Source of the DNA: Thermodesulfobacteriota bacterium
GTDB taxonomy: Bacteria; Desulfobacterota; Binatia; Bin18
Length of the DNA: 64,000 nucleotides
Direction of reading: 5' to 3'
NCBI GenBank assembly: GCA_964291405.2
Contig: OZ219926.1
Span: 1,152,001 to 1,216,000, forward strand
Shown here: positions 1-64,000 of the stretch, piece after piece
Layout: each line of letters opens with the position of its first letter
How positions within the stretch are numbered: the stretch's first letter is position 1
Translations under genes and position numbers: made by a program
The notes under the pieces: model-generated
Told to the model about the DNA's origin: nothing
What the model saw: the letters and a program-made list of their open reading frames with translations, nothing else
Database searches by the model: none

Positions 1-336
1 ATGCAGTACGTGACAGCTATTCATGTGAGCGCTTATGTCCTGTACGCACAGTATTTTGAAAGACACGGCCACGCGGAGACGGTCGCGCGTATGCGGACCT
101 GCGCGGCACGTGGCGATATGGATGGGGCTACCGCCCTGGTCACCGATGAGATGGTTGACGCCTTTGCCGTCTATGGGTCCGCCGAGCAGTGCTCCCAGAA
201 GATCGCTCGCTACCGAGAGGCCGGAGTGACGCTGCCCATTGTCTACCCCATACATCCGACTTTCACCAACTATCTGCCGGATGCCGCGGCACGGGACGGC
301 ATCCGCCATACCCTTGAGGCTCTGGCTCCGGGCTAA
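1..336 (+). CDS. LLM-class flavin/F420-dependent oxidoreductase, C-terminal part (runs off the window start)
   Basis: C-terminal pattern 'GDMDGATALVTDEMVDAFAVYGSAEQC...IARYREAGVTLPIV' typical of LLM proteins; parallels the C-terminus of the LLM at 27750. Confidence 0.75.
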   Translation: MQYVTAIHVSAYVLYAQYFERHGHAETVARMRTCAARGDMDGATALVTDEMVDAFAVYGSAEQCSQKIARYREAGVTLPIVYPIHPTFTNYLPDAAARDGIRHTLEALAPG

Positions 337-424
337 GAGAGCTTAAGCAGCAAGCGTTGCTCTGCTGATGCGTGGTGTCTTCACTCCGCCCGTCTGAGGA
401 CACCTTCGTTTTCCAGCGCTCGAA

Positions 425-619
425 GATGAAGTAGGCGCTCCGATCATCCTTGAGAAAGGGCATCGCCCGCGAAAAATCACCTTTGGGCGCAAGCTCCACC
501 TTGATAATCTCAGCGCCCATCTCGGCCATCAGCCGTGTCACCGTCGGCCCGGCCAGCACCTGCGTAAAATCCAGCACCTTGTAGCCGTCTAAGACGTGGA
601 CCAGCTCTTCGTTTGACAT
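425..619 (-). pseudogene. Truncated class III CoA-transferase (CaiB/BaiF), N-terminal ~65 aa only
   Basis: AGGAGGAG RBS, then 'LDGYKVLDFTQVLAGPTVTRLMAEMGAEIIKVE'; similarity stops at 'RSAYFI' just before the expected NRGK(K/R)S motif. Confidence 0.75.
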
Positions 620-750
620 ACGCTCCTCCTCATAGGCCATCACTCTACCCTGCCCGTTTTTAACGGGGAAGTGGCGAGGAGGCTCGCCTCGCGCCTCGTC
701 CTGGGGTAAGAAAAGTGCAGGTAAAGAACAGGCAGCACAGGAGGAAACAC

Positions 751-1041
751 ATGCCAGCCTATATCATTGCGGATGTTCAGGTGACCGACCCCGAGGTGTA
801 CGTCGGTTACACCAAACTCGTTCCGGCAACCGTTGAAGCCTACGGCGGGAAGTTCGTCGTCCGGGGGGGAGCCGCCGAAAATCTTGAGGGCGACTGGGAA
901 CCCAACCGGGTGGTTGTGCTCGAATTCGAGAGCGTTGCCCAGGCCAAGGCGTGGTATGACTCGGAAGAGTACCGTGAGCCCAAGGGCATCCGGCACAGCG
1001 CCTCTCATGGGAAAATGATTGTGGTTGAAGGGGCAGCGTAA
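751..1041 (+). CDS. DUF1330 family protein
   Basis: AGGAGG RBS; 'MPAYIIADVQVTDPE..Y..YGGKFVVRGG...LEGDWEPNRVVVLEFES..AKAWYDSEEY'. Confidence 0.85.
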   Translation: MPAYIIADVQVTDPEVYVGYTKLVPATVEAYGGKFVVRGGAAENLEGDWEPNRVVVLEFESVAQAKAWYDSEEYREPKGIRHSASHGKMIVVEGAA

Positions 1042-1047
1042 TCGCGT

Positions 1048-1542
1048 ATGCAATTCCTGACGACAGATTTATGTGACACCCATCCATACCTTGTCCGTGT
1101 TGTGGAACCACTGTTTACCAATTACGGCGGCAAGGTCTGTTTTGGTGGTGAGGTCGTGACCATAAAATGTCACGAAGATAATTCCTTGGTAAAAGAGAGC
1201 GCCGACAAGCCGGGGCAGGGAAAAGTCATGGTCGTGGACGGGGGCGGCTCCATGCGACGCGCCCTACTGGGCGATATGATCGCAGCCACGGCACTCCGGA
1301 ATGGCTGGGAAGGGTGCATTATCTATGGCTGTATTCGGGATATTGATGCCATCCGGGGGTTGGAGCTTGGCGTGCAGGCGCTCGGAGTCATGCCCCTGCG
1401 AACAGAGAAACGTGGCATTGGCGACCTGAATGTTCCGGTCACGTTCGGGGGGGTCACCTTTCAGCCGGGCGAGTTCGTATACGCGGATAATAACGGTATT
1501 ATTGTGTCAGCCGAGCCGCTTATCACGCCTAACGGGGGATAG
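1048..1542 (+). CDS. rraA: RraA family protein (RNase E regulator / HMG aldolase-like)
   Basis: 'TTDLCD', '[18 protein letters not shown]', '[17 protein letters not shown]', 'GCIRD', 'VYADNNGI'. Confidence 0.88.
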
Positions 1543-1578
1543 CTTGATTTATACATTGCCATGTGCAAGCATCCGCAC

Positions 1579-1779
1579 ATGGCGACCAATTTGCAGATTG
1601 ACAACAATTTGATGCAAGAAGCCCTGAGACTGGGCGGACATCGGACGAAGCGGGCAGTTGTTGAGGCAGCGCTCCGTGAGTATGTCCAGCGCCGCAAACA
1701 AATCAAAATCATAGGGTTGTTCGGTACTATCGAGTATGACACCGGCTATGATTACAAAAGACAACGGAAAAGAAAGTGA
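1579..1779 (+). CDS. vapB: Type II TA antitoxin, VapB family
   Basis: 'MATNLQIDNNLMQEALRLGGHRTKRAVVEAALREYVQRRKQ' RHH-like; stop overlaps the vapC start (GTGA). Confidence 0.85.
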   Translation: MATNLQIDNNLMQEALRLGGHRTKRAVVEAALREYVQRRKQIKIIGLFGTIEYDTGYDYKRQRKRK

Positions 1780-2177
1780 AGGTCATCGTCGACACGTCAG
1801 TATGGTCACTGGCACTGAGACGTAATCGAAAACCAGATGTCCCACATGTAACGGTATTCCGAGATTTAATCGTTGACGGCCGGACCGCGTTATTAGGGGC
1901 CGTTAGGCAAGAAATTCTCTCCGGGCTTCGCCATATTGATCACTTCGAACGGTTGAAAAATTATCTTCGTGCATTCCCAGATATTGAGATGAGCATAGAG
2001 GATTATGAGTTGGCATCGGAGTTCTATAACACCTGCCGGAGTAACGGCGTTCAGGGAGCAAATACGGATTTCCTTATTTGTGCGGCGTCCGTGCGAAGGA
2101 GTTATGGCATTCTGACGACGGACAAGGACTTCGACATTTTTCGTAAACACATACCTATCGTTCTGGTGGAACCGTAA
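1776..2177 (+). CDS. vapC: PIN-domain toxin, VapC family
   Basis: 'VIVDTSVWSLALR', 'QEILSG', 'TDFLICA', 'ILTTDKDF' PIN acidic residues. Confidence 0.88.
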   Translation: MKVIVDTSVWSLALRRNRKPDVPHVTVFRDLIVDGRTALLGAVRQEILSGLRHIDHFERLKNYLRAFPDIEMSIEDYELASEFYNTCRSNGVQGANTDFLICAASVRRSYGILTTDKDFDIFRKHIPIVLVEP

Positions 2178-2220
2178 GGGAGAGCCCCACTGAACTGCGG
2201 GTAAGCCAAAGGAGGTCCCC

Positions 2221-2970
2221 ATGCTCATCGATCAGCCCGACGGCAATTTCACCTTCATTAAAAGCAGCGGCCCTTTTTCTTCGGGCTGCCGGGCCCAGCC
2301 CGGCTATGAGGTGGTGCACGCCAGCTTTCATCCGCTGCCTGCCCTGGAAAAAGGCTATGACTTGATAGCGCGTCATCTCCAGCAACTCGGCCGGCCCATC
2401 CAGGCCCTGTGCGGTATGGAGCTGCGCATCCCGCAACCGCTCTCGCCCCAGGGGTTTGCCGAGTTTAATGAACCCTACGTCCAGCGGATTACGGACTGGG
2501 GCGTCCTTGTTGATGGCCTCAACCCGACTGCGCGGACCAATGTGGCGCTAGCCGTGCACCCGGTTGCCGAGCCCTCGCTCTACGGGTTTTCCTATACCGT
2601 GCCCACGGACCACGACCGTCCCAGCTTTATGCTGTCCGGGGCGGCTGAAATCCAGCGGTCCGAAAAAGGAACTGAAATCGTCAGCCGCGGAGACGTGTCG
2701 CTGCAGGGCCTCAGTCAAAAGACACAGGCGGTTCTTGAGATCCTGACGGACCGCTTACAGGAGTTCAGCCTCGCCTGGACCGATGTGACGGCCGTCGAGC
2801 TGTACACCGTTCACAATGTACACCCGCTACTGGAAACGGAGGTTCTGCCCGGTCTGGTCAGCGGGGGGCATCACGGCCTGCGCTGGCACTATGCCCGTCC
2901 GCCGGTCACCGAGGTCGAGGTCGAGATGGGCGCGCAGGGGGTGTATCAGGAATGCGTACTGCCTGGCTGA
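2221..2970 (+). CDS. CnbZ-like (2-amino-5-chloromuconate deaminase-like) protein
   Basis: AAGGAGG RBS; 'PFSSG..AQPGYEVVH', 'LGRPIQALCGMELRIP', 'NPTARTNVA', 'GFSYTVP', 'WHYARPPV..EVEM' resemble the CnbZ family. Confidence 0.6.
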   Translation: MLIDQPDGNFTFIKSSGPFSSGCRAQPGYEVVHASFHPLPALEKGYDLIARHLQQLGRPIQALCGMELRIPQPLSPQGFAEFNEPYVQRITDWGVLVDGLNPTARTNVALAVHPVAEPSLYGFSYTVPTDHDRPSFMLSGAAEIQRSEKGTEIVSRGDVSLQGLSQKTQAVLEILTDRLQEFSLAWTDVTAVELYTVHNVHPLLETEVLPGLVSGGHHGLRWHYARPPVTEVEVEMGAQGVYQECVLPG

Positions 2971-2979
2971 GACGGCCAT

Positions 2980-4425
2980 ATGTCACGCTACACTGTCTGG
3001 CTGTACGTTGTCCTACTTTCCAGCTTCTTCATAGCCGGGAACTCTCCTACAGCGACCTTCCTTGCTGGCAATAACCTCATCGTCCTGGAGGGCGGCACGC
3101 TGGTCGACGGCACGGGGGGAGAATCTCGGCCTAATGCAGTCGTTGCGATGAGCGACGGTACGATTGTGGCAGTGGGTACAAAGGGAGAGTTTCGGTATCC
3201 AGCTGACGCAACCATCAGAGACGTGACAGGACAGTATATTATCCCTGGCTTGACTGACATGCATGCCCATATTCCCGTTGGCCCTTTCCAACCACAAGAG
3301 GTCGATGGCAGGGTCAGGATGCGCGTAGGCTATGACGCGGCTGCAACCGAACAGTTCTTGAAGACCCTGTTGGCCATGGGTATCACCACCGTCCGCAGCA
3401 CAGCGGGCCTAACGGCTGAATCGGTGGCTTTGAAAAAGGCGGTCGTAGCCGGAGCGCTGATCGGACCTGATCTGTACGTGGCTGGAAACGTGATCGACGC
3501 GCCGCCCAGTTACTGGGTGGGAGACTTTGTGTCCGAAGTCCGTACCGAGGAAGAAGTCCGGGCAGAGGTCCGCAGGCAGGCCACCGCCGGAGTTGATTTC
3601 ATTAAACTCTATATTTCTTTGCCACCCGAACTTGTCTGCGCCGGGATTGAAGAGGCGCAGGCGAGCAATATCAAAGCGTTGGGGCATCTGTCCGCGACAA
3701 GTTGGACTGAGGCTGGCAAGTGCAAAATAGATGGCCTAGTTCACGCTATCCCCTCTGCCGCCTCTCTTCTCCCGGCTGCTCAGAGAGCCGAGTATGCGAA
3801 GTTCACAGATATGCGCGCGCTCTACCAATGGCCCGCTCGGGTTGATCTCAACGGAGCGGAAATCGATGAAATGATTACGGTACTCGTGGAACAGAGAATA
3901 CCCGTTGATCCGACGTTGGTGGTATTTGAAGCGGTCTTTTGGGGGGATGATCCGTCCTACAGCGATCATCCAGAGCTCGGATTGACCCCGGCAGTGGTAG
4001 TGGACAGCTGGAAGCAGGGCGGGCACTCATCAGGTTGGACAGCCGGAGATTTTTCGGAAGCGAAGGCAGCCTGGCCTAAGGTCCTGGGCCTCACAAAAAT
4101 GATGTATGATCGCGGCGTGCGCATCCTGGCCGGTTCGGACACCCCCAATCCATTCGTTATTCCAGGTGTGAGTCTTCATCGCGAGTTGGAATTACTCGTT
4201 GATGCCGGCATTCCACCTGCGCAAGTACTGAAGATTGCCACACGAGACAGTGCTGAAGCGCTCGACATCCTGGACACGCAGGGAACGGTTGAGATTGGCA
4301 AGACCGCAAACCTGGTGGTCCTGACTGCTGACCCTTTAGATAACATTCAGAATACCCGAAAGATCGCAACGGTGTTTAAGGCAGGCGTCGCCTTTGATCC
4401 GCAGTCGTTACTTGCCACACACTGA
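2980..4425 (+). CDS. Amidohydrolase family protein with N-terminal signal/TM segment
   Basis: 'IIPGLTDMHAH', 'GVDFIKLY', 'LAGSDTP', 'GTVEIGKTANLVVL..DPL'; hydrophobic N-terminus. Confidence 0.85.
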   Translation: MSRYTVWLYVVLLSSFFIAGNSPTATFLAGNNLIVLEGGTLVDGTGGESRPNAVVAMSDGTIVAVGTKGEFRYPADATIRDVTGQYIIPGLTDMHAHIPVGPFQPQEVDGRVRMRVGYDAAATEQFLKTLLAMGITTVRSTAGLTAESVALKKAVVAGALIGPDLYVAGNVIDAPPSYWVGDFVSEVRTEEEVRAEVRRQATAGVDFIKLYISLPPELVCAGIEEAQASNIKALGHLSATSWTEAGKCKIDGLVHAIPSAASLLPAAQRAEYAKFTDMRALYQWPARVDLNGAEIDEMITVLVEQRIPVDPTLVVFEAVFWGDDPSYSDHPELGLTPAVVVDSWKQGGHSSGWTAGDFSEAKAAWPKVLGLTKMMYDRGVRILAGSDTPNPFVIPGVSLHRELELLVDAGIPPAQVLKIATRDSAEALDILDTQGTVEIGKTANLVVLTADPLDNIQNTRKIATVFKAGVAFDPQSLLATH

Positions 4426-4427
4426 TC

Positions 4428-4873
4428 TTGACCGAGGCCCTCAGGGAAGCCGAACAGTTTGGTGAAACAGATGTGCGCCTTACACTTGTGTTGAACAACT
4501 TGGCCGATCTGTATCTCGACTAGAGCGTTTTACTATAGGCTGTAGCCCTGCCGTTACGTGCTCGTCATGTCGGACGCGCTCCGGCATCCCTGCTTCGACT
4601 TCGCTCCGCTACGCTCAGCACGAACGGCAGACCGTTAGTCCTGAGCGTCAGGCGCAACGCGCCTGAAGTCGAAGGGCTACACGGAATCGTAATTTGCTCT
4701 AGAAAAAATACGCACAGGCCGAGCCGCTGTATCGCCGGGCTTTAGCGATTCGGGAAGCGCGGCTGAGCCCCACACATCTACTGGTCGCGCAGGGCCTGAA
4801 TACTCTGGCCACACTGAGCCGAGACCAAGGTCAATACGGTGAAGCAGAAGCCTTCATCAAGCGCTGCCTGTAG
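4428..4873 (+). pseudogene. Tetratricopeptide-repeat gene remnant interrupted by a MITE-like element
   Basis: 4428-4520 reads 'LTEALREAEQFGETDVRLTLVLNNLADLYLD'; 4703-4873 reads 'KKYAQAEPLYRRALAIREARLSPTHLLVAQGLNTLATLSRDQGQYGEAEAFIKRCL*' (kinesin light chain-type TPR). Confidence 0.75.
4520..4702. mobile_element. Non-autonomous MITE-like element with CTAG at both ends and internal REP-like hairpins
   Basis: CTAG at 4520-4523 and 4699-4702; imperfect terminal IR TAGAGCgttTTAC / GTAAtttGCTCTA; nested IRs TGTAGCCCT/AGGGCTACA and CTTCGACTTC/GAAGTCGAAG; splits a TPR reading frame. Confidence 0.65.
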
Positions 4874-4937
4874 CGTGCGCCGTGCGCACAACAACCGGCA
4901 TACGCGTCCTCCTGATAACGTGAACAACCGTAATACG

Positions 4938-5339
4938 TCACGCCTCATCAGGCAAATACGCGATGGCCTCGACTTCCAGCAGGAGGTCTTCAAACGCCAG
5001 GGCGGCAACCTGGACACCCGTACTGGCCGGATTGAACTTGGTGAAGTATTCCCGCCGGACCGCGAAATACTCCTCGTAGTTCTCAATATTGGTGGTGAAA
5101 TAGGATGTCATTTTCACCACATTGTCGAAGGTCGCGCCCGCCTGCTCCAAGACCGTTTTCATATTCTCAAAGACTTGTCGCGTCTGTGCCCCCAGGTCGC
5201 CCTTGCCCACGACTCGACCGTCAGTATCGACTGCGACCTGGCCCGAGAGAAACAAGAGGTTGCCGATCTTCAGTCCTTGTGAGAGCGGAAAATTTTCGTC
5301 CCATTTCCAACCCGGATCAATAATGTGCGGCGTAATCAT
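4938..5339 (-). CDS. RidA/YjgF/YER057c family protein
   Basis: 'LLFLSGQVA', 'AQTRQVFENMKTVLEQAGATFDNVVK', 'LLEVEAIA'. Confidence 0.88.
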   Translation of the reverse strand: MITPHIIDPGWKWDENFPLSQGLKIGNLLFLSGQVAVDTDGRVVGKGDLGAQTRQVFENMKTVLEQAGATFDNVVKMTSYFTTNIENYEEYFAVRREYFTKFNPASTGVQVAALAFEDLLLEVEAIAYLPDEA

Positions 5340-5366
5340 CGGCTCTGCCCTCCTGTTCGTATGCGT

Positions 5367-7115
5367 TCATTTTCCATTGGATCTCGCGGCACGTGCCTGC
5401 TGTGTCGCGGTTTCGTCAACCGTGTGTGAAACCGAATCAATCACGACCCCGTACTCGCTCTCAGCCCCTTCAATCGAGACGTATTCGTTTTTCACATCGG
5501 CCAGAACCGCGGCGGGATCGCGCTTGAGCGGGTCACCCCAACCGCCACCACCGCAGCTCTGAAAAAACAGGACGTCTCCTCGCTCCGAGGGCTCAAGAAA
5601 CGCCACGTCGGTGACGGTCCGCGCCTGTTCGCTCTCATAGTGGACAACCGCATAATTCCCCACCCCGTCCTTCCCTCCGCAGTAGCCCTGCAAGGTGTGG
5701 CGGGCGCCCTGGACCCAGATATTCAAATAGATGGGCGAGTCGGTCTGGTAGGCCATGCGCTTCATGCTATAGGCCGGAGCGCCGCGCCACTGGCCCGCCG
5801 CGGCTGAGTCCGTGGTGTACTCGCCTTCCAAATACAGGAAAGGATACTGGATCTCGGTCATTTCGACTGAAGCCAGTTGGAGAGCGCAGAACAAAGCCGA
5901 CCAGCCGCCCCAGCCATCGACTCCATAGCTTCCTCCGGAGCTGATGGGCGAGGCGTGATAGTCATAGCTGATGAAAAAATTCTTTGTGCGGGGGTCCTCC
6001 CCGTGCGTCCAGAGCATGCTCAGGTCTATGCTGGTGGTGCCAACCAGTTCGGGCACAATTTTTCCCAAGGCCTGCATGACCGCTTCCCCGATCGTGCAGC
6101 CGATGCAGATGGTGGCATATCCGGCCGCGGCCGGCGAATTGGGATTCACCACCGAGCCCTCCGGCAGGACGACCCGAATCGGCCGGAAAAATCCTGAATT
6201 GATGGGCACGTCCGGACACACCGCGGAAAAGCAACCGTATACGTAGGAAATGGTATTCCCCACGACGCTGTTAATAACCCCCGGGCTCTGGGCGTGGGTA
6301 CCAGTGAAATCAACGACCACTTCACCTTCTTTCACTTCAATGCAGACATCCACATTGATGTTCTCGTTGCCGCGAAAGTCCTGGTCCAAGAGGCTGCGGC
6401 CGGTATAAGCACCCTTGGGCCACTGGGCGATGGCATTGCGAAATTTCTTCTCGCTGTAGTCGAAGGTGTACTGGACGCCCTCCTGAACAGTAGCCAGACC
6501 GTATTTATCGACCACCGCCCGAATACGCTCTTCACCTATTTTGCAGGCACCGATCATGGCGTTAATGTCGGCGATGGCGATATCGGGTAAGCGGTTGTTT
6601 GCCTTCAGCAAGTCCCAGACGTCCCGCCGCCGTTCGCCCTTTTCAAACACCTTGACAGGAGGAAAGCGAAAGCCTTCCTGCCAGACTTCCTCGGCCTCGG
6701 CATTGAGCCCACCCGGCACCGGACCGCCGACATCCAGCATATGCGCGCGCACCGAGGCAAAGAAGACCGGTTTGTTATTGCAGAAGACGGGCAGGATGAT
6801 GGTGTAGTCGCCGATGTGGGTCCCGCCAAAAAACGGGTCACAGGCCAGGATCACATCGCCGTCGTTGAGGTCACCACGGAAGAACCGGATACTGGCTTCG
6901 ACCGAGGTCAGGCAGGCGTAGATATGCACCGGCACCGCATCCCCCCGAGACACCAGCCCGACCTGCTTGCCGTCGTAGGAGAACACGCCGGCCGAACAAT
7001 CATGGGCTTCGTTGAAAATCGGCGAGACCGAAGCCCTGACCATGGTCTTGATGATTTCTTCCGCAACCGACTCGAAATATTCCCGGATGATCTCCGCGGT
7101 GATTGGGGTAATCAT
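5367..7115 (-). CDS. Hydantoinase B/oxoprolinase family subunit
   Basis: 'SPIFNEAHDCS', 'DPFFGGTHIGD', 'AHMLDVGGPVPG', 'GGGGWGDP..RDP..V..DV..EYVS'. Confidence 0.9.
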   Translation of the reverse strand: MITPITAEIIREYFESVAEEIIKTMVRASVSPIFNEAHDCSAGVFSYDGKQVGLVSRGDAVPVHIYACLTSVEASIRFFRGDLNDGDVILACDPFFGGTHIGDYTIILPVFCNNKPVFFASVRAHMLDVGGPVPGGLNAEAEEVWQEGFRFPPVKVFEKGERRRDVWDLLKANNRLPDIAIADINAMIGACKIGEERIRAVVDKYGLATVQEGVQYTFDYSEKKFRNAIAQWPKGAYTGRSLLDQDFRGNENINVDVCIEVKEGEVVVDFTGTHAQSPGVINSVVGNTISYVYGCFSAVCPDVPINSGFFRPIRVVLPEGSVVNPNSPAAAGYATICIGCTIGEAVMQALGKIVPELVGTTSIDLSMLWTHGEDPRTKNFFISYDYHASPISSGGSYGVDGWGGWSALFCALQLASVEMTEIQYPFLYLEGEYTTDSAAAGQWRGAPAYSMKRMAYQTDSPIYLNIWVQGARHTLQGYCGGKDGVGNYAVVHYESEQARTVTDVAFLEPSERGDVLFFQSCGGGGWGDPLKRDPAAVLADVKNEYVSIEGAESEYGVVIDSVSHTVDETATQQARAARSNGK

Positions 7116-7164
7116 GAGCTTACTCCTGTCTGACGCATATGCACTCGTCGGTTAAAGCCTGCGA

Positions 7165-8733
7165 TCAGCGACGCCTTTCGTCTGGGGCTTCCGCTTGCGC
7201 ACGGCTGGTGTATCCGCCACCAGTCGTGCGTAAGGTCAAGACTCCGCTCGCAAGGCGCCGGTCGGTGCAGAAGGTATCAACGCGTAGCTCCGCGTCTTCC
7301 GTCTGGATACTGAAGACCGGACGCATATCCGGGCCTGTCTCACCGGACGGTCCGTTGAGACAGGCCGTTACGGAGGCTGGTTGGCGGAGCGCCACCCTGA
7401 CTTCGGAAGCCGGTGCGCCGTACTCGTCTCCAGCGGCTCGCCTATCAGCAACGATTTCCAAACGTTCGATAGATATCTCAGGAAACGCGATCTCGCATTT
7501 TTCGACTGACGGCAGCTTGCGCCGTGCCAAATAACCGGGCGGACCCCAGCCGTTTACCCCGTCCACACCCGCCGCCCCAGGATAGATCAGAGCGTCAAGC
7601 GAAAAAATCCGATACTTGGCAAAACAACAACGCACGAACGCCTGGGTGGGCATACGGGGCAGAGGCTGGCCCGTACACGCGCTGAGCGCGGCCGAAACCG
7701 CGTTGATGATCTCACTGCCTGGGTGAGTCTGGCCCCAGCCGACCGCCGCGGGGTAAGCCGGTCGAACGAGCGATCCTTCTGTGGCCTGGAACTGAACGAC
7801 GCGCAGGACCCCGGAATTCATGGGCAGATCGTCCCCCAGCAGACTGATCACCGGCAGCAGGGCACTCCCACAGCTCGCACCCCAGGCACTATTCATAAAC
7901 GAGGGGCTTTGGGTATCCGAGTCGGAAAAATCGAGCGTTACCTGTCCGTCGCCCACTTCCAGTTGACAGCGGACAACCGGCGAGCGCTCGGCACAGTCAT
8001 GGCCCAATGTGGCCTGACCGTGAAAAACACCCGACGCCCAGTCGCGGAGCCGCGTCCGGGTCGCTGCTTCCGAATAGTCCAGGGCATATTCCAGCCCTTC
8101 GACAAGAGGCTCGAAACCGTACCGGGCCAGCATACGCTGGACGCGCTCCTGCCCCAGCGCCAGGGTGGCCAGCATGGCGTCCAGCAGGCCCCGGGTCTGG
8201 TCCGGCACCCGGCTGTTGAGCAGAACGGTCTGGTGGACATCTCTGTCCAGCCGGCCAAAGCGGGCAAGTTTGATCGGAATAATACGCACGCCTTCGGCCC
8301 AGACTTCCAAGGCCGGCGGGTTATAGCCGCCCACAATCTGACCGCCGAAGTCCGGCATATGGACCCGGACGAGGAGACAGCCCACCAGTTCCTCGGTGGC
8401 GTAGACCGGCGCAAAGACCGTCAGGTCCTGGGTCCGCGTCCCGCCCCGATACGGATCGTTGGTCACCACCAGATCGCCGGCCCGCAGATTGAACTCGTAA
8501 TAATCGAGAATGGCCTGCGCGGTGAGTGCCAGGGAGGGGATGTGAAACGGGTTTTCGGCAACCACCACCTCACCCCTCGCGTTGGTGAAGGCCACCGCAT
8601 AGGCGCGCGCCTCACTGACCGTCTCGGACGGGCTGTTATGCTCCAGGGCGATACTCATGTCGTCCACAATCGCCCGCAGATTATGACGCAGGATTTCGCG
8701 TTTGACAGGGCTTAATTTCGGTCTCTGGTCCAT
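7165..8733 (-). CDS. Divergent hydantoinase B/oxoprolinase family subunit
   Basis: 'NDPYRGGT', 'VHMPDFGG', 'EVWAEGVRIIPIKL', 'LLNSRVPD', 'TTGGGY'; C-terminus shortened, metal motifs altered. Confidence 0.8.
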   Translation of the reverse strand: MDQRPKLSPVKREILRHNLRAIVDDMSIALEHNSPSETVSEARAYAVAFTNARGEVVVAENPFHIPSLALTAQAILDYYEFNLRAGDLVVTNDPYRGGTRTQDLTVFAPVYATEELVGCLLVRVHMPDFGGQIVGGYNPPALEVWAEGVRIIPIKLARFGRLDRDVHQTVLLNSRVPDQTRGLLDAMLATLALGQERVQRMLARYGFEPLVEGLEYALDYSEAATRTRLRDWASGVFHGQATLGHDCAERSPVVRCQLEVGDGQVTLDFSDSDTQSPSFMNSAWGASCGSALLPVISLLGDDLPMNSGVLRVVQFQATEGSLVRPAYPAAVGWGQTHPGSEIINAVSAALSACTGQPLPRMPTQAFVRCCFAKYRIFSLDALIYPGAAGVDGVNGWGPPGYLARRKLPSVEKCEIAFPEISIERLEIVADRRAAGDEYGAPASEVRVALRQPASVTACLNGPSGETGPDMRPVFSIQTEDAELRVDTFCTDRRLASGVLTLRTTGGGYTSRAQAEAPDERRR

Positions 8734-8738
8734 AGGGC

Positions 8739-10805
8739 TTATTTGGCGACCTGAATGACATAGGTCAGAAACTGATCGAGCATCGCCTCTTGGTTCGGAT
8801 AAAGGACCACGCTCGTGTTTGCTTCCTCAATAATCGCCGGACCGGTGATCAGGTTGCCGGGCCGGACCCGCTCACCCGCGTAAATATCCGTTTCCACAAA
8901 GCCGTGCGGCTCGAAGTATACCGGGCGGCGGCCTTTGCGCGCATGGCCGGCGTCCTCGTCTTCAAACGGATGGCTTTCAAAATGCAGCGGCGCCCGCACT
9001 CCAATCATATCCAGGCGCACGCTGACGATCTCCACCGACTGCTCGGGCCGCTGAAATTTATAGATCTGCTCGTGCAGTTCGTGGAACTCCTCCAGGGTTT
9101 GCGCCAGACTGACCTCGCTCAGACGACGCGTCCGCGCCTGGATGGGCACGATCACTTCCTGGACCTGACCCTCGTAGCGAATATCGAGGAAACGCCGGAC
9201 CAGCACCTCGCGGATGCGGGAGCGATCACCTAACAGCGCCTCAGCCTCCTGGTGCAGACGCGCCAGCACGCCGTTCAGCTCCTCCAGGTCAACGCGGTCG
9301 GACTTGGCAATAAACGATTGCACTTTGGAGACTTTGAAGTTGGCGATTAAATTTCCCAGCGCGGACAGGACCGAAGCGTTTTTCGGAACCAGAATGGTGC
9401 GGATGCCAAGGTCGCGGACCTGCGTTCCCGCGTGGACCGGACCGGCTCCCCCAAAGGCCAACAGCGCGAAATCCCGCGGGTCCCGCCCCCGGGCGACCGA
9501 CACATAGCGGATGGCGTTGATCATGCTGTTGTTGGCAATGTCAAAAATTCCGCTGGCCGCCTCTTCCACACTGATATTCATGGGCTCGGCAATATACTGT
9601 TGGATTGCCTGGTGGGCGGCGTGTCGATCAAGCGCCATGTGTCCATCCAGAAAAGAGCCCGCGTCGAGATAGCCCAGGACAAGGTCGGCGTCCGTCACCG
9701 TGGGCTCGGTGCCGCCCCGGCCATAGCAGGCCGGCCCAGGTTGGGCACCGGCCGAGCGCGGGCCGACCCGGAGTGCCCCGGCATCGTCGAGCCAGGCGAT
9801 CGAGCCGCCGCCAGCCCCAATGGTATGAATGTCTATCAGCGGAACAGCGACCCGATAGCGGCTGATCCAGTTATCCACACCAACCTCCGGAGTGGAATCC
9901 TTAATCAGACAGACATCGTAACTCGTGCCGCCCATATCGGCCGTGATGACATTTTTATAACCGGACTGCTCGCCTAAGAACGTCGCCGCCACCACACCGC
10001 CCGAAGGACCGGACAAGACGGCATCCACGCCGTGCTCGCGCGCAAAGCCGATATCCATCATCCCGCCGTTGGACTGCATCAGGAAGAGTCCGCCCCGGAA
10101 TCCCTGGGCTTCGAGCCGGGCGGACAGCTGTTCCAGGTAGGCCCGCAGTTTCGGGCTGGTATAGGCGTTCACGACCGTGGTGCTGACCCGTTCGAACTCC
10201 CGTACCTGGGGCAGCACGTCCGAGGACAGCGTGACGAACAGGGCCGGATCAATCTCGTGGATAATGTCGCGCACGCGCCGCTCATGGACAGGATTCACAA
10301 AGCTGAACAGCAGACACACGGCAACGGCCTCGACCCCAACACCGCGCAGGTGCTCCAGCGCCGAATACACCTCCGCCTCTTCCAGCGGCGTGACAATCCG
10401 ACCGCTGGCATCAATACGCTCGGTCACCCCCAGTCGTTTCCCGCGCTCAACAATGGGATGGGGCGGCGGCAGACGGATATCGAACAGGCTTTCTTTATAC
10501 CCGCGGCGCAGCTCAATAACGTCTCGAAATCCCTTGGTGGTGATCAGACCGATATTCGCGCCGGCAAACTCCAGCATGGTGTTCGTGACAACGGTCGTGC
10601 CGAGGACGATGGGGTCAGTCTCGGCCAGAAGCGTCTGAAGAGAGATGTCAAAGTGAGCCGCAATCTGCTCCAGTCCGCCAAAGACGCTGGCCGCTTCGTC
10701 GGCGGCAATCGTCGGCGTCTTCCCGCTATACATCTGCTGGTCGGTATTGACCGCCACAAAATCGGTAAAAGTCCCGCCAACGTCGATTCCAATGCGATAG
10801 CCCAT
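8739..10805 (-). CDS. Hydantoinase A/oxoprolinase (ATP-binding) subunit
   Basis: 'IGIDVGGTFTD', 'SGPSGGV', 'DMGGTSYD', 'IGAGGGSIA', 'PGPACYGRGG..PTVTDA', 'FGGAGP'. Confidence 0.92.
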   Translation of the reverse strand: MGYRIGIDVGGTFTDFVAVNTDQQMYSGKTPTIAADEAASVFGGLEQIAAHFDISLQTLLAETDPIVLGTTVVTNTMLEFAGANIGLITTKGFRDVIELRRGYKESLFDIRLPPPHPIVERGKRLGVTERIDASGRIVTPLEEAEVYSALEHLRGVGVEAVAVCLLFSFVNPVHERRVRDIIHEIDPALFVTLSSDVLPQVREFERVSTTVVNAYTSPKLRAYLEQLSARLEAQGFRGGLFLMQSNGGMMDIGFAREHGVDAVLSGPSGGVVAATFLGEQSGYKNVITADMGGTSYDVCLIKDSTPEVGVDNWISRYRVAVPLIDIHTIGAGGGSIAWLDDAGALRVGPRSAGAQPGPACYGRGGTEPTVTDADLVLGYLDAGSFLDGHMALDRHAAHQAIQQYIAEPMNISVEEAASGIFDIANNSMINAIRYVSVARGRDPRDFALLAFGGAGPVHAGTQVRDLGIRTILVPKNASVLSALGNLIANFKVSKVQSFIAKSDRVDLEELNGVLARLHQEAEALLGDRSRIREVLVRRFLDIRYEGQVQEVIVPIQARTRRLSEVSLAQTLEEFHELHEQIYKFQRPEQSVEIVSVRLDMIGVRAPLHFESHPFEDEDAGHARKGRRPVYFEPHGFVETDIYAGERVRPGNLITGPAIIEEANTSVVLYPNQEAMLDQFLTYVIQVAK

Positions 10806-10878
10806 GGGTGCGTCTCGAATAGTTCTTAACTGAAATAAAGAGAAATACAAAAACCCTATGAGACCTTCTATGTCTCCC

Positions 10879-11283
10879 CTAGGGTACGACAGCCATTGCC
10901 TCAACTTCGATTCGGACCTCATCCGAGACAAGCCGGGCCACTTGGACCGTGGCCGAGACCGGCGGCTCACTCGGCCAATACTCGTTCCGGACCTCTTGAA
11001 TGGCCAACACATCGTCCATGTCCTGAATATAGACCGTCATTTTGACGACATCGTTCAAGGTCGCACCGGCCTCGGCAAAGATCGCTCGCATCTGCTCAAA
11101 GATGCGCCGTGTTTGCGCCTGCACATCGCCGGGGGCGACTGTGTTCCCGTTTTCGTCTCGCGCAGTCATGCCCGTTGTAAAAACAAGGTCGTGCCCCGCA
11201 GGTACCTGGATCGCTTGTGCCCAAGGCCCAAACGTGCCTGGCCGTGACCAGAACGAGGTGTTCAGGATCTTCTTTGTACGCAC
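10879..11283 (-). CDS. RidA/YjgF family protein
   Basis: AAGGAGG then GTG at 11283; 'LVFTTG', 'AQTRRIFEQMRAIFAEAGATLNDVVK', 'IEVEAMAV'. Confidence 0.85.
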   Translation of the reverse strand: MRTKKILNTSFWSRPGTFGPWAQAIQVPAGHDLVFTTGMTARDENGNTVAPGDVQAQTRRIFEQMRAIFAEAGATLNDVVKMTVYIQDMDDVLAIQEVRNEYWPSEPPVSATVQVARLVSDEVRIEVEAMAVVP

Positions 11284-11362
11284 TGTTTCCCTCCTTGGTT
11301 CATCGAGCGTGTTCCATTCGGATAAGACCCGGCCCTTTGGAGGACCGAATCTTGTACCCCGG

Positions 11363-13198
11363 CTACCGTTCCTTGCCGAGTTGCTCGCGTAGCTCTCGCG
11401 TGGCCTCCTGGTCGATAGCGAGCGTTTCATCCTCAATGCTACCGGTCAGGACAACGCCATACGCGACGCGTGCCTGCTCGACCGACACCCAGCGTTCAAG
11501 GACGTCACGACGAACATCTTCCGGATTGCGCTCGGTCGGCGGACCATAACCGCCGCCACCACAGTCCCGGTAGCGTATGAACTCACCAGGTAGCAGTTCT
11601 CCGGTAAAGATGTTCGGCAACGGCATCTCGTTCCCGTCCCGCTCGATCTTCGTTGCCCAGGCCTTACTGCCGGCCTGACCGCCCCGCACCCCTTTGGCCG
11701 GAGTCTCGTAGCCTTCCATAGGAAAGGTAAATGTCACTGCATCGCCTTTCGGACCGTATTCCGCTTCAATCGCAGGCGCGCCTCGAAACCGTCCCGGTCC
11801 ACCGCTGTCCTGGGCTAATTTTTCAGACTTGACGAACAACGGGTACTTCTGTTCGTCGATCTCAACGCTGTCCCGGTACAAGAGGCCCGAGATAACGGCA
11901 ATCCCGTAGGTCACCCAGCCGTCGCACGCAGGAGAAGCTGGCCCGCCATTGCCCCCAAGGATGAGCTGGTTGACGTAGGCAGCACCGTTGCGCCGCGTGT
12001 CCGTACCCGAGATAACGGCATAGCCTGCGTTTTGGGCAACCCCGCCTTCCGCCGTGCCCCAGCCATCACCGAGTTCGGCAAAGGCCGACTGGGTGATGCC
12101 TACCAGCCGGTTGGCCGGATTCGTGGTCGCGAGGGAACAAGAATGCGGAAAGCGCGGAATACCGACGACGCAACCTTCCCGGAGCTTGACGTGTATACGC
12201 CGGAAGCTGCCGGCATTGTGGGGGACGTCAGGGTCCAACGCGCTAAAGATGCCCTGCATGACGCTCGATATCGAACAGGCCTCCGACGAGTTCGCCCCGC
12301 CGGCAACGTTGTCCGGGTTGTCGCGGAGGTCGACTTCAATCCGACCAGCCTGCGTATCGATAGCAATTTCGACCTTGAGCGGGAGGCCATCGGGCAGACC
12401 TGGAAACGGGTCGTGCCGACCAGTCCCGATCACGTCGCCACTTGGCAGCTGCCTGATGGCGTGTATCATACGTCGTTCCGAATAATCCAACCACTCGTGA
12501 ACGAACGTCCTGATCGTCTCGGAGCCGTACTTTGCGACAAGGTCCTGAATCTTACGCTCCCCAACCCGGGCCGCGCCTAACATTGCCAGATAGTCCCCAT
12601 ACCACTGCTCGGGAACGCGGATACGCCGGCGACACAAACGGATAATGTCGTCGATATTTGCGTAGGCGCATTGAACGCGGACGCAGGGGAAGAGCAACGC
12701 TCCCTCTTCATAGACGTCGCGCGCAGCCGGCATATACGAGGTGGGCAAGGCATTGCCGATATCGGACAGGTGGGCCTTCGCAACCGCCGTGAACAGATGC
12801 TGCCCCTCGCAGAAAACGGGCACGAGGATGGTGTGATCTGCGGGATGGGAGTTCCCCAAGTATGGGTCGTTATGCAAAAAGGCATCGCCCTCGGCAAGAT
12901 CGGGATGCAGCTCACCCATGGCCTGGGCCTGAAGATGAGAGCCGTAGATATGAGCCGGCAACCCTTCCGCTGCGGCCAGGAGCGCGTGCCGGCCAGTCAC
13001 ACTGGTTGTGATTGAACATGAAAAATCACGCGCAATACTGATCGTGGCCGAGCGGCCGGCCCGGAGCAGGGTTTGGGTCATCTCGCGTACAATCGCTTCA
13101 AATCGGTTGGCCAGCACGGCCAGCAAGGTCGGATCAAGCGTGGTCTTCTGCACCTCTCGACTGTGTGTCTGCGCTGCCATCCATGCCGCCTTTCTCAT
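11363..13198 (-). CDS. Hydantoinase B/oxoprolinase family subunit
   Basis: 'ARDFSCS', 'NDPYLGNSHPADH', 'KAHLSDIG', 'SGGPGRFRG', 'GGGGYGPP..R.PE.V..DV'. Confidence 0.9.
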   Translation of the reverse strand: MRKAAWMAAQTHSREVQKTTLDPTLLAVLANRFEAIVREMTQTLLRAGRSATISIARDFSCSITTSVTGRHALLAAAEGLPAHIYGSHLQAQAMGELHPDLAEGDAFLHNDPYLGNSHPADHTILVPVFCEGQHLFTAVAKAHLSDIGNALPTSYMPAARDVYEEGALLFPCVRVQCAYANIDDIIRLCRRRIRVPEQWYGDYLAMLGAARVGERKIQDLVAKYGSETIRTFVHEWLDYSERRMIHAIRQLPSGDVIGTGRHDPFPGLPDGLPLKVEIAIDTQAGRIEVDLRDNPDNVAGGANSSEACSISSVMQGIFSALDPDVPHNAGSFRRIHVKLREGCVVGIPRFPHSCSLATTNPANRLVGITQSAFAELGDGWGTAEGGVAQNAGYAVISGTDTRRNGAAYVNQLILGGNGGPASPACDGWVTYGIAVISGLLYRDSVEIDEQKYPLFVKSEKLAQDSGGPGRFRGAPAIEAEYGPKGDAVTFTFPMEGYETPAKGVRGGQAGSKAWATKIERDGNEMPLPNIFTGELLPGEFIRYRDCGGGGYGPPTERNPEDVRRDVLERWVSVEQARVAYGVVLTGSIEDETLAIDQEATRELREQLGKER

Positions 13199-13205
13199 AC
13201 GCCAA

Positions 13206-15287
13206 TCAGGGTATGCTGATGAGGTAGTTATTCAGCGACGCCACCTGGGCGACGCTATGGGGGTAGAGCACTATCGTCGTTGTCGGCTCCTCGATGATCG
13301 CCGGTCCGTGGAGCTGCATGCCGGGCTCAAGCGCTGATCCCAAGTACAGCGGAGTATCAGTGCGACCCTGACCTGCGAAATACACACTCCGGTGCGCATG
13401 GGGAATGGGCCCCCGCGGTGTATCCCGCGCAGGCGGACGGTCTGGTTGAATCCGATCCAGGAGCCCGGTCAAACGGCCCTTCCAGTACAGGCACTCGACC
13501 TCGGCCCCTTCTTCCTTGACGGCAAAAACGCGCTCGTGCACCCGATGGAAGCCTTGGACCAGGGCTGCTACGTCGCGCGGACCATCAAAGCGGTCCTTTT
13601 CCAAGGGAATCTCGAGTTCCCATACCTGAGTGGGATAGCGGGCTTCAACAAAGAAGTCCCGCTTAAAATTGCGGAGGCCCCGCCCCCGCAGCTCCGACTC
13701 AAGGGCGTCCATTTCGGTGTGCAGAGACTGCAAGGCCGCATTCACCTCGGTGTAGGCGAAATCGTCTGTCACGGCCAGTCTACTCAGACTGAATTCAGCG
13801 ACAATGTCCGAGTACTGTGCGCCGCAGGCGCTGAGCGCACCCGCGGTCCGGGGGACGAGCACCTGAGGACAGCCCAGGGCTTGGGCAATAGAGACAATAT
13901 TCAGTCCGGCGGCTCCTCCCCCAGCGACAAGCAGTGTCTCGCGCGGGTCAATCCCTTCGTTCACCGAAATCTCCTGGATCGCCTGCACCATGGCCTCACC
14001 GGCAATAGTCAGAATAGCCTGGGCGGCTTGGTCGATCGTCTGCTCCAGCGGCTCGGCAATGGTTCCAACGGCGTGCCGCGCGGCCTCCGTATCCAGTTGC
14101 ATCTGGCCTCCCAGGAAGTACGCGGGATTCAAGTAGCCAAGCACCAGGGCCGCATCCGTGACCGTCGGCCGTGTCCCCCCCCGTCCGTAGCAGGCCGGAC
14201 CGGGCTCAGCGCCTGCACTGTGTGGGCCAATACGGAGCAGCCCACCAGGGTCGATCCAGGCGATCGAGCCGCCGCCGGCACCAATGCTCCGGACATCGAC
14301 GGACGAGAGGCCGGTCATATGTCCAACCCACTGACCACCGAGCCAGGTTTCACGCGTGGCCTTTATCAGGCCATCCCGCACCAGACTGACGTCGAAGCTC
14401 GTCCCGCCCGTATCACACGTGATGACATCTCGGCTGCCAACTTCAGCCTGCGCGTAATGCAGCGCAGCCACCGGTGCAAGCGCGGGACCCGAGCGGATAG
14501 TATTAATAGGACGCTCCGCCAGCTCCTGAATGGGCATGACGCCACCGGACGATGTTGCGCCGAGGATCTCGCCACGAAAGCCGGCGCGGCTCACATCCTG
14601 GGCAATCTCCCGCAGATGGCGCTGCATGAGCGGTTTGAGTGAGGCATCGATGACGGTTGCCGAGGCCCGACGATATTCACGAATAATCGGGTTGAGCCGG
14701 GATGAGAGCGTGTAGGCAAGCCCCGGCAGTTCCTCCTCAATCAACCTGCCCAGAGCCGCTTCGTGTACCGGGTTGACAATGGACCAGACCAGACAGACAC
14801 CAATCGCCTCAATATGATGCGCACGGAGGCGCTTCAGAATACTGCGCGCATGCTCCACATCGAGCGGGACAACAACATCTCCCTCCGCATTCACTCGCTC
14901 CCGTATTTCAAAGGTGAGACGCCGCGGGACATAGGGTTCCGGGTAGGGTGCCGTGAAGTCATAGGCGTTGGTCTTGCCGCCCTCGCGGAGCACCAGAATG
15001 TCGGGAAAGCCCTCAGTTGTCAGAAATGCCGTCTTGCCGGTCTTCCCCTCGACCACGGCGTTCGTCGCGGTGGTCGTCCCATAGATAAAGAGGTCGGCCT
15101 GGCTGAGCAGGGTGGGCACGTCAGGCTCGCCAAGCTGCCGGGCCACGACGGTCAGGCCCTGCTCCATACCGTGAAAGAGCCGCTCTCGGGTAGTGAGGCC
15201 CTTTCCGATCGTCATGCGCCCCGTGTTGTCAGCGACAACAACATCGGTGAAAGTCCCGCCAACGTCAATGGCAATGCGATAACCCAT
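13206..15287 (-). CDS. Hydantoinase A/oxoprolinase (ATP-binding) subunit
   Basis: 'IAIDVGGTFTD', 'TTTATNA', 'DTGGTSFD', 'IGAGGGSIA', 'PGPACYGRGG', 'GPAIIEEPTTT'. Confidence 0.92.
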   Translation of the reverse strand: MGYRIAIDVGGTFTDVVVADNTGRMTIGKGLTTRERLFHGMEQGLTVVARQLGEPDVPTLLSQADLFIYGTTTATNAVVEGKTGKTAFLTTEGFPDILVLREGGKTNAYDFTAPYPEPYVPRRLTFEIRERVNAEGDVVVPLDVEHARSILKRLRAHHIEAIGVCLVWSIVNPVHEAALGRLIEEELPGLAYTLSSRLNPIIREYRRASATVIDASLKPLMQRHLREIAQDVSRAGFRGEILGATSSGGVMPIQELAERPINTIRSGPALAPVAALHYAQAEVGSRDVITCDTGGTSFDVSLVRDGLIKATRETWLGGQWVGHMTGLSSVDVRSIGAGGGSIAWIDPGGLLRIGPHSAGAEPGPACYGRGGTRPTVTDAALVLGYLNPAYFLGGQMQLDTEAARHAVGTIAEPLEQTIDQAAQAILTIAGEAMVQAIQEISVNEGIDPRETLLVAGGGAAGLNIVSIAQALGCPQVLVPRTAGALSACGAQYSDIVAEFSLSRLAVTDDFAYTEVNAALQSLHTEMDALESELRGRGLRNFKRDFFVEARYPTQVWELEIPLEKDRFDGPRDVAALVQGFHRVHERVFAVKEEGAEVECLYWKGRLTGLLDRIQPDRPPARDTPRGPIPHAHRSVYFAGQGRTDTPLYLGSALEPGMQLHGPAIIEEPTTTIVLYPHSVAQVASLNNYLISIP

Positions 15288-15504
15288 GGGCAGCCCCAAA
15301 CGATGCTGAGCTGAAATGCCGGATAAGTCCGGGCATTATACTCTCAGTCTTCCAGATATCCAGCGTTGTCTGTATATCTCACTGTTTTTTCTCCTGCTAT
15401 GCGTGCTTACCAGCGTGTCCCTGTAAGCGTCCCTGTGGCAATGATCTTATCACTACAGATAGCGTATCTGGACAGCTTGAGCCGGTGGCGTATTATTCAA
15501 GCGA

Positions 15505-17193
15505 GTGAAAGGAAAAGATGTGGCACGGGGACAAAAGCAGAAGAGACAAGACGATCACTCGCAGGACACCCATGACGCGACGACCGGCTATGAGGCCCAA
15601 CTCTGGGCCATGGCCGACGCCCTGCGCGGCAGCATGGACGCCGCGGAGTACAAGCATGTCGTTCTCGGTCTGATCTTTCTGAAATACATCTCCGACGCCT
15701 TCGAGGAGATGCACGCCCGTCTCGAAGGTGAACAGGATCAGGGCGCCGACCCCGAGGACCCGGACGAGTATCGCGCCGAGAATATCTTCTGGGTGCCGCC
15801 CGAGGCTCGCTGGACGCAGCTCAAGGCCCAGGCACGGCAAGCCACCATCGGCCAACTCGTCGATACCGCCATGACCGGTATTGAGCGCGACAACCCGGCA
15901 CTCAAGGACGTACTGCCCAAGGACTATGCCCGCCCGGCGCTCGACAAGCAGCGGCTCGGCCAGCTCATCGACCTCATCAGCAATATCCAGGTCGGCGACG
16001 CGGAAGCCCGCTCCAAGGACGTGCTGGGCCGCGTTTACGAATACTTTCTGTCGCAGTTCGCCAGCGCCGAGGGCAAGAAGGGCGGCGAGTTCTACACCCC
16101 GCGCTGCGTGGTCACGCTGTTGGTCGAGATGCTGGAGCCCTATCAAGGCCGGGTCTATGACCCCTGCTGTGGCTCCTCCGGCATGTTCGTGCAGTCGGTC
16201 GCCTTCATCCGTGCCCATCAATCCGGCAACGGTAATGGTGGCAGCGCCCCACAGGCCACCAGGGCCGACATCTCGATTTATGGCCAGGAGTCCAACTACA
16301 CCACCTGGCGGCTGGCAAAGATGAACCTCGCCATTCGCGGCATCGAGGGCCAGATCGCCCACGGCGACACCTTCCACAACGACCGCCATCCCGACCTCAA
16401 GGCCGACTTCATCCTAGCCAACCCGCCCTTCAATATCTCCGACTGGGGCGGCGAACGGCTAACCGAGGACAAGCGCTGGCAGTACGGCACCCCACCCAAG
16501 GGCAATGCTAACTTCGCTTGGGTGCAGCATATCGTCCACCATTTGGCACCGGTCGGTACGGCCGGCTTCGTACTCGCCAATGGCTCCATGTCGTCCAACC
16601 AGTCGGGCGAGGGCGCTATCAGAAAAAGTCTGATCGAAGCTAGCCTGGTGGACTGTATGGTGGCGCTCCCCGGCCAACTCTTCTATTCAACTCAAATCCC
16701 GGCCTGCCTGTGGTTCCTGGCCCGCAACCGCAGGAACCGGCAGTCCAGCGGCCGGCGCGGCGAAATCCTGTTCATCGACGCCCGTAAACTCGGTCGCATG
16801 GTGGACCGCACCCACCGCGAACTGACCGCCGCCGACATCGCCCGCATCGCCGACACCTACCATGCTTGGCGCAATCACCCTCCTTCCCCCTCGCAAGGCG
16901 AGCCCCATCCTACCCCCTCTCCCTCGAAGGGAGAGGGCCGGGGTGAGGGTGCCGCCGTCTATGCCGACATCCCCGGCTTCTGCAAGAGTGCATCCCTGGC
17001 AGACGTACGCAAGCACGGCTATGTGCTGACCCCCGGTCGCTATGTCGGCGCGGAAGCACGAGAGGACGACGGCGAGCCGTTCGAGGACAAGATGAAACGG
17101 CTGGTAGCAGAGTTACGCATGCAGCAGGCCGAGTCTGCGAAGCTGGACGTGGCTATCGAGGCCAACCTGAAGGAGCTTGGATTTGGTGGGTGA
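15505..17193 (+). CDS. hsdM: Type I restriction-modification N6-adenine methyltransferase subunit M
   Basis: '[10 protein letters not shown]', 'GEFYTP', '[10 protein letters not shown]', catalytic 'ANPPF', '[10 protein letters not shown]'; exact start uncertain. Confidence 0.95.
16876..16950. repeat. Palindromic REP-like insertion, in frame within hsdM
   Basis: CCCTCTCCCT-CGA-AGGGAGAGGG at 16915-16937, bounded by ACCCTC...GAGGGT; encodes '[25 protein letters not shown]'. Confidence 0.7.
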
Positions 17194-18568
17194 CACCGCG
17201 AATCTCCGGTCGTTGCTTATCCACACGCGCGATGGTGAGTGGGGAGTCGCCAAGCCTGACGACGGTCTTGTTCCCGTACATGTCATCCGAGGCACCGATT
17301 TCGAGCCCGTTCGACGGGGCGACCTAACAACGATCCCAACTCGATACCTGCCGGCCGAACACAGAGCGAGAAAGGCGTTAAGACCGGGCGACATTCTTAT
17401 TGAGACTGCCGGAGGCTCAAAGGGTCGTCCGACTGGCCGTACTTTACTCATTCAGGCGCGTACATTGGAAGGCACCGAAATTCCTTTCACCTGTGCAAGC
17501 TTTGCTCGGTTCCTTCGTGTAGATGAAGCCCGCATCAATGCTCCATATTTGTACTGGTTTCTCCAGTATCTCTACCAGATTGGGGAGATGGAACAGCATC
17601 AGGTTCAACACACAGGTATCGCTAGATTTCAGTTCACTAGATTTGCTGAAGAAATTCAGGTCCCTCTGCCACCCCTCCCTGAACAACGCACCATCGCCCA
17701 CATCCTCGGCACCCTGGACGACAAGATCGAACTCAACCGCCGCATGAACGAAACGCTCGAAGAGATGGCGCGGGCGCTATTCAAGAGTTGGTTTGTGGAC
17801 TTCGATCCCGTCCATGCCAAAGCCACCCTCAGAAACCACACTCCTAATCACTCCCCCCTTGATTGGACTGTGGAACGGGCTCGGGCGTATCTTGACGGGA
17901 TGGACTCAGACATTGTCGCATTGTTCCCTGATAGTTTTGTCGATTCGGAGTTGGGGGAGATACCGGAGGGGTGGGGAGTTGGAAAATTGAAGGATGCGGT
18001 GGATCAACTCCGTGACAAAGAGAACCCGCTTACGTCACCGAGTGCTTCCTTCAGCCATTTTAGTATTCCTGCTTATGATGAGGGGCAAACACCGAAGCAG
18101 GAGCTAGGTGGAAGTATCAAAAGTACAAAGACACGGGTGTGTCCTGGCGTCGTCCTTTTGTCCAAGCTCAACCCAGAGATTGAAAGGGTTTGGTTAGTGG
18201 ATGTATCGCCCGATGACCAAGCAGTCTGTTCGACTGAGTTCTTGGTTCTCCGTACCAAACCGCCTTTTCACCGCAGCTATGTCTACTGCCTACTGCGTAC
18301 CTCTCTTTTCCGGCAGCAGATTAAATCACTTGTTACAGGGACATCTAAGAGCCACCAACGCGCCCAAGCGGAAGCCGTCCTAGACCTCCCCATAGTCTTT
18401 CCACCGGGGGCTCTCATAGATTCGTTCGAGAAGGTCGCCGAAAATTTTCTAAGTAAAACACTGAATTGTCGCTCCGCATCCCGCGCTCTCGCCACCCTAC
18501 GGGATGCACTACTACCCAAGCTCGTTTCTGGCGAGCTACGGGTAAAAAGTCAGAAACAGTATGATTGA
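17186..18568 (+). CDS. hsdS: Type I R-M specificity subunit S
   Basis: Two variable TRDs separated by '[47 protein letters not shown]'; C-terminal '[16 protein letters not shown]'; overlaps the hsdM stop. Confidence 0.93.
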
Positions 18569-20300
18569 TCCGATCCATTCACTCGCATTTTCCATTCAGG
18601 CAAATCGAGGCGTTTATGCCGCCCTTGTCGGCTCAGGTATATCCAGGGCGGCAGAAATTCCGACCGGTTGGGAAATAACGCTAGGCTTGGTTCATGGGCT
18701 TGCAGCTCTCCAAAACAATACAGCGGAGCCCGACCCTGAGACTTGGTATCGGGAACAGTTCGGGAGAGAGCCGGACTATTCCGATCTCCTTGAAAATCTC
18801 GCCAGGACGCCCGCCGAGCGGCAACAATTGTTACGCAGCTATTGGGAGCCGAATGAACAGGAGCGTGCCGAAGGGAAGAAGCAGCCAACCGCAGCACACC
18901 ACGCTATCGCTGCATTGGTGGCTCAAGGATTCATAAAGGTCATCATTACCACAAATTTTGACCGCCTGATGGAAAGCGCCTTGCGTGACGCTGGAGTTGA
19001 GCCAACTGTTCTGAGTTCACCAGATCACGTCCAAGGGATGCTACCGCTTATCCACACTCAGTGCTGCGTTCTCAAGCTCCATGGCGACTATCTCGACACG
19101 CGTATTCGCAATACGCCCAGCGAACTCGAAGCATACCCCGAGGAATTCGACCAACTCCTTGATCGTATCTTCGATGAGTTTGGTCTTATTATCTGCGGCT
19201 GGTCAGCTACCTGGGACAATGCGTTGCGTAACGCAATCGAGCGCTGCCCATCCCGGCGGTTTACGACCTATTGGGCGGTACGTGGCGAGCCCAGCGATGA
19301 GGCTCATCGGCTGATTAACCATCGTGGTGCTGAAGTGATCAGTATTGAGGAAGCCGACACGTTCTTTCAAACCGTTCAGCAACACGTCGAGTCCATCGAA
19401 GAGTTTTCGAGGCCCCATCCCCTTTCAACCGAAGCCGCAGTGGCAAGCTTAAAGCGCTATCTCTCTGAGTCCAGATATCGGATTCAGCTTTCGGACCTCA
19501 TTGACGAAACAGTGGATAGAATTATCGAGGCGACCTCCGGCGAGGCTTATTCCGTTCAAGGCATACCTATAAATACAGAATCAGCGACGGCCCGTGTACG
19601 CGGCTACGAAGCGGCGTGTTCGACATTACTGGCAATGGCACCGGTCGGAGGGTTTTGGGCAGAAGAGGGACACTATCATGTTTGGCAACGAGCACTGGAG
19701 CGTTTATCCCCAGTTAATAGTAATGGTTCTCCATTTTGGTTGAGCTTGCAATGCTATCCAGGAACACTGCTGCTTTACGCCTTGGGCCTCGGTGTGGTTA
19801 AGGCACATCGATTGGAATTCCTTGAACGCCTCTTCGCAACTATGATCCACAGGGAACATCGTGAGGCGATTGCTGCCGTGCAACTACTTCCCCCATTCTG
19901 CTTATTCAGTGTGCATAGCCAAGGCGGCCAGGCTGCTCAAATATTAGAAGGTATGGAAAGAAATTATGTACCGCTGAACATCTGGTTGTATAACGCACTA
20001 AGACAGTATGCAAAGCGAATCATCCCTAGCGATGATGAGTATATGTTGGTCTTCGATAAGCTCGAAATTCTTATCGCGCTTGGATATGCGTACCGAGAGC
20101 GTCTTAATTGGGTTCCAAGGGGAGTATTTATTTACCGAGATGAGAACAGACATCGAGTTTTACAAGAGATCAAGGAATCTACATCGGCACTCCAGGAGCA
20201 ATCGCCGTTTGTGAAAAGCGGTATTTTTGGTGAAACTGTTGAGCAATGCTCGCAAAGCTTGAAATTTTTCAACGTATCTCTCGCGCGAGCCCATCGGTGA
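18561..20300 (+). CDS. SIR2-like (SIR2_2, NADase-type) domain protein with uncharacterised C-terminal half
   Basis: 'LVGSGISR', 'IITTNFDRLME', 'LKLHGDY', 'LIICGWS..WD' sirtuin-like motifs; start overlaps the hsdS stop. Confidence 0.85.
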   Translation: MIDPIHSLAFSIQANRGVYAALVGSGISRAAEIPTGWEITLGLVHGLAALQNNTAEPDPETWYREQFGREPDYSDLLENLARTPAERQQLLRSYWEPNEQERAEGKKQPTAAHHAIAALVAQGFIKVIITTNFDRLMESALRDAGVEPTVLSSPDHVQGMLPLIHTQCCVLKLHGDYLDTRIRNTPSELEAYPEEFDQLLDRIFDEFGLIICGWSATWDNALRNAIERCPSRRFTTYWAVRGEPSDEAHRLINHRGAEVISIEEADTFFQTVQQHVESIEEFSRPHPLSTEAAVASLKRYLSESRYRIQLSDLIDETVDRIIEATSGEAYSVQGIPINTESATARVRGYEAACSTLLAMAPVGGFWAEEGHYHVWQRALERLSPVNSNGSPFWLSLQCYPGTLLLYALGLGVVKAHRLEFLERLFATMIHREHREAIAAVQLLPPFCLFSVHSQGGQAAQILEGMERNYVPLNIWLYNALRQYAKRIIPSDDEYMLVFDKLEILIALGYAYRERLNWVPRGVFIYRDENRHRVLQEIKESTSALQEQSPFVKSGIFGETVEQCSQSLKFFNVSLARAHR

Positions 20301-20339
20301 TGATGGGAGTAAAGTTTTCACCGTGAAGGAGGTTGAGTA

Positions 20340-20729
20340 GTGGCAATGAAACGCGCATTTATCAGTTTTGACTTCGACCATGACGAGGAACTGAGAAATG
20401 CTTTGGTTGGTCAGGCAAAAAATCCAGATTCACCATTTACTATCGCGGATTGGTCGGTAAAGGAGCCATTCACCGGGGATTGGAGAGGGAAGGTTCGCGA
20501 CCGAATACGCAGAACCGACCTGACCATTGTCATCTGTGGACGGTACACACATACCGCCAAAGGGGTTGCTGCCGAGTTGAGCATCACCCGTGAGGAAAAC
20601 AAACCTTACTTTCTACTAAAGGGGCGCCCTGATTACACTTGTACTAAGCCTGACATGGCCCGTCGTTCAGACAAGATTTATAGATGGACATGGGAAAATC
20701 TGAGACGGCTGATTCGCGGAGAGAGATAG
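20340..20729 (+). CDS. Stand-alone TIR-domain protein (ThsB / DUF1863-like)
   Basis: AAGGAGG RBS; 'RAFISFDFDHD', 'DWSVKE', 'RIRRTDLTIVICG..T', catalytic-type Glu in 'GVAAELSI', C-terminal 'WTWENL'. Confidence 0.85.
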   Translation: MAMKRAFISFDFDHDEELRNALVGQAKNPDSPFTIADWSVKEPFTGDWRGKVRDRIRRTDLTIVICGRYTHTAKGVAAELSITREENKPYFLLKGRPDYTCTKPDMARRSDKIYRWTWENLRRLIRGER

Positions 20730-20733
20730 CCTG

Positions 20734-21237
20734 ATGTCCCAGCAGTCGAATGGGCGTTTGGTTAATTACACGAAAGAGACGTATGGAGATTCCTTCGGCA
20801 CGGACCTTCTTGAGCAATATAAAATATACGTGCAGTCAGCCGAGAATGTCAGCGCGCGCCGGGTGGCTTCGAGTCGCTATCTCCTCACACTCAACATCGC
20901 GCTCGTGACTCTCTACGGCATTCAATCTGAGGGGTTCGTTCAGAGCTATTGGGCGATACTGGTTCCAATACTCGGCATCCTAGTCTCTTTGCTTTGGTAC
21001 CAGATCATCAAGTCTCACAGTGATCTGAATACCGTCAAATTCAAGATAATCCACCAACTTGAAGAGCATTTGCCAGTTGCGCTGTATGCCTATGAGTGGC
21101 AGTTGGCCGGAGAGGGGCGCGGGACATCCTATAGTGCCGTCACTCACATAGAAAAGTGGATTCCGAGAGTCTTTATTGCCCTCCACAGCATTCTCTTTAT
21201 CTCACCGTTTTTGGTAAAGAGCGACTTCCTGATTTGA
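20734..21237 (+). CDS. Small ~3-TM membrane protein, candidate pore-forming immune effector
   Basis: 'LLEQYKIYVQSAENVSARR' followed by hydrophobic helices 'YLLTLNIALVTLYGI', 'WAILVPILGILVSLLWYQII', 'WIPRVFIALHSILFISPFL'; 4 bp after the TIR stop. Confidence 0.7.
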   Translation: MSQQSNGRLVNYTKETYGDSFGTDLLEQYKIYVQSAENVSARRVASSRYLLTLNIALVTLYGIQSEGFVQSYWAILVPILGILVSLLWYQIIKSHSDLNTVKFKIIHQLEEHLPVALYAYEWQLAGEGRGTSYSAVTHIEKWIPRVFIALHSILFISPFLVKSDFLI

Positions 21238-21267
21238 CTACAATAATCACCTGCCCCGAATCCACCC

Positions 21268-21302
21268 TCGAAACAACGTCCAACATGGTCTATACTGGAC
21301 CA
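21268..21302 (+). promoter_or_regulatory. Putative sigma70 promoter with overlapping operator for the phd-vapC-hsdR unit
   Basis: TCGAAA-N17-TATACT; inverted repeat TGGTC(21286-90)/GACCA(21298-302) flanks the -10 box. Confidence 0.45.
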
Positions 21303-21330
21303 CTATCGCTTAGTTGCCGGAGGTGTGACC

Positions 21331-21606
21331 ATGGAAGTCTCCAAACCCCAGCGTGTATGGACTGTTGCCGAAGCGAAGGCCCGTCTGTCCGAGGTCTTGC
21401 GGCTGGCCGAGACGGAAGGGCCGCAGCGCATAGGTACCCGGCGTCCGTTCGTTGTGGTGCCCGCCGAGGCGTGGGACGCGAAAACGCCGCCGCGTAAGCC
21501 CTTTGGCCAGTGGCTCATAGAGAACGTACCACGCGGCACCAATCTTGAGGTGCCGGAGCGGAGCTCCAATCGCCCGATTCCCTTCATTGACGAAGAAGAC
21601 GAATGA
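21331..21606 (+). CDS. Phd/YefM-family antitoxin
   Basis: GGAGGT RBS; 'WTVAEAKARLSEVLRLAETEGPQRI'; ATGA overlap with the PIN toxin. Confidence 0.82.
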   Translation: MEVSKPQRVWTVAEAKARLSEVLRLAETEGPQRIGTRRPFVVVPAEAWDAKTPPRKPFGQWLIENVPRGTNLEVPERSSNRPIPFIDEEDE

Positions 21607-22018
21607 CTGGCTACCTTCTGGATACCAACGTAATCTCGGAGTTGACGCGGAACATTCCAGACCCCCGGGTTGTGGACTTTCTGGCCGAGCGAGACGATGT
21701 ATGGGTGTCGTCTGTCCTCATCCATGAAGTAGAATACGGATTACGGTTGCTCCCACAGGGAATCCGCCGCAATCGGCTGTCTACCATGCAAGCAGCCATT
21801 CTTTCGGGATACGCCCATCACATACTGCCATTGGACAGGGCAGGGGCCGAGTGGGCCGCCGAGTTTCGGGCGAACGCCCGGCGCTCTGGATATACGATCG
21901 ACGTGGGCGACGCCTTGGTCGCCGGAATAGCCCGAGCCAATACCCTCACCGTCGCCACTCGGAACGTCGCCGATTTCCGGCCCTTCAACGTCGCAGTCAT
22001 CAATCCCTGGGAAACGTC

Positions 22019-22022
<4 letters not shown>
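21603..22022 (+). CDS. vapC: PIN-domain toxin, VapC family
   Basis: '[10 protein letters not shown]', 'EVEYG', 'DALVAGIA', 'VATRNVADF', 'INPW'. Confidence 0.9.
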
Positions 22023-25249
<3,227 letters not shown>

Positions 25250-25339
25250 CCGGAGGCAGGGCGCCTTAGGGATGTTCGCCTTGACCTCCAGATATAAACG
25301 CGCGATGGTTCTGGAACTGACACAGTCGGAGGGAAGCCC

Positions 25340-27715
25340 ATGACCACGGTCGGCACGGGTAAGATGGTTGGCGCCCAGGTGAAACGGGTCGAAGACCCGC
25401 GGGTGCTGTTGGGTCAAAGCCAGTATGTCGATGATATCCACCTGCCCGGCACCCTCGGAGTCGCCTTTGTCCGCAGCCCCTACGCCCATGCCCGGCTGCT
25501 CACGATCGATGTCAGCGCCGCTCAGGCGTATCCAGGGGTTGAGGCGGTCTTGACCGGGGCGGATGTTGCCCAGGCGATCCGCCCCCTCCGCGTGGAGTAT
25601 GATCCGGCCAAGGCCCCGAAACATAAACCGTGCAACTGGTCGGTGTTAGCCCTGGACAAAGTCCGCTTCGTGGGAGAACCCGTAGCGGTCGTGGTGGCCT
25701 CGGACCGCTACACGGCAGAGGATGCCGCGGCTCGCGTGGCAGTCGAGTATGAGCCCCTGGAGGTTGTGAGCGATATAGAACAGGCTATGCAGCCGGACGC
25801 ACCGCTCATTCATGAGGAATGGGGCGACAATCTCATGCAGACAGTGGACATGGAGGCCGGCGCGATTGCCCAGGCATTTCAATCGGCAGACTGCATCGTA
25901 GCCGAGCGCTTTGCGACCGGCCGGCATGTGGCGCTACCCATGGAAGCCCGCGGCTGTCTGGCCCACTATGAGCCGGCTTTAGGCTCCCTGACACTGTGGT
26001 CCTCGACCCAGGTACCGCATCTGATGCGCGCCCACCTGGCCCGGCTGCTCGACTTTCCCGAGCACCATATTCGGGTCATTGCGCCGGATGTCGGCGGAGG
26101 GTTTGGACCCAAAGCCTATGTCTATCCCGAGGAAGTCCTGCTGACCTTCCTTGCCAAGCATGTCGGCCGCCCGGTCAAGTGGATCGAAGACCGACGCGAA
26201 AACCTGTCCGCCTCGACCTTGCAGGCCAAACAACAAGTCGTGCAGGCGGAACTCGCCCTGACACAGGAGGGGGCGGTCCTGGGGGTGAAGGGGCGTTTTA
26301 TCTGCGACGTGGGCGCGTACTCGGCCTATCCGTGGGGCTCGGCCCTGGAGGCCGGCATGGCGGCTTCGGCCTTCCCCGGAGGCCCCTATAAGGTCCCAGC
26401 CTTCCGCTGCGAGGCCCTCTCGGTTGTCACCAACAAGGTGACGAGTGGAGCCTATCGTGGGGTGGGCTTGCCGGTCAGTATCCTGGTCATGGAACGCCTG
26501 CTCGACCTGGGGGCACAGAAACTTGGGCTCGACCCGGCCGAACTGCGTCTGCGCAATATGATCCGCAAGGAGGAACATCCCTATCAGATCGTCACCGGGG
26601 TTGAGATTGAAAGCGGCAGTCACCGGGAAGCGCTGCAAAAAGCGCTGGACATGCTCGACTACCAGGCTTTCCGGGCCGAGCAGCAGCAGGCGAGACAACA
26701 CGGGCGTTACCTCGGCGTCGGCCTGGGCTGTTATGTCGAGAGTTCGTCCTACAGCTATCGCAGTTTCGAGCCGGTCGGCATCACCTGGGGTGGCTACGAG
26801 TCGGCCACCGTGCGTATAGACGCGAATGGCAAGGTCACCGTCCTGGTCGGCACCCACTCGCACGGCCAGGGCCATGAGACGACGTTTGCCCAGGTTGCGG
26901 CAGACGAACTGGGCGTGCCCGTGGCCGACGTCAGGGTGATCCAGGGAGATACCACGACCGTTCCCCACGGCTGGGGGACGTGGGCCAGCCGTAGCGCCGT
27001 GCTCGGCGGCGGCGCCATTATCCAGGCGTCGGGCCAGCTGCGGGAGAAAATTCTGCGTACGGCCTCGCGCCTGAGTGAAGTGCCACAAGATGATCTTGAG
27101 CTGGCCGAGGGGCTGGTCCGGCGCAAGACGGACGGCCTGGCGCTCATGCCCCTCCAGGACATCGCCCACCTGCTGGTTGTTCGGGCACCGGCAGGTCTAC
27201 CGGAAGACGAAGAACCGGGCTTGGAGGCAACGGCACACTACACCCCACCGCCCTGGACCCACGCCAACGCCACGGTTCTGGTGACGGTCGAGGTGGACAT
27301 CGAAACCGGCTCCGTTCGGCTGCTGCGTCTGATTGTGGTCGAAGACTGCGGCACAATAATCAACCCGCTGGTGGTTGACGGACAGATCCAGGGCGGCGTG
27401 GCCCAGGGGATCGGCTCGGCCCTGTACGAACAGACCGTGTACGACGACAACGGGCAACTGCTGACGGGCACGCTGATGGACTATCTGGCCCCAACCGCGG
27501 TGGACGTTCCTCGGGTTGAAATCGGACATATAGAAACCCCGGCTCCGAACACGCCGCGCGGCATCAAGGGCATGGGCGAAGGCGGAGCCATTTCACCGCC
27601 GGCAGCCATAGCCAACGCCGTGGCGGACGCCCTGGCACCGTTGGGGGTACGGGTCAGCGAGATTCCACTCACCCCGGAGCGGGTGCTCGCCCTGATTGAC
27701 CAGGCACGGGCATGA
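25340..27715 (+). CDS. Xanthine dehydrogenase/CoxL-family molybdopterin-binding large subunit
   Basis: 'RVEDPR', 'RSPYAHA', 'DVGGGFG', 'AYRGVG', 'HGQGHET', 'GQIQGGVAQGIG', 'KGMGEGG'. Confidence 0.9.
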   Translation: MTTVGTGKMVGAQVKRVEDPRVLLGQSQYVDDIHLPGTLGVAFVRSPYAHARLLTIDVSAAQAYPGVEAVLTGADVAQAIRPLRVEYDPAKAPKHKPCNWSVLALDKVRFVGEPVAVVVASDRYTAEDAAARVAVEYEPLEVVSDIEQAMQPDAPLIHEEWGDNLMQTVDMEAGAIAQAFQSADCIVAERFATGRHVALPMEARGCLAHYEPALGSLTLWSSTQVPHLMRAHLARLLDFPEHHIRVIAPDVGGGFGPKAYVYPEEVLLTFLAKHVGRPVKWIEDRRENLSASTLQAKQQVVQAELALTQEGAVLGVKGRFICDVGAYSAYPWGSALEAGMAASAFPGGPYKVPAFRCEALSVVTNKVTSGAYRGVGLPVSILVMERLLDLGAQKLGLDPAELRLRNMIRKEEHPYQIVTGVEIESGSHREALQKALDMLDYQAFRAEQQQARQHGRYLGVGLGCYVESSSYSYRSFEPVGITWGGYESATVRIDANGKVTVLVGTHSHGQGHETTFAQVAADELGVPVADVRVIQGDTTTVPHGWGTWASRSAVLGGGAIIQASGQLREKILRTASRLSEVPQDDLELAEGLVRRKTDGLALMPLQDIAHLLVVRAPAGLPEDEEPGLEATAHYTPPPWTHANATVLVTVEVDIETGSVRLLRLIVVEDCGTIINPLVVDGQIQGGVAQGIGSALYEQTVYDDNGQLLTGTLMDYLAPTAVDVPRVEIGHIETPAPNTPRGIKGMGEGGAISPPAAIANAVADALAPLGVRVSEIPLTPERVLALIDQARA

Positions 27716-27749
27716 GACAAGTAATAAGGGTGCGCGAGAGGAGGAGCAT

Positions 27750-28757
27750 ATGCGTCTAGGCCTTACTCTCACGGGCGACCAGTTGACAATGGCAGATATC
27801 GTCCGTTTTGCGTGTCAGGCTGAGGAGGCAGATTTCGATTCGGTATGGGTGACCGAGGCCTGGCGCGAGGCTTTCGTTCCCCTGACCGCTATCGCCATGC
27901 AGACGAGCAGGGTACGCATTGGCACGGCCATCGCCCTGACTATGGCACGCAGCCCCGTTCTGATGGAGCTGGCGGCAACAGCCGTGGATGAAATTGCCCA
28001 GGGCCGCCTTGTTCTTGGCATTGGCCCCGGCCCCAAGGCCTGGAACGAAAACTGGCACGCCGTGCGGTTCTATCCCCCGGCCGCGTATGTCCGCGAGTAT
28101 GCGGAAGTCCTGCGTCTGATGTGGACCGCCCACTCCGGAAAGAGCGTAGACTACCAGGGCAAGTATCTCCAGATTCGGGAGTATCAACGCTTTTCCCGTC
28201 CCTACCGGGATCGAATCCCCATCTATTTTGGAGCGGTCATGCCCAAATTCCTCCGGGTGACAGGGGCGGTTGCTGACGGCCTGTGTGTTGCCGCCTGCAA
28301 TACTCCCCGCTACATCGCCGATGTCGCGCGCCGTTATATGGCCGAGGGGATGCAGGAAAGCCAGCGAGAGGCGAACACGGTGGGCTGTATGAGTTTAGTC
28401 ATCTGTGCCGTTGATAAGGATAGAGAGAAAGCCAGAGACAGGGCGAAGCGGCAGATCGCCTTTTACACGACTTTCCCCTACTACGATATTGTGTTGGACC
28501 AGCACGATCTCGCTGAGGAAAAAATGCGAATTCGCGAGGCCTGGGCGCGGAACGACACCACGGGGATGGTTGCCAGTGTCAGCGACCAGATGGTGGATCT
28601 CATCTCCATTGCCGGTACGCCACAGGAATGTCGCCAGGCCCTCTCCCGCTACGAGGGCATAGCCGACGAGGTGTCCCTCTACTCGCCCAGTTTTGAGCTC
28701 AGCCGTGAGGAGGTGCTCACAAATCACCAAGCCATCCTGGAAGCCTTTGGTCGCTAA
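27750..28757 (+). CDS. LLM-class flavin/F420-dependent oxidoreductase
   Basis: GAGGAG RBS; 'AEEADFDSVWVTE', 'RIGTAI', 'GRLVLGIG', 'IPIYFGA'. Confidence 0.88.
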   Translation: MRLGLTLTGDQLTMADIVRFACQAEEADFDSVWVTEAWREAFVPLTAIAMQTSRVRIGTAIALTMARSPVLMELAATAVDEIAQGRLVLGIGPGPKAWNENWHAVRFYPPAAYVREYAEVLRLMWTAHSGKSVDYQGKYLQIREYQRFSRPYRDRIPIYFGAVMPKFLRVTGAVADGLCVAACNTPRYIADVARRYMAEGMQESQREANTVGCMSLVICAVDKDREKARDRAKRQIAFYTTFPYYDIVLDQHDLAEEKMRIREAWARNDTTGMVASVSDQMVDLISIAGTPQECRQALSRYEGIADEVSLYSPSFELSREEVLTNHQAILEAFGR

Positions 28758-28809
28758 ACAGGAAAGCCGGCAACAGGGCTGTCAAGGGGCCGCCGTACGC
28801 TTCCGCTCA

Positions 28810-29361
28810 TCACCCGCCGGTCTTCATCTTGAACCGGAAGTCGCAGTAATTGGCACCCTTCATGATCGTTTGCGTCCGGGTCATGGTGACTCCAGGACCT
28901 CCCACCGCTTCGATATCCACGTCCATCTCACACGTCAGCAGCGCGCCGAGTTCGGGTTCTCCCAGTTGCCGGAAGAAATCAGCGTAGCGGCAGCTGGTGA
29001 TATTAAACTCCCAGGCGTCCGGCGTCTGCTTGAGCATCTCAAGGTTCACATCGCCGCCGACCTGCTTAAAGAGGGCTTTATTAAAGGCGTCCCATTTCTG
29101 CCGAGGGCTGCCGGAGAGCTGATCCCCAATGTCCTGGAAGAGCTTTTCCGACCACTCCCGGAGTGCCTGGCTGGCAATTCGGTTCGCTTGCTCCTCCCCC
29201 AGCTCAGCCCGAAAGGCACGGAGCATGGGCACGAGCACCTGAGCTTGAATCTTGACCTTTTCAAGTAGAGAGAGACCGGCTTTGCCAAACGCTGGTGCAA
29301 AAACATCCGTAGTGGCGTTCTCTTGCGGCTCGTTCGCTTTCAGATCATTGGTACTCGCCAT
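28810..29361 (-). CDS. L-2-amino-thiazoline-4-carboxylate (ATC) hydrolase-like protein
   Basis: 'FNITSCRYADFF...ELGALLTCEMD', 'RTQTIMKGANYCDFRF'. Confidence 0.75.
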   Translation of the reverse strand: MASTNDLKANEPQENATTDVFAPAFGKAGLSLLEKVKIQAQVLVPMLRAFRAELGEEQANRIASQALREWSEKLFQDIGDQLSGSPRQKWDAFNKALFKQVGGDVNLEMLKQTPDAWEFNITSCRYADFFRQLGEPELGALLTCEMDVDIEAVGGPGVTMTRTQTIMKGANYCDFRFKMKTGG

Positions 29362-29575
29362 GGCATTCCTCCTGTATTTAATGGGCTGCACGTAGGACGG
29401 GCTAGTTATGACAGTATCGGATCAAACTCTGAGGTGGCGTGTCAACGAGCGGAACGCAATTAGTTCTCCGCAGCTCTTGACATAATCGATTTGAAAGATG
29501 CAGAAGGGCTGTGAGAGAGGATGAACGCAGCCGACAATTATGAAGAAGATCACGCCCAAATAAGGAGGGAGTGCC

Positions 29576-30769
29576 ATGCAAACTGCTACGGAGAACAGAC
29601 GCTGGTCAAAGGAATACCCCGAGCTGGGGACCGGGCCCGTGCCGGCGGAATCGTGCATTTCCCCGGAGTATTTTGAGCTTGAACGCGAACGGGTCTTTCG
29701 CCGTACCTGGCTCAACGTCGGCCGCGTCGATGATATTCCCAACGCGGGCGACTTTTTCGTGCGCGAGCTGGCGGTGTGTAAAACCTCGATTCTGGTCATC
29801 CGAGGCAAGGACGGCGTCATCCGCGGCTTTCACAATGTCTGTTCGCACCGCTCCAACAAGCTGGTCTGGGAAGAGCGCGGCACCTGTCGTGGAGCCTTAG
29901 CCTGCCATTTTCATAGCTGGGGGTATAACGCCCAGGGGCAACTCACCGGCGTCCCGGATGAAGAGAACTTCCACGATCTTGATAAGAGCAAGCTGGGACT
30001 CACCCCGGTGACCACCGATGTGTGGGAAGGGTTTATCTTTGTGCATCTGGGTCCGCAGCCCCAAGAGACGCTCACCGACTACCTGGGTGGAGTAGCCGAA
30101 CAGTTCAAAGGTGCCGCCTTTCATAAGCGCCGCCTCACCCATACCTATAAAGTCGAAGAGCAGGCCAACTGGAAGGTCGCCCTGGACGCCCAGAACGAAG
30201 CCTATCACCTCCCCTTCCAGCATCGCTATTCCTTTCCCGGGATGTTCGTCCTCAAAGACAACCGCTATCTGCGTCTCTCGGGTGTGAAGCTGTATAATCA
30301 TCACGCGGTCTGGTCGACCACCTATAATTCAGAAAGTACGCCGACGCCGACCGGAGCACTCATGAACCAGCTCAATACGGCGACAACCAACAGCCGCCTG
30401 CCCATGCTGGGGGATTTTGACTTTTTTGTGATCTTTCCCAATTTTGTCATTCTCCAGTTCCGGGGCATCGAAGACGACTATTACATGACGTATAATTTCT
30501 GGCCGCTGGCGGTTGATCGCTGCATCTGGGAGATCAAATTTCATTTTCCGCCCGCCGAAACCGCCGGCCAGCGACTCAGCCAGGAATACCTCAAACACCG
30601 CATCTGTGATGTGCTCCAGGAGGACGCCGTGGCGCATGAGACCCTGCAAACCGGTCTGAGCTCGCGGGCAAAAACGCATCTCATCCTCCAGGACGATGAG
30701 ATTCAGATTCGGCATTTTCACAAAGTGTTGGAAGACTATATGGGGTTCTTCAACGGATGGGGGCACTGA
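29576..30769 (+). CDS. Rieske aromatic ring-hydroxylating oxygenase alpha subunit
   Basis: Rieske 'CSH...CHFH'; mononuclear Fe 'NWK....NEAYHLPFQH'; 'LQED'. Confidence 0.9.
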   Translation: MQTATENRRWSKEYPELGTGPVPAESCISPEYFELERERVFRRTWLNVGRVDDIPNAGDFFVRELAVCKTSILVIRGKDGVIRGFHNVCSHRSNKLVWEERGTCRGALACHFHSWGYNAQGQLTGVPDEENFHDLDKSKLGLTPVTTDVWEGFIFVHLGPQPQETLTDYLGGVAEQFKGAAFHKRRLTHTYKVEEQANWKVALDAQNEAYHLPFQHRYSFPGMFVLKDNRYLRLSGVKLYNHHAVWSTTYNSESTPTPTGALMNQLNTATTNSRLPMLGDFDFFVIFPNFVILQFRGIEDDYYMTYNFWPLAVDRCIWEIKFHFPPAETAGQRLSQEYLKHRICDVLQEDAVAHETLQTGLSSRAKTHLILQDDEIQIRHFHKVLEDYMGFFNGWGH

Positions 30770-31092
30770 TGGCCGAAGTGCCCCTGCCGGAGCCGTTTCA
30801 GAGCCTTGAACCATTCAGCGCCTGGGCTCTGGCCACAGAGCGCGAGCGACGCGCCAAACGTCTGTCCAGCAGTATGGAGGATATTCAGGCGTTCTACGAC
30901 GCGCTTTTTCCTCAACTGGAAGCTGTGGTTGCCTATCTCGACCAATTTCCGCTTGACCAACTCCCCGCAGAGGCGCAGCCGCTCTACTATCTGACGCTTT
31001 CGCTGGTGGAAGTCACCAGCGCCGTAGAACTGTATCACAATCCCCATATCTTTGAGGCCATTGAGCCCACCCGCTTCCGGCGAGTGGAATAA
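30769..31092 (+). CDS. Conserved ~107-aa hypothetical protein coupled to the Rieske alpha subunit
   Basis: TGATG overlap with the Rieske gene; clear paralog at 53658-54008 ('WALATE.ER...RLSS.M..IQA.YD'). Confidence 0.75.
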   Translation: MAEVPLPEPFQSLEPFSAWALATERERRAKRLSSSMEDIQAFYDALFPQLEAVVAYLDQFPLDQLPAEAQPLYYLTLSLVEVTSAVELYHNPHIFEAIEPTRFRRVE

Positions 31093-31103
31093 CACTCCCA
31101 CGG

Positions 31104-31133
31104 ACGGTTTTCATTAGAACGGTTTTCATCAGA
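31104..31133. repeat. 15-bp tandem duplication upstream of the SDR RBS
   Basis: ACGGTTTTCATTAGA / ACGGTTTTCATCAGA. Confidence 0.7.
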
Positions 31134-31147
31134 AAGGAGCAGCGGCC

Positions 31148-31921
31148 ATGGCTGGGCGATTAGACACAAGAGTAGCACTGGTGACCGGTGGTGGCTCAGG
31201 CATTGGACGCGCCTCGGCGGTGGTTTTTGCCAGAGAGGGCGCCAAGGTCGTTGTTACCGACGTGGATGAGGATGGCGGACAGGAGACGATCCGCATAATC
31301 GAATCGGCCGGTGGAACGGCGCGGTTCGTCCGCGCGGATGTCTCCCAGGCGGCGGAGGTGGCCGCCCTGGTCGAGCAGGCCGTGAGCACCTATGGCCGTT
31401 TGGACTGCGCCCTGAACAACGCCGGTATCCAGGGAGACATCAAGCAGACCGCCGAGTGCAGCCAGGAGAACTGGGACCGGATCATTGCAACGAACCTGAC
31501 CGGCGTGTGGCTCTGCATGAAACACGAAATCCCGCACATGTTGAACCAGGGCGGGGGCGCGATCGTCAACACCGCCTCCAACTTTGGACTGGTGGGATCG
31601 AACGGGATGCCGGCCTATTCGGCCAGCAAGCACGGCGTCCTCGGCCTGACGAAAACCGCGGCCCTGGAGTACGCCAAATCCGGCATTCGGGTCAACGCCG
31701 TCTGTCCGGGACCAGTCCAAACGCCGCTGGTCGATAAGGTCCTGGCCGCCCAGCCCGAGCTGGGCGACCAGATCATCAAGGCCATCGAGGCCAGAGAGCC
31801 GGTGGGGCGCATGGGGCAGCCGGAGGAGATTGCCGAGGCGGTAGTCTGGTTGTGTTCCGATGCCGCCTCTTTTGTGACCGGAACGGCCATGTCCGTAGAT
31901 GGCGGCTTTGTCACGCAGTAG
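31148..31921 (+). CDS. Short-chain dehydrogenase/reductase
   Basis: 'TGGGSGIG', 'NNAG', 'YSASK', 'VNAVCPG', 'VDGG'. Confidence 0.92.
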   Translation: MAGRLDTRVALVTGGGSGIGRASAVVFAREGAKVVVTDVDEDGGQETIRIIESAGGTARFVRADVSQAAEVAALVEQAVSTYGRLDCALNNAGIQGDIKQTAECSQENWDRIIATNLTGVWLCMKHEIPHMLNQGGGAIVNTASNFGLVGSNGMPAYSASKHGVLGLTKTAALEYAKSGIRVNAVCPGPVQTPLVDKVLAAQPELGDQIIKAIEAREPVGRMGQPEEIAEAVVWLCSDAASFVTGTAMSVDGGFVTQ

Positions 31922-31945
31922 CAGCGCGAATCAGGGGAGGGAGCC

Positions 31946-32776
31946 ATGTCCAGCCAGGCGACGAGTCACTATGCCACCATCAACGGCCTCAGGATGCATT
32001 ATGTGGAGTGGGGCGATGCCCAGGCAACGCCTATAGTCTGTCTGCACGGCTTACGGGCCTATGGCCACTGGTTCGATGAGTTGGCCGTGGCCGTGAGCGA
32101 CCGGTATCGGGTCCTGGCCCTGGACCAGCGCGGACGAGGGGAGACCGACTGGGCGGCGGACGGCGACTACACGCGGGAAGCCTACGTCTCTGATGTGGAG
32201 GCCTTTGTCGAGACGCTTCAACTCGACAGGTTCACCCTGATTGGCCACTCGATGGGCGGTCTCAACGCCATGCACTACGCCGCGCGTCACCCCGAGCGGA
32301 TGCTGGCGCTGGGCATCCTGGACATCGGCCCGGAGATTGACCCCGCCGGCATGCAGCGCATACGCGCCGAGCTGGGGGAGACGCCGGCGGGGTTTGACTC
32401 CTGGCAGGCGGCCAAGGCGTTTCTGCAGATGCGCCACCCCAAAGCCTCGGAAGAAAACCGCCAGACGCGCCTCACCTGGATGCTCAAAGAGGGCGCGGAC
32501 GGCAGGATAGCGTGGCGGATAGACCAGGCCATTTTCGATCCAAACCTGAAGCCCGACGATCCGCAGCAGACCTGGGACCTTTTGAGTCAGATTCGCTGCC
32601 CGACCCTGATCCTGCGCGGTGGGGAGTCGGACGTGCTGAGCGTTGACACGTGTCAAAAAATGCTCACCCGCATCCCGGACGGTCGGTGGGTCGAAATTCC
32701 CGGCGCGGGTCATATGGTGATTGAGGATAATCCCGAGGCGTGTAATGCGGCGCTGCTCGACTTCTTCAACCGTTAG
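31946..32776 (+). CDS. Alpha/beta hydrolase
   Basis: 'LHG', 'DQRGRG', nucleophile 'GHSMGG', 'ESD', 'AGH'. Confidence 0.9.
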   Translation: MSSQATSHYATINGLRMHYVEWGDAQATPIVCLHGLRAYGHWFDELAVAVSDRYRVLALDQRGRGETDWAADGDYTREAYVSDVEAFVETLQLDRFTLIGHSMGGLNAMHYAARHPERMLALGILDIGPEIDPAGMQRIRAELGETPAGFDSWQAAKAFLQMRHPKASEENRQTRLTWMLKEGADGRIAWRIDQAIFDPNLKPDDPQQTWDLLSQIRCPTLILRGGESDVLSVDTCQKMLTRIPDGRWVEIPGAGHMVIEDNPEACNAALLDFFNR

Positions 32777-32785
32777 GAGGATATC

Positions 32786-33931
32786 ATGTCCGCCCATCTC
32801 GACCTTCAGGACTTCTCAAAAACCCGGCAGGACCTGCTGCGCGCCAGGCATCTGCCGGGCGAGTTTTACACCTCGCCCGAGATTTTCCAAAAAGAGATCG
32901 AACAGATCTTCATGAAAGACTGGGTCTGCGTCGGACGGGTCGAGCAATATACTAAGCCGGGCGACTACCGCGCCCTGCGGATTGCCGGCGAGCCCGTCCT
33001 TGTCTGTAAGGATAAGAGCGGCGCACTGCATGCCTTTGCCAACGTGTGTCAGCATCGCGGGGTCGAGGTGGTCCAGGGCGAGGGGAATACCCAGGAGTTC
33101 AGCTGTCCGTATCACGCCTGGACGTACGGTCTGAACGGTGAGCTGACCGGTGCGCCCTACAGTGCACAGGTCACGGATTTCGACTGGAAGTCCTGCCGTT
33201 TGCCCAGCGTTCAGCTCGACACCTGGGCGGGCTATATCTTTATTAACTTCGATCCCCAGGCAGAAAGCCTGGCCTCCTATCTCGCCGTCGACCGCGTACA
33301 GGAAGCCGCCGGGTTTCTACGCGCCGAAGAGACGCGCATCGCCGACGAGTACACCTTTGAGCTGGACTGCAATTGGAAGTTTATCCCGGAAAACCTGATG
33401 GACATCTATCACGTCGGGGTGATTCATGGTTCGTCTTTTGGCAAGATCTTTCCCGTCGATAAATTTCCGTTCTACCTGACCCCCAACGGCTACCACTCGG
33501 AGTACGAAAGCCTGACCATGGCCCCGGATGGCGCCTGGCTGTTTGGCAAGGCCATGCCCTGGCTGGAACAGAAATCGAAATCCTTTGCCTTTACCATCTT
33601 CATCCGGCCGAGCTTCAATATGTTTGCCCGGCCCGACATGCTCCAGCCGTGGTTCTGTCATCCCATCGCGCCGGACAAAACGCGCATTACCATATTGACC
33701 CAATACCCGGACGAGTGGTTTGAACAGCCAGCCTTCGAGGCCAAGAACACGGTGGTCAAGGATTTCATTCGGCTGGTCGCCGGCGAAGACACCGAGATGA
33801 TGCTCTCGCTCCAGAACGGCGTCGGCTCCCGCAACTTCCGTCCCGGTCCGACTATGGGCCTCGAAAAAGCCATCCACCATTTGCTGAACTCCTATCTCGA
33901 TCGCATGTTCGGAGCGGAGGCGGCGGGGTGA
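32786..33931 (+). CDS. Rieske oxygenase alpha subunit (choline/carnitine monooxygenase-like group)
   Basis: 'CQHRG...CPYHAW', 'NWKFIPENLMDIYHVGVIH', 'GED'. Confidence 0.88.
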   Translation: MSAHLDLQDFSKTRQDLLRARHLPGEFYTSPEIFQKEIEQIFMKDWVCVGRVEQYTKPGDYRALRIAGEPVLVCKDKSGALHAFANVCQHRGVEVVQGEGNTQEFSCPYHAWTYGLNGELTGAPYSAQVTDFDWKSCRLPSVQLDTWAGYIFINFDPQAESLASYLAVDRVQEAAGFLRAEETRIADEYTFELDCNWKFIPENLMDIYHVGVIHGSSFGKIFPVDKFPFYLTPNGYHSEYESLTMAPDGAWLFGKAMPWLEQKSKSFAFTIFIRPSFNMFARPDMLQPWFCHPIAPDKTRITILTQYPDEWFEQPAFEAKNTVVKDFIRLVAGEDTEMMLSLQNGVGSRNFRPGPTMGLEKAIHHLLNSYLDRMFGAEAAG

Positions 33932-34003
33932 GTCCATCGATTCGCCCGTCTATTTTGGGTGGGCGATAACGCGCCATCACACGCATCGGGATGGGAGACG
34001 AGC

Positions 34004-34897
34004 ATGGAGCACGAGCGTTTCAGTTATTCACCGATTGTCGACCGCAAGCCGCTCCGGTTTCCGAACGGCGCTCGCGTCGCGGTCTGGGTGATTCCGAACA
34101 TTGAGCACTTTCACTTCGACAAGCCCGCGACCTCGATCACGCCGGTTACGGCGCATCTGAAGCCCGACGTGCTGAACTACTCCTGGCGCGATTACGGCGT
34201 GCGGGTCGGTATTTGGCGCATGATGGAGGTGATGGATCGACACGACGTGCCGGGCACGGTCGCCCTGAATTCGGAGGTCTGTGCGCACTATCCGCAAATC
34301 ATTGAGGCCGGCAATCAGCGGCACTGGGAGTGGATGGGACACGGCACGACGAACTCGGTGCTGCTCAACGAGCAGACCGAGTCCGAGGAACGGACACTGA
34401 TCCGGGACGTGGTAGGCACCATCCGGTCGGCAACCGGGACCGCCCCCAAAGGCTGGCTGAGCCCAGCGCTGAGCGAATCCTACCGGACGCCGGATCTTCT
34501 GGCGGAGCATGGAATCGAGTACGTCTGCAACTGGGTCAACGACGAGCAGCCCTACCCGATGCGGGTCGCACAGGGACGCTTGATCTCCATGCCCTATTCG
34601 GTCGAGCTCAATGACATACCGGCCTTCCTTGAGCATGGCATGTCAGCGGAAGAGTTCTACCGGATGATCGTGGACCAGTTCGACGTGCTGTACGAGGACG
34701 GGGCCAAGACCGGGCGGGTCATGGCGATCTGTCTGCATCCCTTCCTGATCGGCCATCCCTTTCGCAGCAAATACTTCGCCAAGGCGCTCGCCCATATCAC
34801 CCAGCGGGAAGAGGTCTGGGTAGCAAAGGGCGGAGAGATCGCAGACTGGTATACCACCCACTGTCTGGATGGGTCCGATGGGAGGGAGCAAGCGTGA
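34004..34897 (+). CDS. Polysaccharide deacetylase family (PuuE/allantoinase-like)
   Basis: 'FPNGARVAVWVIPNIEH', 'WRDYGVRVGIWR', 'WMGHG', 'NDEQPY', 'MAICLHPFLIG'. Confidence 0.85.
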   Translation: MEHERFSYSPIVDRKPLRFPNGARVAVWVIPNIEHFHFDKPATSITPVTAHLKPDVLNYSWRDYGVRVGIWRMMEVMDRHDVPGTVALNSEVCAHYPQIIEAGNQRHWEWMGHGTTNSVLLNEQTESEERTLIRDVVGTIRSATGTAPKGWLSPALSESYRTPDLLAEHGIEYVCNWVNDEQPYPMRVAQGRLISMPYSVELNDIPAFLEHGMSAEEFYRMIVDQFDVLYEDGAKTGRVMAICLHPFLIGHPFRSKYFAKALAHITQREEVWVAKGGEIADWYTTHCLDGSDGREQA

Positions 34898-34985
34898 AAT
34901 TCGGCGTCTTTCTTCCGAACGGCAGAAGCTAAAGACCTGCGCCGTAGATTCGGAGAGCCGGGCGGACCGGAGAGGCTCACCAGTC

Positions 34986-35060
34986 TCAGGTCAGATTATA
35001 GAATTGAATAGCACTGTCGGCGAGGACCTGCCGCTTGTGTTTCTCCGAAAGTTTGTCGGC
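34986..35060 (-). pseudogene. 3'-end relic of an amidohydrolase_2-type gene (copy 1)
   Basis: Reads 'ADKLSEKHKRQVLADSAIQFYNLT*'; nucleotide-similar to 40368-40443. Confidence 0.55.
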
Positions 35061-35062
35061 AC

Positions 35063-36337
35063 TCATATGACGCCCTGCCCAGCCAGTAGGCTGATTTCGT
35101 CATCACTGAAGCCGGCTTGCTTGAGGACCTCTTGCGTGTGCTCGCCTAAATGGGGGGCACCACACTGGAAGGCCGTTACGCGCTGCTTGCCGTCCGTGGC
35201 AACGGAGACCGGGTAAGAGAGGTCGCGGTCGAAGCCGGGCTGACGGATTGCCTGAAAGGTGCCGCGGGCCTGGAAATGTGGGTCGTCGATGTTCTCTTCG
35301 GGATATCTCACGCTCGCCCACAACAAGCCTTTGGCCTGGGCGCGATGAAACACTTCCTCAGCGGTCATGGACAAAACCAGGGTGTCGATCAGCGTACTGA
35401 AACGCTTATGCGCCTCGGACGGTGAACGCTCGGCTAATTCGCGGTAGGCGTCCGATTCGAGATCGTGCTCAATACCAGCCTCATTCAGCATCTCCGTAAT
35501 GATCCGCACGTCGCGGTCGCCCCAAAACAAGAATGCCTTGACGTAGCGCCCGTCCTTGGTCCGGCGCAGCCACGGCGGTGTCCGGCCCACACCCGCGTGG
35601 CGTCCGGTCTGCCGTTGCACAACTTTTTCATTATAGATGTAGCTTGGTAGAGCGACCTCGGTGCAGGTGCTGACCGCTTCGTGAATCGACACATCAATAC
35701 AGTCGCCCTCACTCGCCGACTCGCCCAACTCGCGAAAATTGAGCGCCGCCGTGATCGCAATCACCGCGTGCTCACATGCAATATGATAGGCGTGCCACAT
35801 GCCGGGCGCGATCGGCGGCGTGTCATACGTTTTATCGGGCCGCGGATCGTATCCGCACGACGCCATCACCCCGCCCATCGCCAGCTGCGTCAGGTCCGTC
35901 ATCTTGAAATCACGATAAGGACCGTCGAGCCCAAAAGGGGTAATCGTGCAGACGATGAGACGCGGATTCGACTCCCGCATCTCTTGATACAGCCCAAGCC
36001 GCCGGTCTACGTCGGCGGCCTCGCCAGCATCGATAATAACGTCAGCGCGCTGTCCGAGGCGTTCCAGTACGTTCCGTCCCGCCGGCTGGTCAACCTCAAG
36101 ACGAACGCTCTTCTTCCCCAGGTTATAACGCCAGAAACACAGGCTTTGTTCCGGATCGGGTTGGGATGATGCAAAGGGACCCAGACGACGTGAGGGGGAC
36201 CCCTGGCGGCCCTCCAATTTGATCACGTCGGCCCCAAACGATGCCAGCAAGACGCCGGCGAATTCTCCGCGCTCATCACCGTTTTCGATGATGGCAGTTC
36301 CGTCGAGGGCTGCGCTCAAAGCCGCTTCAGTATTCAA
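35063..36337 (-). CDS. Class III CoA-transferase (CaiB/BaiF), divergent subunit
   Basis: 'LLASFGADVIKLE', 'YNLGKKSV', 'ITPFGLDGPY', 'APHLGEHT.EVL'. Confidence 0.88.
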   Translation of the reverse strand: MNTEAALSAALDGTAIIENGDERGEFAGVLLASFGADVIKLEGRQGSPSRRLGPFASSQPDPEQSLCFWRYNLGKKSVRLEVDQPAGRNVLERLGQRADVIIDAGEAADVDRRLGLYQEMRESNPRLIVCTITPFGLDGPYRDFKMTDLTQLAMGGVMASCGYDPRPDKTYDTPPIAPGMWHAYHIACEHAVIAITAALNFRELGESASEGDCIDVSIHEAVSTCTEVALPSYIYNEKVVQRQTGRHAGVGRTPPWLRRTKDGRYVKAFLFWGDRDVRIITEMLNEAGIEHDLESDAYRELAERSPSEAHKRFSTLIDTLVLSMTAEEVFHRAQAKGLLWASVRYPEENIDDPHFQARGTFQAIRQPGFDRDLSYPVSVATDGKQRVTAFQCGAPHLGEHTQEVLKQAGFSDDEISLLAGQGVI

Positions 36338-37635
36338 ATGATCCAGTCCTCTCTGAGTTGCGCAATTGCCTCGGGGGTCAGCCCAAGCACATCGCGGTAT
36401 ACGGCATCGTTGTCCTCACCCATACACGGTGCAGCGCGGCCTGGCAGTCCGCCGACTTCGACCGGCATAGTGTGGAACTTGGCGGGAAAGCTTTCGATCG
36501 GCCAGGTTCCGATTTCGCTGTGAGGTAATGGCACAAAAGCGCCCCGCTCCTTGAGTTGCGGATCGCGCAGGTAACGATCGGCTGCCGTCTGCACGACACC
36601 GGCTGGGACGCCCCGCTTCTGCAGACGGTGCATCAGCTCGTAGCGGTCTTCACTTTTCGTGAACTCTGCCATCGATCGGTCAAGGTCATCTTCATGGGCT
36701 TTGCGTCCAGCCGCTGTCCTAAAGCGGGCGTCCCGCGCCCAGTCGGGCGAACCGATCTCAGCCACAAACGCTTGCCACTGCTCATCAGTCTGCACGGCTA
36801 GCGCGATCCATTCGTCAGGCCCGCGACAGGGGTACGCGCCATGCGGGGCCCAATCCGCAGCAGGCATCCGGTTGCCATAACGGGGAGTCGATTGCCCGGT
36901 CAGCTGGGCTTCCAGCACTGCGGTCCCGGACGTCATGACCCCGACCTCCGTCTGCGACAGATCAATATAACAGCCACGGCCGGTCCGCCGCCGATTCAAG
37001 AGCGCCAGCATCACATGCATAGCCCCGTAGTAGCCGGTTGAATGGTTAAGATACGAATAGCCCCATCCCGCTGGCGGCATGGGCGCGGGCAAGCCTGACA
37101 TATGGGTCAAACCCGAAAGCGCCTGTGCCGTCGGTCCGACGCTGAGATAATCGTTATACGTCCCCGACTTGCCCATCCCGCTGATCTGGAGATAAATGAG
37201 CCCGGGATTGATCGTACGCAGTGTATCGTAGCCGAGTTCCCACCGCTCCATCTGTCCGGGACTGTAGTTTTCGCACAGGACGGATGCCTTGGCGATCAAG
37301 CGTTTGAACAGGTCGCGTCCCTGCGGCAGGCTCATATTCAGTGTAATGCCATACTTGCCGGGGTTGATGTTATTGAACAGTCCGCTGCGATTCAGACTAT
37401 CGGCTTCCCCATCAGGGGCTTTCGGCAGTACTCCGCGCAGCAGGTCAAGTGCGCGCTGATCGTGCCATTCGACCCGGATCACCTCCGCACCCATGGTCGC
37501 CAGCATCCGTGTCGCATTGGGGCCGGCTACAATCTTCGTCAGATCTATGACCCGCACTCCCTCAAGGGGACGACGGCTGGCGGATTTATTGGGGCTTTTT
37601 GGTGTAGCCGGTTCGGATTGCGTCATTTGTGCCAT
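36334..37635 (-). CDS. Class III CoA-transferase (CaiB/BaiF)
   Basis: 'PLEGVRVIDLT..AGP', 'GAEVIRVE', 'ENYSPG', 'PHGAYPCRG', 'APCMGEDN'; 4-bp overlap with the next CoA-transferase. Confidence 0.9.
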   Translation of the reverse strand: MAQMTQSEPATPKSPNKSASRRPLEGVRVIDLTKIVAGPNATRMLATMGAEVIRVEWHDQRALDLLRGVLPKAPDGEADSLNRSGLFNNINPGKYGITLNMSLPQGRDLFKRLIAKASVLCENYSPGQMERWELGYDTLRTINPGLIYLQISGMGKSGTYNDYLSVGPTAQALSGLTHMSGLPAPMPPAGWGYSYLNHSTGYYGAMHVMLALLNRRRTGRGCYIDLSQTEVGVMTSGTAVLEAQLTGQSTPRYGNRMPAADWAPHGAYPCRGPDEWIALAVQTDEQWQAFVAEIGSPDWARDARFRTAAGRKAHEDDLDRSMAEFTKSEDRYELMHRLQKRGVPAGVVQTAADRYLRDPQLKERGAFVPLPHSEIGTWPIESFPAKFHTMPVEVGGLPGRAAPCMGEDNDAVYRDVLGLTPEAIAQLREDWII

Positions 37636-37707
37636 CGGGGGTCTGCCTCCAGTTCTGTCTGTCCGCGAACATACTCCGGATAGTCTCTGCCTGCAATAAA
37701 ATACGAG

Positions 37708-37872
37708 TTGACATTGCCTTTCCCACGCCATACGACGGCTGCACATGAAAAGGGAGTGTAACGCATATGACTGCTGTCAAACTGGACGAACCGCTATCGA
37801 TTCTCGTTCTGCTCGGGTTGACCTTGCCCGAAGTGTCTGAGGGCGACCTGGCAAAGATTCAGGCCGCGGCGC
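37708..37872 (+). repeat. Duplicate of the promoter region and first 35 codons of the D-2-hydroxyacid dehydrogenase gene at 41438
   Basis: 37767-37872 vs 41438-41543 differ at only two synonymous positions; both preceded by TTGACA-N17-TACGAC (37708, 41379). Confidence 0.9.
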
Positions 37873-38028
37873 TGGGCGTGTTCAGGGCCGGGACCGGGAC
37901 GACAACGGCGCTGTCGGTCGGCTCGTTGGCCTATCTGTTGACCGCCTACCCGCGTACCCGGGGCAGCGGCTTTCTGGTCTGGCGGCCGGATCGGAATATG
38001 TAAGGCAGGTTGGGAATCCCTCGTAAAA

Positions 38029-38262
38029 ATGCGCAAAGGCAAAGAATTCGGACAATATATTGTCGTGGACCAGGACATCTGTCATGGCCAGCCGACCTTC
38101 AAGGGGACCCGGATCATGGTCAAGAGTGTCCTTGAAATGCTTGTTAAAGGTTGGGACTGGGATCGGGTCTCGGCGGCGTATGATGGCCGGATCGACCATG
38201 CCGCTATCGCTGAAGTCCTCTCGCTTGCAGGTGAAGCGCTCATCGAAAAGGCTGAAGGATAG
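38029..38262 (+). CDS. DUF433 family protein (antitoxin-like), without toxin partner
   Basis: 'IVVDQDICHGQPTFKGTRIMVKSVLEML..G'. Confidence 0.85.
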   Translation: MRKGKEFGQYIVVDQDICHGQPTFKGTRIMVKSVLEMLVKGWDWDRVSAAYDGRIDHAAIAEVLSLAGEALIEKAEG

Positions 38263-38372
38263 CCGCCAGAAATGTCCCTTCTACAGCTCAACGTCCTTGC
38301 TTGACCAGAACAAACTTTCGCTTTATATTCGCCCTAATGGGCCAAACGCTAGCATATAATTGTGAGGAATGT

Positions 38373-39461
38373 GTGGCGGACAATCTCTTCTTTGTTGAAT
38401 CCACGGAGCAGTCGCAAGTCAAAACTGCAATCGTTGCGAAATATTTCTGGGCATGGGCCAGGGTGATCATGCCAATTGCCAAAAAGCATGGAGGAAAGAT
38501 AGCCTATCTTGATCTCTTTGCAGGGCCAGGTCGCTACGAGGACGGCACCAAATCCACTCCGCTATTAATTATTGAACAAGCAATTCAAGACACTAACATG
38601 CGATCAATGCTTGTCACTGTGTTCAATGATATGGATTCCGATAATAGCCAATCGCTACAAGCTGCTATCAATGAAATTCCAAATATCGATACCCTGCGTT
38701 ACAAACCCGTCGTCGAGAATGAGGAAGTTGGTGAGAACATTATCAAGATGTTTGAAGAAATGAGTCTTATACCAACTCTCTTCTTTGTTGACCCGTGGGG
38801 CTACAAAGGACTCTCCCTACGGCTGATAAACTCCGTTCTTAAGAATTGGGGATGCGATGCTATTTTCTTTTTCAACTATAATCGAATCAACATGGGGCTC
38901 ACAAACGAATCTGTTGAGCAACACTTGAATGCTCTCTTCGGTCAAGAACGGGCAGACTCGCTCCGTTCCTATATCTCAGAACTCTCCCCAGAAAATCGTG
39001 AGGTCGCTATTGTTGAGGAGATCAGTAACGCTCTCCAAGCCATGGGGGGAACCTACGTTTTGCCCTTTCGATTTCGGACTGCCACCGGCGCACGGACCAG
39101 CCACCATCTCATATTCGTGAGTAAGAACATCCTTGGTTATAAAATAATGAAGGAGATAATGGCTAAGGAAAGCTCTTCGACAGTTCAAGGTATTCCTTCG
39201 TTCGAGTACAACCCCGCAATCAGTACGCAAGGAATTTTGTTTGAGCTAAGTCGTCCGCTTGATGAATTGGGAGAGATGTTACTCAACGATTTTGCCGAGC
39301 AGACGTTGTCGATGAAACAGATATACGAACGTCATCATATTGGGAGACGGTTTATAGAACAGAACTACAAAAAAGTATTGTCTATGCTTGAGGACGAAGG
39401 AAAAATCGTCGCATCACCGCTGCGGCACACCGCCGTAGAGGTACTTTCGCAAACAGTGTAA
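38373..39461 (+). CDS. tcmP: Three-Cys-motif partner protein (methyltransferase-like fold + C-terminal wHTH); possible 3' frameshift
   Basis: '[14 protein letters not shown]', 'YLDLFAGPG', 'KSTPLL', '[10 protein letters not shown]'; directly upstream of DUF5131. Confidence 0.82.
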
Positions 39462-39492
39462 AGGTCACCTTCCCGCCGGAGAGGTAATTCCT

Positions 39493-40284
39493 ATGGCAAA
39501 GTCTTCCATAGAGTGGACTGAGACAACTTGGAATCCCCTAACAGGCTGCCAAAAGATTAGTCCGGGCTGTAAGCACTGCTACGCCGAAAGGATGTCTCAT
39601 CGTCTCCGGGCTATGGGGCAGCCCAATTACGGTAATGGATTCGAGCTAACATTACATCCAAGGGTGCTCTCTGCTCCTTTATCTTGGAAAAGGCCTCAGA
39701 TTGTTTTCGTTAACTCTATGAGTGACCTCTTTCAAGAGGAAGTTCCAGTTAGTTATATACAGGAAGTGTTCTCGATAATGCGTGCAGCATCATGGCATCA
39801 GTTCCAAGTCCTCACCAAACGAGCAGAACGCCTGGAACAGCTTAGCGATGAGATTGATTGGCCAGATAATGTTTGGATGGGTGTCAGTGTCGAGAATCAG
39901 AAATATACTCCACGGATCAGTTGTCTTAGTCGAACTGGAGCTCACATAAAGTTTCTTTCTCTAGAACCTCTCCTTGGACCGCTTTGGAACCTCAATTTGG
40001 CAGATATAGATTGGGTTATCGTGGGAGGAGAATCGGGTCCTGGAGCCCGACCGATTCAAGAAGAATGGGTCCTCAATATCCGTGATCAGTGCCACGCCTC
40101 GCAAGTTCCTTTCTTTTTTAAGCAGTGGGGGGGCGTTAGAAAAAAGCGGACAGGTCGCATTTTGGAAGGACGAACTTGGGACGGGATGCCCAGAAAGTTT
40201 CGGCTTGGTCAAAGAGTCTTGTCCGATGTAGCCAACAAGTCTAGCTTTTATCCGTCAGTAGGCCGTGACCTCGTAGGTACATAA
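39493..40284 (+). CDS. DUF5131 / phage Gp37Gp68 family protein (radical-SAM-like three-Cys motif)
   Basis: '[27 protein letters not shown]', 'FVNSMSDLF', 'FLSLEPLLG', 'WVIVGGESG', 'FFKQWGG'. Confidence 0.92.
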
Positions 40285-40367
40285 AAATTTTCTGTAGGAA
40301 AACTTTAGAGAGCCAGGGGCGGATGGTTGGTTACCATGATTTTGAGGGACGTTAGAACTCACCAATC

Positions 40368-40543
40368 TCAAGTCAAGTTATAGAATTGAATGGCGCTGTC
40401 GGCTGAGATCTACTGCTTGTGCTCCTACGAAAGTTTGTCGGCAACTATGGCCGGGGCACCGGGTGAGAAGCCCTCGGGATGGGGATAATCCGTAACCTAG
40501 AGAATCTTGTGCGGGTCGAGATGCTCGGCCAGATAGGCTAATT
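40368..40543 (-). pseudogene. 3'-end relic of an amidohydrolase_2-type gene (copy 2) with in-frame stops
   Basis: Reads 'LAYLAEHLDPHKIL*VTDYPHPEGFSPGAPAIVADKLS*EHKQ*ISADSAIQFYNLT*'; (W)xTDYPH is the amidohydrolase_2 motif. Confidence 0.7.
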
Positions 40544-40579
40544 CAGGGTAAACGGCATAGAGCAGTGTAACGAGCTTCA

Positions 40580-40987
40580 CTATTCCCCCTCTTGCTCAAG
40601 CAGCGTTTCTGCCCACATAACAACTTCTTCCGCCAAGTGTATGGCGCTCTGATATTCCTCTTCGGTTATCGGCTCAACAATACCCGGATATCGTGTTTCC
40701 ACTGCATATCGAGTGAGAATGATCGCTTCTTTCACCTCTGACGGAACTTCTATCCCCTCGTCTTCAAGCCCTTTGCCCAATTCTTCCAAGTCATGAATAT
40801 ATCGAAATGGAAGTGCTCTTGATTGGTAGACCGCTTTGAGCGCCTTTTCCGCTGCTTGCTGAGCCAAAAAACACAAATCTTCCCGAAATGCTCCTTCGAC
40901 TTTCGACTGCTTAGCCAAAGCGAGATTCCCCTTAGCGCGTGCCAACCATTCCTGTGGACTACCTGGAATAGTGTTATCCCGTGGCAT
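40580..40987 (-). CDS. HEPN domain protein
   Basis: 'EWLARAKGNL', 'CFLAQQAAEKALKA', 'IHDL', 'ETRYPG'. Confidence 0.88.
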   Translation of the reverse strand: MPRDNTIPGSPQEWLARAKGNLALAKQSKVEGAFREDLCFLAQQAAEKALKAVYQSRALPFRYIHDLEELGKGLEDEGIEVPSEVKEAIILTRYAVETRYPGIVEPITEEEYQSAIHLAEEVVMWAETLLEQEGE

Positions 40988-41297
40988 GGTAGAGTTCCTT
41001 GCCCGTTTCGAGCGCCTCCTTAATAACGAGGGAAGGATTCGCGGCATGCTTTTGGATATCGCTTTCCGTAACCACCACGATATCCTTAGCGAAGCCAAGA
41101 CCCCACAGGTGGCGATATATCTCTTGAGCAGTCTTTCCACGGTGACTGCCATCGGGCATGACGATCAGAGTATCCAGATCGCTATTTGGTCCCATCTCTC
41201 CGCGGGCGGCAGAACCAAATAGGATGATCCGTAGTGGATGTACCGCATCAACGATGCGACGCACAAGTTCCTGAAGGACTCTCTGGTCGGGTTTCAT
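40974..41297 (-). CDS. Minimal nucleotidyltransferase (MNT) of a HEPN-MNT pair
   Basis: 'IILFGSAARGEMGPNSDLD', 'KDIVV'; overlaps the HEPN start. Confidence 0.9.
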   Translation of the reverse strand: MKPDQRVLQELVRRIVDAVHPLRIILFGSAARGEMGPNSDLDTLIVMPDGSHRGKTAQEIYRHLWGLGFAKDIVVVTESDIQKHAANPSLVIKEALETGKELYHATG

Positions 41298-41437
41298 GAC
41301 AGCTCTCTCACCAGATGTTTTTAGCATACCATAAGATGTCACCGACAGAAGCGGTTATTCGTCATCAGGGTCGATACGTTGACAGCGTCCCCACCACGTC
41401 ATACGACTGCTGACAGCAAAAAGGGGGCGTGAGACCT

Positions 41438-42430
41438 ATGACCGCTGTCAAACTGGACGAACCGCTATCGATTCTCGTTCTGCTCGGGTTGACCTTGCCC
41501 GAAGTGTCTGAGGGCGACCTGGCAAAGATTCAGGCTGCGGCGCCCGGCTCGACCGTCAAGGTGGCCCCTCGGGTGGGCGATGCCATCGCCATGGCCGATG
41601 ATGTCGAGGTCATCCTCGGCTTCCTGCCCGAAGCCTTGTTTCAGGCCGCCCCCCGCCTGCGCTGGGTACACGCCATCGCCTCGGGGGTGGACATGTTTCT
41701 CTACCCGGCGATGCGGGATTCCGACGTGGTGCTGACCGGCGAAAAGGGTCTGGTGGGCGGACACCTGGCGGATACCGGGTTCGGCCTGCTCCTGGCGCTC
41801 ACCCGCCAGATCGCGACCGCCATCCGCCTCGGCTCGTCCAGTTGGCAGGAGCGTGAGGCCATGCGTCGCAAAGAGATTGAGCTTGAGGGGCTGACCATGG
41901 GCATTGTCGGCTTCGGAGGGACCGGTCGGGCGATGGCTCGCCGGGCGGTGGCGTTTGGTATGCGGGTGTTAGCCCTGGACGAACAGCCCGTCCCGGCGTC
42001 GGACGGAGTGGACGCGGTGTGGGGACGGGAGCGGTTGGCCGAGTTGCTGGCGGCCTCTGACGTGGTTGCGATCTGCTGTCCGCTCACGGCCGAGACGCGC
42101 CAGATGTTCAACGCGGCAGCATTTGCCGACCTGAAGCCGGGCGCGCTGCTGGTCAACGTCACCCGAGGTGAGATCATAGACGGGGAGGCGCTGGTACAGG
42201 CGCTGCAAGATGGGCGGTGTGGCGGCGCGGCGCTCGATGTCGCCCCGGTTGAGCCCCTGCCGGCCGATCATCCCTTGTGGACGTTTGAGAACGTCGTCAT
42301 GACACCGCACACGGCCGGCGCCAGCCAACTCCGCGCCACGCGCAACCTCGACCGCTTTTGTGAGAACCTGCGCCGCGTTCAGCGGGGCGAGCCCCTTCTC
42401 GGGGTTGTCGACAAACAGCTCGGCTACTAA
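41438..42430 (+). CDS. D-2-hydroxyacid dehydrogenase
   Basis: 'GIVGFGGTG', 'CPLTAET', 'LVNVTRG', 'ALDV...EPLP', 'TPHTAG'. Confidence 0.92.
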   Translation: MTAVKLDEPLSILVLLGLTLPEVSEGDLAKIQAAAPGSTVKVAPRVGDAIAMADDVEVILGFLPEALFQAAPRLRWVHAIASGVDMFLYPAMRDSDVVLTGEKGLVGGHLADTGFGLLLALTRQIATAIRLGSSSWQEREAMRRKEIELEGLTMGIVGFGGTGRAMARRAVAFGMRVLALDEQPVPASDGVDAVWGRERLAELLAASDVVAICCPLTAETRQMFNAAAFADLKPGALLVNVTRGEIIDGEALVQALQDGRCGGAALDVAPVEPLPADHPLWTFENVVMTPHTAGASQLRATRNLDRFCENLRRVQRGEPLLGVVDKQLGY

Positions 42431-42456
42431 GGACCGTCACAGAGAAAAGGCAAAGG

Positions 42457-42610
42457 CTAGAGCAAATAACGATAACTGTGTGGCCACCCGTCATTCCTGC
42501 GAAAGCAGGAATCCAGGTCCCCGGCCCTCCGAATTCTGGATGCCGGATCAAGTCCGGCATGACGAGAGCGGACCGGCACGGCTACAACTTATCGTGAAAC
42601 GCTTCCTGAG
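42457..42610. mobile_element. Second MITE-like element related to 4520-4702 (opposite orientation), carrying REP-like hairpins
   Basis: Starts CTAGAGCAAATAACGAT (cf. reverse complement of the 4702 end, CTAGAGCAAATTACGAT); ends GGCTACAACTTATCGTGAAACGCT; internal GTCATTCCTGCGAAAGCAGGAATCCAG and GGATGCCGGATCAAGTCCGGCATGAC. Confidence 0.6.
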
Positions 42611-42637
42611 CATTTCCCTTCGATATCAGACCGGGCT

Positions 42638-43885
42638 TTACGGAGGGGTGACGGGTGCGATCTCCTTCAGCCGGGGCAGCACCTCCCTGGCGAAGAGTGT
42701 GATCCCCTTCTCGGCCTCGGCATGGGTCATGAATCCTGACCGCCCAATCATGACCAGATGACCAAAGCCGCCGACCTTGCGGTAAAAATCCATAATTTGC
42801 TGGTAGACGGTATCAGGGCTGCCCGCGAACAGGATCCCTCGCGCCATAGCTTGCACTGAATCTATGTTGGTCAGCCCTCCGACGTTGAGGATGGCCGGAG
42901 CGACAGGCTTATCTGCCTTCGCGGTCTGCGCCCCGCTGCTGTCCGCCGGCCCCTCGGCCCGAGTGTCCGGCCTGGGTGCGGTGCGGTAGATCTGGGGCGC
43001 AAAGTGTGGCGGCGTCGCCCCAGGCAGAAACCGGGCGTACTGGGGCGCCATCTTCAGACTGGTGTTAAGAAACCACAGCAGCTTGCTCCCAATCTCCACA
43101 CCCTCTTCATGGGTGTCACCGACATAGACCAAGGCCGCATACGCAAAATGGTCAGTCATGACCTTGGGCAGCCCAGCCTCCGCACGCGCCTGACGGTACG
43201 CGGCCCAGGCACGCTTGGTCCCCTCCTCGCCGCGCAGGACTAACACATTGACCATCCCCCGCCGGCCGACCTCGCTCGCCGTTTCCGGATCGCCCGTCGC
43301 CGCCCACAGCGACGGATGTGGTTGCTGCCACGGGCGCGGCCAGATGTTCACGTGCCGGTGCGTGTAGTGCTTGCCCTCCCAACTGAACGGTCCCTCCTGA
43401 AAGGTCAACGCCTTGGTGACGAGATCGATCGCCTCCCAGTAGCGCTCAATATTCGTCACCGGGTTGGCATTGTTCGACGCCATCTCACTCGCGCCTGACT
43501 TCACGAAGCCGATATCCAGACGTCCACGGGAAATGACATCCGCCGTGGCATACTCCTCTGCGACTCTGACCGGGTCTGGCCGCAGCGAGATCAAGGTCCC
43601 CATACTGAGAATGCGGACCTTACGTATCTGGCGGGCCAGGATACCCAGGACCAGCGGGTTGGCCCCAAACAGGGAATTAATTCCAGCGTGATGCTCGATG
43701 GCGACAACATTGATTCCCCGCTCGTCACACAGCATGAACTCGTCAAAGGTTTCCTCGAACAAGTCAGCAGCGATCTGTGGATCGCAATACTTATTCGGCA
43801 GGCTGGCCCGGACGGAATCTGCACGATCGAGCACGTCTGGTGGGACGAAGGGATACGGGTTCTCGTTGTGATACCAGACTTCCAT
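42638..43885 (-). CDS. LLM-class flavin-dependent oxidoreductase
   Basis: 'IEHH', 'RPDPVRVAEEYA..D.IS.GRL', 'FSWEGKHY', 'IWPRPWQQPHP'. Confidence 0.9.
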   Translation of the reverse strand: MEVWYHNENPYPFVPPDVLDRADSVRASLPNKYCDPQIAADLFEETFDEFMLCDERGINVVAIEHHAGINSLFGANPLVLGILARQIRKVRILSMGTLISLRPDPVRVAEEYATADVISRGRLDIGFVKSGASEMASNNANPVTNIERYWEAIDLVTKALTFQEGPFSWEGKHYTHRHVNIWPRPWQQPHPSLWAATGDPETASEVGRRGMVNVLVLRGEEGTKRAWAAYRQARAEAGLPKVMTDHFAYAALVYVGDTHEEGVEIGSKLLWFLNTSLKMAPQYARFLPGATPPHFAPQIYRTAPRPDTRAEGPADSSGAQTAKADKPVAPAILNVGGLTNIDSVQAMARGILFAGSPDTVYQQIMDFYRKVGGFGHLVMIGRSGFMTHAEAEKGITLFAREVLPRLKEIAPVTPP

Positions 43886-43911
43886 GGCGTGCTCCTCAGC
43901 CTCCTCTTCGC

Positions 43912-44709
43912 TCAACGCTCTTGTGCCAAGAAGGCAGCCACGCGCTCAACAAAAGCCTCGGGCTGCTCGATCTCGGGATGGTGTCCCGCCTCGACAATGA
44001 CATCAAAGCACGAGCCAGGGATCAACGCGCTGTAGGCCCGTCCGTAGGCCGGCGTTACGATCCCGTCGCTCGCCCCCCACAGCACCAGCGTCGGCCGCCT
44101 GATCCGACGCAGCCAACGCTTGAGCTGAGGGTTGTACATATAGGGATGCCAGCCGTACAGGCACAGCGCGTCCCAGTTTCGGGCGTGGACGACGATGTCG
44201 TCATCCGATAGCGCGTTAAAGTCCGGCGCCCATTTCTCGGGATCGTGCCAGCGGTTCTGCTCCACTTCCTGGGGGGAGGTATTAAAGACGTCCAGGATAT
44301 CCGGGGTCTCGCGATCGCTGATCTTGATACCAAAGGCATCCACCAGGACGAGCCGATCAATACGATGGTGACACGCAACCGCGATTTCCGCCGCCAGCCA
44401 GCCGCCAAAGGACAATCCCACGAGGCTGACCCGCTCATACGGCAGCGCTTCAAGGACGTCTAAATACAGATGGACCAAGTCGTATACGGTATCGAAGTCC
44501 GCTGGACGTTCTGAGTGGCCAAAGCCGGGGTGTGAGGGGGCTATGATCTCTGCCCGCCGGCCGAGTAGATCGAGAAAGGGCGCCTGCGGATCGACGCTGT
44601 GCAGGCCGTGCAGAAGCAGGACTGGCCGTCCCTGACCCCGGCGTATCACTTCGAGCTCAATGTCCTCGACTGACAAACGCTCTCCAGCCGGCGCCTCGAT
44701 GTCATTCAT
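43912..44709 (-). CDS. Alpha/beta hydrolase
   Basis: 'LLLHG', 'HPGFGHS', 'GLSFGG', 'WGASDG', 'AGHHP'. Confidence 0.88.
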   Translation of the reverse strand: MNDIEAPAGERLSVEDIELEVIRRGQGRPVLLLHGLHSVDPQAPFLDLLGRRAEIIAPSHPGFGHSERPADFDTVYDLVHLYLDVLEALPYERVSLVGLSFGGWLAAEIAVACHHRIDRLVLVDAFGIKISDRETPDILDVFNTSPQEVEQNRWHDPEKWAPDFNALSDDDIVVHARNWDALCLYGWHPYMYNPQLKRWLRRIRRPTLVLWGASDGIVTPAYGRAYSALIPGSCFDVIVEAGHHPEIEQPEAFVERVAAFLAQER

Positions 44710-44947
44710 CCTGACTTCCTACGGATATTCGTTCTCCGTGCTCTACTATCGCATCCCGACCGAGCACGAAAATGCGAACGGCATGCTCGTCCAAGAGACC
44801 ATAAGCGACCCGGATCGTGTTCTCAAGCGCTGTGTGGCTATTGACGATGAGGACTGCGCCGCATGACGGCTCTGCCGTACAGTCTTTTCTGTGCGGTACG
44901 CAACCGTTATAGTTCAGCCCTATACGGGGTCCCAAAAGGAGGCAGCA

Positions 44948-45961
44948 ATGAAATTCGGACTGATGCATGACTTCCGTAATCCCACGCCTTGGTTTCGACC
45001 CTATTCCGACCTCTACCGGCTCTTGCTTGACCAGTGTGTACGGGCCGATAAACTCGGCTATGACAATATCTGGTTGACTGAACACCACTTCAGCGGGGAC
45101 TATAATCCGACGCCGTTACAGGCCGCGACCGCCATTGCAGCGCGGACCGAACGTATCCGCATTGGCACGTTTGTGCTGCTACTGCCTTTCTATCATCCTG
45201 TGCGCGTGGCCGAAGACGTGGCTTTCATTGACAACCTCTCCAAGGGACGATTTGACCTCGGGGTAGGACAGGGCTATCGCGTCGACGAATTCTCCGGCTT
45301 TTGTATGTCCCGCAAAGAGCGTTCGGCCCGCCTGGCCGAGGGGCTCGACCTGATCCGACGCCTGTGGACCGAGGATACGGTCACGTTCGAAGGAAAGTTT
45401 ACCCAGATCAAAGAGGTGCATATCCAGCCCGAACCTGTGCAGCAGCCCCACCCTCCCATCTGGATTGGCGCGCGCACCGAAAAAGCCATGCAGCGAGCCG
45501 TCCGCGAGGGGTATCATCTCCACCTCACCCTCGGCCCGGACTGGGCACCCCGCTACTACGAGTTGCTGAAACAGCAGGGCCGCACGCCGGCTGACTTTTC
45601 GACCACCCAACTGCACTTCGTGTATGTGGCACCTACCGAGGACGAGGCCTGGGAGGACATTCAGGATCAGGCCCACTGGATGATGCAAGTGTATGATGGC
45701 TGGTTTAAGACCAGCGGAGATGTCGCGGGCGACGAGCGGCTGTGGGAGATCAAAGAGGCGCGAGACATTCGCCACTCGTCCTATGGACGGGCCTGGATGG
45801 TAGGCACTCCAGACCAGGTGGGGCGTAAAGTTGAGGCGTTTGTCAACACCTCATCCTGTACCCATTTAGTTATGGCTATGCAGGTCCCGGGGGTCGAGCC
45901 AGCCAAGGGCACCCGCTCGATGGAACTGTTCGCTCAGGAGATCATGCCGGCATTCCGCTAA
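44948..45961 (+). CDS. LLM-class flavin-dependent oxidoreductase
   Basis: 'GYDNIWLTEHHF', 'RIGTFVLLLPFYHPVRVAED', 'PVQQPHPPIWIG'. Confidence 0.92.
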   Translation: MKFGLMHDFRNPTPWFRPYSDLYRLLLDQCVRADKLGYDNIWLTEHHFSGDYNPTPLQAATAIAARTERIRIGTFVLLLPFYHPVRVAEDVAFIDNLSKGRFDLGVGQGYRVDEFSGFCMSRKERSARLAEGLDLIRRLWTEDTVTFEGKFTQIKEVHIQPEPVQQPHPPIWIGARTEKAMQRAVREGYHLHLTLGPDWAPRYYELLKQQGRTPADFSTTQLHFVYVAPTEDEAWEDIQDQAHWMMQVYDGWFKTSGDVAGDERLWEIKEARDIRHSSYGRAWMVGTPDQVGRKVEAFVNTSSCTHLVMAMQVPGVEPAKGTRSMELFAQEIMPAFR

Positions 45962-46008
45962 GGGCAATATTCCCTGGCGCAAGCCAAAGACGCGGAATGT
46001 TGATCCGG

Positions 46009-47286
46009 TTAGGCGGCGGCAGTGCGCAGTCGGGCCGCTCGTCTGACCTGTGGTTCCTTATGGAACGCACCGTCCTTCATGATCATGAGGAGATTGTCCG
46101 GGTCCTGGAGCAGGCTGATATCCTCGACGGGATTGCCATCGACTAGGATCAGATCGGCCAGATAGCCCTCTTTGATCATTCCAAGCTGGTCACCGAAACA
46201 CTCACCACCGGACTTGGTCGCCATCATGAGCGTTTCAGCTGGGCTGAATCCCATCAGATTCACAAAGTGTTCGAGGTCCCGAGCATCCTTACCGATCCGG
46301 TTCCAGGCAAAGCCATAGTCGCCAAACGGCAAGACGCGCACCCCGCGTCTGTGGAGTTCTTGCGTGGTGTGTATGGCGCTTTCCAGTTCGTGCTCAAAGC
46401 CCCACGCTTCGGCCATAGCCCGAGTGACACCGTACTCTTCCATCTGGTTCAGCGTGGCATAACTGAGGCCGATGGCTGGATTGACGAAGTACTCGTCCTT
46501 GTTGGCTTCGAGTAAGTCGAGCGCTTCTTCGTCGCAAAAATTCGCGTGGTAGATGAGTGTGATGCCGTGCCGGATGCACATTTTGACAGATTCAGCCGTA
46601 CGCGCATGCGCGACCACGCGCCGGTTGTGCGCGTGCGCCAGACTACAGCATGCCGCCACTTCGTCCTCCTGCATCACTGTCATTTGCGCGGTACCGGTTC
46701 GCACGAAGTTGTCCCCCGAAATCATGAGTTTAATAACGTCGACGCCCTCGCGGATCATCAGCCGGGTGTATTTCCGGATCTCTTCGGGACCGTCGAGGAC
46801 CTCCGCGAAACCTTCATGGTACATATGCAGCTGCCTCAAGTCGCCCAGCCCGCCGGTCACGGTGAGTTCTGGCGTGGCAGCTTGCATGCGTGGCCCCGGG
46901 ATCTTGCCGGCATTAATCTCATTACGGATAACAATATCGAGTCTCGCCTTGGCAGAAGAGCCGTTCACCAGGGCGGTGAAACCGTGATCGAGCATGGTCT
47001 TCACGTTGTGCATGGTGATGAGCACATGCTCCTCCACGGGGATTTCGCCGGTCTCGTAGAGGTCCGCTCCCATGTTGGGATAGGTCGGGTGCCCGTGACA
47101 GTTGACCAAGCCTGGCATCAGTGTGGCGCCGTCACCGTTGACTACGGTGGCGCCGTCCCGAGCCATGGTGTGAGCACCGGCAGCGATAGTCTTGATACGC
47201 GTATCCTGGACGAGGACCTCACCCAAGTACGGCGCACTCCCACTTCCGTCGAGAATCATCACGTTGGTGAATACAGTATCCGACAT
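46009..47286 (-). CDS. Metal-dependent amidohydrolase (prolidase-like)
   Basis: 'LMPGLVNCHGH', 'GVDVIKL', 'VVAHAR', 'IYHA', 'GDYGF', 'ADLILVDGNP'. Confidence 0.88.
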   Translation of the reverse strand: MSDTVFTNVMILDGSGSAPYLGEVLVQDTRIKTIAAGAHTMARDGATVVNGDGATLMPGLVNCHGHPTYPNMGADLYETGEIPVEEHVLITMHNVKTMLDHGFTALVNGSSAKARLDIVIRNEINAGKIPGPRMQAATPELTVTGGLGDLRQLHMYHEGFAEVLDGPEEIRKYTRLMIREGVDVIKLMISGDNFVRTGTAQMTVMQEDEVAACCSLAHAHNRRVVAHARTAESVKMCIRHGITLIYHANFCDEEALDLLEANKDEYFVNPAIGLSYATLNQMEEYGVTRAMAEAWGFEHELESAIHTTQELHRRGVRVLPFGDYGFAWNRIGKDARDLEHFVNLMGFSPAETLMMATKSGGECFGDQLGMIKEGYLADLILVDGNPVEDISLLQDPDNLLMIMKDGAFHKEPQVRRAARLRTAAA

Positions 47287-47490
47287 GGGCCTGCCCTCCT
47301 TCATGGTCGCCTTGGGTCACCAGACCAACTATCAACTCTGCGCCATTATGCCATGGAGGCGTGCGTTCCAGAAGATGAAGGATTGAGGATCTTTACTTTA
47401 CTCGCGAATGGCTTCTTCTCGCTTGCCGGCTTGACAAACCCTTTCCAATGGCAGGACAATCCCGAATACGAAGACTCAAAGGAGGTCATT

Positions 47491-47949
47491 ATGCTCGGAG
47501 CTGTCGCACATGTAGGGATTACCGTCCCAGATATGGAGAAAGCCATTGCCTTCTACCAGGATGTATTGGGGCTGACGGTGATAGGTGATTATAGCATCGA
47601 GGGGGAAGAGATCAGCGATCTGGTCCAAGAGCCCGGCACCAAAGTACGCTCGGTATTCCTGCGCAACGAAGACGACCGCCACAGCGCCCCGGTTGAACTG
47701 CTCCACTTTAGTGAATCTGCGGAGCAGGGCGGCCAGCCGTATGCGGGCGTCACCCACAACGGGATTACGGAGATTGCCTTTTGGGTGAAAGACATTGAAA
47801 AGACCTATGAGGCGCTCCGGAACCAGGGCGTGGAGTTTTACTCGCGGCCCCACACCTTTACCCTCGACAACTATGGCACGGCGAAGGCGGTGTATTGCAA
47901 GGATCCGTTCGGTACGACCCTCGAACTGATGCAGATGGTCAAGGAGTAG
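47491..47949 (+). CDS. VOC/glyoxalase family protein
   Basis: AAGGAGG RBS; 'HVGITVPDMEKAIAFYQDVLG', 'VELL', 'KDPFGTTLELMQ'. Confidence 0.88.
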   Translation: MLGAVAHVGITVPDMEKAIAFYQDVLGLTVIGDYSIEGEEISDLVQEPGTKVRSVFLRNEDDRHSAPVELLHFSESAEQGGQPYAGVTHNGITEIAFWVKDIEKTYEALRNQGVEFYSRPHTFTLDNYGTAKAVYCKDPFGTTLELMQMVKE

Positions 47950-48065
47950 CAGCAATAAGTCGGATTAGAGGTCAGGTCCTGAACCGACCCCCTGGCGTGA
48001 CTACAGCGATTTCCACCTGGGTTCACTACGCTTTTTCTCTCACCCCAGTCACCTCGCTCCTGTTT

Positions 48066-48087
48066 CCCTCTCCCCGCGGGGAGAGGG
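48066..48087. repeat. Perfect 22-bp palindrome (REP-like), intergenic
   Basis: CCCTCTCCCCGCGGGGAGAGGG; same family as the hsdM insertion. Confidence 0.7.
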
Positions 48088-48277
48088 TTCTTCCTGATTG
48101 CCTCTCTCTACAAACGCAACGCTGCATTGCTTGAGGACTAGGGGTCAGGTCTTGCATTTGCCCCCTCGCGAGAAACGACACCCCCAGAAGATTGGGCTGC
48201 ATTGATCAAACACAGAGCTGACCCTGTAGAATGCGGGAGATACTGCCACCCTTAAAGGAAGCGTGCGGAGGGACACG

Positions 48278-48460
48278 ATGAACCACCGACAAATCGTTGA
48301 GGCAAAGCTTTTAGAAGTGGGGATCAAACTCAGTAACGATGACCTTGAGCAGCTCACTACGGCCTATGCAGCGTTGCTCGAATGGGAATCTGTCGTGCAG
48401 GGCATGGTGCGACCGGAGACAGAACCCGCCTTGACCTTTAAGGCAGCAGTGGAGGATTAA
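48278..48460 (+). CDS. Small amidase-associated protein (GatC/AtzG-like position)
   Basis: 60 aa, 3 bp upstream of the amidase, C-terminal 'EPALTF'. Confidence 0.55.
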   Translation: MNHRQIVEAKLLEVGIKLSNDDLEQLTTAYAALLEWESVVQGMVRPETEPALTFKAAVED

Positions 48461-48463
48461 ACG

Positions 48464-49864
48464 ATGGCACGCTCAAGCTCCGAATTCGCTTACATGTCGC
48501 TCGCAGAGGCCGCTGACCTCATCAAGAACGGTGAACTGTCCCCGGTTGAACTGACCCAAGCCATGGTGGAACGCATTGCCGCGCTCGACTCGCAGGTCCA
48601 CGCCTACGTCACAGTCTTTGCCGAAGAGGCGCTGGCTGCCGCTCAGGAGGCAGAAGAGCAAATCCGGGCTGGAGACTATCGAGGCCCGTTGCACGGCATT
48701 CCTCTGGCCGTCAAAGACATCTATGAAGCAGGTCGGACGACCGGAGGCTCAAAGTTACGCCGGGATTATACGGCTCAGCAGGACTGCACCTCCGTTGCGA
48801 AACTCAAGCAGGCCGGTGGGCTACTGCTCGGGAAGCTGGCAACCTACGAATTTGCCGCAGGAACGCCAACCCTGGCTTCGCATTTCCAGCCGGCCCGTAA
48901 CCCCTGGAACCTTGAGATTGACCCAGGCGGATCGAGTAGCGGTTCAGGAGCGTCCTTAGCCGCCGGAATGATTTTCGGTGCCATGGGGAGTGATACGGGC
49001 GGCTCCATCCGCTGGCCTGCTTTCTGCTGTGGTATTGTCGGTATGAAGGCCACGTACGGCCGGGTGAGCCGCACGGGCGTTTTCCCCCTGTCATGGAATC
49101 TCGACCACACGGGGCCCATGACTCGAACCGTTCAGGATAGTGCCCTCATGCTCCAGGCTTGCGCTGGCTACGACCCCCTCGATCCGGCGTCTGCTAAGGT
49201 GCCGGTTCCCGATTTTAGTGAAAAGTTGGGCCGCGATATCAAAGGCCTGCGTCTCGGCATTCCGCGCACACTCTTCCAAGACAACTGCGGGGAGGAAATC
49301 CTCGCCACGTTTAATACGGCCGTGACACAAATGGAAACGCTTGGGGCTGAAATCGTCGACGTGGAATCAATCACACTTGGCGAACTGCAAGCAACATTCT
49401 GGCCGCTCCTCTGTGCCGATGCTGCTGCGTATCATCTGGCAGACATGCAGACTCAGGCCGAAGACTACAACCAGGATCTGCGTCTCATCCTTGCGCTGGG
49501 CAATCTCGTGCGAGGGACGACCTATCTGCAATGTCAGAGAGTCCGGGAGCAAATCCGTACTCAGCTGCTGCAGCAATTGGAGACCGTTGACCTGTTCATG
49601 CTCCCTACTACTGGAGTGATGCCCGCTCCGATCCGGTCGGAGTCGCCCGGCCTGTATCTGATGGCCAAAGACTTCGCGATTTACACGCCGTTGTTCAACC
49701 TGACAGGCTTCCCCGCGCTTGCGCTCCCCTGCGGCTTCAGTAGTGCCGGGCTGCCCATTGGCTTCCAGCTCGCAGGTCGGCCGTTTGATGAGGCGACGGT
49801 TTTTCAGGCCGGGTATATCTACGAACAGTCAACACCGTGGCACACCCAGCATCCGTCGCTCTAA
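48464..49864 (+). CDS. Amidase signature family enzyme
   Basis: 'GPLHGIPLAVKD', 'GGSSSGS', 'GSDTGGSIRWPA', 'GLPIGFQL'. Confidence 0.92.
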   Translation: MARSSSEFAYMSLAEAADLIKNGELSPVELTQAMVERIAALDSQVHAYVTVFAEEALAAAQEAEEQIRAGDYRGPLHGIPLAVKDIYEAGRTTGGSKLRRDYTAQQDCTSVAKLKQAGGLLLGKLATYEFAAGTPTLASHFQPARNPWNLEIDPGGSSSGSGASLAAGMIFGAMGSDTGGSIRWPAFCCGIVGMKATYGRVSRTGVFPLSWNLDHTGPMTRTVQDSALMLQACAGYDPLDPASAKVPVPDFSEKLGRDIKGLRLGIPRTLFQDNCGEEILATFNTAVTQMETLGAEIVDVESITLGELQATFWPLLCADAAAYHLADMQTQAEDYNQDLRLILALGNLVRGTTYLQCQRVREQIRTQLLQQLETVDLFMLPTTGVMPAPIRSESPGLYLMAKDFAIYTPLFNLTGFPALALPCGFSSAGLPIGFQLAGRPFDEATVFQAGYIYEQSTPWHTQHPSL

Positions 49865-49907
49865 ACGAACACAAGATTCGCCCCTATGAACAGAGTCGCA
49901 CATTGCT

Positions 49908-50975
49908 CTAGCCGGTCGCAACGCAATAGACCTGATCGGCATCCGCCGGTAGCGCATGCGCGCTCCAGGTCGCCCCGGCGTCAGCGCTGGTGAACACCTG
50001 GCCCCTTTTGCTGGCGCAGACCATGCGGTCGGTACGGCGTTGGTCGATGGACATGGCGAAGAGTGTGCTGTTGATCTCATGGCCTATATCCACCCGCTCC
50101 CAGCTCAGACCGCCGTCCTCGCTGTGGAACAGGCCACCGACGTTGCTCTCGAAATCACCCCCGCCGGACAGCCACAGCTTGGTGGGAGCGCCCGGCACCT
50201 CGCGCAAGCAGCGGCAATAGGTGGTACCCTTCTCGTTCAGCGACTCGATGGGTACACGCTGCCAGTGGTCGCCCCGGTCGGTGCTGCGAAACATGCCGAC
50301 GCGACAGATGGCCGTGACCGTTCCCGGAGCCAGACGGCTGGCCAGCACACCGTGCATATCCACGGTATCGTCGGTGAGGTATTGGCCGTGGCTGAGGTTT
50401 TCCCAGTGTTCCCCCCCGTCCAAAGATCGGAGCAGTCCCCCGACCTCCAGAGAGGCGTACAGCTCGTCCTGGTCGGCAATGCTGCCGGACATCATGAGCA
50501 CCCGCTTAGCCGGTATGCCCTGAGGGGGCATCGTCACATCGGGGAAACGGACGCTCACCGGGAGCTGGCGCCAGCTCTCTCCGGCGTCGTCGCTCCGATA
50601 TATCTCCGCCGACTCGTAGCCGGCGAACATGATCTGCGGGTCGGCCGGATGAAATAATAACGACCACATTGGCAGACCGTGGTCAGGAACCACCACCTTC
50701 TCCCAGTGGTCGCCGTGGTCATCGCTGCGGTACGGGCCGTCTTGAGTGGCGACGTAGACCACCCCGGGCCGCTGGGGATGGATGGTGATGGCACGGACCT
50801 CGGGCGCGTCCGGGAGCCCTTTTGTGAGCGGTTCCCAGCCCCCCTGCCCGAAGACACTCCGATACAGACCGCTTTTGACGACCAGCTTGATACCCATGTG
50901 CTTTTCTACCCATTCGATACCTGGGCTGGTGTCACCGGCCAGACCGGCGAAAACGTAGGATGTGCTATTATCCAT
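49908..50975 (-). CDS. BNR/Asp-box beta-propeller protein
   Basis: Repeated Asp-boxes: 'RSDDHGDHW', 'RSDDAGESW', 'RSLDGGEHW', 'RSTDRGDHW', 'HSEDGGLSW', 'TSADAGATW'. Confidence 0.85.
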   Translation of the reverse strand: MDNSTSYVFAGLAGDTSPGIEWVEKHMGIKLVVKSGLYRSVFGQGGWEPLTKGLPDAPEVRAITIHPQRPGVVYVATQDGPYRSDDHGDHWEKVVVPDHGLPMWSLLFHPADPQIMFAGYESAEIYRSDDAGESWRQLPVSVRFPDVTMPPQGIPAKRVLMMSGSIADQDELYASLEVGGLLRSLDGGEHWENLSHGQYLTDDTVDMHGVLASRLAPGTVTAICRVGMFRSTDRGDHWQRVPIESLNEKGTTYCRCLREVPGAPTKLWLSGGGDFESNVGGLFHSEDGGLSWERVDIGHEINSTLFAMSIDQRRTDRMVCASKRGQVFTSADAGATWSAHALPADADQVYCVATG

Positions 50976-50988
50976 GGCCTCTTCCTCC

Positions 50989-52182
50989 TTATTTGAGCGG
51001 CGGTACGATCTCGCTCGGGTCGAGCCCGAGTTCCAGGGTGCCGACGCTGGACAGACAGTAATCGCTGGGCGGAAACTGGACCGGACCAACGGCGCCGTCC
51101 CGGAACAGCCGCTCAAGCGGGACGGTCTTGAAAAGCGTATGGGCGCCGCCCAGCGTGAGCGCCGTCCGCGTAATCCGCGCCCCGGCCTCGCCAACCAGAT
51201 ACTTGGCACGGAACAGCGCCGCCACAGTCTCCGGGGTCGGCCCCTGGGTGTCGCTGAGCCAGGCCGAATGGTAGGTCAGCAGCCGGGCGGCCTCCAGATC
51301 CACGCTCATGTCCGCCACACGCCGGCGCACATCCGGATGGTAGGCCATCGGCTGGGTATAGCCCCGCGGGACCCGTTCCTGCACCAGTTCACGCACGACA
51401 TTGTAGGCGGCCGCGGCCACACCCAGATACACCGCCGTATAGGAGGCCCACAGCCAGTTCGCCCCGCTACGGATGAACGGCAGGATGTCGTCGGTCTGGT
51501 AGAGTACGGCGTCCTGAGACACGAAACAGTCTTCGAGAATCAGAGAGTCGCTGCGTGTCGCCCGCATGCCGAGCGTATCCCATACCTCGTCGACACGCCG
51601 TCCCGGCGCCCGGCGTGGAACCATCAGCAGGAGAGCGGCCCCCGGCTTATCGATCTCCTCGGGATGCGCCAGCACGGCACAGAAGTCAGCCGCCTCCAAC
51701 ATGGAGGCAAACGCTTTTCTGCCTGTGATCTGATACCCGCCCGCCACCTGCCGGGCGCGCGTGGCCGGCCGGTAGGTGGCCAGCAGTCCGGACGTCCTCG
51801 GCTCGGAGAAGTTCCCGGCAATCAGCCTTTCCTCTTTGACGACCAGATCGGCCAGGCGCTGCTTGGTGGTCGGAGGGACGATTGGACTCTCGAACAGGGG
51901 ACCGATGATCGAGAGATGCATATTGAACGAGAGAGCCGTGGCCGGACAGCCCTGGGCGAGTTCCTCGGCCGCCAGGGAGTAGTCGAGCAGCCCGACGCCC
52001 TCCCCTCCCATCTCGGTGGGAACATTGAGGCTGTAGAATCCCTCCCGGCGCAGGGCCGCGTAGTTTTCCAGCGGATGGCTGGCTTCCTGATCATGCTCGG
52101 CGGCGCGGGTGGCGAAGTCTGCTGCCAGCCGCCGGCTCCGCTGCTGGAGGCGTGTCCCTGCTTCGCTGACCTGAAAGTTCAT
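50989..52182 (-). CDS. Acyl-CoA dehydrogenase family flavoprotein
   Basis: 'VPTEMGGEG', 'FSEP', 'GRKAFAS', 'WDTLGMRAT.S', 'LERLFRD'. Confidence 0.88.
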   Translation of the reverse strand: MNFQVSEAGTRLQQRSRRLAADFATRAAEHDQEASHPLENYAALRREGFYSLNVPTEMGGEGVGLLDYSLAAEELAQGCPATALSFNMHLSIIGPLFESPIVPPTTKQRLADLVVKEERLIAGNFSEPRTSGLLATYRPATRARQVAGGYQITGRKAFASMLEAADFCAVLAHPEEIDKPGAALLLMVPRRAPGRRVDEVWDTLGMRATRSDSLILEDCFVSQDAVLYQTDDILPFIRSGANWLWASYTAVYLGVAAAAYNVVRELVQERVPRGYTQPMAYHPDVRRRVADMSVDLEAARLLTYHSAWLSDTQGPTPETVAALFRAKYLVGEAGARITRTALTLGGAHTLFKTVPLERLFRDGAVGPVQFPPSDYCLSSVGTLELGLDPSEIVPPLK

Positions 52183-52409
52183 GACCGCCCTCCTTTGTTC
52201 AGCTCCGAGGTCAGGCTGTCCAGAATCGGGAAAGAGTCCTACACCCTAAGGCTTTATCTCCCCACCGGAGCCTGCCTGTCAACCCAACAGCCCCCGGGCA
52301 AGAAAATTTATTCCGCCGCAAAGCGACAACGCGGCGTCCATTGTATTCCCGGCCGAGATGAAGCAGGATGGCGTCATATTCAAGGACAGCACGTCAGACG
52401 AGGGACGCG

Positions 52410-53654
52410 ATGCAAGACAGTACAGACACACACGTCAATGGCAAACGCTGGACGCTCGACCACCCAGAGCTCGGAACCGGACCTCTTCCCATCGCGCCCT
52501 ATCTTTCCGCAGAGTATTTTGAGCAGGAGCGCGAGAAAATTTTTACCCGCACCTGGATGTGTACGGGCAAAAAAGTCGAAGAAATTCCGCAGCCGGGCGA
52601 CTATCTGGTGCTGGATATTGCGGTCGGCAAAACCTCGGTCCTCCTCGTCCGGGGCAAAGACGGCCGGGTGCGCGGGTTTCACAACGTGTGTAAACATCGT
52701 GGTAATCGACTGGCCTGGAACGACCGTGGCGCGTGCGGGGCCGGGTTGACGTGTCGCTTCCACGGCTGGACCTATGCCGCGGACGGCCGCCTGATCGGGG
52801 TGCCGGAAGAAGATATGTTCTTTGACTTTGACAAACGGGACTACGGCCTGAGTCCGATTGCCACGGATGTCTGGGAAGGCTTTATCTTTATCAACCTCGA
52901 TCCCGACCCGCCGGAAACGCTGCACCAGTATTTAGGTGAAGTGGTTGACCTGCTGCGCGGCTATGCGTTCGACCGCCTGCCGCTGAGTTGGTCGTATACG
53001 GCCGAGCAGAAGTGCAACTGGCGGATTCTGCGCGACTCACAGCTCGAGTTCTATCACGGCAAAGCGCTGCATCAGCAGTTCGCCGGCAAGGTGATGATAA
53101 ATAAGCAGCAGCCGTCCTGCCACGTCCTCGACGCCAAACTCTTTCGTCGCCACAGCATGATGTCGTTTTACGGCGACCGCCGGAATACCCAACGCACGCC
53201 CATGGAGCTGTTGATGGCCCAATTCGGGGCCAGCTTCAAAACCTTTCCCAGTGCGCGGGATATGGACCGCTGGCCCCTGGGGGTCAATCCCACGCGCAGC
53301 AGACAGTGGTTCTTTGATATTTATTATATCTTTCCCAATTTTCATCTGGTGATTCTGAGTCCCTTTCTGTTTGTCGCCCATACCATGTTGCCGGAGACGG
53401 TGAATCGCTCGACCTGGAACGCGCGGGGCTATTTCCCGCAGCCCACGACTGCCGCAGAGACGGTGACGCGCGAATATAATAAATGCCTGGCGCGGGACGT
53501 GTGGCTGGAAGACGGCAGTACCCTGGAAAACACCCAGCGCGGGATCGAGTCGGGCGTCCTCGGCCAGTATCCGGTGCAGGACCAGGAACTACTGATCCGC
53601 CACGCCCATAAGGTGGCGGAAGAACTGCTCGCCGGCGACGGGCAAGCGGGGTGA
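52410..53654 (+). CDS. Rieske aromatic ring-hydroxylating oxygenase alpha subunit
   Basis: 'CKHRG...CRFHGW', 'NWR....QLEFYH...LH', 'WLED'; paralog of 29576. Confidence 0.9.
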   Translation: MQDSTDTHVNGKRWTLDHPELGTGPLPIAPYLSAEYFEQEREKIFTRTWMCTGKKVEEIPQPGDYLVLDIAVGKTSVLLVRGKDGRVRGFHNVCKHRGNRLAWNDRGACGAGLTCRFHGWTYAADGRLIGVPEEDMFFDFDKRDYGLSPIATDVWEGFIFINLDPDPPETLHQYLGEVVDLLRGYAFDRLPLSWSYTAEQKCNWRILRDSQLEFYHGKALHQQFAGKVMINKQQPSCHVLDAKLFRRHSMMSFYGDRRNTQRTPMELLMAQFGASFKTFPSARDMDRWPLGVNPTRSRQWFFDIYYIFPNFHLVILSPFLFVAHTMLPETVNRSTWNARGYFPQPTTAAETVTREYNKCLARDVWLEDGSTLENTQRGIESGVLGQYPVQDQELLIRHAHKVAEELLAGDGQAG

Positions 53655-53657
53655 GGG

Positions 53658-54008
53658 ATGTCCGCTACGAGCCTGCCCGAGGCGTTCGCCGACCTTGAGC
53701 CGCTGGCCGCGGTCTGGGCGCTGGCGACCGAAACCGAGCGCAACCAGCAGCGCCTCAGCAGCACCATGGCGCAGATTCAAGCCTTGTACGACACCCTGCT
53801 GCCCCGCATGGAGGCCGTCCTCACCTATCTGAGTCAATTCCCACCAGAGCCGCCAGACGCGCTGCCCCAAGAGGCCCGGCGGCTCTTATACCTGGCCCTG
53901 GCCATGGCCGAAATCACAACTGCCGTGGAACTCCATCAACAGCCCAGCGTACCCGCCGGTTTCGATCCGCAGCGCTTTATTCCCGACCACGAGCGAACGA
54001 AACGATAG
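53658..54008 (+). CDS. Conserved hypothetical protein, paralog of 30769-31092
   Basis: 'LPEAFADLEP..AVWALATETERNQQRLSSTMAQIQALYD...LAMAEITTAVEL'. Confidence 0.75.
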   Translation: MSATSLPEAFADLEPLAAVWALATETERNQQRLSSTMAQIQALYDTLLPRMEAVLTYLSQFPPEPPDALPQEARRLLYLALAMAEITTAVELHQQPSVPAGFDPQRFIPDHERTKR

Positions 54009-54009
54009 C

Positions 54010-55053
54010 TCAGCTCAGGGCCGCATTCACCTCTTCGTCCAGGTCGACCAAGGCAGGTGGACTGACGATGGTTCCGTCCTTGACGATTTCCTGGCCAGCG
54101 ATTGATATCGATTGCAGCGACATAACCGCGTCGGGATGGTTTTCCCCCCCGCCCGGCATCCACGGGGGCAAACCCAGGCCGATGGCGTTGTAGCCGGTGA
54201 TGCGCTGATCTTCGATGAACGATTTCCCGGTAAAGCGAGCCCCTGGGTGGAGACCACAAGAAAAGTGGACCACATAGCCAAATTCTCCACCTCCGGCTCG
54301 GCGCAGAGCACGCTCCATCACCCGCCGTTCCGGCCCGCCACCGGTCACCTCCTGAATCTTTCCGTTCAGGGCGAGGCTGAGGGGTTCGGCCATGGTCGTA
54401 TAGTACTCATGGAAGACGGTCTCACATTTGATCACGCCGCGGACTGACTCCAACTCTGGAATCAAGACCACCGTACCCGGAACAAAATACCCACCCGGCT
54501 CTTCGGCTTTGGCCAGCGCAAACCCATCCGGCTCGGCCAGGGTAAAGGTGACGTCCGTGCCCAGGCGGTTGGTAATGTGGCACTCCTTCCCGCTCGCCTC
54601 GCCGACGAGCGCGCCAAAGGCATTCGAGAGGGCAAAGAGTTGGTCGAGCTTACCCTTGCCCAGCAGGCGCGCTAACCCACCGGCCCCAATATCGGCGCCC
54701 AGGAAATAGCGGGTTCGCTGGTTTTGCATGGCCGAGTCAAAAGCCTTGGAGCCGGCCAGATAGGGAAAGCACAGATCAATCCAGACATCACATTCCCGGA
54801 CTGCCGCCTTGAAGTGATCGGGCAGGTAGGCGTCGGCCAGCGCGCCCTGATACGGCAGCCGCGGCGCAAGTACGATCGTTGCGACCTTTGCCCCTATACT
54901 GCAGCAGGCGTTTTGGACTGCTTCCACAGCGGGCATGTCCGTACTCGTATCGGCCGAGATCAGGACACTCTCGCCTGCTTTGATACACATCATATCCGCC
55001 GCCAGTACCCAGGCGGCGCTGGCTAACTCCGGAGTAATCCCGTTGTTCATCAT
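54010..55053 (-). CDS. Peptidase M29-fold protein (aminopeptidase / NicX-like)
   Basis: 'KAGESVLISAD', 'GTDVTF', 'HFSCGLHPGA', 'ENHPDAV', 'IVKDG'. Confidence 0.55.
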   Translation of the reverse strand: MMNNGITPELASAAWVLAADMMCIKAGESVLISADTSTDMPAVEAVQNACCSIGAKVATIVLAPRLPYQGALADAYLPDHFKAAVRECDVWIDLCFPYLAGSKAFDSAMQNQRTRYFLGADIGAGGLARLLGKGKLDQLFALSNAFGALVGEASGKECHITNRLGTDVTFTLAEPDGFALAKAEEPGGYFVPGTVVLIPELESVRGVIKCETVFHEYYTTMAEPLSLALNGKIQEVTGGGPERRVMERALRRAGGGEFGYVVHFSCGLHPGARFTGKSFIEDQRITGYNAIGLGLPPWMPGGGENHPDAVMSLQSISIAGQEIVKDGTIVSPPALVDLDEEVNAALS

Positions 55054-55065
55054 GACGCTTACCTC

Positions 55066-55361
55066 TTAATCGGTCGGTTCGTTCTCAAAACCAATCCGCT
55101 TCATATTGTACGTAATCATATTATGCACAGCCGCTTCATATCTGGAGAACGGCCCAGGCCGATAGGCTTGTGATTTAAAGCCCCGCTGTAAGGATTGGAC
55201 CATACCGACATCTTCCCCCAGAACCGTATGTATGAACTCCTCATAGATCGCCACTTTTTCCTGAAAATCTTGCTGGGCAAGTAGATGTAGCCTGGTAGGT
55301 GCCGAGCTTGCGGCCGCGGCGGGAGCGTATACTCGTGTTGCTGTGCCTGCTGTGTACCCAT
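55066..55361 (-). pseudogene. Internally deleted Rieske oxygenase
   Basis: N-terminal 'ARHLPGYIY' (cf. ARHLPGEFY at 32786) joined out of frame to the C-terminal 'VLGEDVGMVQSLQRGFKSQAYRPGP..YEAAVH'. Confidence 0.7.
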
Positions 55362-55366
55362 GATCT

Positions 55367-55403
55367 TCCTCTCGATGAATAGATCTATCCTCTCGATGAA
55401 TAG
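55367..55403. repeat. 16-bp direct repeat
   Basis: TCCTCTCGATGAATAG at 55367-55382 and 55388-55403. Confidence 0.75.
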
Positions 55404-55413
55404 CAGCGAACAG

Positions 55414-56454
55414 CTACGCGCTCTTTTGAAAATGGGGCATCACTTCTTTGGCAAAGAGCCGCATGGCCCGGACCGTTTTCGCATGCTCTACCCCAGGGAA
55501 CTGCATCCAGCACAGCAGATAATCCATGCCTAGTTCTTGCTGGTATTTCTCGATCTCCCGAATACAATGATCCGGGTCACCGATAATGAAACGCTCCCGG
55601 TGGGTGTCAAAGGTCACGGTTGCCGGGTCCTTGACCAACTCGCCCTTATCGTCTTTGAGCGGTCGGACGTTGGCCCACTTGCCGTACATCCCGGCGTGCA
55701 GATACATGATGCCCTCCCGGGCCTCTTCTTCGGCTTGGGCCGTGGTCTCGGCAACATAGACCTCGCGAATGACCGGCGTGGCGCTGGCCGTCTTATTGAA
55801 CCGCTGGAGCTGCTGCCGGTACATCCGATAGTGCTCTTTCAACTCATTGATATGATGCCGGGGAGAAGCTACCAAGGCTGAGCCCCACTGGGCCGCCCGG
55901 CGCACCCCGCCGCGGGTTGAGGCACCGATCCAGATCGGCGGGTGCGGCTGTTGGACGGGCTTAGGGGTAATGGACAGGTCTTCCACCTGGTAGTACTGGC
56001 CCGAAAACGAGAAGCGCTCAGTCGTCCAGCCTCGAATCATCAGATCGAGCTGTTCTTCCATCCGTGGCTCACGCCCCGAACGCTGTTCTTCATACGCGGC
56101 GAACTCCTCCGGCCGATAGCCGGTCGCGACGCCGAGGATAAAACGACCTGCGGCGATATTATCGAGCACCGCCACGTCCTCGGCGGTCTGGACCGGCCGA
56201 TGGAGCGGCAAGAGATACATACTCGTCCCGATGATGAGCTTTGAAGTCCGTGCGGCCATAGCCGCCGCCGTTACCAAGAGCGAGGGGCAGATACCGTCTT
56301 CCAGAAAGTGGTGCTCGACGAGCCAGGCCGATTCAAACCCAATCTCTTCGGCAATGACAATCTGGTCCAGCATCTCGCGATAGAGCTGCTCATGGGTCTG
56401 GCCGGAGCCTGGCCGGAGCTGCATAGAGAACGGACCGATCCCGAATCGCATCAT
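55414..56454 (-). CDS. LLM-class flavin-dependent oxidoreductase
   Basis: 'GFESAWLVEHHF', 'LLPLHRPVQTAED', 'PKPVQQPHPPIWIG', 'RLFAKEVMP'. Confidence 0.92.
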   Translation of the reverse strand: MMRFGIGPFSMQLRPGSGQTHEQLYREMLDQIVIAEEIGFESAWLVEHHFLEDGICPSLLVTAAAMAARTSKLIIGTSMYLLPLHRPVQTAEDVAVLDNIAAGRFILGVATGYRPEEFAAYEEQRSGREPRMEEQLDLMIRGWTTERFSFSGQYYQVEDLSITPKPVQQPHPPIWIGASTRGGVRRAAQWGSALVASPRHHINELKEHYRMYRQQLQRFNKTASATPVIREVYVAETTAQAEEEAREGIMYLHAGMYGKWANVRPLKDDKGELVKDPATVTFDTHRERFIIGDPDHCIREIEKYQQELGMDYLLCWMQFPGVEHAKTVRAMRLFAKEVMPHFQKSA

Positions 56455-56623
56455 ACCCTGCCCTCCTTTGGTGAAGCCATTAAAATTATTCTCCTCTGAA
56501 AAAGGGCTGTCAACGTTTGGATGGACCGAAGTTGGCTCTTAATTCACCGTTGGTCTGACCGTTCTTGCATGGCTGGCGGGCCGTAGCCGGCCATCAACTG
56601 ATCCACAATAGCAGGACTCGGCA

Positions 56624-58228
56624 TTAGATGTCGAGGACATTCCGCCGGCCTTTTTCACCAATATTGACCACTGGGTGCGCATGTCCCTGGCCCATATGAT
56701 CTTCGGTGGCGTCTTCGAGCGCTATCCGCGCCTGCGGGTCGTTTCTGTAGAGCAAGAGCTGTCGTGGGCCCCACATTTCTTGAACCGGCTGGTGGAACTC
56801 GTCCCACGGTCTCCCGATAGGCGTGGCCGCGTACAATGACGGATCCCGATAGGCGTGGCCGCGTACAATGAATGAGGCCCCGGCATAGAACTTCTCATAC
56901 TGCTGATGCCGGCCCGCGAACTCGGAGCCGACCATATCCCAGGCCAGCTTGAACAGCTTCATGCGTGCTACCGCGTCTGCCTGGGGTGTCTGAAAGTAGG
57001 CTTCAAACTGCTCGGCGAGTTTTTCGTCCTCCATGACCGAGATATCCGCCGGCATCTGAAACACGCCCCCACCGCACAGATCACGCAGTTGGTCGATAAA
57101 CTGGCTATAGTTCTGGGTGCACCAGTCGAGGGCCGCGTACATCATCCGCCGGTTAAAACACACATGGCCGTCCGGCCAGCTCTCACAGGCGTTGATCTGG
57201 CCGTGTACCATGCCGGCAATGGCACCCTCGACCGAAGCCATTTTGCCAAGCGTCTCTTGCACGGTCGGAATTTGAGCTGCGCCGGTTGTGTGGGCAATCT
57301 TGCTACACAGGCCGAGCAGCAGGCGCATCTTCGACCAGTACCGCACGTTGGACTGGTGATTGCCAAAGCAGTGGCTCGGGGTCTTGAGATAGATGTCCCG
57401 CGATAGCACCGCATCGTTGTGAACAAAAACCTTCTCCCAGGGCACCTTCACCTGGTCGCACATGACCATGCTGTCGGTTTCGTCGTATCGATAGGCCAGT
57501 GGTGAATCAAACTCCGAACGGCATGCCGCTTCCATGGATTTACGCGACCACAGACTCAGCCCTGGGGCGTTGCACGGCACGGCGCACGTAATCGCCTCTT
57601 TTTTCTGGTCAGGCGACAGGGGGATGACATTCCCGATCCAGATATCATTGGCGAACACCGCGCCCGTCGCCAGCATCTTCATGCCGGAAATAATTACGCC
57701 GTCGTCTTCCTCACGGACGACACGGAGGGTGGGGACCGGCAGATTCTGGCGCTGATAGAACTCCGGGTCTCGGGCGGCCTGGGGAGGCAGCACGGCGTAG
57801 ACAGTGTAGATATCGTTATCGCGCACGTAGCGATAATAGGCGAGCAGATTGTCCGGATTGCCGCACGGCGGCTTGAGTTCATCCGGCTTCATGGCCATAC
57901 CGGTTACAAAGCTGGCTACGTGGTCGGGCGAACGACCGAACATGCCGTATGTCAGGTCCGCGATTTTTCGGTGCCCGACCATCCGGCGTTGCAGGTCGTC
58001 GCGCGTCTTGGCCCGCAAATAGTAAATCGAGTGCCGGCTGCCGTCCTCTTCGAAGGTCAGCGTCTCGCGATTTGCCGGGTCCGCCTTCATATCGTAAATG
58101 GCAGCCACCGTGCGGGCAGCGTTGCGGAACGCCGAATGGGTGGTGACATCCTCGACTCGTTCGCTGCCAATATAGACCACCCGTCCATCCTGAAGGGACT
58201 CCAAATGCTCCTGACCGGTCTTCAGCAT
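56624..58228 (-). CDS. 4-hydroxyphenylacetate 3-hydroxylase (HpaB) family oxygenase with rearranged C-terminus
   Basis: 'LESLQDGRVVYI.SERV.DVTTH.AF', 'GRSPD', 'GMKMLAT', 'RYDETD', 'GSEFAGRHQQYEKFY.G'. Confidence 0.85.
   Translation of the reverse strand: MLKTGQEHLESLQDGRVVYIGSERVEDVTTHSAFRNAARTVAAIYDMKADPANRETLTFEEDGSRHSIYYLRAKTRDDLQRRMVGHRKIADLTYGMFGRSPDHVASFVTGMAMKPDELKPPCGNPDNLLAYYRYVRDNDIYTVYAVLPPQAARDPEFYQRQNLPVPTLRVVREEDDGVIISGMKMLATGAVFANDIWIGNVIPLSPDQKKEAITCAVPCNAPGLSLWSRKSMEAACRSEFDSPLAYRYDETDSMVMCDQVKVPWEKVFVHNDAVLSRDIYLKTPSHCFGNHQSNVRYWSKMRLLLGLCSKIAHTTGAAQIPTVQETLGKMASVEGAIAGMVHGQINACESWPDGHVCFNRRMMYAALDWCTQNYSQFIDQLRDLCGGGVFQMPADISVMEDEKLAEQFEAYFQTPQADAVARMKLFKLAWDMVGSEFAGRHQQYEKFYAGASFIVRGHAYRDPSLYAATPIGRPWDEFHQPVQEMWGPRQLLLYRNDPQARIALEDATEDHMGQGHAHPVVNIGEKGRRNVLDI
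56627..56791 (+). pseudogene. Internal fragment of an amidohydrolase_2-type gene
   Basis: Reads 'SLAHMIFGGVFERYPRLRVVSVEQELSWAPHFLNRL'; antisense to the hpaB-like 3' end. Confidence 0.7.
56812..56871. repeat. 28-bp direct repeat (period 32) inside the hpaB-like gene
   Basis: TCCCGATAGGCGTGGCCGCGTACAATGA at 56812-56839 and 56844-56871. Confidence 0.9.
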
Positions 58229-58492
58229 GGGCCTCTCCTTTACGTCGGCTCAGTATGAGCCGTGCATAGCACGCATTGGGGGCGAAATCGCGTTAGCCAC
58301 TCAATTGAATATGAGAGGAGGCAGCGGGAGGACGCCCCTCACAGCAGGTGATGGCATATGAACTAAAGGGGAGAGTCTTGCTTGACTTTTGCCGCCAACT
58401 GACCCAGTTTCTCTCCAATAGTTGTCGTTGTCTGGATGAGTCCACCATCACTGAAGAGCGCACGCACGGGCGCACGCAATAAGGAACGTCAG

Positions 58493-59689
58493 ATGTACGA
58501 AATGTTATCCGGCCTTCGCGTGGTCGAAATGGGCCATATTGCCCTTGGCCCCCTAGCTTCCCAGATGTTGGGTGACTACGGCGCGGAAGTCATCAAAATC
58601 GAGCCGCCAAGCGGCGATGTGTACCGCGCCCTCGGAGTAAGCCGCAACCAGGGCATGAGCGCCCAATGGATGGCTTGCAATCGCAACAAACGCAGCGTGG
58701 CCATCGACCTCAAGCGGGAGGAAGGCCGGGAGCTGCTGCGCGACTTACTGAAGACGGCGGACGCGTTCCTCCACAACATGCGTCCACCCGCTGTTCGCCG
58801 CTTAGGCTTCGACTACGCGGCGGTGCGCAAAATCAATCCCGACATCGTCTACTGCTTCTCCGGCGGCTTCGGACAGAATGGTCCGTATAAGGATTACCCG
58901 GCGTTCGACGACATCATCCAAGCGTACTCGGGCATCGCTGCTGTCAATAGCCTGCAGACAGGACAACCCGAACTGGTCCCCATGGTGATGTGCGACACCA
59001 TGACTGGACAAGCGCTCGGACAAGCCCTCCTCGCAGGGCTGCTCAGTCGTCAACTGCACGGCGAAGGAGTCTGCATCGAAGTACCGATGTACGAGTTGGT
59101 TGTGAGCGCGCTCATGAATCAACACCTGAACGGCAAAGGCTTCGTTCCCGCGGAAGGGCCACTGGGTTACAACCGCGTGCTGAACCCATCAAGACGTCCG
59201 TGTCGAACGAAAGACGGCTTCATGGTGCACGGCGTCTACAAGGTCGAGAACTGGCGCAAGGTGTGCGAGGCGGTGGGCCGCCACGATTTGCTCGATAGCG
59301 GCATGCTGGACGACCAGCACACCGTCGCGGCCAACATCTCGACCCTGTACAAAATCATGCTCGAAGAGATCATGCCGCAACGCACGAATACCGAATGGGT
59401 CGCTCTCTTCAATGCATTGGACATTCCTTACGCTGAAGTCCAGCAGCTGGACACGTTAATGGACGACGCGCACTTGCGTGCCGTTGGGTTGTTCGAAGAA
59501 TATGAGCATCCGACAGAAGGCACCGTGCGGCAAATTCGCCAACCGATCAATGTGACTGGACGTGATCGCTGCGGCGACCGGCCACCGCCGCAGGTCGGCC
59601 AAGACACCGTCACCGTCTTGAACGAGCTGTACGGCGATGAGGACCATGTGCGCCAGCTCATCGATGACGGTATTGTCGTCGCCAAGTAA
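58493..59689 (+). CDS. Class III CoA-transferase (CaiB/BaiF)
   Basis: 'LSGLRVVE', 'GAEVIKIEPP.GD', 'NRNKRSVAIDLK', 'GFGQNGPY..PAFD.IIQA'. Confidence 0.92.
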   Translation: MYEMLSGLRVVEMGHIALGPLASQMLGDYGAEVIKIEPPSGDVYRALGVSRNQGMSAQWMACNRNKRSVAIDLKREEGRELLRDLLKTADAFLHNMRPPAVRRLGFDYAAVRKINPDIVYCFSGGFGQNGPYKDYPAFDDIIQAYSGIAAVNSLQTGQPELVPMVMCDTMTGQALGQALLAGLLSRQLHGEGVCIEVPMYELVVSALMNQHLNGKGFVPAEGPLGYNRVLNPSRRPCRTKDGFMVHGVYKVENWRKVCEAVGRHDLLDSGMLDDQHTVAANISTLYKIMLEEIMPQRTNTEWVALFNALDIPYAEVQQLDTLMDDAHLRAVGLFEEYEHPTEGTVRQIRQPINVTGRDRCGDRPPPQVGQDTVTVLNELYGDEDHVRQLIDDGIVVAK

Positions 59690-59760
59690 ACACCGGCGAA
59701 GGAATCGAAAGTGGTACAATTCATTCTGCACGCGTAACTGTTGCCGAGGAGTAAACGTCC

Positions 59761-61023
59761 ATGCCTGCTCACGATAAAAACGTCGAGTTTGACGCGGCCG
59801 CCATCGCACCGGTGCGTTACGGCACGCCGGAAATGGAAGCCCTGTTAGCCGCAATTGGGGAGAGTGCGGCGGCGAGTAAAGCGGCCGGAAAGAACCCTTT
59901 TCCCGCGATCGATCTGGTGCGCGATTCACGCCTTGGCGCGCTCAGAGTCCCGGTCGACCAGGGCGGCGGCGGTTGTACGGTACGAGAATATTTCGCCATG
60001 TTAATGGATCTCGCGGCTGCGGATTCCGATGTTGCCCAGATCTTGCGCGTGCATTTCTGGTTTACCGAGGAGCGTCTGCGCACACCAGACGAAACCGTAC
60101 GGCAACGTTGGTTGTCACGCGTTGTGGCCGGCAAGATATTCGGCAACGCATTTACCGAGGTTGGCACCAAAGAAAAAGCCGGCAGCTTTGCGATGCAGAC
60201 TCGCCTTGAGCCGGTGGACAATGGCTACAGGCTGAACGGCACCAAATACTTTTGTACCGGCAGCTTGTTTTCTGATTGGGTCCTGGTGGCGGCATCAACA
60301 CCGGAAGGCAAAATCGTCAATGTCGTCGTGCCATGCGGTCGCGCGGGGGTGACGTTCGAGGACGATTGGGACGGCGTCGGCCAACGCTTTACGGGCAGCG
60401 GGACCGGCCGATTCGAAAATGTCGCGGTCGCGCAAGAAGAAATATTGCGACAAACGAAGTCAGCGCACACCGCGGTCGACGAAACGCCCTTGCCGACAAA
60501 TACCTACATAGGCGGTCAGTTTTTGCAGCTTATCTTGACCGCGATCGTGGTCGGTAATATGCGGAACGTCGTCGCCGACGCGATTCGCCTGGTGCGCACG
60601 CGGAAACGGACGTTTACCCACGCGAGTGCCGATACTGCCGCCGCAGATCCGCAATTCCAGGAAATGATCGGGCGCTTGTCGAGCTCGACGCTCGCGGCTG
60701 AGGCGACTGTTCTCGCTGCCGCGGAGGCGCAAGGGCTGGCGCTCGATTCCGCCAACCAGGGCCAGATCGATTTCGAACTCGCCCATCGCGCCTCCTTACT
60801 CTCGGCGCAAGCCAAAGTCTTTATCGACGAAATCGCGCCGCGCGTGGCGAGTCTGATGTACGAACTCGGTGGCGCGTCTTCGACTTTGCGGACAACCGGA
60901 CTCGACGAACACTGGCGCAACATCGTGACCCTCTCGTCGCATAATCCTGCGGCGTTCAAGGCACGTGCGATCGGGGATTATCTGGTCAACGGGACGAAGT
61001 TGCCGGCGAATTTGTATTTTTAG
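59761..61023 (+). CDS. Acyl-CoA dehydrogenase-fold monooxygenase (DszC/SfnB-like)
   Basis: 'ALRVP..GGGG', 'QILRVHF', 'LNGTKYFCTGSLF', 'DDWDGVGQR.TGSG', 'HWRN..TLSSHNP'. Confidence 0.8.
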   Translation: MPAHDKNVEFDAAAIAPVRYGTPEMEALLAAIGESAAASKAAGKNPFPAIDLVRDSRLGALRVPVDQGGGGCTVREYFAMLMDLAAADSDVAQILRVHFWFTEERLRTPDETVRQRWLSRVVAGKIFGNAFTEVGTKEKAGSFAMQTRLEPVDNGYRLNGTKYFCTGSLFSDWVLVAASTPEGKIVNVVVPCGRAGVTFEDDWDGVGQRFTGSGTGRFENVAVAQEEILRQTKSAHTAVDETPLPTNTYIGGQFLQLILTAIVVGNMRNVVADAIRLVRTRKRTFTHASADTAAADPQFQEMIGRLSSSTLAAEATVLAAAEAQGLALDSANQGQIDFELAHRASLLSAQAKVFIDEIAPRVASLMYELGGASSTLRTTGLDEHWRNIVTLSSHNPAAFKARAIGDYLVNGTKLPANLYF

Positions 61024-61047
61024 GAGGAGCGCTGGCAGGGGTGAGTC

Positions 61048-63204
61048 TCACCTGACTTTTTCCGCCTGGTATAACCCCTCGACCGTGACCGGGACACCGT
61101 TATATACCGCCATGCCGGTAACGGGATCGACCCGCTGAGCGTCGGTGAGATCATTGGCACTGACCCCCGCGTGTTCGGAGGCAATACTCTGCCGGACACC
61201 CTGGCGCCCATGGTCAAACCCGTGCGGAATACTGACAACACCGGGCATGATGTCCTCGGTCGCAGCGACCGGCAGGCTGACCGCACCGGTCTGTGACGCC
61301 ACGCGAACCATTTGCCCGTTCTGCAGCTGGCGTTTGGTCAGATCGTCCGGATGCATGAACAACTCACATAGGTTGCGCCCCCTCATGAGGCGCTGGCAGT
61401 TCTGGGTTTGTGAGTTTTTGCTGCGAACATGGCGCCGGCCAATGAGTAAGAGTTCTTCGGACGAGCGTGCCGCGAGCAGCTCGGTTTCTAGCCGGCGAAG
61501 ATCCGCCATCAGTTCGGGCGGTGCGCAGTGAATCCGTTTGTCAGAAGTTTGCAGGCAGTCTGGGAGACGCGATTGTAATGGACCCAGATCGATGCCATGT
61601 GGGTGGTCCTTCAGCTTGTCGAGGGTCAATGCCGCTGGGTGGTCCGACGCTTTACCGTAGTGCCCGTTCTGCAAGGCGAGATCAATCATCGCGCCCGGAC
61701 TGATCGTCGGCTCGACCGGCAGCCCCTTACGTTCGGCAATACGTTCACCCAAGGCCACCAGTATTTCCCAGTCGTGCTTGCCTCCGTCCGTTATTGGCAA
61801 TGTCGGTTGCATGTACTTAGCCATATTCCGCACGGAGAAACTGTGGAAAATCAGCTCGTAGTGGTCGCATTGCAAGTGGTGGGCTGCAGGCAGGATGACG
61901 TTCGCATGGCGCGAGGTCGCGGTAATGAACGGCTCTAAGGCAACCATGAAATCCAGCGATGCCAAGGCTGCGTCGAGCTGGTGTCCATTGGGAAACGACA
62001 ATACTGGATTGGACGCAATGCACACGAATGCGCGAATCTGTCCTGTCCCTGCTGTCAGCATTTCTTCAGCGAATGTCGCCGCCGGCACCTCGCCGCCGAA
62101 CGAGGGCAATCCCCGTACCCGGGTACGCCACTCAGCGTAGCGTCCAGGGTCGGAGTTCGGGTCGGCGGCGATATCGACGGCAGGCGTGTTCCACATAAAG
62201 CCGCCCGGTCGATCCAGATTCCCGGTCGCAATATTGATCAGGCTGAACAGCCACTGTGTGACGGCCCCATACTGCTGGGCACAGGTGCCGATACGCCCGT
62301 ACCATACCGCCCGGTCGGCCGCGGCGAACTCTCTTGCCAGCTGACGAATGCTGTTCGCCTCGACACCCGTGACTGCTTCGGCGCGTTCTGGGGTGAACGC
62401 TATGAGCGCGACCGCCACCTCATCAAGTCCGTTCAGGTACCCAGATAGTGAGCGTGGATTTGCCAATCCTTCCTCGAACAGTGTGTTGAGGATAGCCGCG
62501 GCAAACGCAGCGTCGGTCCCGGGTTTAATGAAGAGGTGTGAGTCTGCAAGCTTGGCGGTTTCGGTCCGGCGGGGATCGATGATCACCAGTTTTCCGCCGC
62601 GGGCCTTCAAAGCCTTTAGCCGGTCGCGCACGCCGGGTGCGGTCATAAGGCTGCCGTTAGACGCCAACGGATTTGCGCCCGCCATGACGACATACTCGGA
62701 TCGGTCGAGGTCCGGGACGGTCAACAAAAATTGATGTCCGTACATCAGCGCACTCGTTATCAGATGGGAGATATGATCAATCGACGCGAGTGATGCGCTG
62801 TTTCGAGACTTCAAGGCGCTGCGGAGGTAGCCGATGTGCGTCACGATGCCGTAGATGGTCCCATACGCGTTCCCGATAAAATCGGCAACAGCGTCGTCGC
62901 CGGATCGGCGCTGTACATCGACCAGGCCGTCAGCAGCAAAGTCCAAGGCTTCGTCCCAGCCGATCTCCTGCCAACCCGATCCGCTCCGCTTGACCGGTTG
63001 TTGCAGCCGGTCCGGATCTTTGTACATCTCCTCAATGGCAACGCCCTTCGGGCAGATATAGCCTTGGCTCAACGGGTCGTCCTTGTCGCCGCGGACCGAA
63101 ATCACGTGGCCATCTGCGGTTTTGATCTCCAGCCCGCACACGGCTTCACACAGGTAGCAGTTCCGGTAATGCGTCTCGATTGTGCCCTCTACTTCAATCG
63201 CCAT
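61048..63204 (-). CDS. Molybdopterin (bis-MGD) oxidoreductase with N-terminal 4Fe-4S motif
   Basis: 'CYLCEAVCG...ICPKG', 'DPDRL', 'GANPLASNGS', 'IDPRRTET', 'TGNLDRPGG', 'PGVVSIPHG'. Confidence 0.88.
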   Translation of the reverse strand: MAIEVEGTIETHYRNCYLCEAVCGLEIKTADGHVISVRGDKDDPLSQGYICPKGVAIEEMYKDPDRLQQPVKRSGSGWQEIGWDEALDFAADGLVDVQRRSGDDAVADFIGNAYGTIYGIVTHIGYLRSALKSRNSASLASIDHISHLITSALMYGHQFLLTVPDLDRSEYVVMAGANPLASNGSLMTAPGVRDRLKALKARGGKLVIIDPRRTETAKLADSHLFIKPGTDAAFAAAILNTLFEEGLANPRSLSGYLNGLDEVAVALIAFTPERAEAVTGVEANSIRQLAREFAAADRAVWYGRIGTCAQQYGAVTQWLFSLINIATGNLDRPGGFMWNTPAVDIAADPNSDPGRYAEWRTRVRGLPSFGGEVPAATFAEEMLTAGTGQIRAFVCIASNPVLSFPNGHQLDAALASLDFMVALEPFITATSRHANVILPAAHHLQCDHYELIFHSFSVRNMAKYMQPTLPITDGGKHDWEILVALGERIAERKGLPVEPTISPGAMIDLALQNGHYGKASDHPAALTLDKLKDHPHGIDLGPLQSRLPDCLQTSDKRIHCAPPELMADLRRLETELLAARSSEELLLIGRRHVRSKNSQTQNCQRLMRGRNLCELFMHPDDLTKRQLQNGQMVRVASQTGAVSLPVAATEDIMPGVVSIPHGFDHGRQGVRQSIASEHAGVSANDLTDAQRVDPVTGMAVYNGVPVTVEGLYQAEKVR

Positions 63205-63273
63205 GGAGCTCTCATCCGGGTTGTCGCCTATTTTTTCCTCGGTGTGGTACAGCAACAACTCCTCAACATGACC

Positions 63274-63300
63274 CTGGATTCCCGTCTACACGAGAATGAT
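63274..63300. repeat. Degenerate REP-like hairpin
   Basis: CTGGATTCCCGTCTACACGAGAATGAT resembles the reverse complement of the hairpin at ~42490 (CTGGATTCCTGCTTTCGCAGGAATGAC). Confidence 0.5.
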
Positions 63301-63328
63301 GGCGAGGGAAATTGCCGGTGTCCGTCTG

Positions 63329-64000
63329 CTAGCCCATATTCTTTACCATTCCACCGTCGATGTCATACGCCGCCCCCGTGATAAAACTGGCTCGTTCTGA
63401 GCACAGAAAGGCGACCAGGTCGGCAATCTCTTCGGGTCGGCCAAACCGTCCGAGCGGAATATGGGCGGTGGCAAAGTCGTTGATCATGCCGTCCGGGTCG
63501 TCGGGATTCAACGTCTTTGACAGACCACCCCACAGTGGAGTCCGCGTCGGCCCTGGGCAGACGGCGTTCACCAGGATGTTATCCTTGGCCAGTTCGTCGG
63601 CCAAGGTTTTGCTCAGACTGATGATGGCCGCTTTCGTGGCGTTGTAGTCGATCAATCCGGCGTTGGGCTGTTTGCCGAAGATCGACGCATTATTGACAAT
63701 CCGGCCCCATTTTTGTTTTTGCATCAGGGGAACGGCAAGCCGGGAGCAGCGAATCACGCTGAACAGATTGATATCAAGATTATCCTGCCACTCCTCATCT
63801 GACAGACCCAGCCCCTGACTCAGATGGTACCAGCCAGCATTATTGACCAGGATATCAAGCTTGCCGAACTGCTGTACCGTTGTGTCAAAAAGGGTCTGGA
63901 TGTCTGCGGCTTTACTGACATCAGCCTGGACTGCCAGGGCCTGCGGACCTAAAGCTTGGGCGGTGCGAGCTAATTGCTCCTCACCGCGTGCGCAAATCAC
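63329..64000 (-). CDS. Short-chain dehydrogenase/reductase (5' end beyond the window)
   Basis: 'LDILVNNAG', 'YNATK', 'VNAVCPG', 'GRFGRPEE', 'IDGG'. Confidence 0.9.
   Translation of the reverse strand: MICARGEEQLARTAQALGPQALAVQADVSKAADIQTLFDTTVQQFGKLDILVNNAGWYHLSQGLGLSDEEWQDNLDINLFSVIRCSRLAVPLMQKQKWGRIVNNASIFGKQPNAGLIDYNATKAAIISLSKTLADELAKDNILVNAVCPGPTRTPLWGGLSKTLNPDDPDGMINDFATAHIPLGRFGRPEEIADLVAFLCSERASFITGAAYDIDGGMVKNMG

Follow-up and report, generated by a model that had tools for sequence, protein, structure and literature searches.

A SIR2 protein and a Thoeris-like TIR-8xMP pair as candidate anti-phage modules in a type I restriction-modification operon of a Thermodesulfobacteriota bacterium

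The locus lies in a 64,000-nt stretch of a Thermodesulfobacteriota contig (OZ219926.1), in the following called the window. It belongs to a type I restriction-modification (R-M) operon, in which three open reading frames of 579, 129, and 167 aa, all on the plus strand, lie in the gap between hsdS and hsdR. The original prediction had described three co-oriented genes at this place and regarded them as cargo within the R-M operon, both of which could be confirmed. The features of the region are:

15505..17193, plus strand: methyltransferase gene hsdM of the type I R-M operon (context); Pfam N6_Mtase, E 7.5e-106, and HsdM_N, E 3.1e-28; PADLOC MTase_I, E 5.9e-218; GC 0.629
17177..18568, plus strand: hsdS, specificity subunit (context); Pfam Methylase_S, E 7.4e-12; PADLOC Specificity_I, E 3e-83, residues 64-459
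18561..20300, plus strand: SIR2-like protein, 579 aa, module 1; PADLOC PDLC05061 (PDC-S65) and Pfam SIR2_2; GC 0.510
20340..20729, plus strand: ThsB-type minimal TIR protein, 129 aa, GTG start, module 2a; Pfam ThsB_TIR; GC 0.492
20734..21237, plus strand: 8xMP-family small membrane protein, 167 aa, module 2b; Pfam PF24838
21251..21272, plus strand: left one of two 22-nt direct repeats, with 86% identity to the copy at 22027-22048 (repeat search)
21325..21606, plus strand: Phd/YefM-like antitoxin; Pfam PhdYeFM_antitox, E 3.5e-5 and a score of 23.9 bits, short of the 29.8-bit cut-off
21603..22022, plus strand: PIN/VapC-like toxin; Pfam PIN, E 3.9e-13
22016..25249, plus strand: hsdR, restriction subunit (context); Pfam HSDR_N, SWI2_SNF2, and T1RH-like_C, E down to 1.2e-135

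As first described, the genes are tightly packed: the ATG of the SIR2 gene lies within the end of hsdS (8 nt overlap), and only 4 nt separate the TIR stop from the start of the membrane protein. The hsdR reading frame is open from 21851, while homology to its relatives begins at around 22016-22019 (the alignment starts at 22019), and the true start is likely to be found there. The cargo genes show a GC content of 0.49-0.51 compared to 0.63 for hsdM and hsdR, which points to a foreign origin of the cargo. The gene arrangement is not an assembly chimera. A single 3869-nt contig of run X1, which may be the window's own source, covers 17695-21563 with one difference, and in run X2, which belongs to another study, overlapping contigs cover 17945-21525 with zero differences.

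The original prediction had not mentioned a Phd/PIN toxin-antitoxin pair (21325-22022), which is located downstream of the membrane protein gene and before hsdR. It is a separate cassette outside both modules; among 80 related loci, just a part has Phd and/or PIN homologs at the corresponding place, between 8xMP and hsdR. The left copy of the 22-nt repeat is a duplicated piece of the 5′-end of hsdR flanking the Phd/PIN insertion, and in relatives that lack the toxin-antitoxin pair, positions 8510-8539 of L006/L007 align as a single stretch to both repeat sites of the window.

The SIR2 protein contains the motifs GSG (residues 24-26), TTNFD (130-134), and KLHGD (172-176) that had been recognized before. 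Among 76 aligned relatives, N132 is conserved in all 76 and H174 in 75. It matches the PADLOC single-gene candidate PDC-S65 (PDLC05061) over its full length (E 2.9e-215, residues 1-573), with no family-level difference, and Pfam SIR2_2 at residues 127-260 (E 1.3e-12). A literature search yielded no paper naming PDC-S65. Like ThsA, the SIR2-SLOG effector of type I Thoeris, the protein has a SIR2 NADase core with the conserved Asn and His. However, the ThsA models of PADLOC match only this core (residues 106-178, around 70 residues, E 7e-6), Pfam and PADLOC profiles detected neither a SLOG nor a Macro nor any other known signal-binding domain, in agreement with the initial reading, and the family is unlinked to the TIR in 80/80 relatives. 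An assignment as ThsA was rejected on these grounds. The best solved relative of the N-terminal half is PDB 8in8/8jkz (“Sir2 superfamily protein”; E 6.9e-10, residues 24-244), which we take to be the SIR2-APAZ protein of short pAgo systems (SPARSA), and Aga_SIR2 models of PADLOC match residues 72-272. In contrast to SPARSA, the window protein lacks a pAgo partner and its C-terminal half is unrelated. Module 1 is a stand-alone SIR2 protein of the PDC-S65 candidate family, a predicted NADase with an uncharacterized C-terminal half that may serve in sensing, and it presumably acts as an NAD+-depleting abortive-infection enzyme. In most of the metagenomic loci of its close relatives, SIR2 is the sole gene of this set between hsdS and hsdR. 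Where at least 1.5 kb of flanking sequence was present, hsdS was found upstream in 40/59 loci (31 within 50 nt) and hsdR downstream in 35/52. This habitual placement of the PDC-S65 family in the hsdS-hsdR gap is a new observation.

The TIR gene has a GTG start at 20340, preceded at a distance of 7 nt by the ribosome binding site AAGGAGG, and TIR homologs share the N-terminus MAMKR with the encoded protein. Pfam assigns it to ThsB_TIR (E 3.5e-8), whereas the ThsB models of PADLOC (E 0.005) match weakly; PDB entry 8fz9, a TIR, matches at E 0.0022. Glu79 in the motif GVAAELSI, which the original prediction had placed in the catalytic position, is invariant in 36/36 aligned TIRs and present in 88/91 rows of a wider alignment, the remaining three rows being gaps. 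The protein is minimal and contains no extra sensor domain. It is predicted to act both as infection sensor and as producer of an NAD-derived signal.

The membrane protein belongs to the Pfam family 8xMP (PF24838, “octameric membrane protein”; E 9.1e-36, 123 bits with a cut-off of 30). Kyte-Doolittle analysis in 19-residue windows revealed strong hydrophobic stretches at residues 67-94 and 143-161 and a shorter, weaker one at 49-63, so that the initial estimate of about three transmembrane helices was roughly right, with two of them clear. The conserved polar residues Y29, R43, K102, E110, and E121 as well as W122 are all located outside these stretches. No sequence match was found in PADLOC, which has no 8xMP model, NCBIfam, PHROG, or PDB, and profile-profile comparison detected no homology to DUF2270 (probability 4.8%) or SLATT_1 (0.3%). 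The protein has no recognized nucleotide-binding domain, and neither it nor the TIR matches SLOG or Macro profiles of Pfam and PADLOC, which is in line with the absence of a Macro domain noted originally. It is predicted to be an oligomeric membrane effector.

A survey of 80 genome loci found by the 8xMP profile revealed a TIR of the window family upstream on the same strand and ending within 200 nt in 79 of them, although these loci, being chosen through 8xMP, mutually related, and partly inherited as blocks, are not independent events. The sole exception, L078, has a TIR-APAZ/short pAgo pair directly upstream of 8xMP. In the reverse direction, 301 genomes were searched from the class to which G306 belongs (the L012 genome, with the title Dehalococcoidia), and 8xMP was next door to 9/11 strong TIR places (E<=1e-48). 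Adjacency of TIR and 8xMP is obligate in this subfamily, and the proposed Thoeris-like combination of a TIR with a small membrane protein is hereby borne out as a conserved pair. Two full-length TIR paralogs, in tandem or nearby, precede one 8xMP gene in eight loci. Over 44 loci, pairwise identities of TIR and 8xMP correlated weakly (Spearman 0.19; 17/999 permutations as high), and those of module and HsdR moderately (Spearman 0.41; 0/999). At E<=1e-3, the 8xMP family as a whole comprises 3023 clusters and also includes members without TIR neighbor. The one in L084 is flanked by rsmG (Pfam GidB) and by a gene that was judged MnmE-like from its translation by eye, and those in L085, L087-L091, and L103 are found beside housekeeping genes. 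Hence, 8xMP can work independently of a TIR signal, and a separate function of the protein is conceivable.

Related TIRs swap their effectors, as is typical of Thoeris. In L208, a caspase-like Peptidase_C14 gene begins 1 nt after a TIR that is 57% identical to the one of the window, and this TIR nests with the window TIR in a 47-row clade (SH-aLRT 98, quick ML tree). The TIR-caspase combination recurs in L212, and L216 and L217 each combine a TIR with SLATT. According to a December 2025 preprint, the effector is a caspase-like protein in Thoeris type IV, a SLATT protein in type VII, and TM-Macro in type II, while type V is defined by a three-TM DUF2270 effector and type X by an ion channel; type V ThsF (DUF2270) has three TM segments, is a predicted heptamer, and is linked to 3′cADPR, type VII ThsH (SLATT) to cADPR (Yirmiya et al., bioRxiv 10.64898/2025.12.03.692087). 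The window pair resembles these systems in its two-gene operon of a small ThsB-type TIR with catalytic Glu and a small multi-TM protein, in the tandem TIR paralogs of its family, and in the effectors of its sister TIRs. It differs in its effector, which is 8xMP without Macro domain, although the 18 untested putative effectors of the preprint may include 8xMP, and in that three quarters of the TIR-8xMP loci are inside type I R-M operons, while the word “restriction” does not occur in the main text of the preprint. The original label “non-canonical” hence applies in part: Thoeris types with membrane effectors had already been described there.

It appears probable that the hsdS-hsdR gap holds two independent anti-phage modules, the SIR2 protein and a Thoeris-like TIR-8xMP pair, plus the Phd/PIN pair, and that a TIR signal activates the 8xMP effector, which corresponds to the first option of the original prediction, a minimal pore effector gated by a TIR signal. 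Points against this reading are the weak match of the PADLOC ThsB models to the TIR, an 8xMP protein with no recognized nucleotide-binding domain and no detected homology to DUF2270 or SLATT_1, the 8xMP members without TIR neighbor, and the weak correlation of TIR and 8xMP identities. The original prediction had taken the three genes as one cassette and, as its second option, considered that one TIR might feed two effectors, its signal activating the membrane protein and, for NAD+ depletion, also SIR2. The genes are indeed adjacent and co-oriented in the window, and L042, L050, and L053 (Caldilineaceae-titled) hold all three in one operon. However, around 3.6 kb with other genes, including one for a DUF4238 protein, lie between SIR2 and TIR in L042, SIR2 is missing from the other 77 of the 80 TIR-8xMP loci, no match to it was found in the window-syntenic loci L002-L009 of the nearest relatives, and none of 80 metagenomic loci of close SIR2 relatives contains a TIR or 8xMP. 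Since PDC-S65 is moreover a single-gene family, SIR2 is independent of the TIR pair. The lack of SLOG, Macro, or known signal-binding domains in the profile searches and the core-only match to ThsA also argue against a three-gene system, which we regard as extremely unlikely. The polarity of the pair might instead be reversed, with an 8xMP ring serving as membrane anchor, or as a sensor of events such as injection or envelope stress, that binds and switches on an NAD+-depleting TIR without diffusible signal. The TIR of TIR-APAZ/pAgo systems is an NADase effector, and 8xMP follows such a pair in L078. The minimal window TIR without sensor domain and the 8xMP members lacking a TIR would fit as well, as would the NAD-depleting effector TIRs of some bacteria reported in the preprint (bioRxiv 10.64898/2025.12.03.692087). 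Nevertheless, caspase-like or SLATT genes in the 8xMP slot of same-clade TIRs fit interchangeable effectors below a signal, tandem TIRs before one 8xMP fit several sensors with one effector, and neither 13 scanned long forms nor a search for longer proteins revealed a TIR-8xMP fusion, so that reversed polarity seems quite unlikely. Divergent 8xMP members among housekeeping genes and toxin-antitoxin cassettes in the same slot could also speak for an addiction module, in which 8xMP is a holin-like toxin regulated by the TIR and stabilizing the operon or island, or for 8xMP as an ordinary housekeeping channel. With the strictly kept catalytic Glu, the abundance of defense genes around the pair, and known Thoeris effectors beside sister TIRs, this is very unlikely.

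The original prediction had also proposed that the cassette may serve as a backup under blocked restriction, which is conceivable. The R-M setting itself allows for a further possibility, namely that the TIR-8xMP pair, and separately SIR2, are silenced by co-transcribed HsdM/S/R and fire once this complex is blocked by a phage anti-restriction protein such as Ocr, ArdA, or Stp. The effector chemistry may then be the same as in the two-module reading, and the trigger alone would differ. PrrC, an anticodon nuclease located within a type I R-M operon (EcoprrI), provides a precedent for an abortive-infection type effector at the same operon position. So does Ronin (hsdS-hsdM-ronA), in which hsdS and hsdM are coupled to a small membrane toxin, the 61-aa single-TM peptide RonA, with Ocr, ArdA, and Aop1 as triggers (Silas et al., bioRxiv 10.1101/2023.04.06.535777). 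Unlike in both precedents, the window modules also occur without R-M, and no sequence relationship is expected. The TIR-8xMP pair is inside type I R-M operons in 59/80 loci, 53 times in the hsdS-hsdR gap and six times downstream of hsdS, with the 8xMP stop often within few nt of the hsdR start; the hsd flanks of the SIR2 relatives and the correlation of module and HsdR identities point in the same direction. Co-occurrence can, however, reflect block inheritance, and many unrelated cargoes occupy the same slot in related loci (Kiwa, PDC-M02, SoFic, PDC-S20, PDC-S45, HEPN/MNT, and others), which makes it look like a general cargo hotspot. In addition, 21/80 pairs have no Hsd gene nearby and lie among housekeeping genes, transposases, or other defense genes, L082 and L083 lack R-M within ±1.5 kb of the pair, and in the window-syntenic L003 the pair has outlasted the loss of hsdM and the middle of hsdR. 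Silencing by the R-M complex therefore appears unlikely.

Under the preferred reading of a SIR2 module beside a Thoeris-like TIR-8xMP pair, the 129-aa ThsB-type TIR would sense infection and, through Glu79, convert NAD+ into an ADP-ribose-derived signal. This signal may bind conserved cytoplasmic parts of 8xMP, namely its N-terminal helix and the linker that joins hydrophobic segments two and three. The 8xMP homo-oligomer, opened or assembled by the signal, would then breach or depolarize the inner membrane, by which the infection would be aborted and the pair would contribute to phage defense.

The restriction-modification (R-M) genes of the window and the genes lodged among them form a single operon-like run on the + strand, from hsdM through hsdR, according to the ORF list and family scans.

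Features of the run (hsdM, hsdS and the Phd- and PIN/VapC-like genes from the ORF list and family scans; hsdR from translation and alignment to relatives)
15505-17193, + strand: hsdM
17177-18568, + strand: hsdS
18561-20300, + strand: SIR2-like protein, 579 aa, start overlapping the hsdS stop by 8 nt
20340-20729, + strand: TIR protein, 129 aa, GTG start
20734-21237, + strand: membrane protein (8xMP), 167 aa, starting 4 nt past the TIR stop
21325-21606, + strand: Phd-like antitoxin
21603-22022, + strand: PIN/VapC-like toxin
ORF open from 21851, homology from about 22016-22019, + strand: hsdR

The three ORFs that the original prediction had placed between hsdS and hsdR were recovered by the same scans, and the SIR2 and TIR motifs it had named are present in the translations. 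An AAGGAGG motif lies 7 nt 5′ of the TIR GTG, and the three cargo genes have a GC content of 0.49-0.51, compared with 0.53 in hsdS and 0.63 in hsdM and hsdR. One contig of sequencing run X1, which is possibly the window's own source, covers 17695-21563, and contigs of run X2, which stems from a different study, tile 17945-21525 with zero differences from the window. Since contigs of both runs span the same order, the gene order is not an accident of assembly. Scanning the window against Rfam and for tRNAs yielded no matches, and a promoter/terminator scan remained near shuffle expectation. A search for expression turned up no RNA run for the stretch, and no raw reads of the Hi-C run X21 aligned to it. 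A 22-nt direct repeat (21251-21272 and 22027-22048, 86% identical) lies either side of the Phd/PIN cassette. Because a single 30-nt stretch at the start of hsdR in two related loci without this cassette (L006 and L007) aligns to both repeat copies, the Phd/PIN pair of the window appears to have been inserted, duplicating the 5′ end of hsdR in the process. Other short repeats in the window look like chance.

The TIR protein matched the Pfam family ThsB_TIR (E 3.5e-8, 34.2 bits, cut-off 21.2) and, weakly, the solved TIR 8fz9; the accessible text of the preprint belonging to the latter (BcTir/Tpr) has no bearing on a TIR-8xMP system. All 36 aligned TIRs, two distant ones included, share its Glu79. 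The ThsB models of PADLOC-DB v2 matched it at E 0.005-0.008 only, and the combination of ThsB and ThsA matches by which that database models Thoeris types I and II was not found. The membrane protein clearly belongs to Pfam PF24838, the 'octameric membrane protein family (8xMP)' (E 9.1e-36; 123.1 bits against a cut-off of 30), with residues 26-157 aligned to positions 1-133 of the 136 in the profile. Searches of PADLOC, NCBIfam and the PDB sequences returned no match for it, PADLOC-DB v2 holds no 8xMP model, and Pfam scans detected no known ligand-binding domain. The expectation that so small a protein would contain no Macro domain was borne out, as no Macro match was found. Strongly hydrophobic stretches span residues 67-94 and 143-161 and a weaker one 49-63, and the residues best conserved in a 119-sequence alignment (Y29, R43, K102, E110, P114, E121, W122 and E140) lie outside these stretches, in the N-terminal helix and the 94-142 linker.

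The wider 8xMP family comprises 3023 clusters at E<=1e-3, and includes members without a TIR that are situated among housekeeping genes (loci L084, L085, L087-L091 and L103). A scan of 13 long proteins that contain 8xMP revealed no TIR in any of them. Three database proteins that a search for longer forms returned as 8xMP-HsdR fusions (P0282, P0283 and P0284) were rejected; their 8xMP C-termini, junctions and tails are scrambled, and they are read as frameshift (indel) errors across two abutting genes. Concerning carriage by phages, an 8xMP relative was encoded by none of 133 pattern matches in viral contigs, and no PHROG matched the protein. A search of openly accessible papers brought up nothing relevant on 8xMP or PF24838.

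Searching contigs of one genome per species with a profile made from 25 close 8xMP proteins returned 80 loci, which belong to metagenome-assembled genomes titled Binatia, Dehalococcoidia and other Chloroflexota, Caldilineaceae, Latescibacterota, Nitrospirales, several Pseudomonadota and one Actinomycetes; genes in the surveyed loci were simple ORF calls. In 79 of these 80 loci, which were chosen through 8xMP, are kin and are partly inherited as a block with hsdR (Spearman 0.41), 8xMP is preceded at a distance of at most 200 nt by a co-oriented TIR gene of the same family as that of the window, in agreement with the association of TIR and membrane protein in the original prediction. The reverse search, using a TIR profile against 301 genomes of the class that contains G306 (the genome of locus L012), identified 24 places in 22 genomes. 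Eleven of these places have E<=1e-48, and at 9 of them 8xMP adjoins the TIR, the exceptions being L206, where a stop interrupts the TIR and 8xMP is missing, and L208, where a caspase-like gene follows the TIR. TIR and 8xMP are a pair. Their pairwise identities are weakly correlated (Spearman 0.19, 44 loci), which fits a shuffling of TIRs, yet weakens an argument from co-evolution. At least two TIR-family matches occur in 11 of the 80 loci, and in eight of these (L023, L025, L038, L043, L054, L073, L077 and L019, at ~7030-7995 in each) two full-length TIR paralogues, in tandem or nearby, precede one 8xMP.

The one exception among the 80 loci is L078 (5204-8519), where the genes directly upstream encode a TIR-APAZ protein of 491 aa (Pfam TIR_2) and a 443-aa short pAgo (PADLOC pAgo_I, E 7.6e-149), the 8xMP gene begins 3 nt past the pAgo stop and a small ThsB-type TIR is missing. 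This single case resembles a SPARTA pair with 8xMP appended. In L019 the two TIR copies are separated by a Mutator-family transposase and the one adjoining 8xMP lacks its N-terminus, and in L081 the 8xMP-adjoining TIR is split over two frames.

The SIR2 protein, in turn, matches the PADLOC model PDC-S65 over its full length (E 2.9e-215, residues 1-573 on model positions 12-585 of 592) and is an already catalogued single-gene candidate system; no paper naming PDC-S65 was found among openly accessible ones. Residues 127-260 match Pfam SIR2_2, and the closest solved relative spans residues 24-244 alone. The catalytic Asn is kept in 76 of 76 aligned relatives and the His in 75 of 76. Relatives with 44-75% identity are encoded at 80 metagenomic loci, none of which contains a TIR or 8xMP by profile search. 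Where at least 1.5 kb of upstream sequence was available, hsdS precedes the SIR2 gene in 40 of 59 loci (in 31 at a distance of at most 50 nt), and hsdR follows it in 35 of the 52 loci with at least 1.5 kb downstream. In view of these counts and of the absence of TIR and 8xMP, the PDC-S65 SIR2 habitually occupies the hsdS-hsdR gap on its own. It differs from ThsA of type I Thoeris (SIR2-SLOG) both in domain content, as the Pfam scan yielded neither a SLOG match, as had been anticipated, nor a Macro match, and in lacking linkage to thsB.

Conversely, a SIR2 of the window's type is present in only 3 of the 80 TIR-8xMP loci (L042, L050 and L053), and in L042 other genes separate it from the TIR. 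The stretch 18561-20300 has no match in the flank-sharing loci L003, L004 and L009 or in the other nearest Binatia-titled loci, and in L002 a 333-aa protein fills the place of the window's SIR2. The SIR2 is a module separate from the TIR-8xMP pair. The reading put forward in the original prediction, that SIR2, TIR and membrane protein form one system, is disfavoured by these co-occurrence counts, which contain no case of a TIR beside a SIR2 relative in the SIR2-based survey, and by the missing SIR2 in the nearest relatives.

When the 80 pair loci were searched with the window's own Hsd proteins, the pair was found between an upstream hsdS and a downstream hsdR in 53 loci, with hsdS upstream only in 6 and with neither in 21, so that a type I R-M operon holds the pair in 59 of 80 loci, as it does in the window. 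The neighbours in the 21 loci without Hsd genes are of three kinds, housekeeping genes (for example in L015, L063 and L068), transposases (L019, L023, L038, L056, L075 and L080) and other defence genes (AbiE, GmrSD, trypsin-like and further TIRs). L082 and L083, two strong 8xMP members that came from sampling 301 genomes of the window's phylum, likewise have the TIR and no R-M genes within +/-1.5 kb. The Binatia-titled L003, whose flanks are 92-94% identical to and syntenic with window positions 11357-15481 and 24762-27808, no longer has hsdM or the middle part of hsdR but retains TIR, 8xMP, Phd and PIN. The same genome carries a second pair locus, L002, in an intact R-M operon. The pair is autonomous but usually housed in an R-M operon.

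The interval from hsdS to the TIR gene is occupied by 0.3-5 kb of varied genes in related loci. Representatives of the cargo are Kiwa (KwaA, KwaB), PDC-M02 (A, B), SoFic, PDC-S20 (KAP NTPase), PDC-S45 (trypsin-like), PDC-S32 (AbiJ-like), a Septu-like ATPase, DUF2806, DUF433, further TIR proteins and NTase_sub_bind, a family known as the HEPN partner in HEPN/MNT toxin-antitoxin pairs. The genes of Kiwa and PDC-M02 are placed after hsdS and before the TIR gene, and SoFic is found between 8xMP and hsdR.

Complete known or candidate defence systems in related loci (Kiwa KwaA/KwaB, PDC-M02 A/B, SoFic)
L011, 5968-6543
L079, 6482-7393
L046, 4017-5192
L062, 2268-2750
L073, 8704-9843

A protein of 331-333 aa is encoded directly 5′ of the TIR in 10 of the 80 loci, a close relative of the window included, with copies at L002 (6519-7520) and L035 (948-1943) among them. 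The C-terminus of the L035 copy weakly matches Nuc_deoxyrib_tr and the PADLOC 'TIR effector' model (E 6.6e-10), and the L002 copy has no PADLOC match. The slot between hsdS and hsdR looks like a cargo hotspot. The genome G110 of the same genus, compared in order to find an empty site, is ~70% identical to and non-syntenic with the window. Among openly accessible papers, none was found that describes the TIR pair or PDC-S65 as habitually lodged in the hsdS-hsdR gap.

According to a recent preprint by Yirmiya et al. (bioRxiv 10.64898/2025.12.03.692087), new Thoeris types are defined by TIRs of one cluster that stand beside known effectors in some genomes and beside a new gene in others, the type IV effector being caspase-like and that of type VII a SLATT protein. 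The window's TIR belongs to such a group. The TIR of L208 is 57% identical to it and is followed 1 nt later by a caspase-like Peptidase_C14 gene, and in a quick-search tree with few alignment columns relative to its rows, this TIR falls inside a 47-row clade (SH-aLRT 98) that contains the window's TIR, as sister to an 8xMP-linked TIR. Among weaker TIR relatives, L212 has a caspase-like Peptidase_C14 gene as well, and L216 and L217 have SLATT genes. Because TIR relatives sit beside caspase-like or SLATT genes as in the criterion of Yirmiya et al., a Thoeris-like mechanism is the best reading of the pair. It shares with Thoeris in the broad sense a ThsB-type TIR with catalytic glutamate and an effector gene conserved beside it in one operon, so that by comparative criteria it ranks with Thoeris and by analogy may also work in the same way. 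In the same tree, a 28-row clade mixes TIRs from records titled Binatia, Nitrospirales, Dehalococcoidia, Actinomycetes, Alphaproteobacteria, Latescibacterota and Caldilineaceae; because so many groups mix at short distances, the tree points to a recent transfer of the TIR-8xMP module across phyla.

Further arrangements of TIR genes were noticed in the surveyed loci. L197 (784-1842) encodes a QueC-TIR fusion protein of 352 aa, and in L212 a QueC gene (2404-3033) adjoins the locus of two TIRs and a caspase-like gene. In L189 (895-1920), from the genome of L050, the gene of a 147-aa SLATT_1 protein has as its divergent neighbour an ORF of 220 aa that appears TIR-like by translation alone, a layout resembling type VII Thoeris.

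In analogy to Thoeris, the TIR would make an ADP-ribose-derived signal upon infection, this signal would bind the conserved cytoplasmic parts of 8xMP, and the 8xMP oligomer would breach the membrane. Models of the small multi-TM effectors DUF2270 (type V) and the ion channel of type X form rings with charged pockets between protomers, as described in the preprint (bioRxiv 10.64898/2025.12.03.692087). Unlike ThsF (DUF2270) of type V, however, 8xMP has no detectable homology to DUF2270 (no Pfam match to PF10028; hhalign probability 0.5% and 4.8% against a shallow 4-sequence alignment). It likewise differs from ThsH (SLATT) of type VII, as no SLATT match was found in the window's protein and the hhalign probability was 0.3% against a shallow 8-sequence alignment of SLATT_1, the one SLATT family compared; weak SLATT_1 matches occur in 4 of 119 diverse 8xMP members (best E 0.0029).

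The polarity of the pair might also be reversed, with 8xMP as the sensor and the TIR killing through NAD+ depletion. The TIR-less 8xMP members and L078 fit such an arrangement, which agrees less well with the swapping of effectors beside related TIRs. A different kind of explanation concerns the genomic position. PrrC occupies the same position between hsdS and hsdR. The modules of the window, which like those of the PrrC/Ronin type are encoded within a type I R-M operon, could possibly act as guards that fire when restriction is blocked, a setting that also resembles Ronin, in which, according to Silas et al. (bioRxiv 10.1101/2023.04.06.535777), hsdS and hsdM restrain a 61-aa membrane toxin released by anti-restriction proteins. 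However, since the cargo of the slot is varied and copies of the pair exist without R-M genes, a plain hotspot is likelier than a guard. The guard idea can be extended to the proposal, which we regard as rather improbable, that the R-M operons of these uncultivated lineages are two-layer immune units, in which NAD-based suicide modules (PDC-S65 SIR2 and TIR-8xMP), transcribed together with the hsdS and hsdR genes on either side, would depend for their activation on the state of the Hsd complex itself and fire once a phage neutralises restriction. In that proposal, 8xMP would be a new TIR-signal-gated pore unrelated to DUF2270, SLATT and Macro-TM effectors, and TIR signalling would respond to anti-restriction instead of to a structural protein of the phage.

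The 8xMP effector family belongs to none of the eleven Thoeris types named in bioRxiv 10.64898/2025.12.03.692087, and it may be among the 18 untested putative effectors of that study, whose main text does not contain the word 'restriction'. The locus divides into two small candidates, a two-gene TIR-8xMP module of 0.9 kb and a single-gene SIR2 module of 1.7 kb, both predicted to target NAD and both habitually filling the gap between hsdS and hsdR. This makes testable the long-standing question whether abortive modules in R-M operons are passengers of a hotspot or guards of restriction. By record title, the carriers are uncultivated Binatia, Dehalococcoidia, Caldilineaceae, Latescibacterota and Nitrospirales, which are under-sampled in isolate-based surveys of defence systems. 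If the Thoeris-like reading of the pair is true, 8xMP would add another unrelated family of membrane effectors to TIR-based immune signalling.
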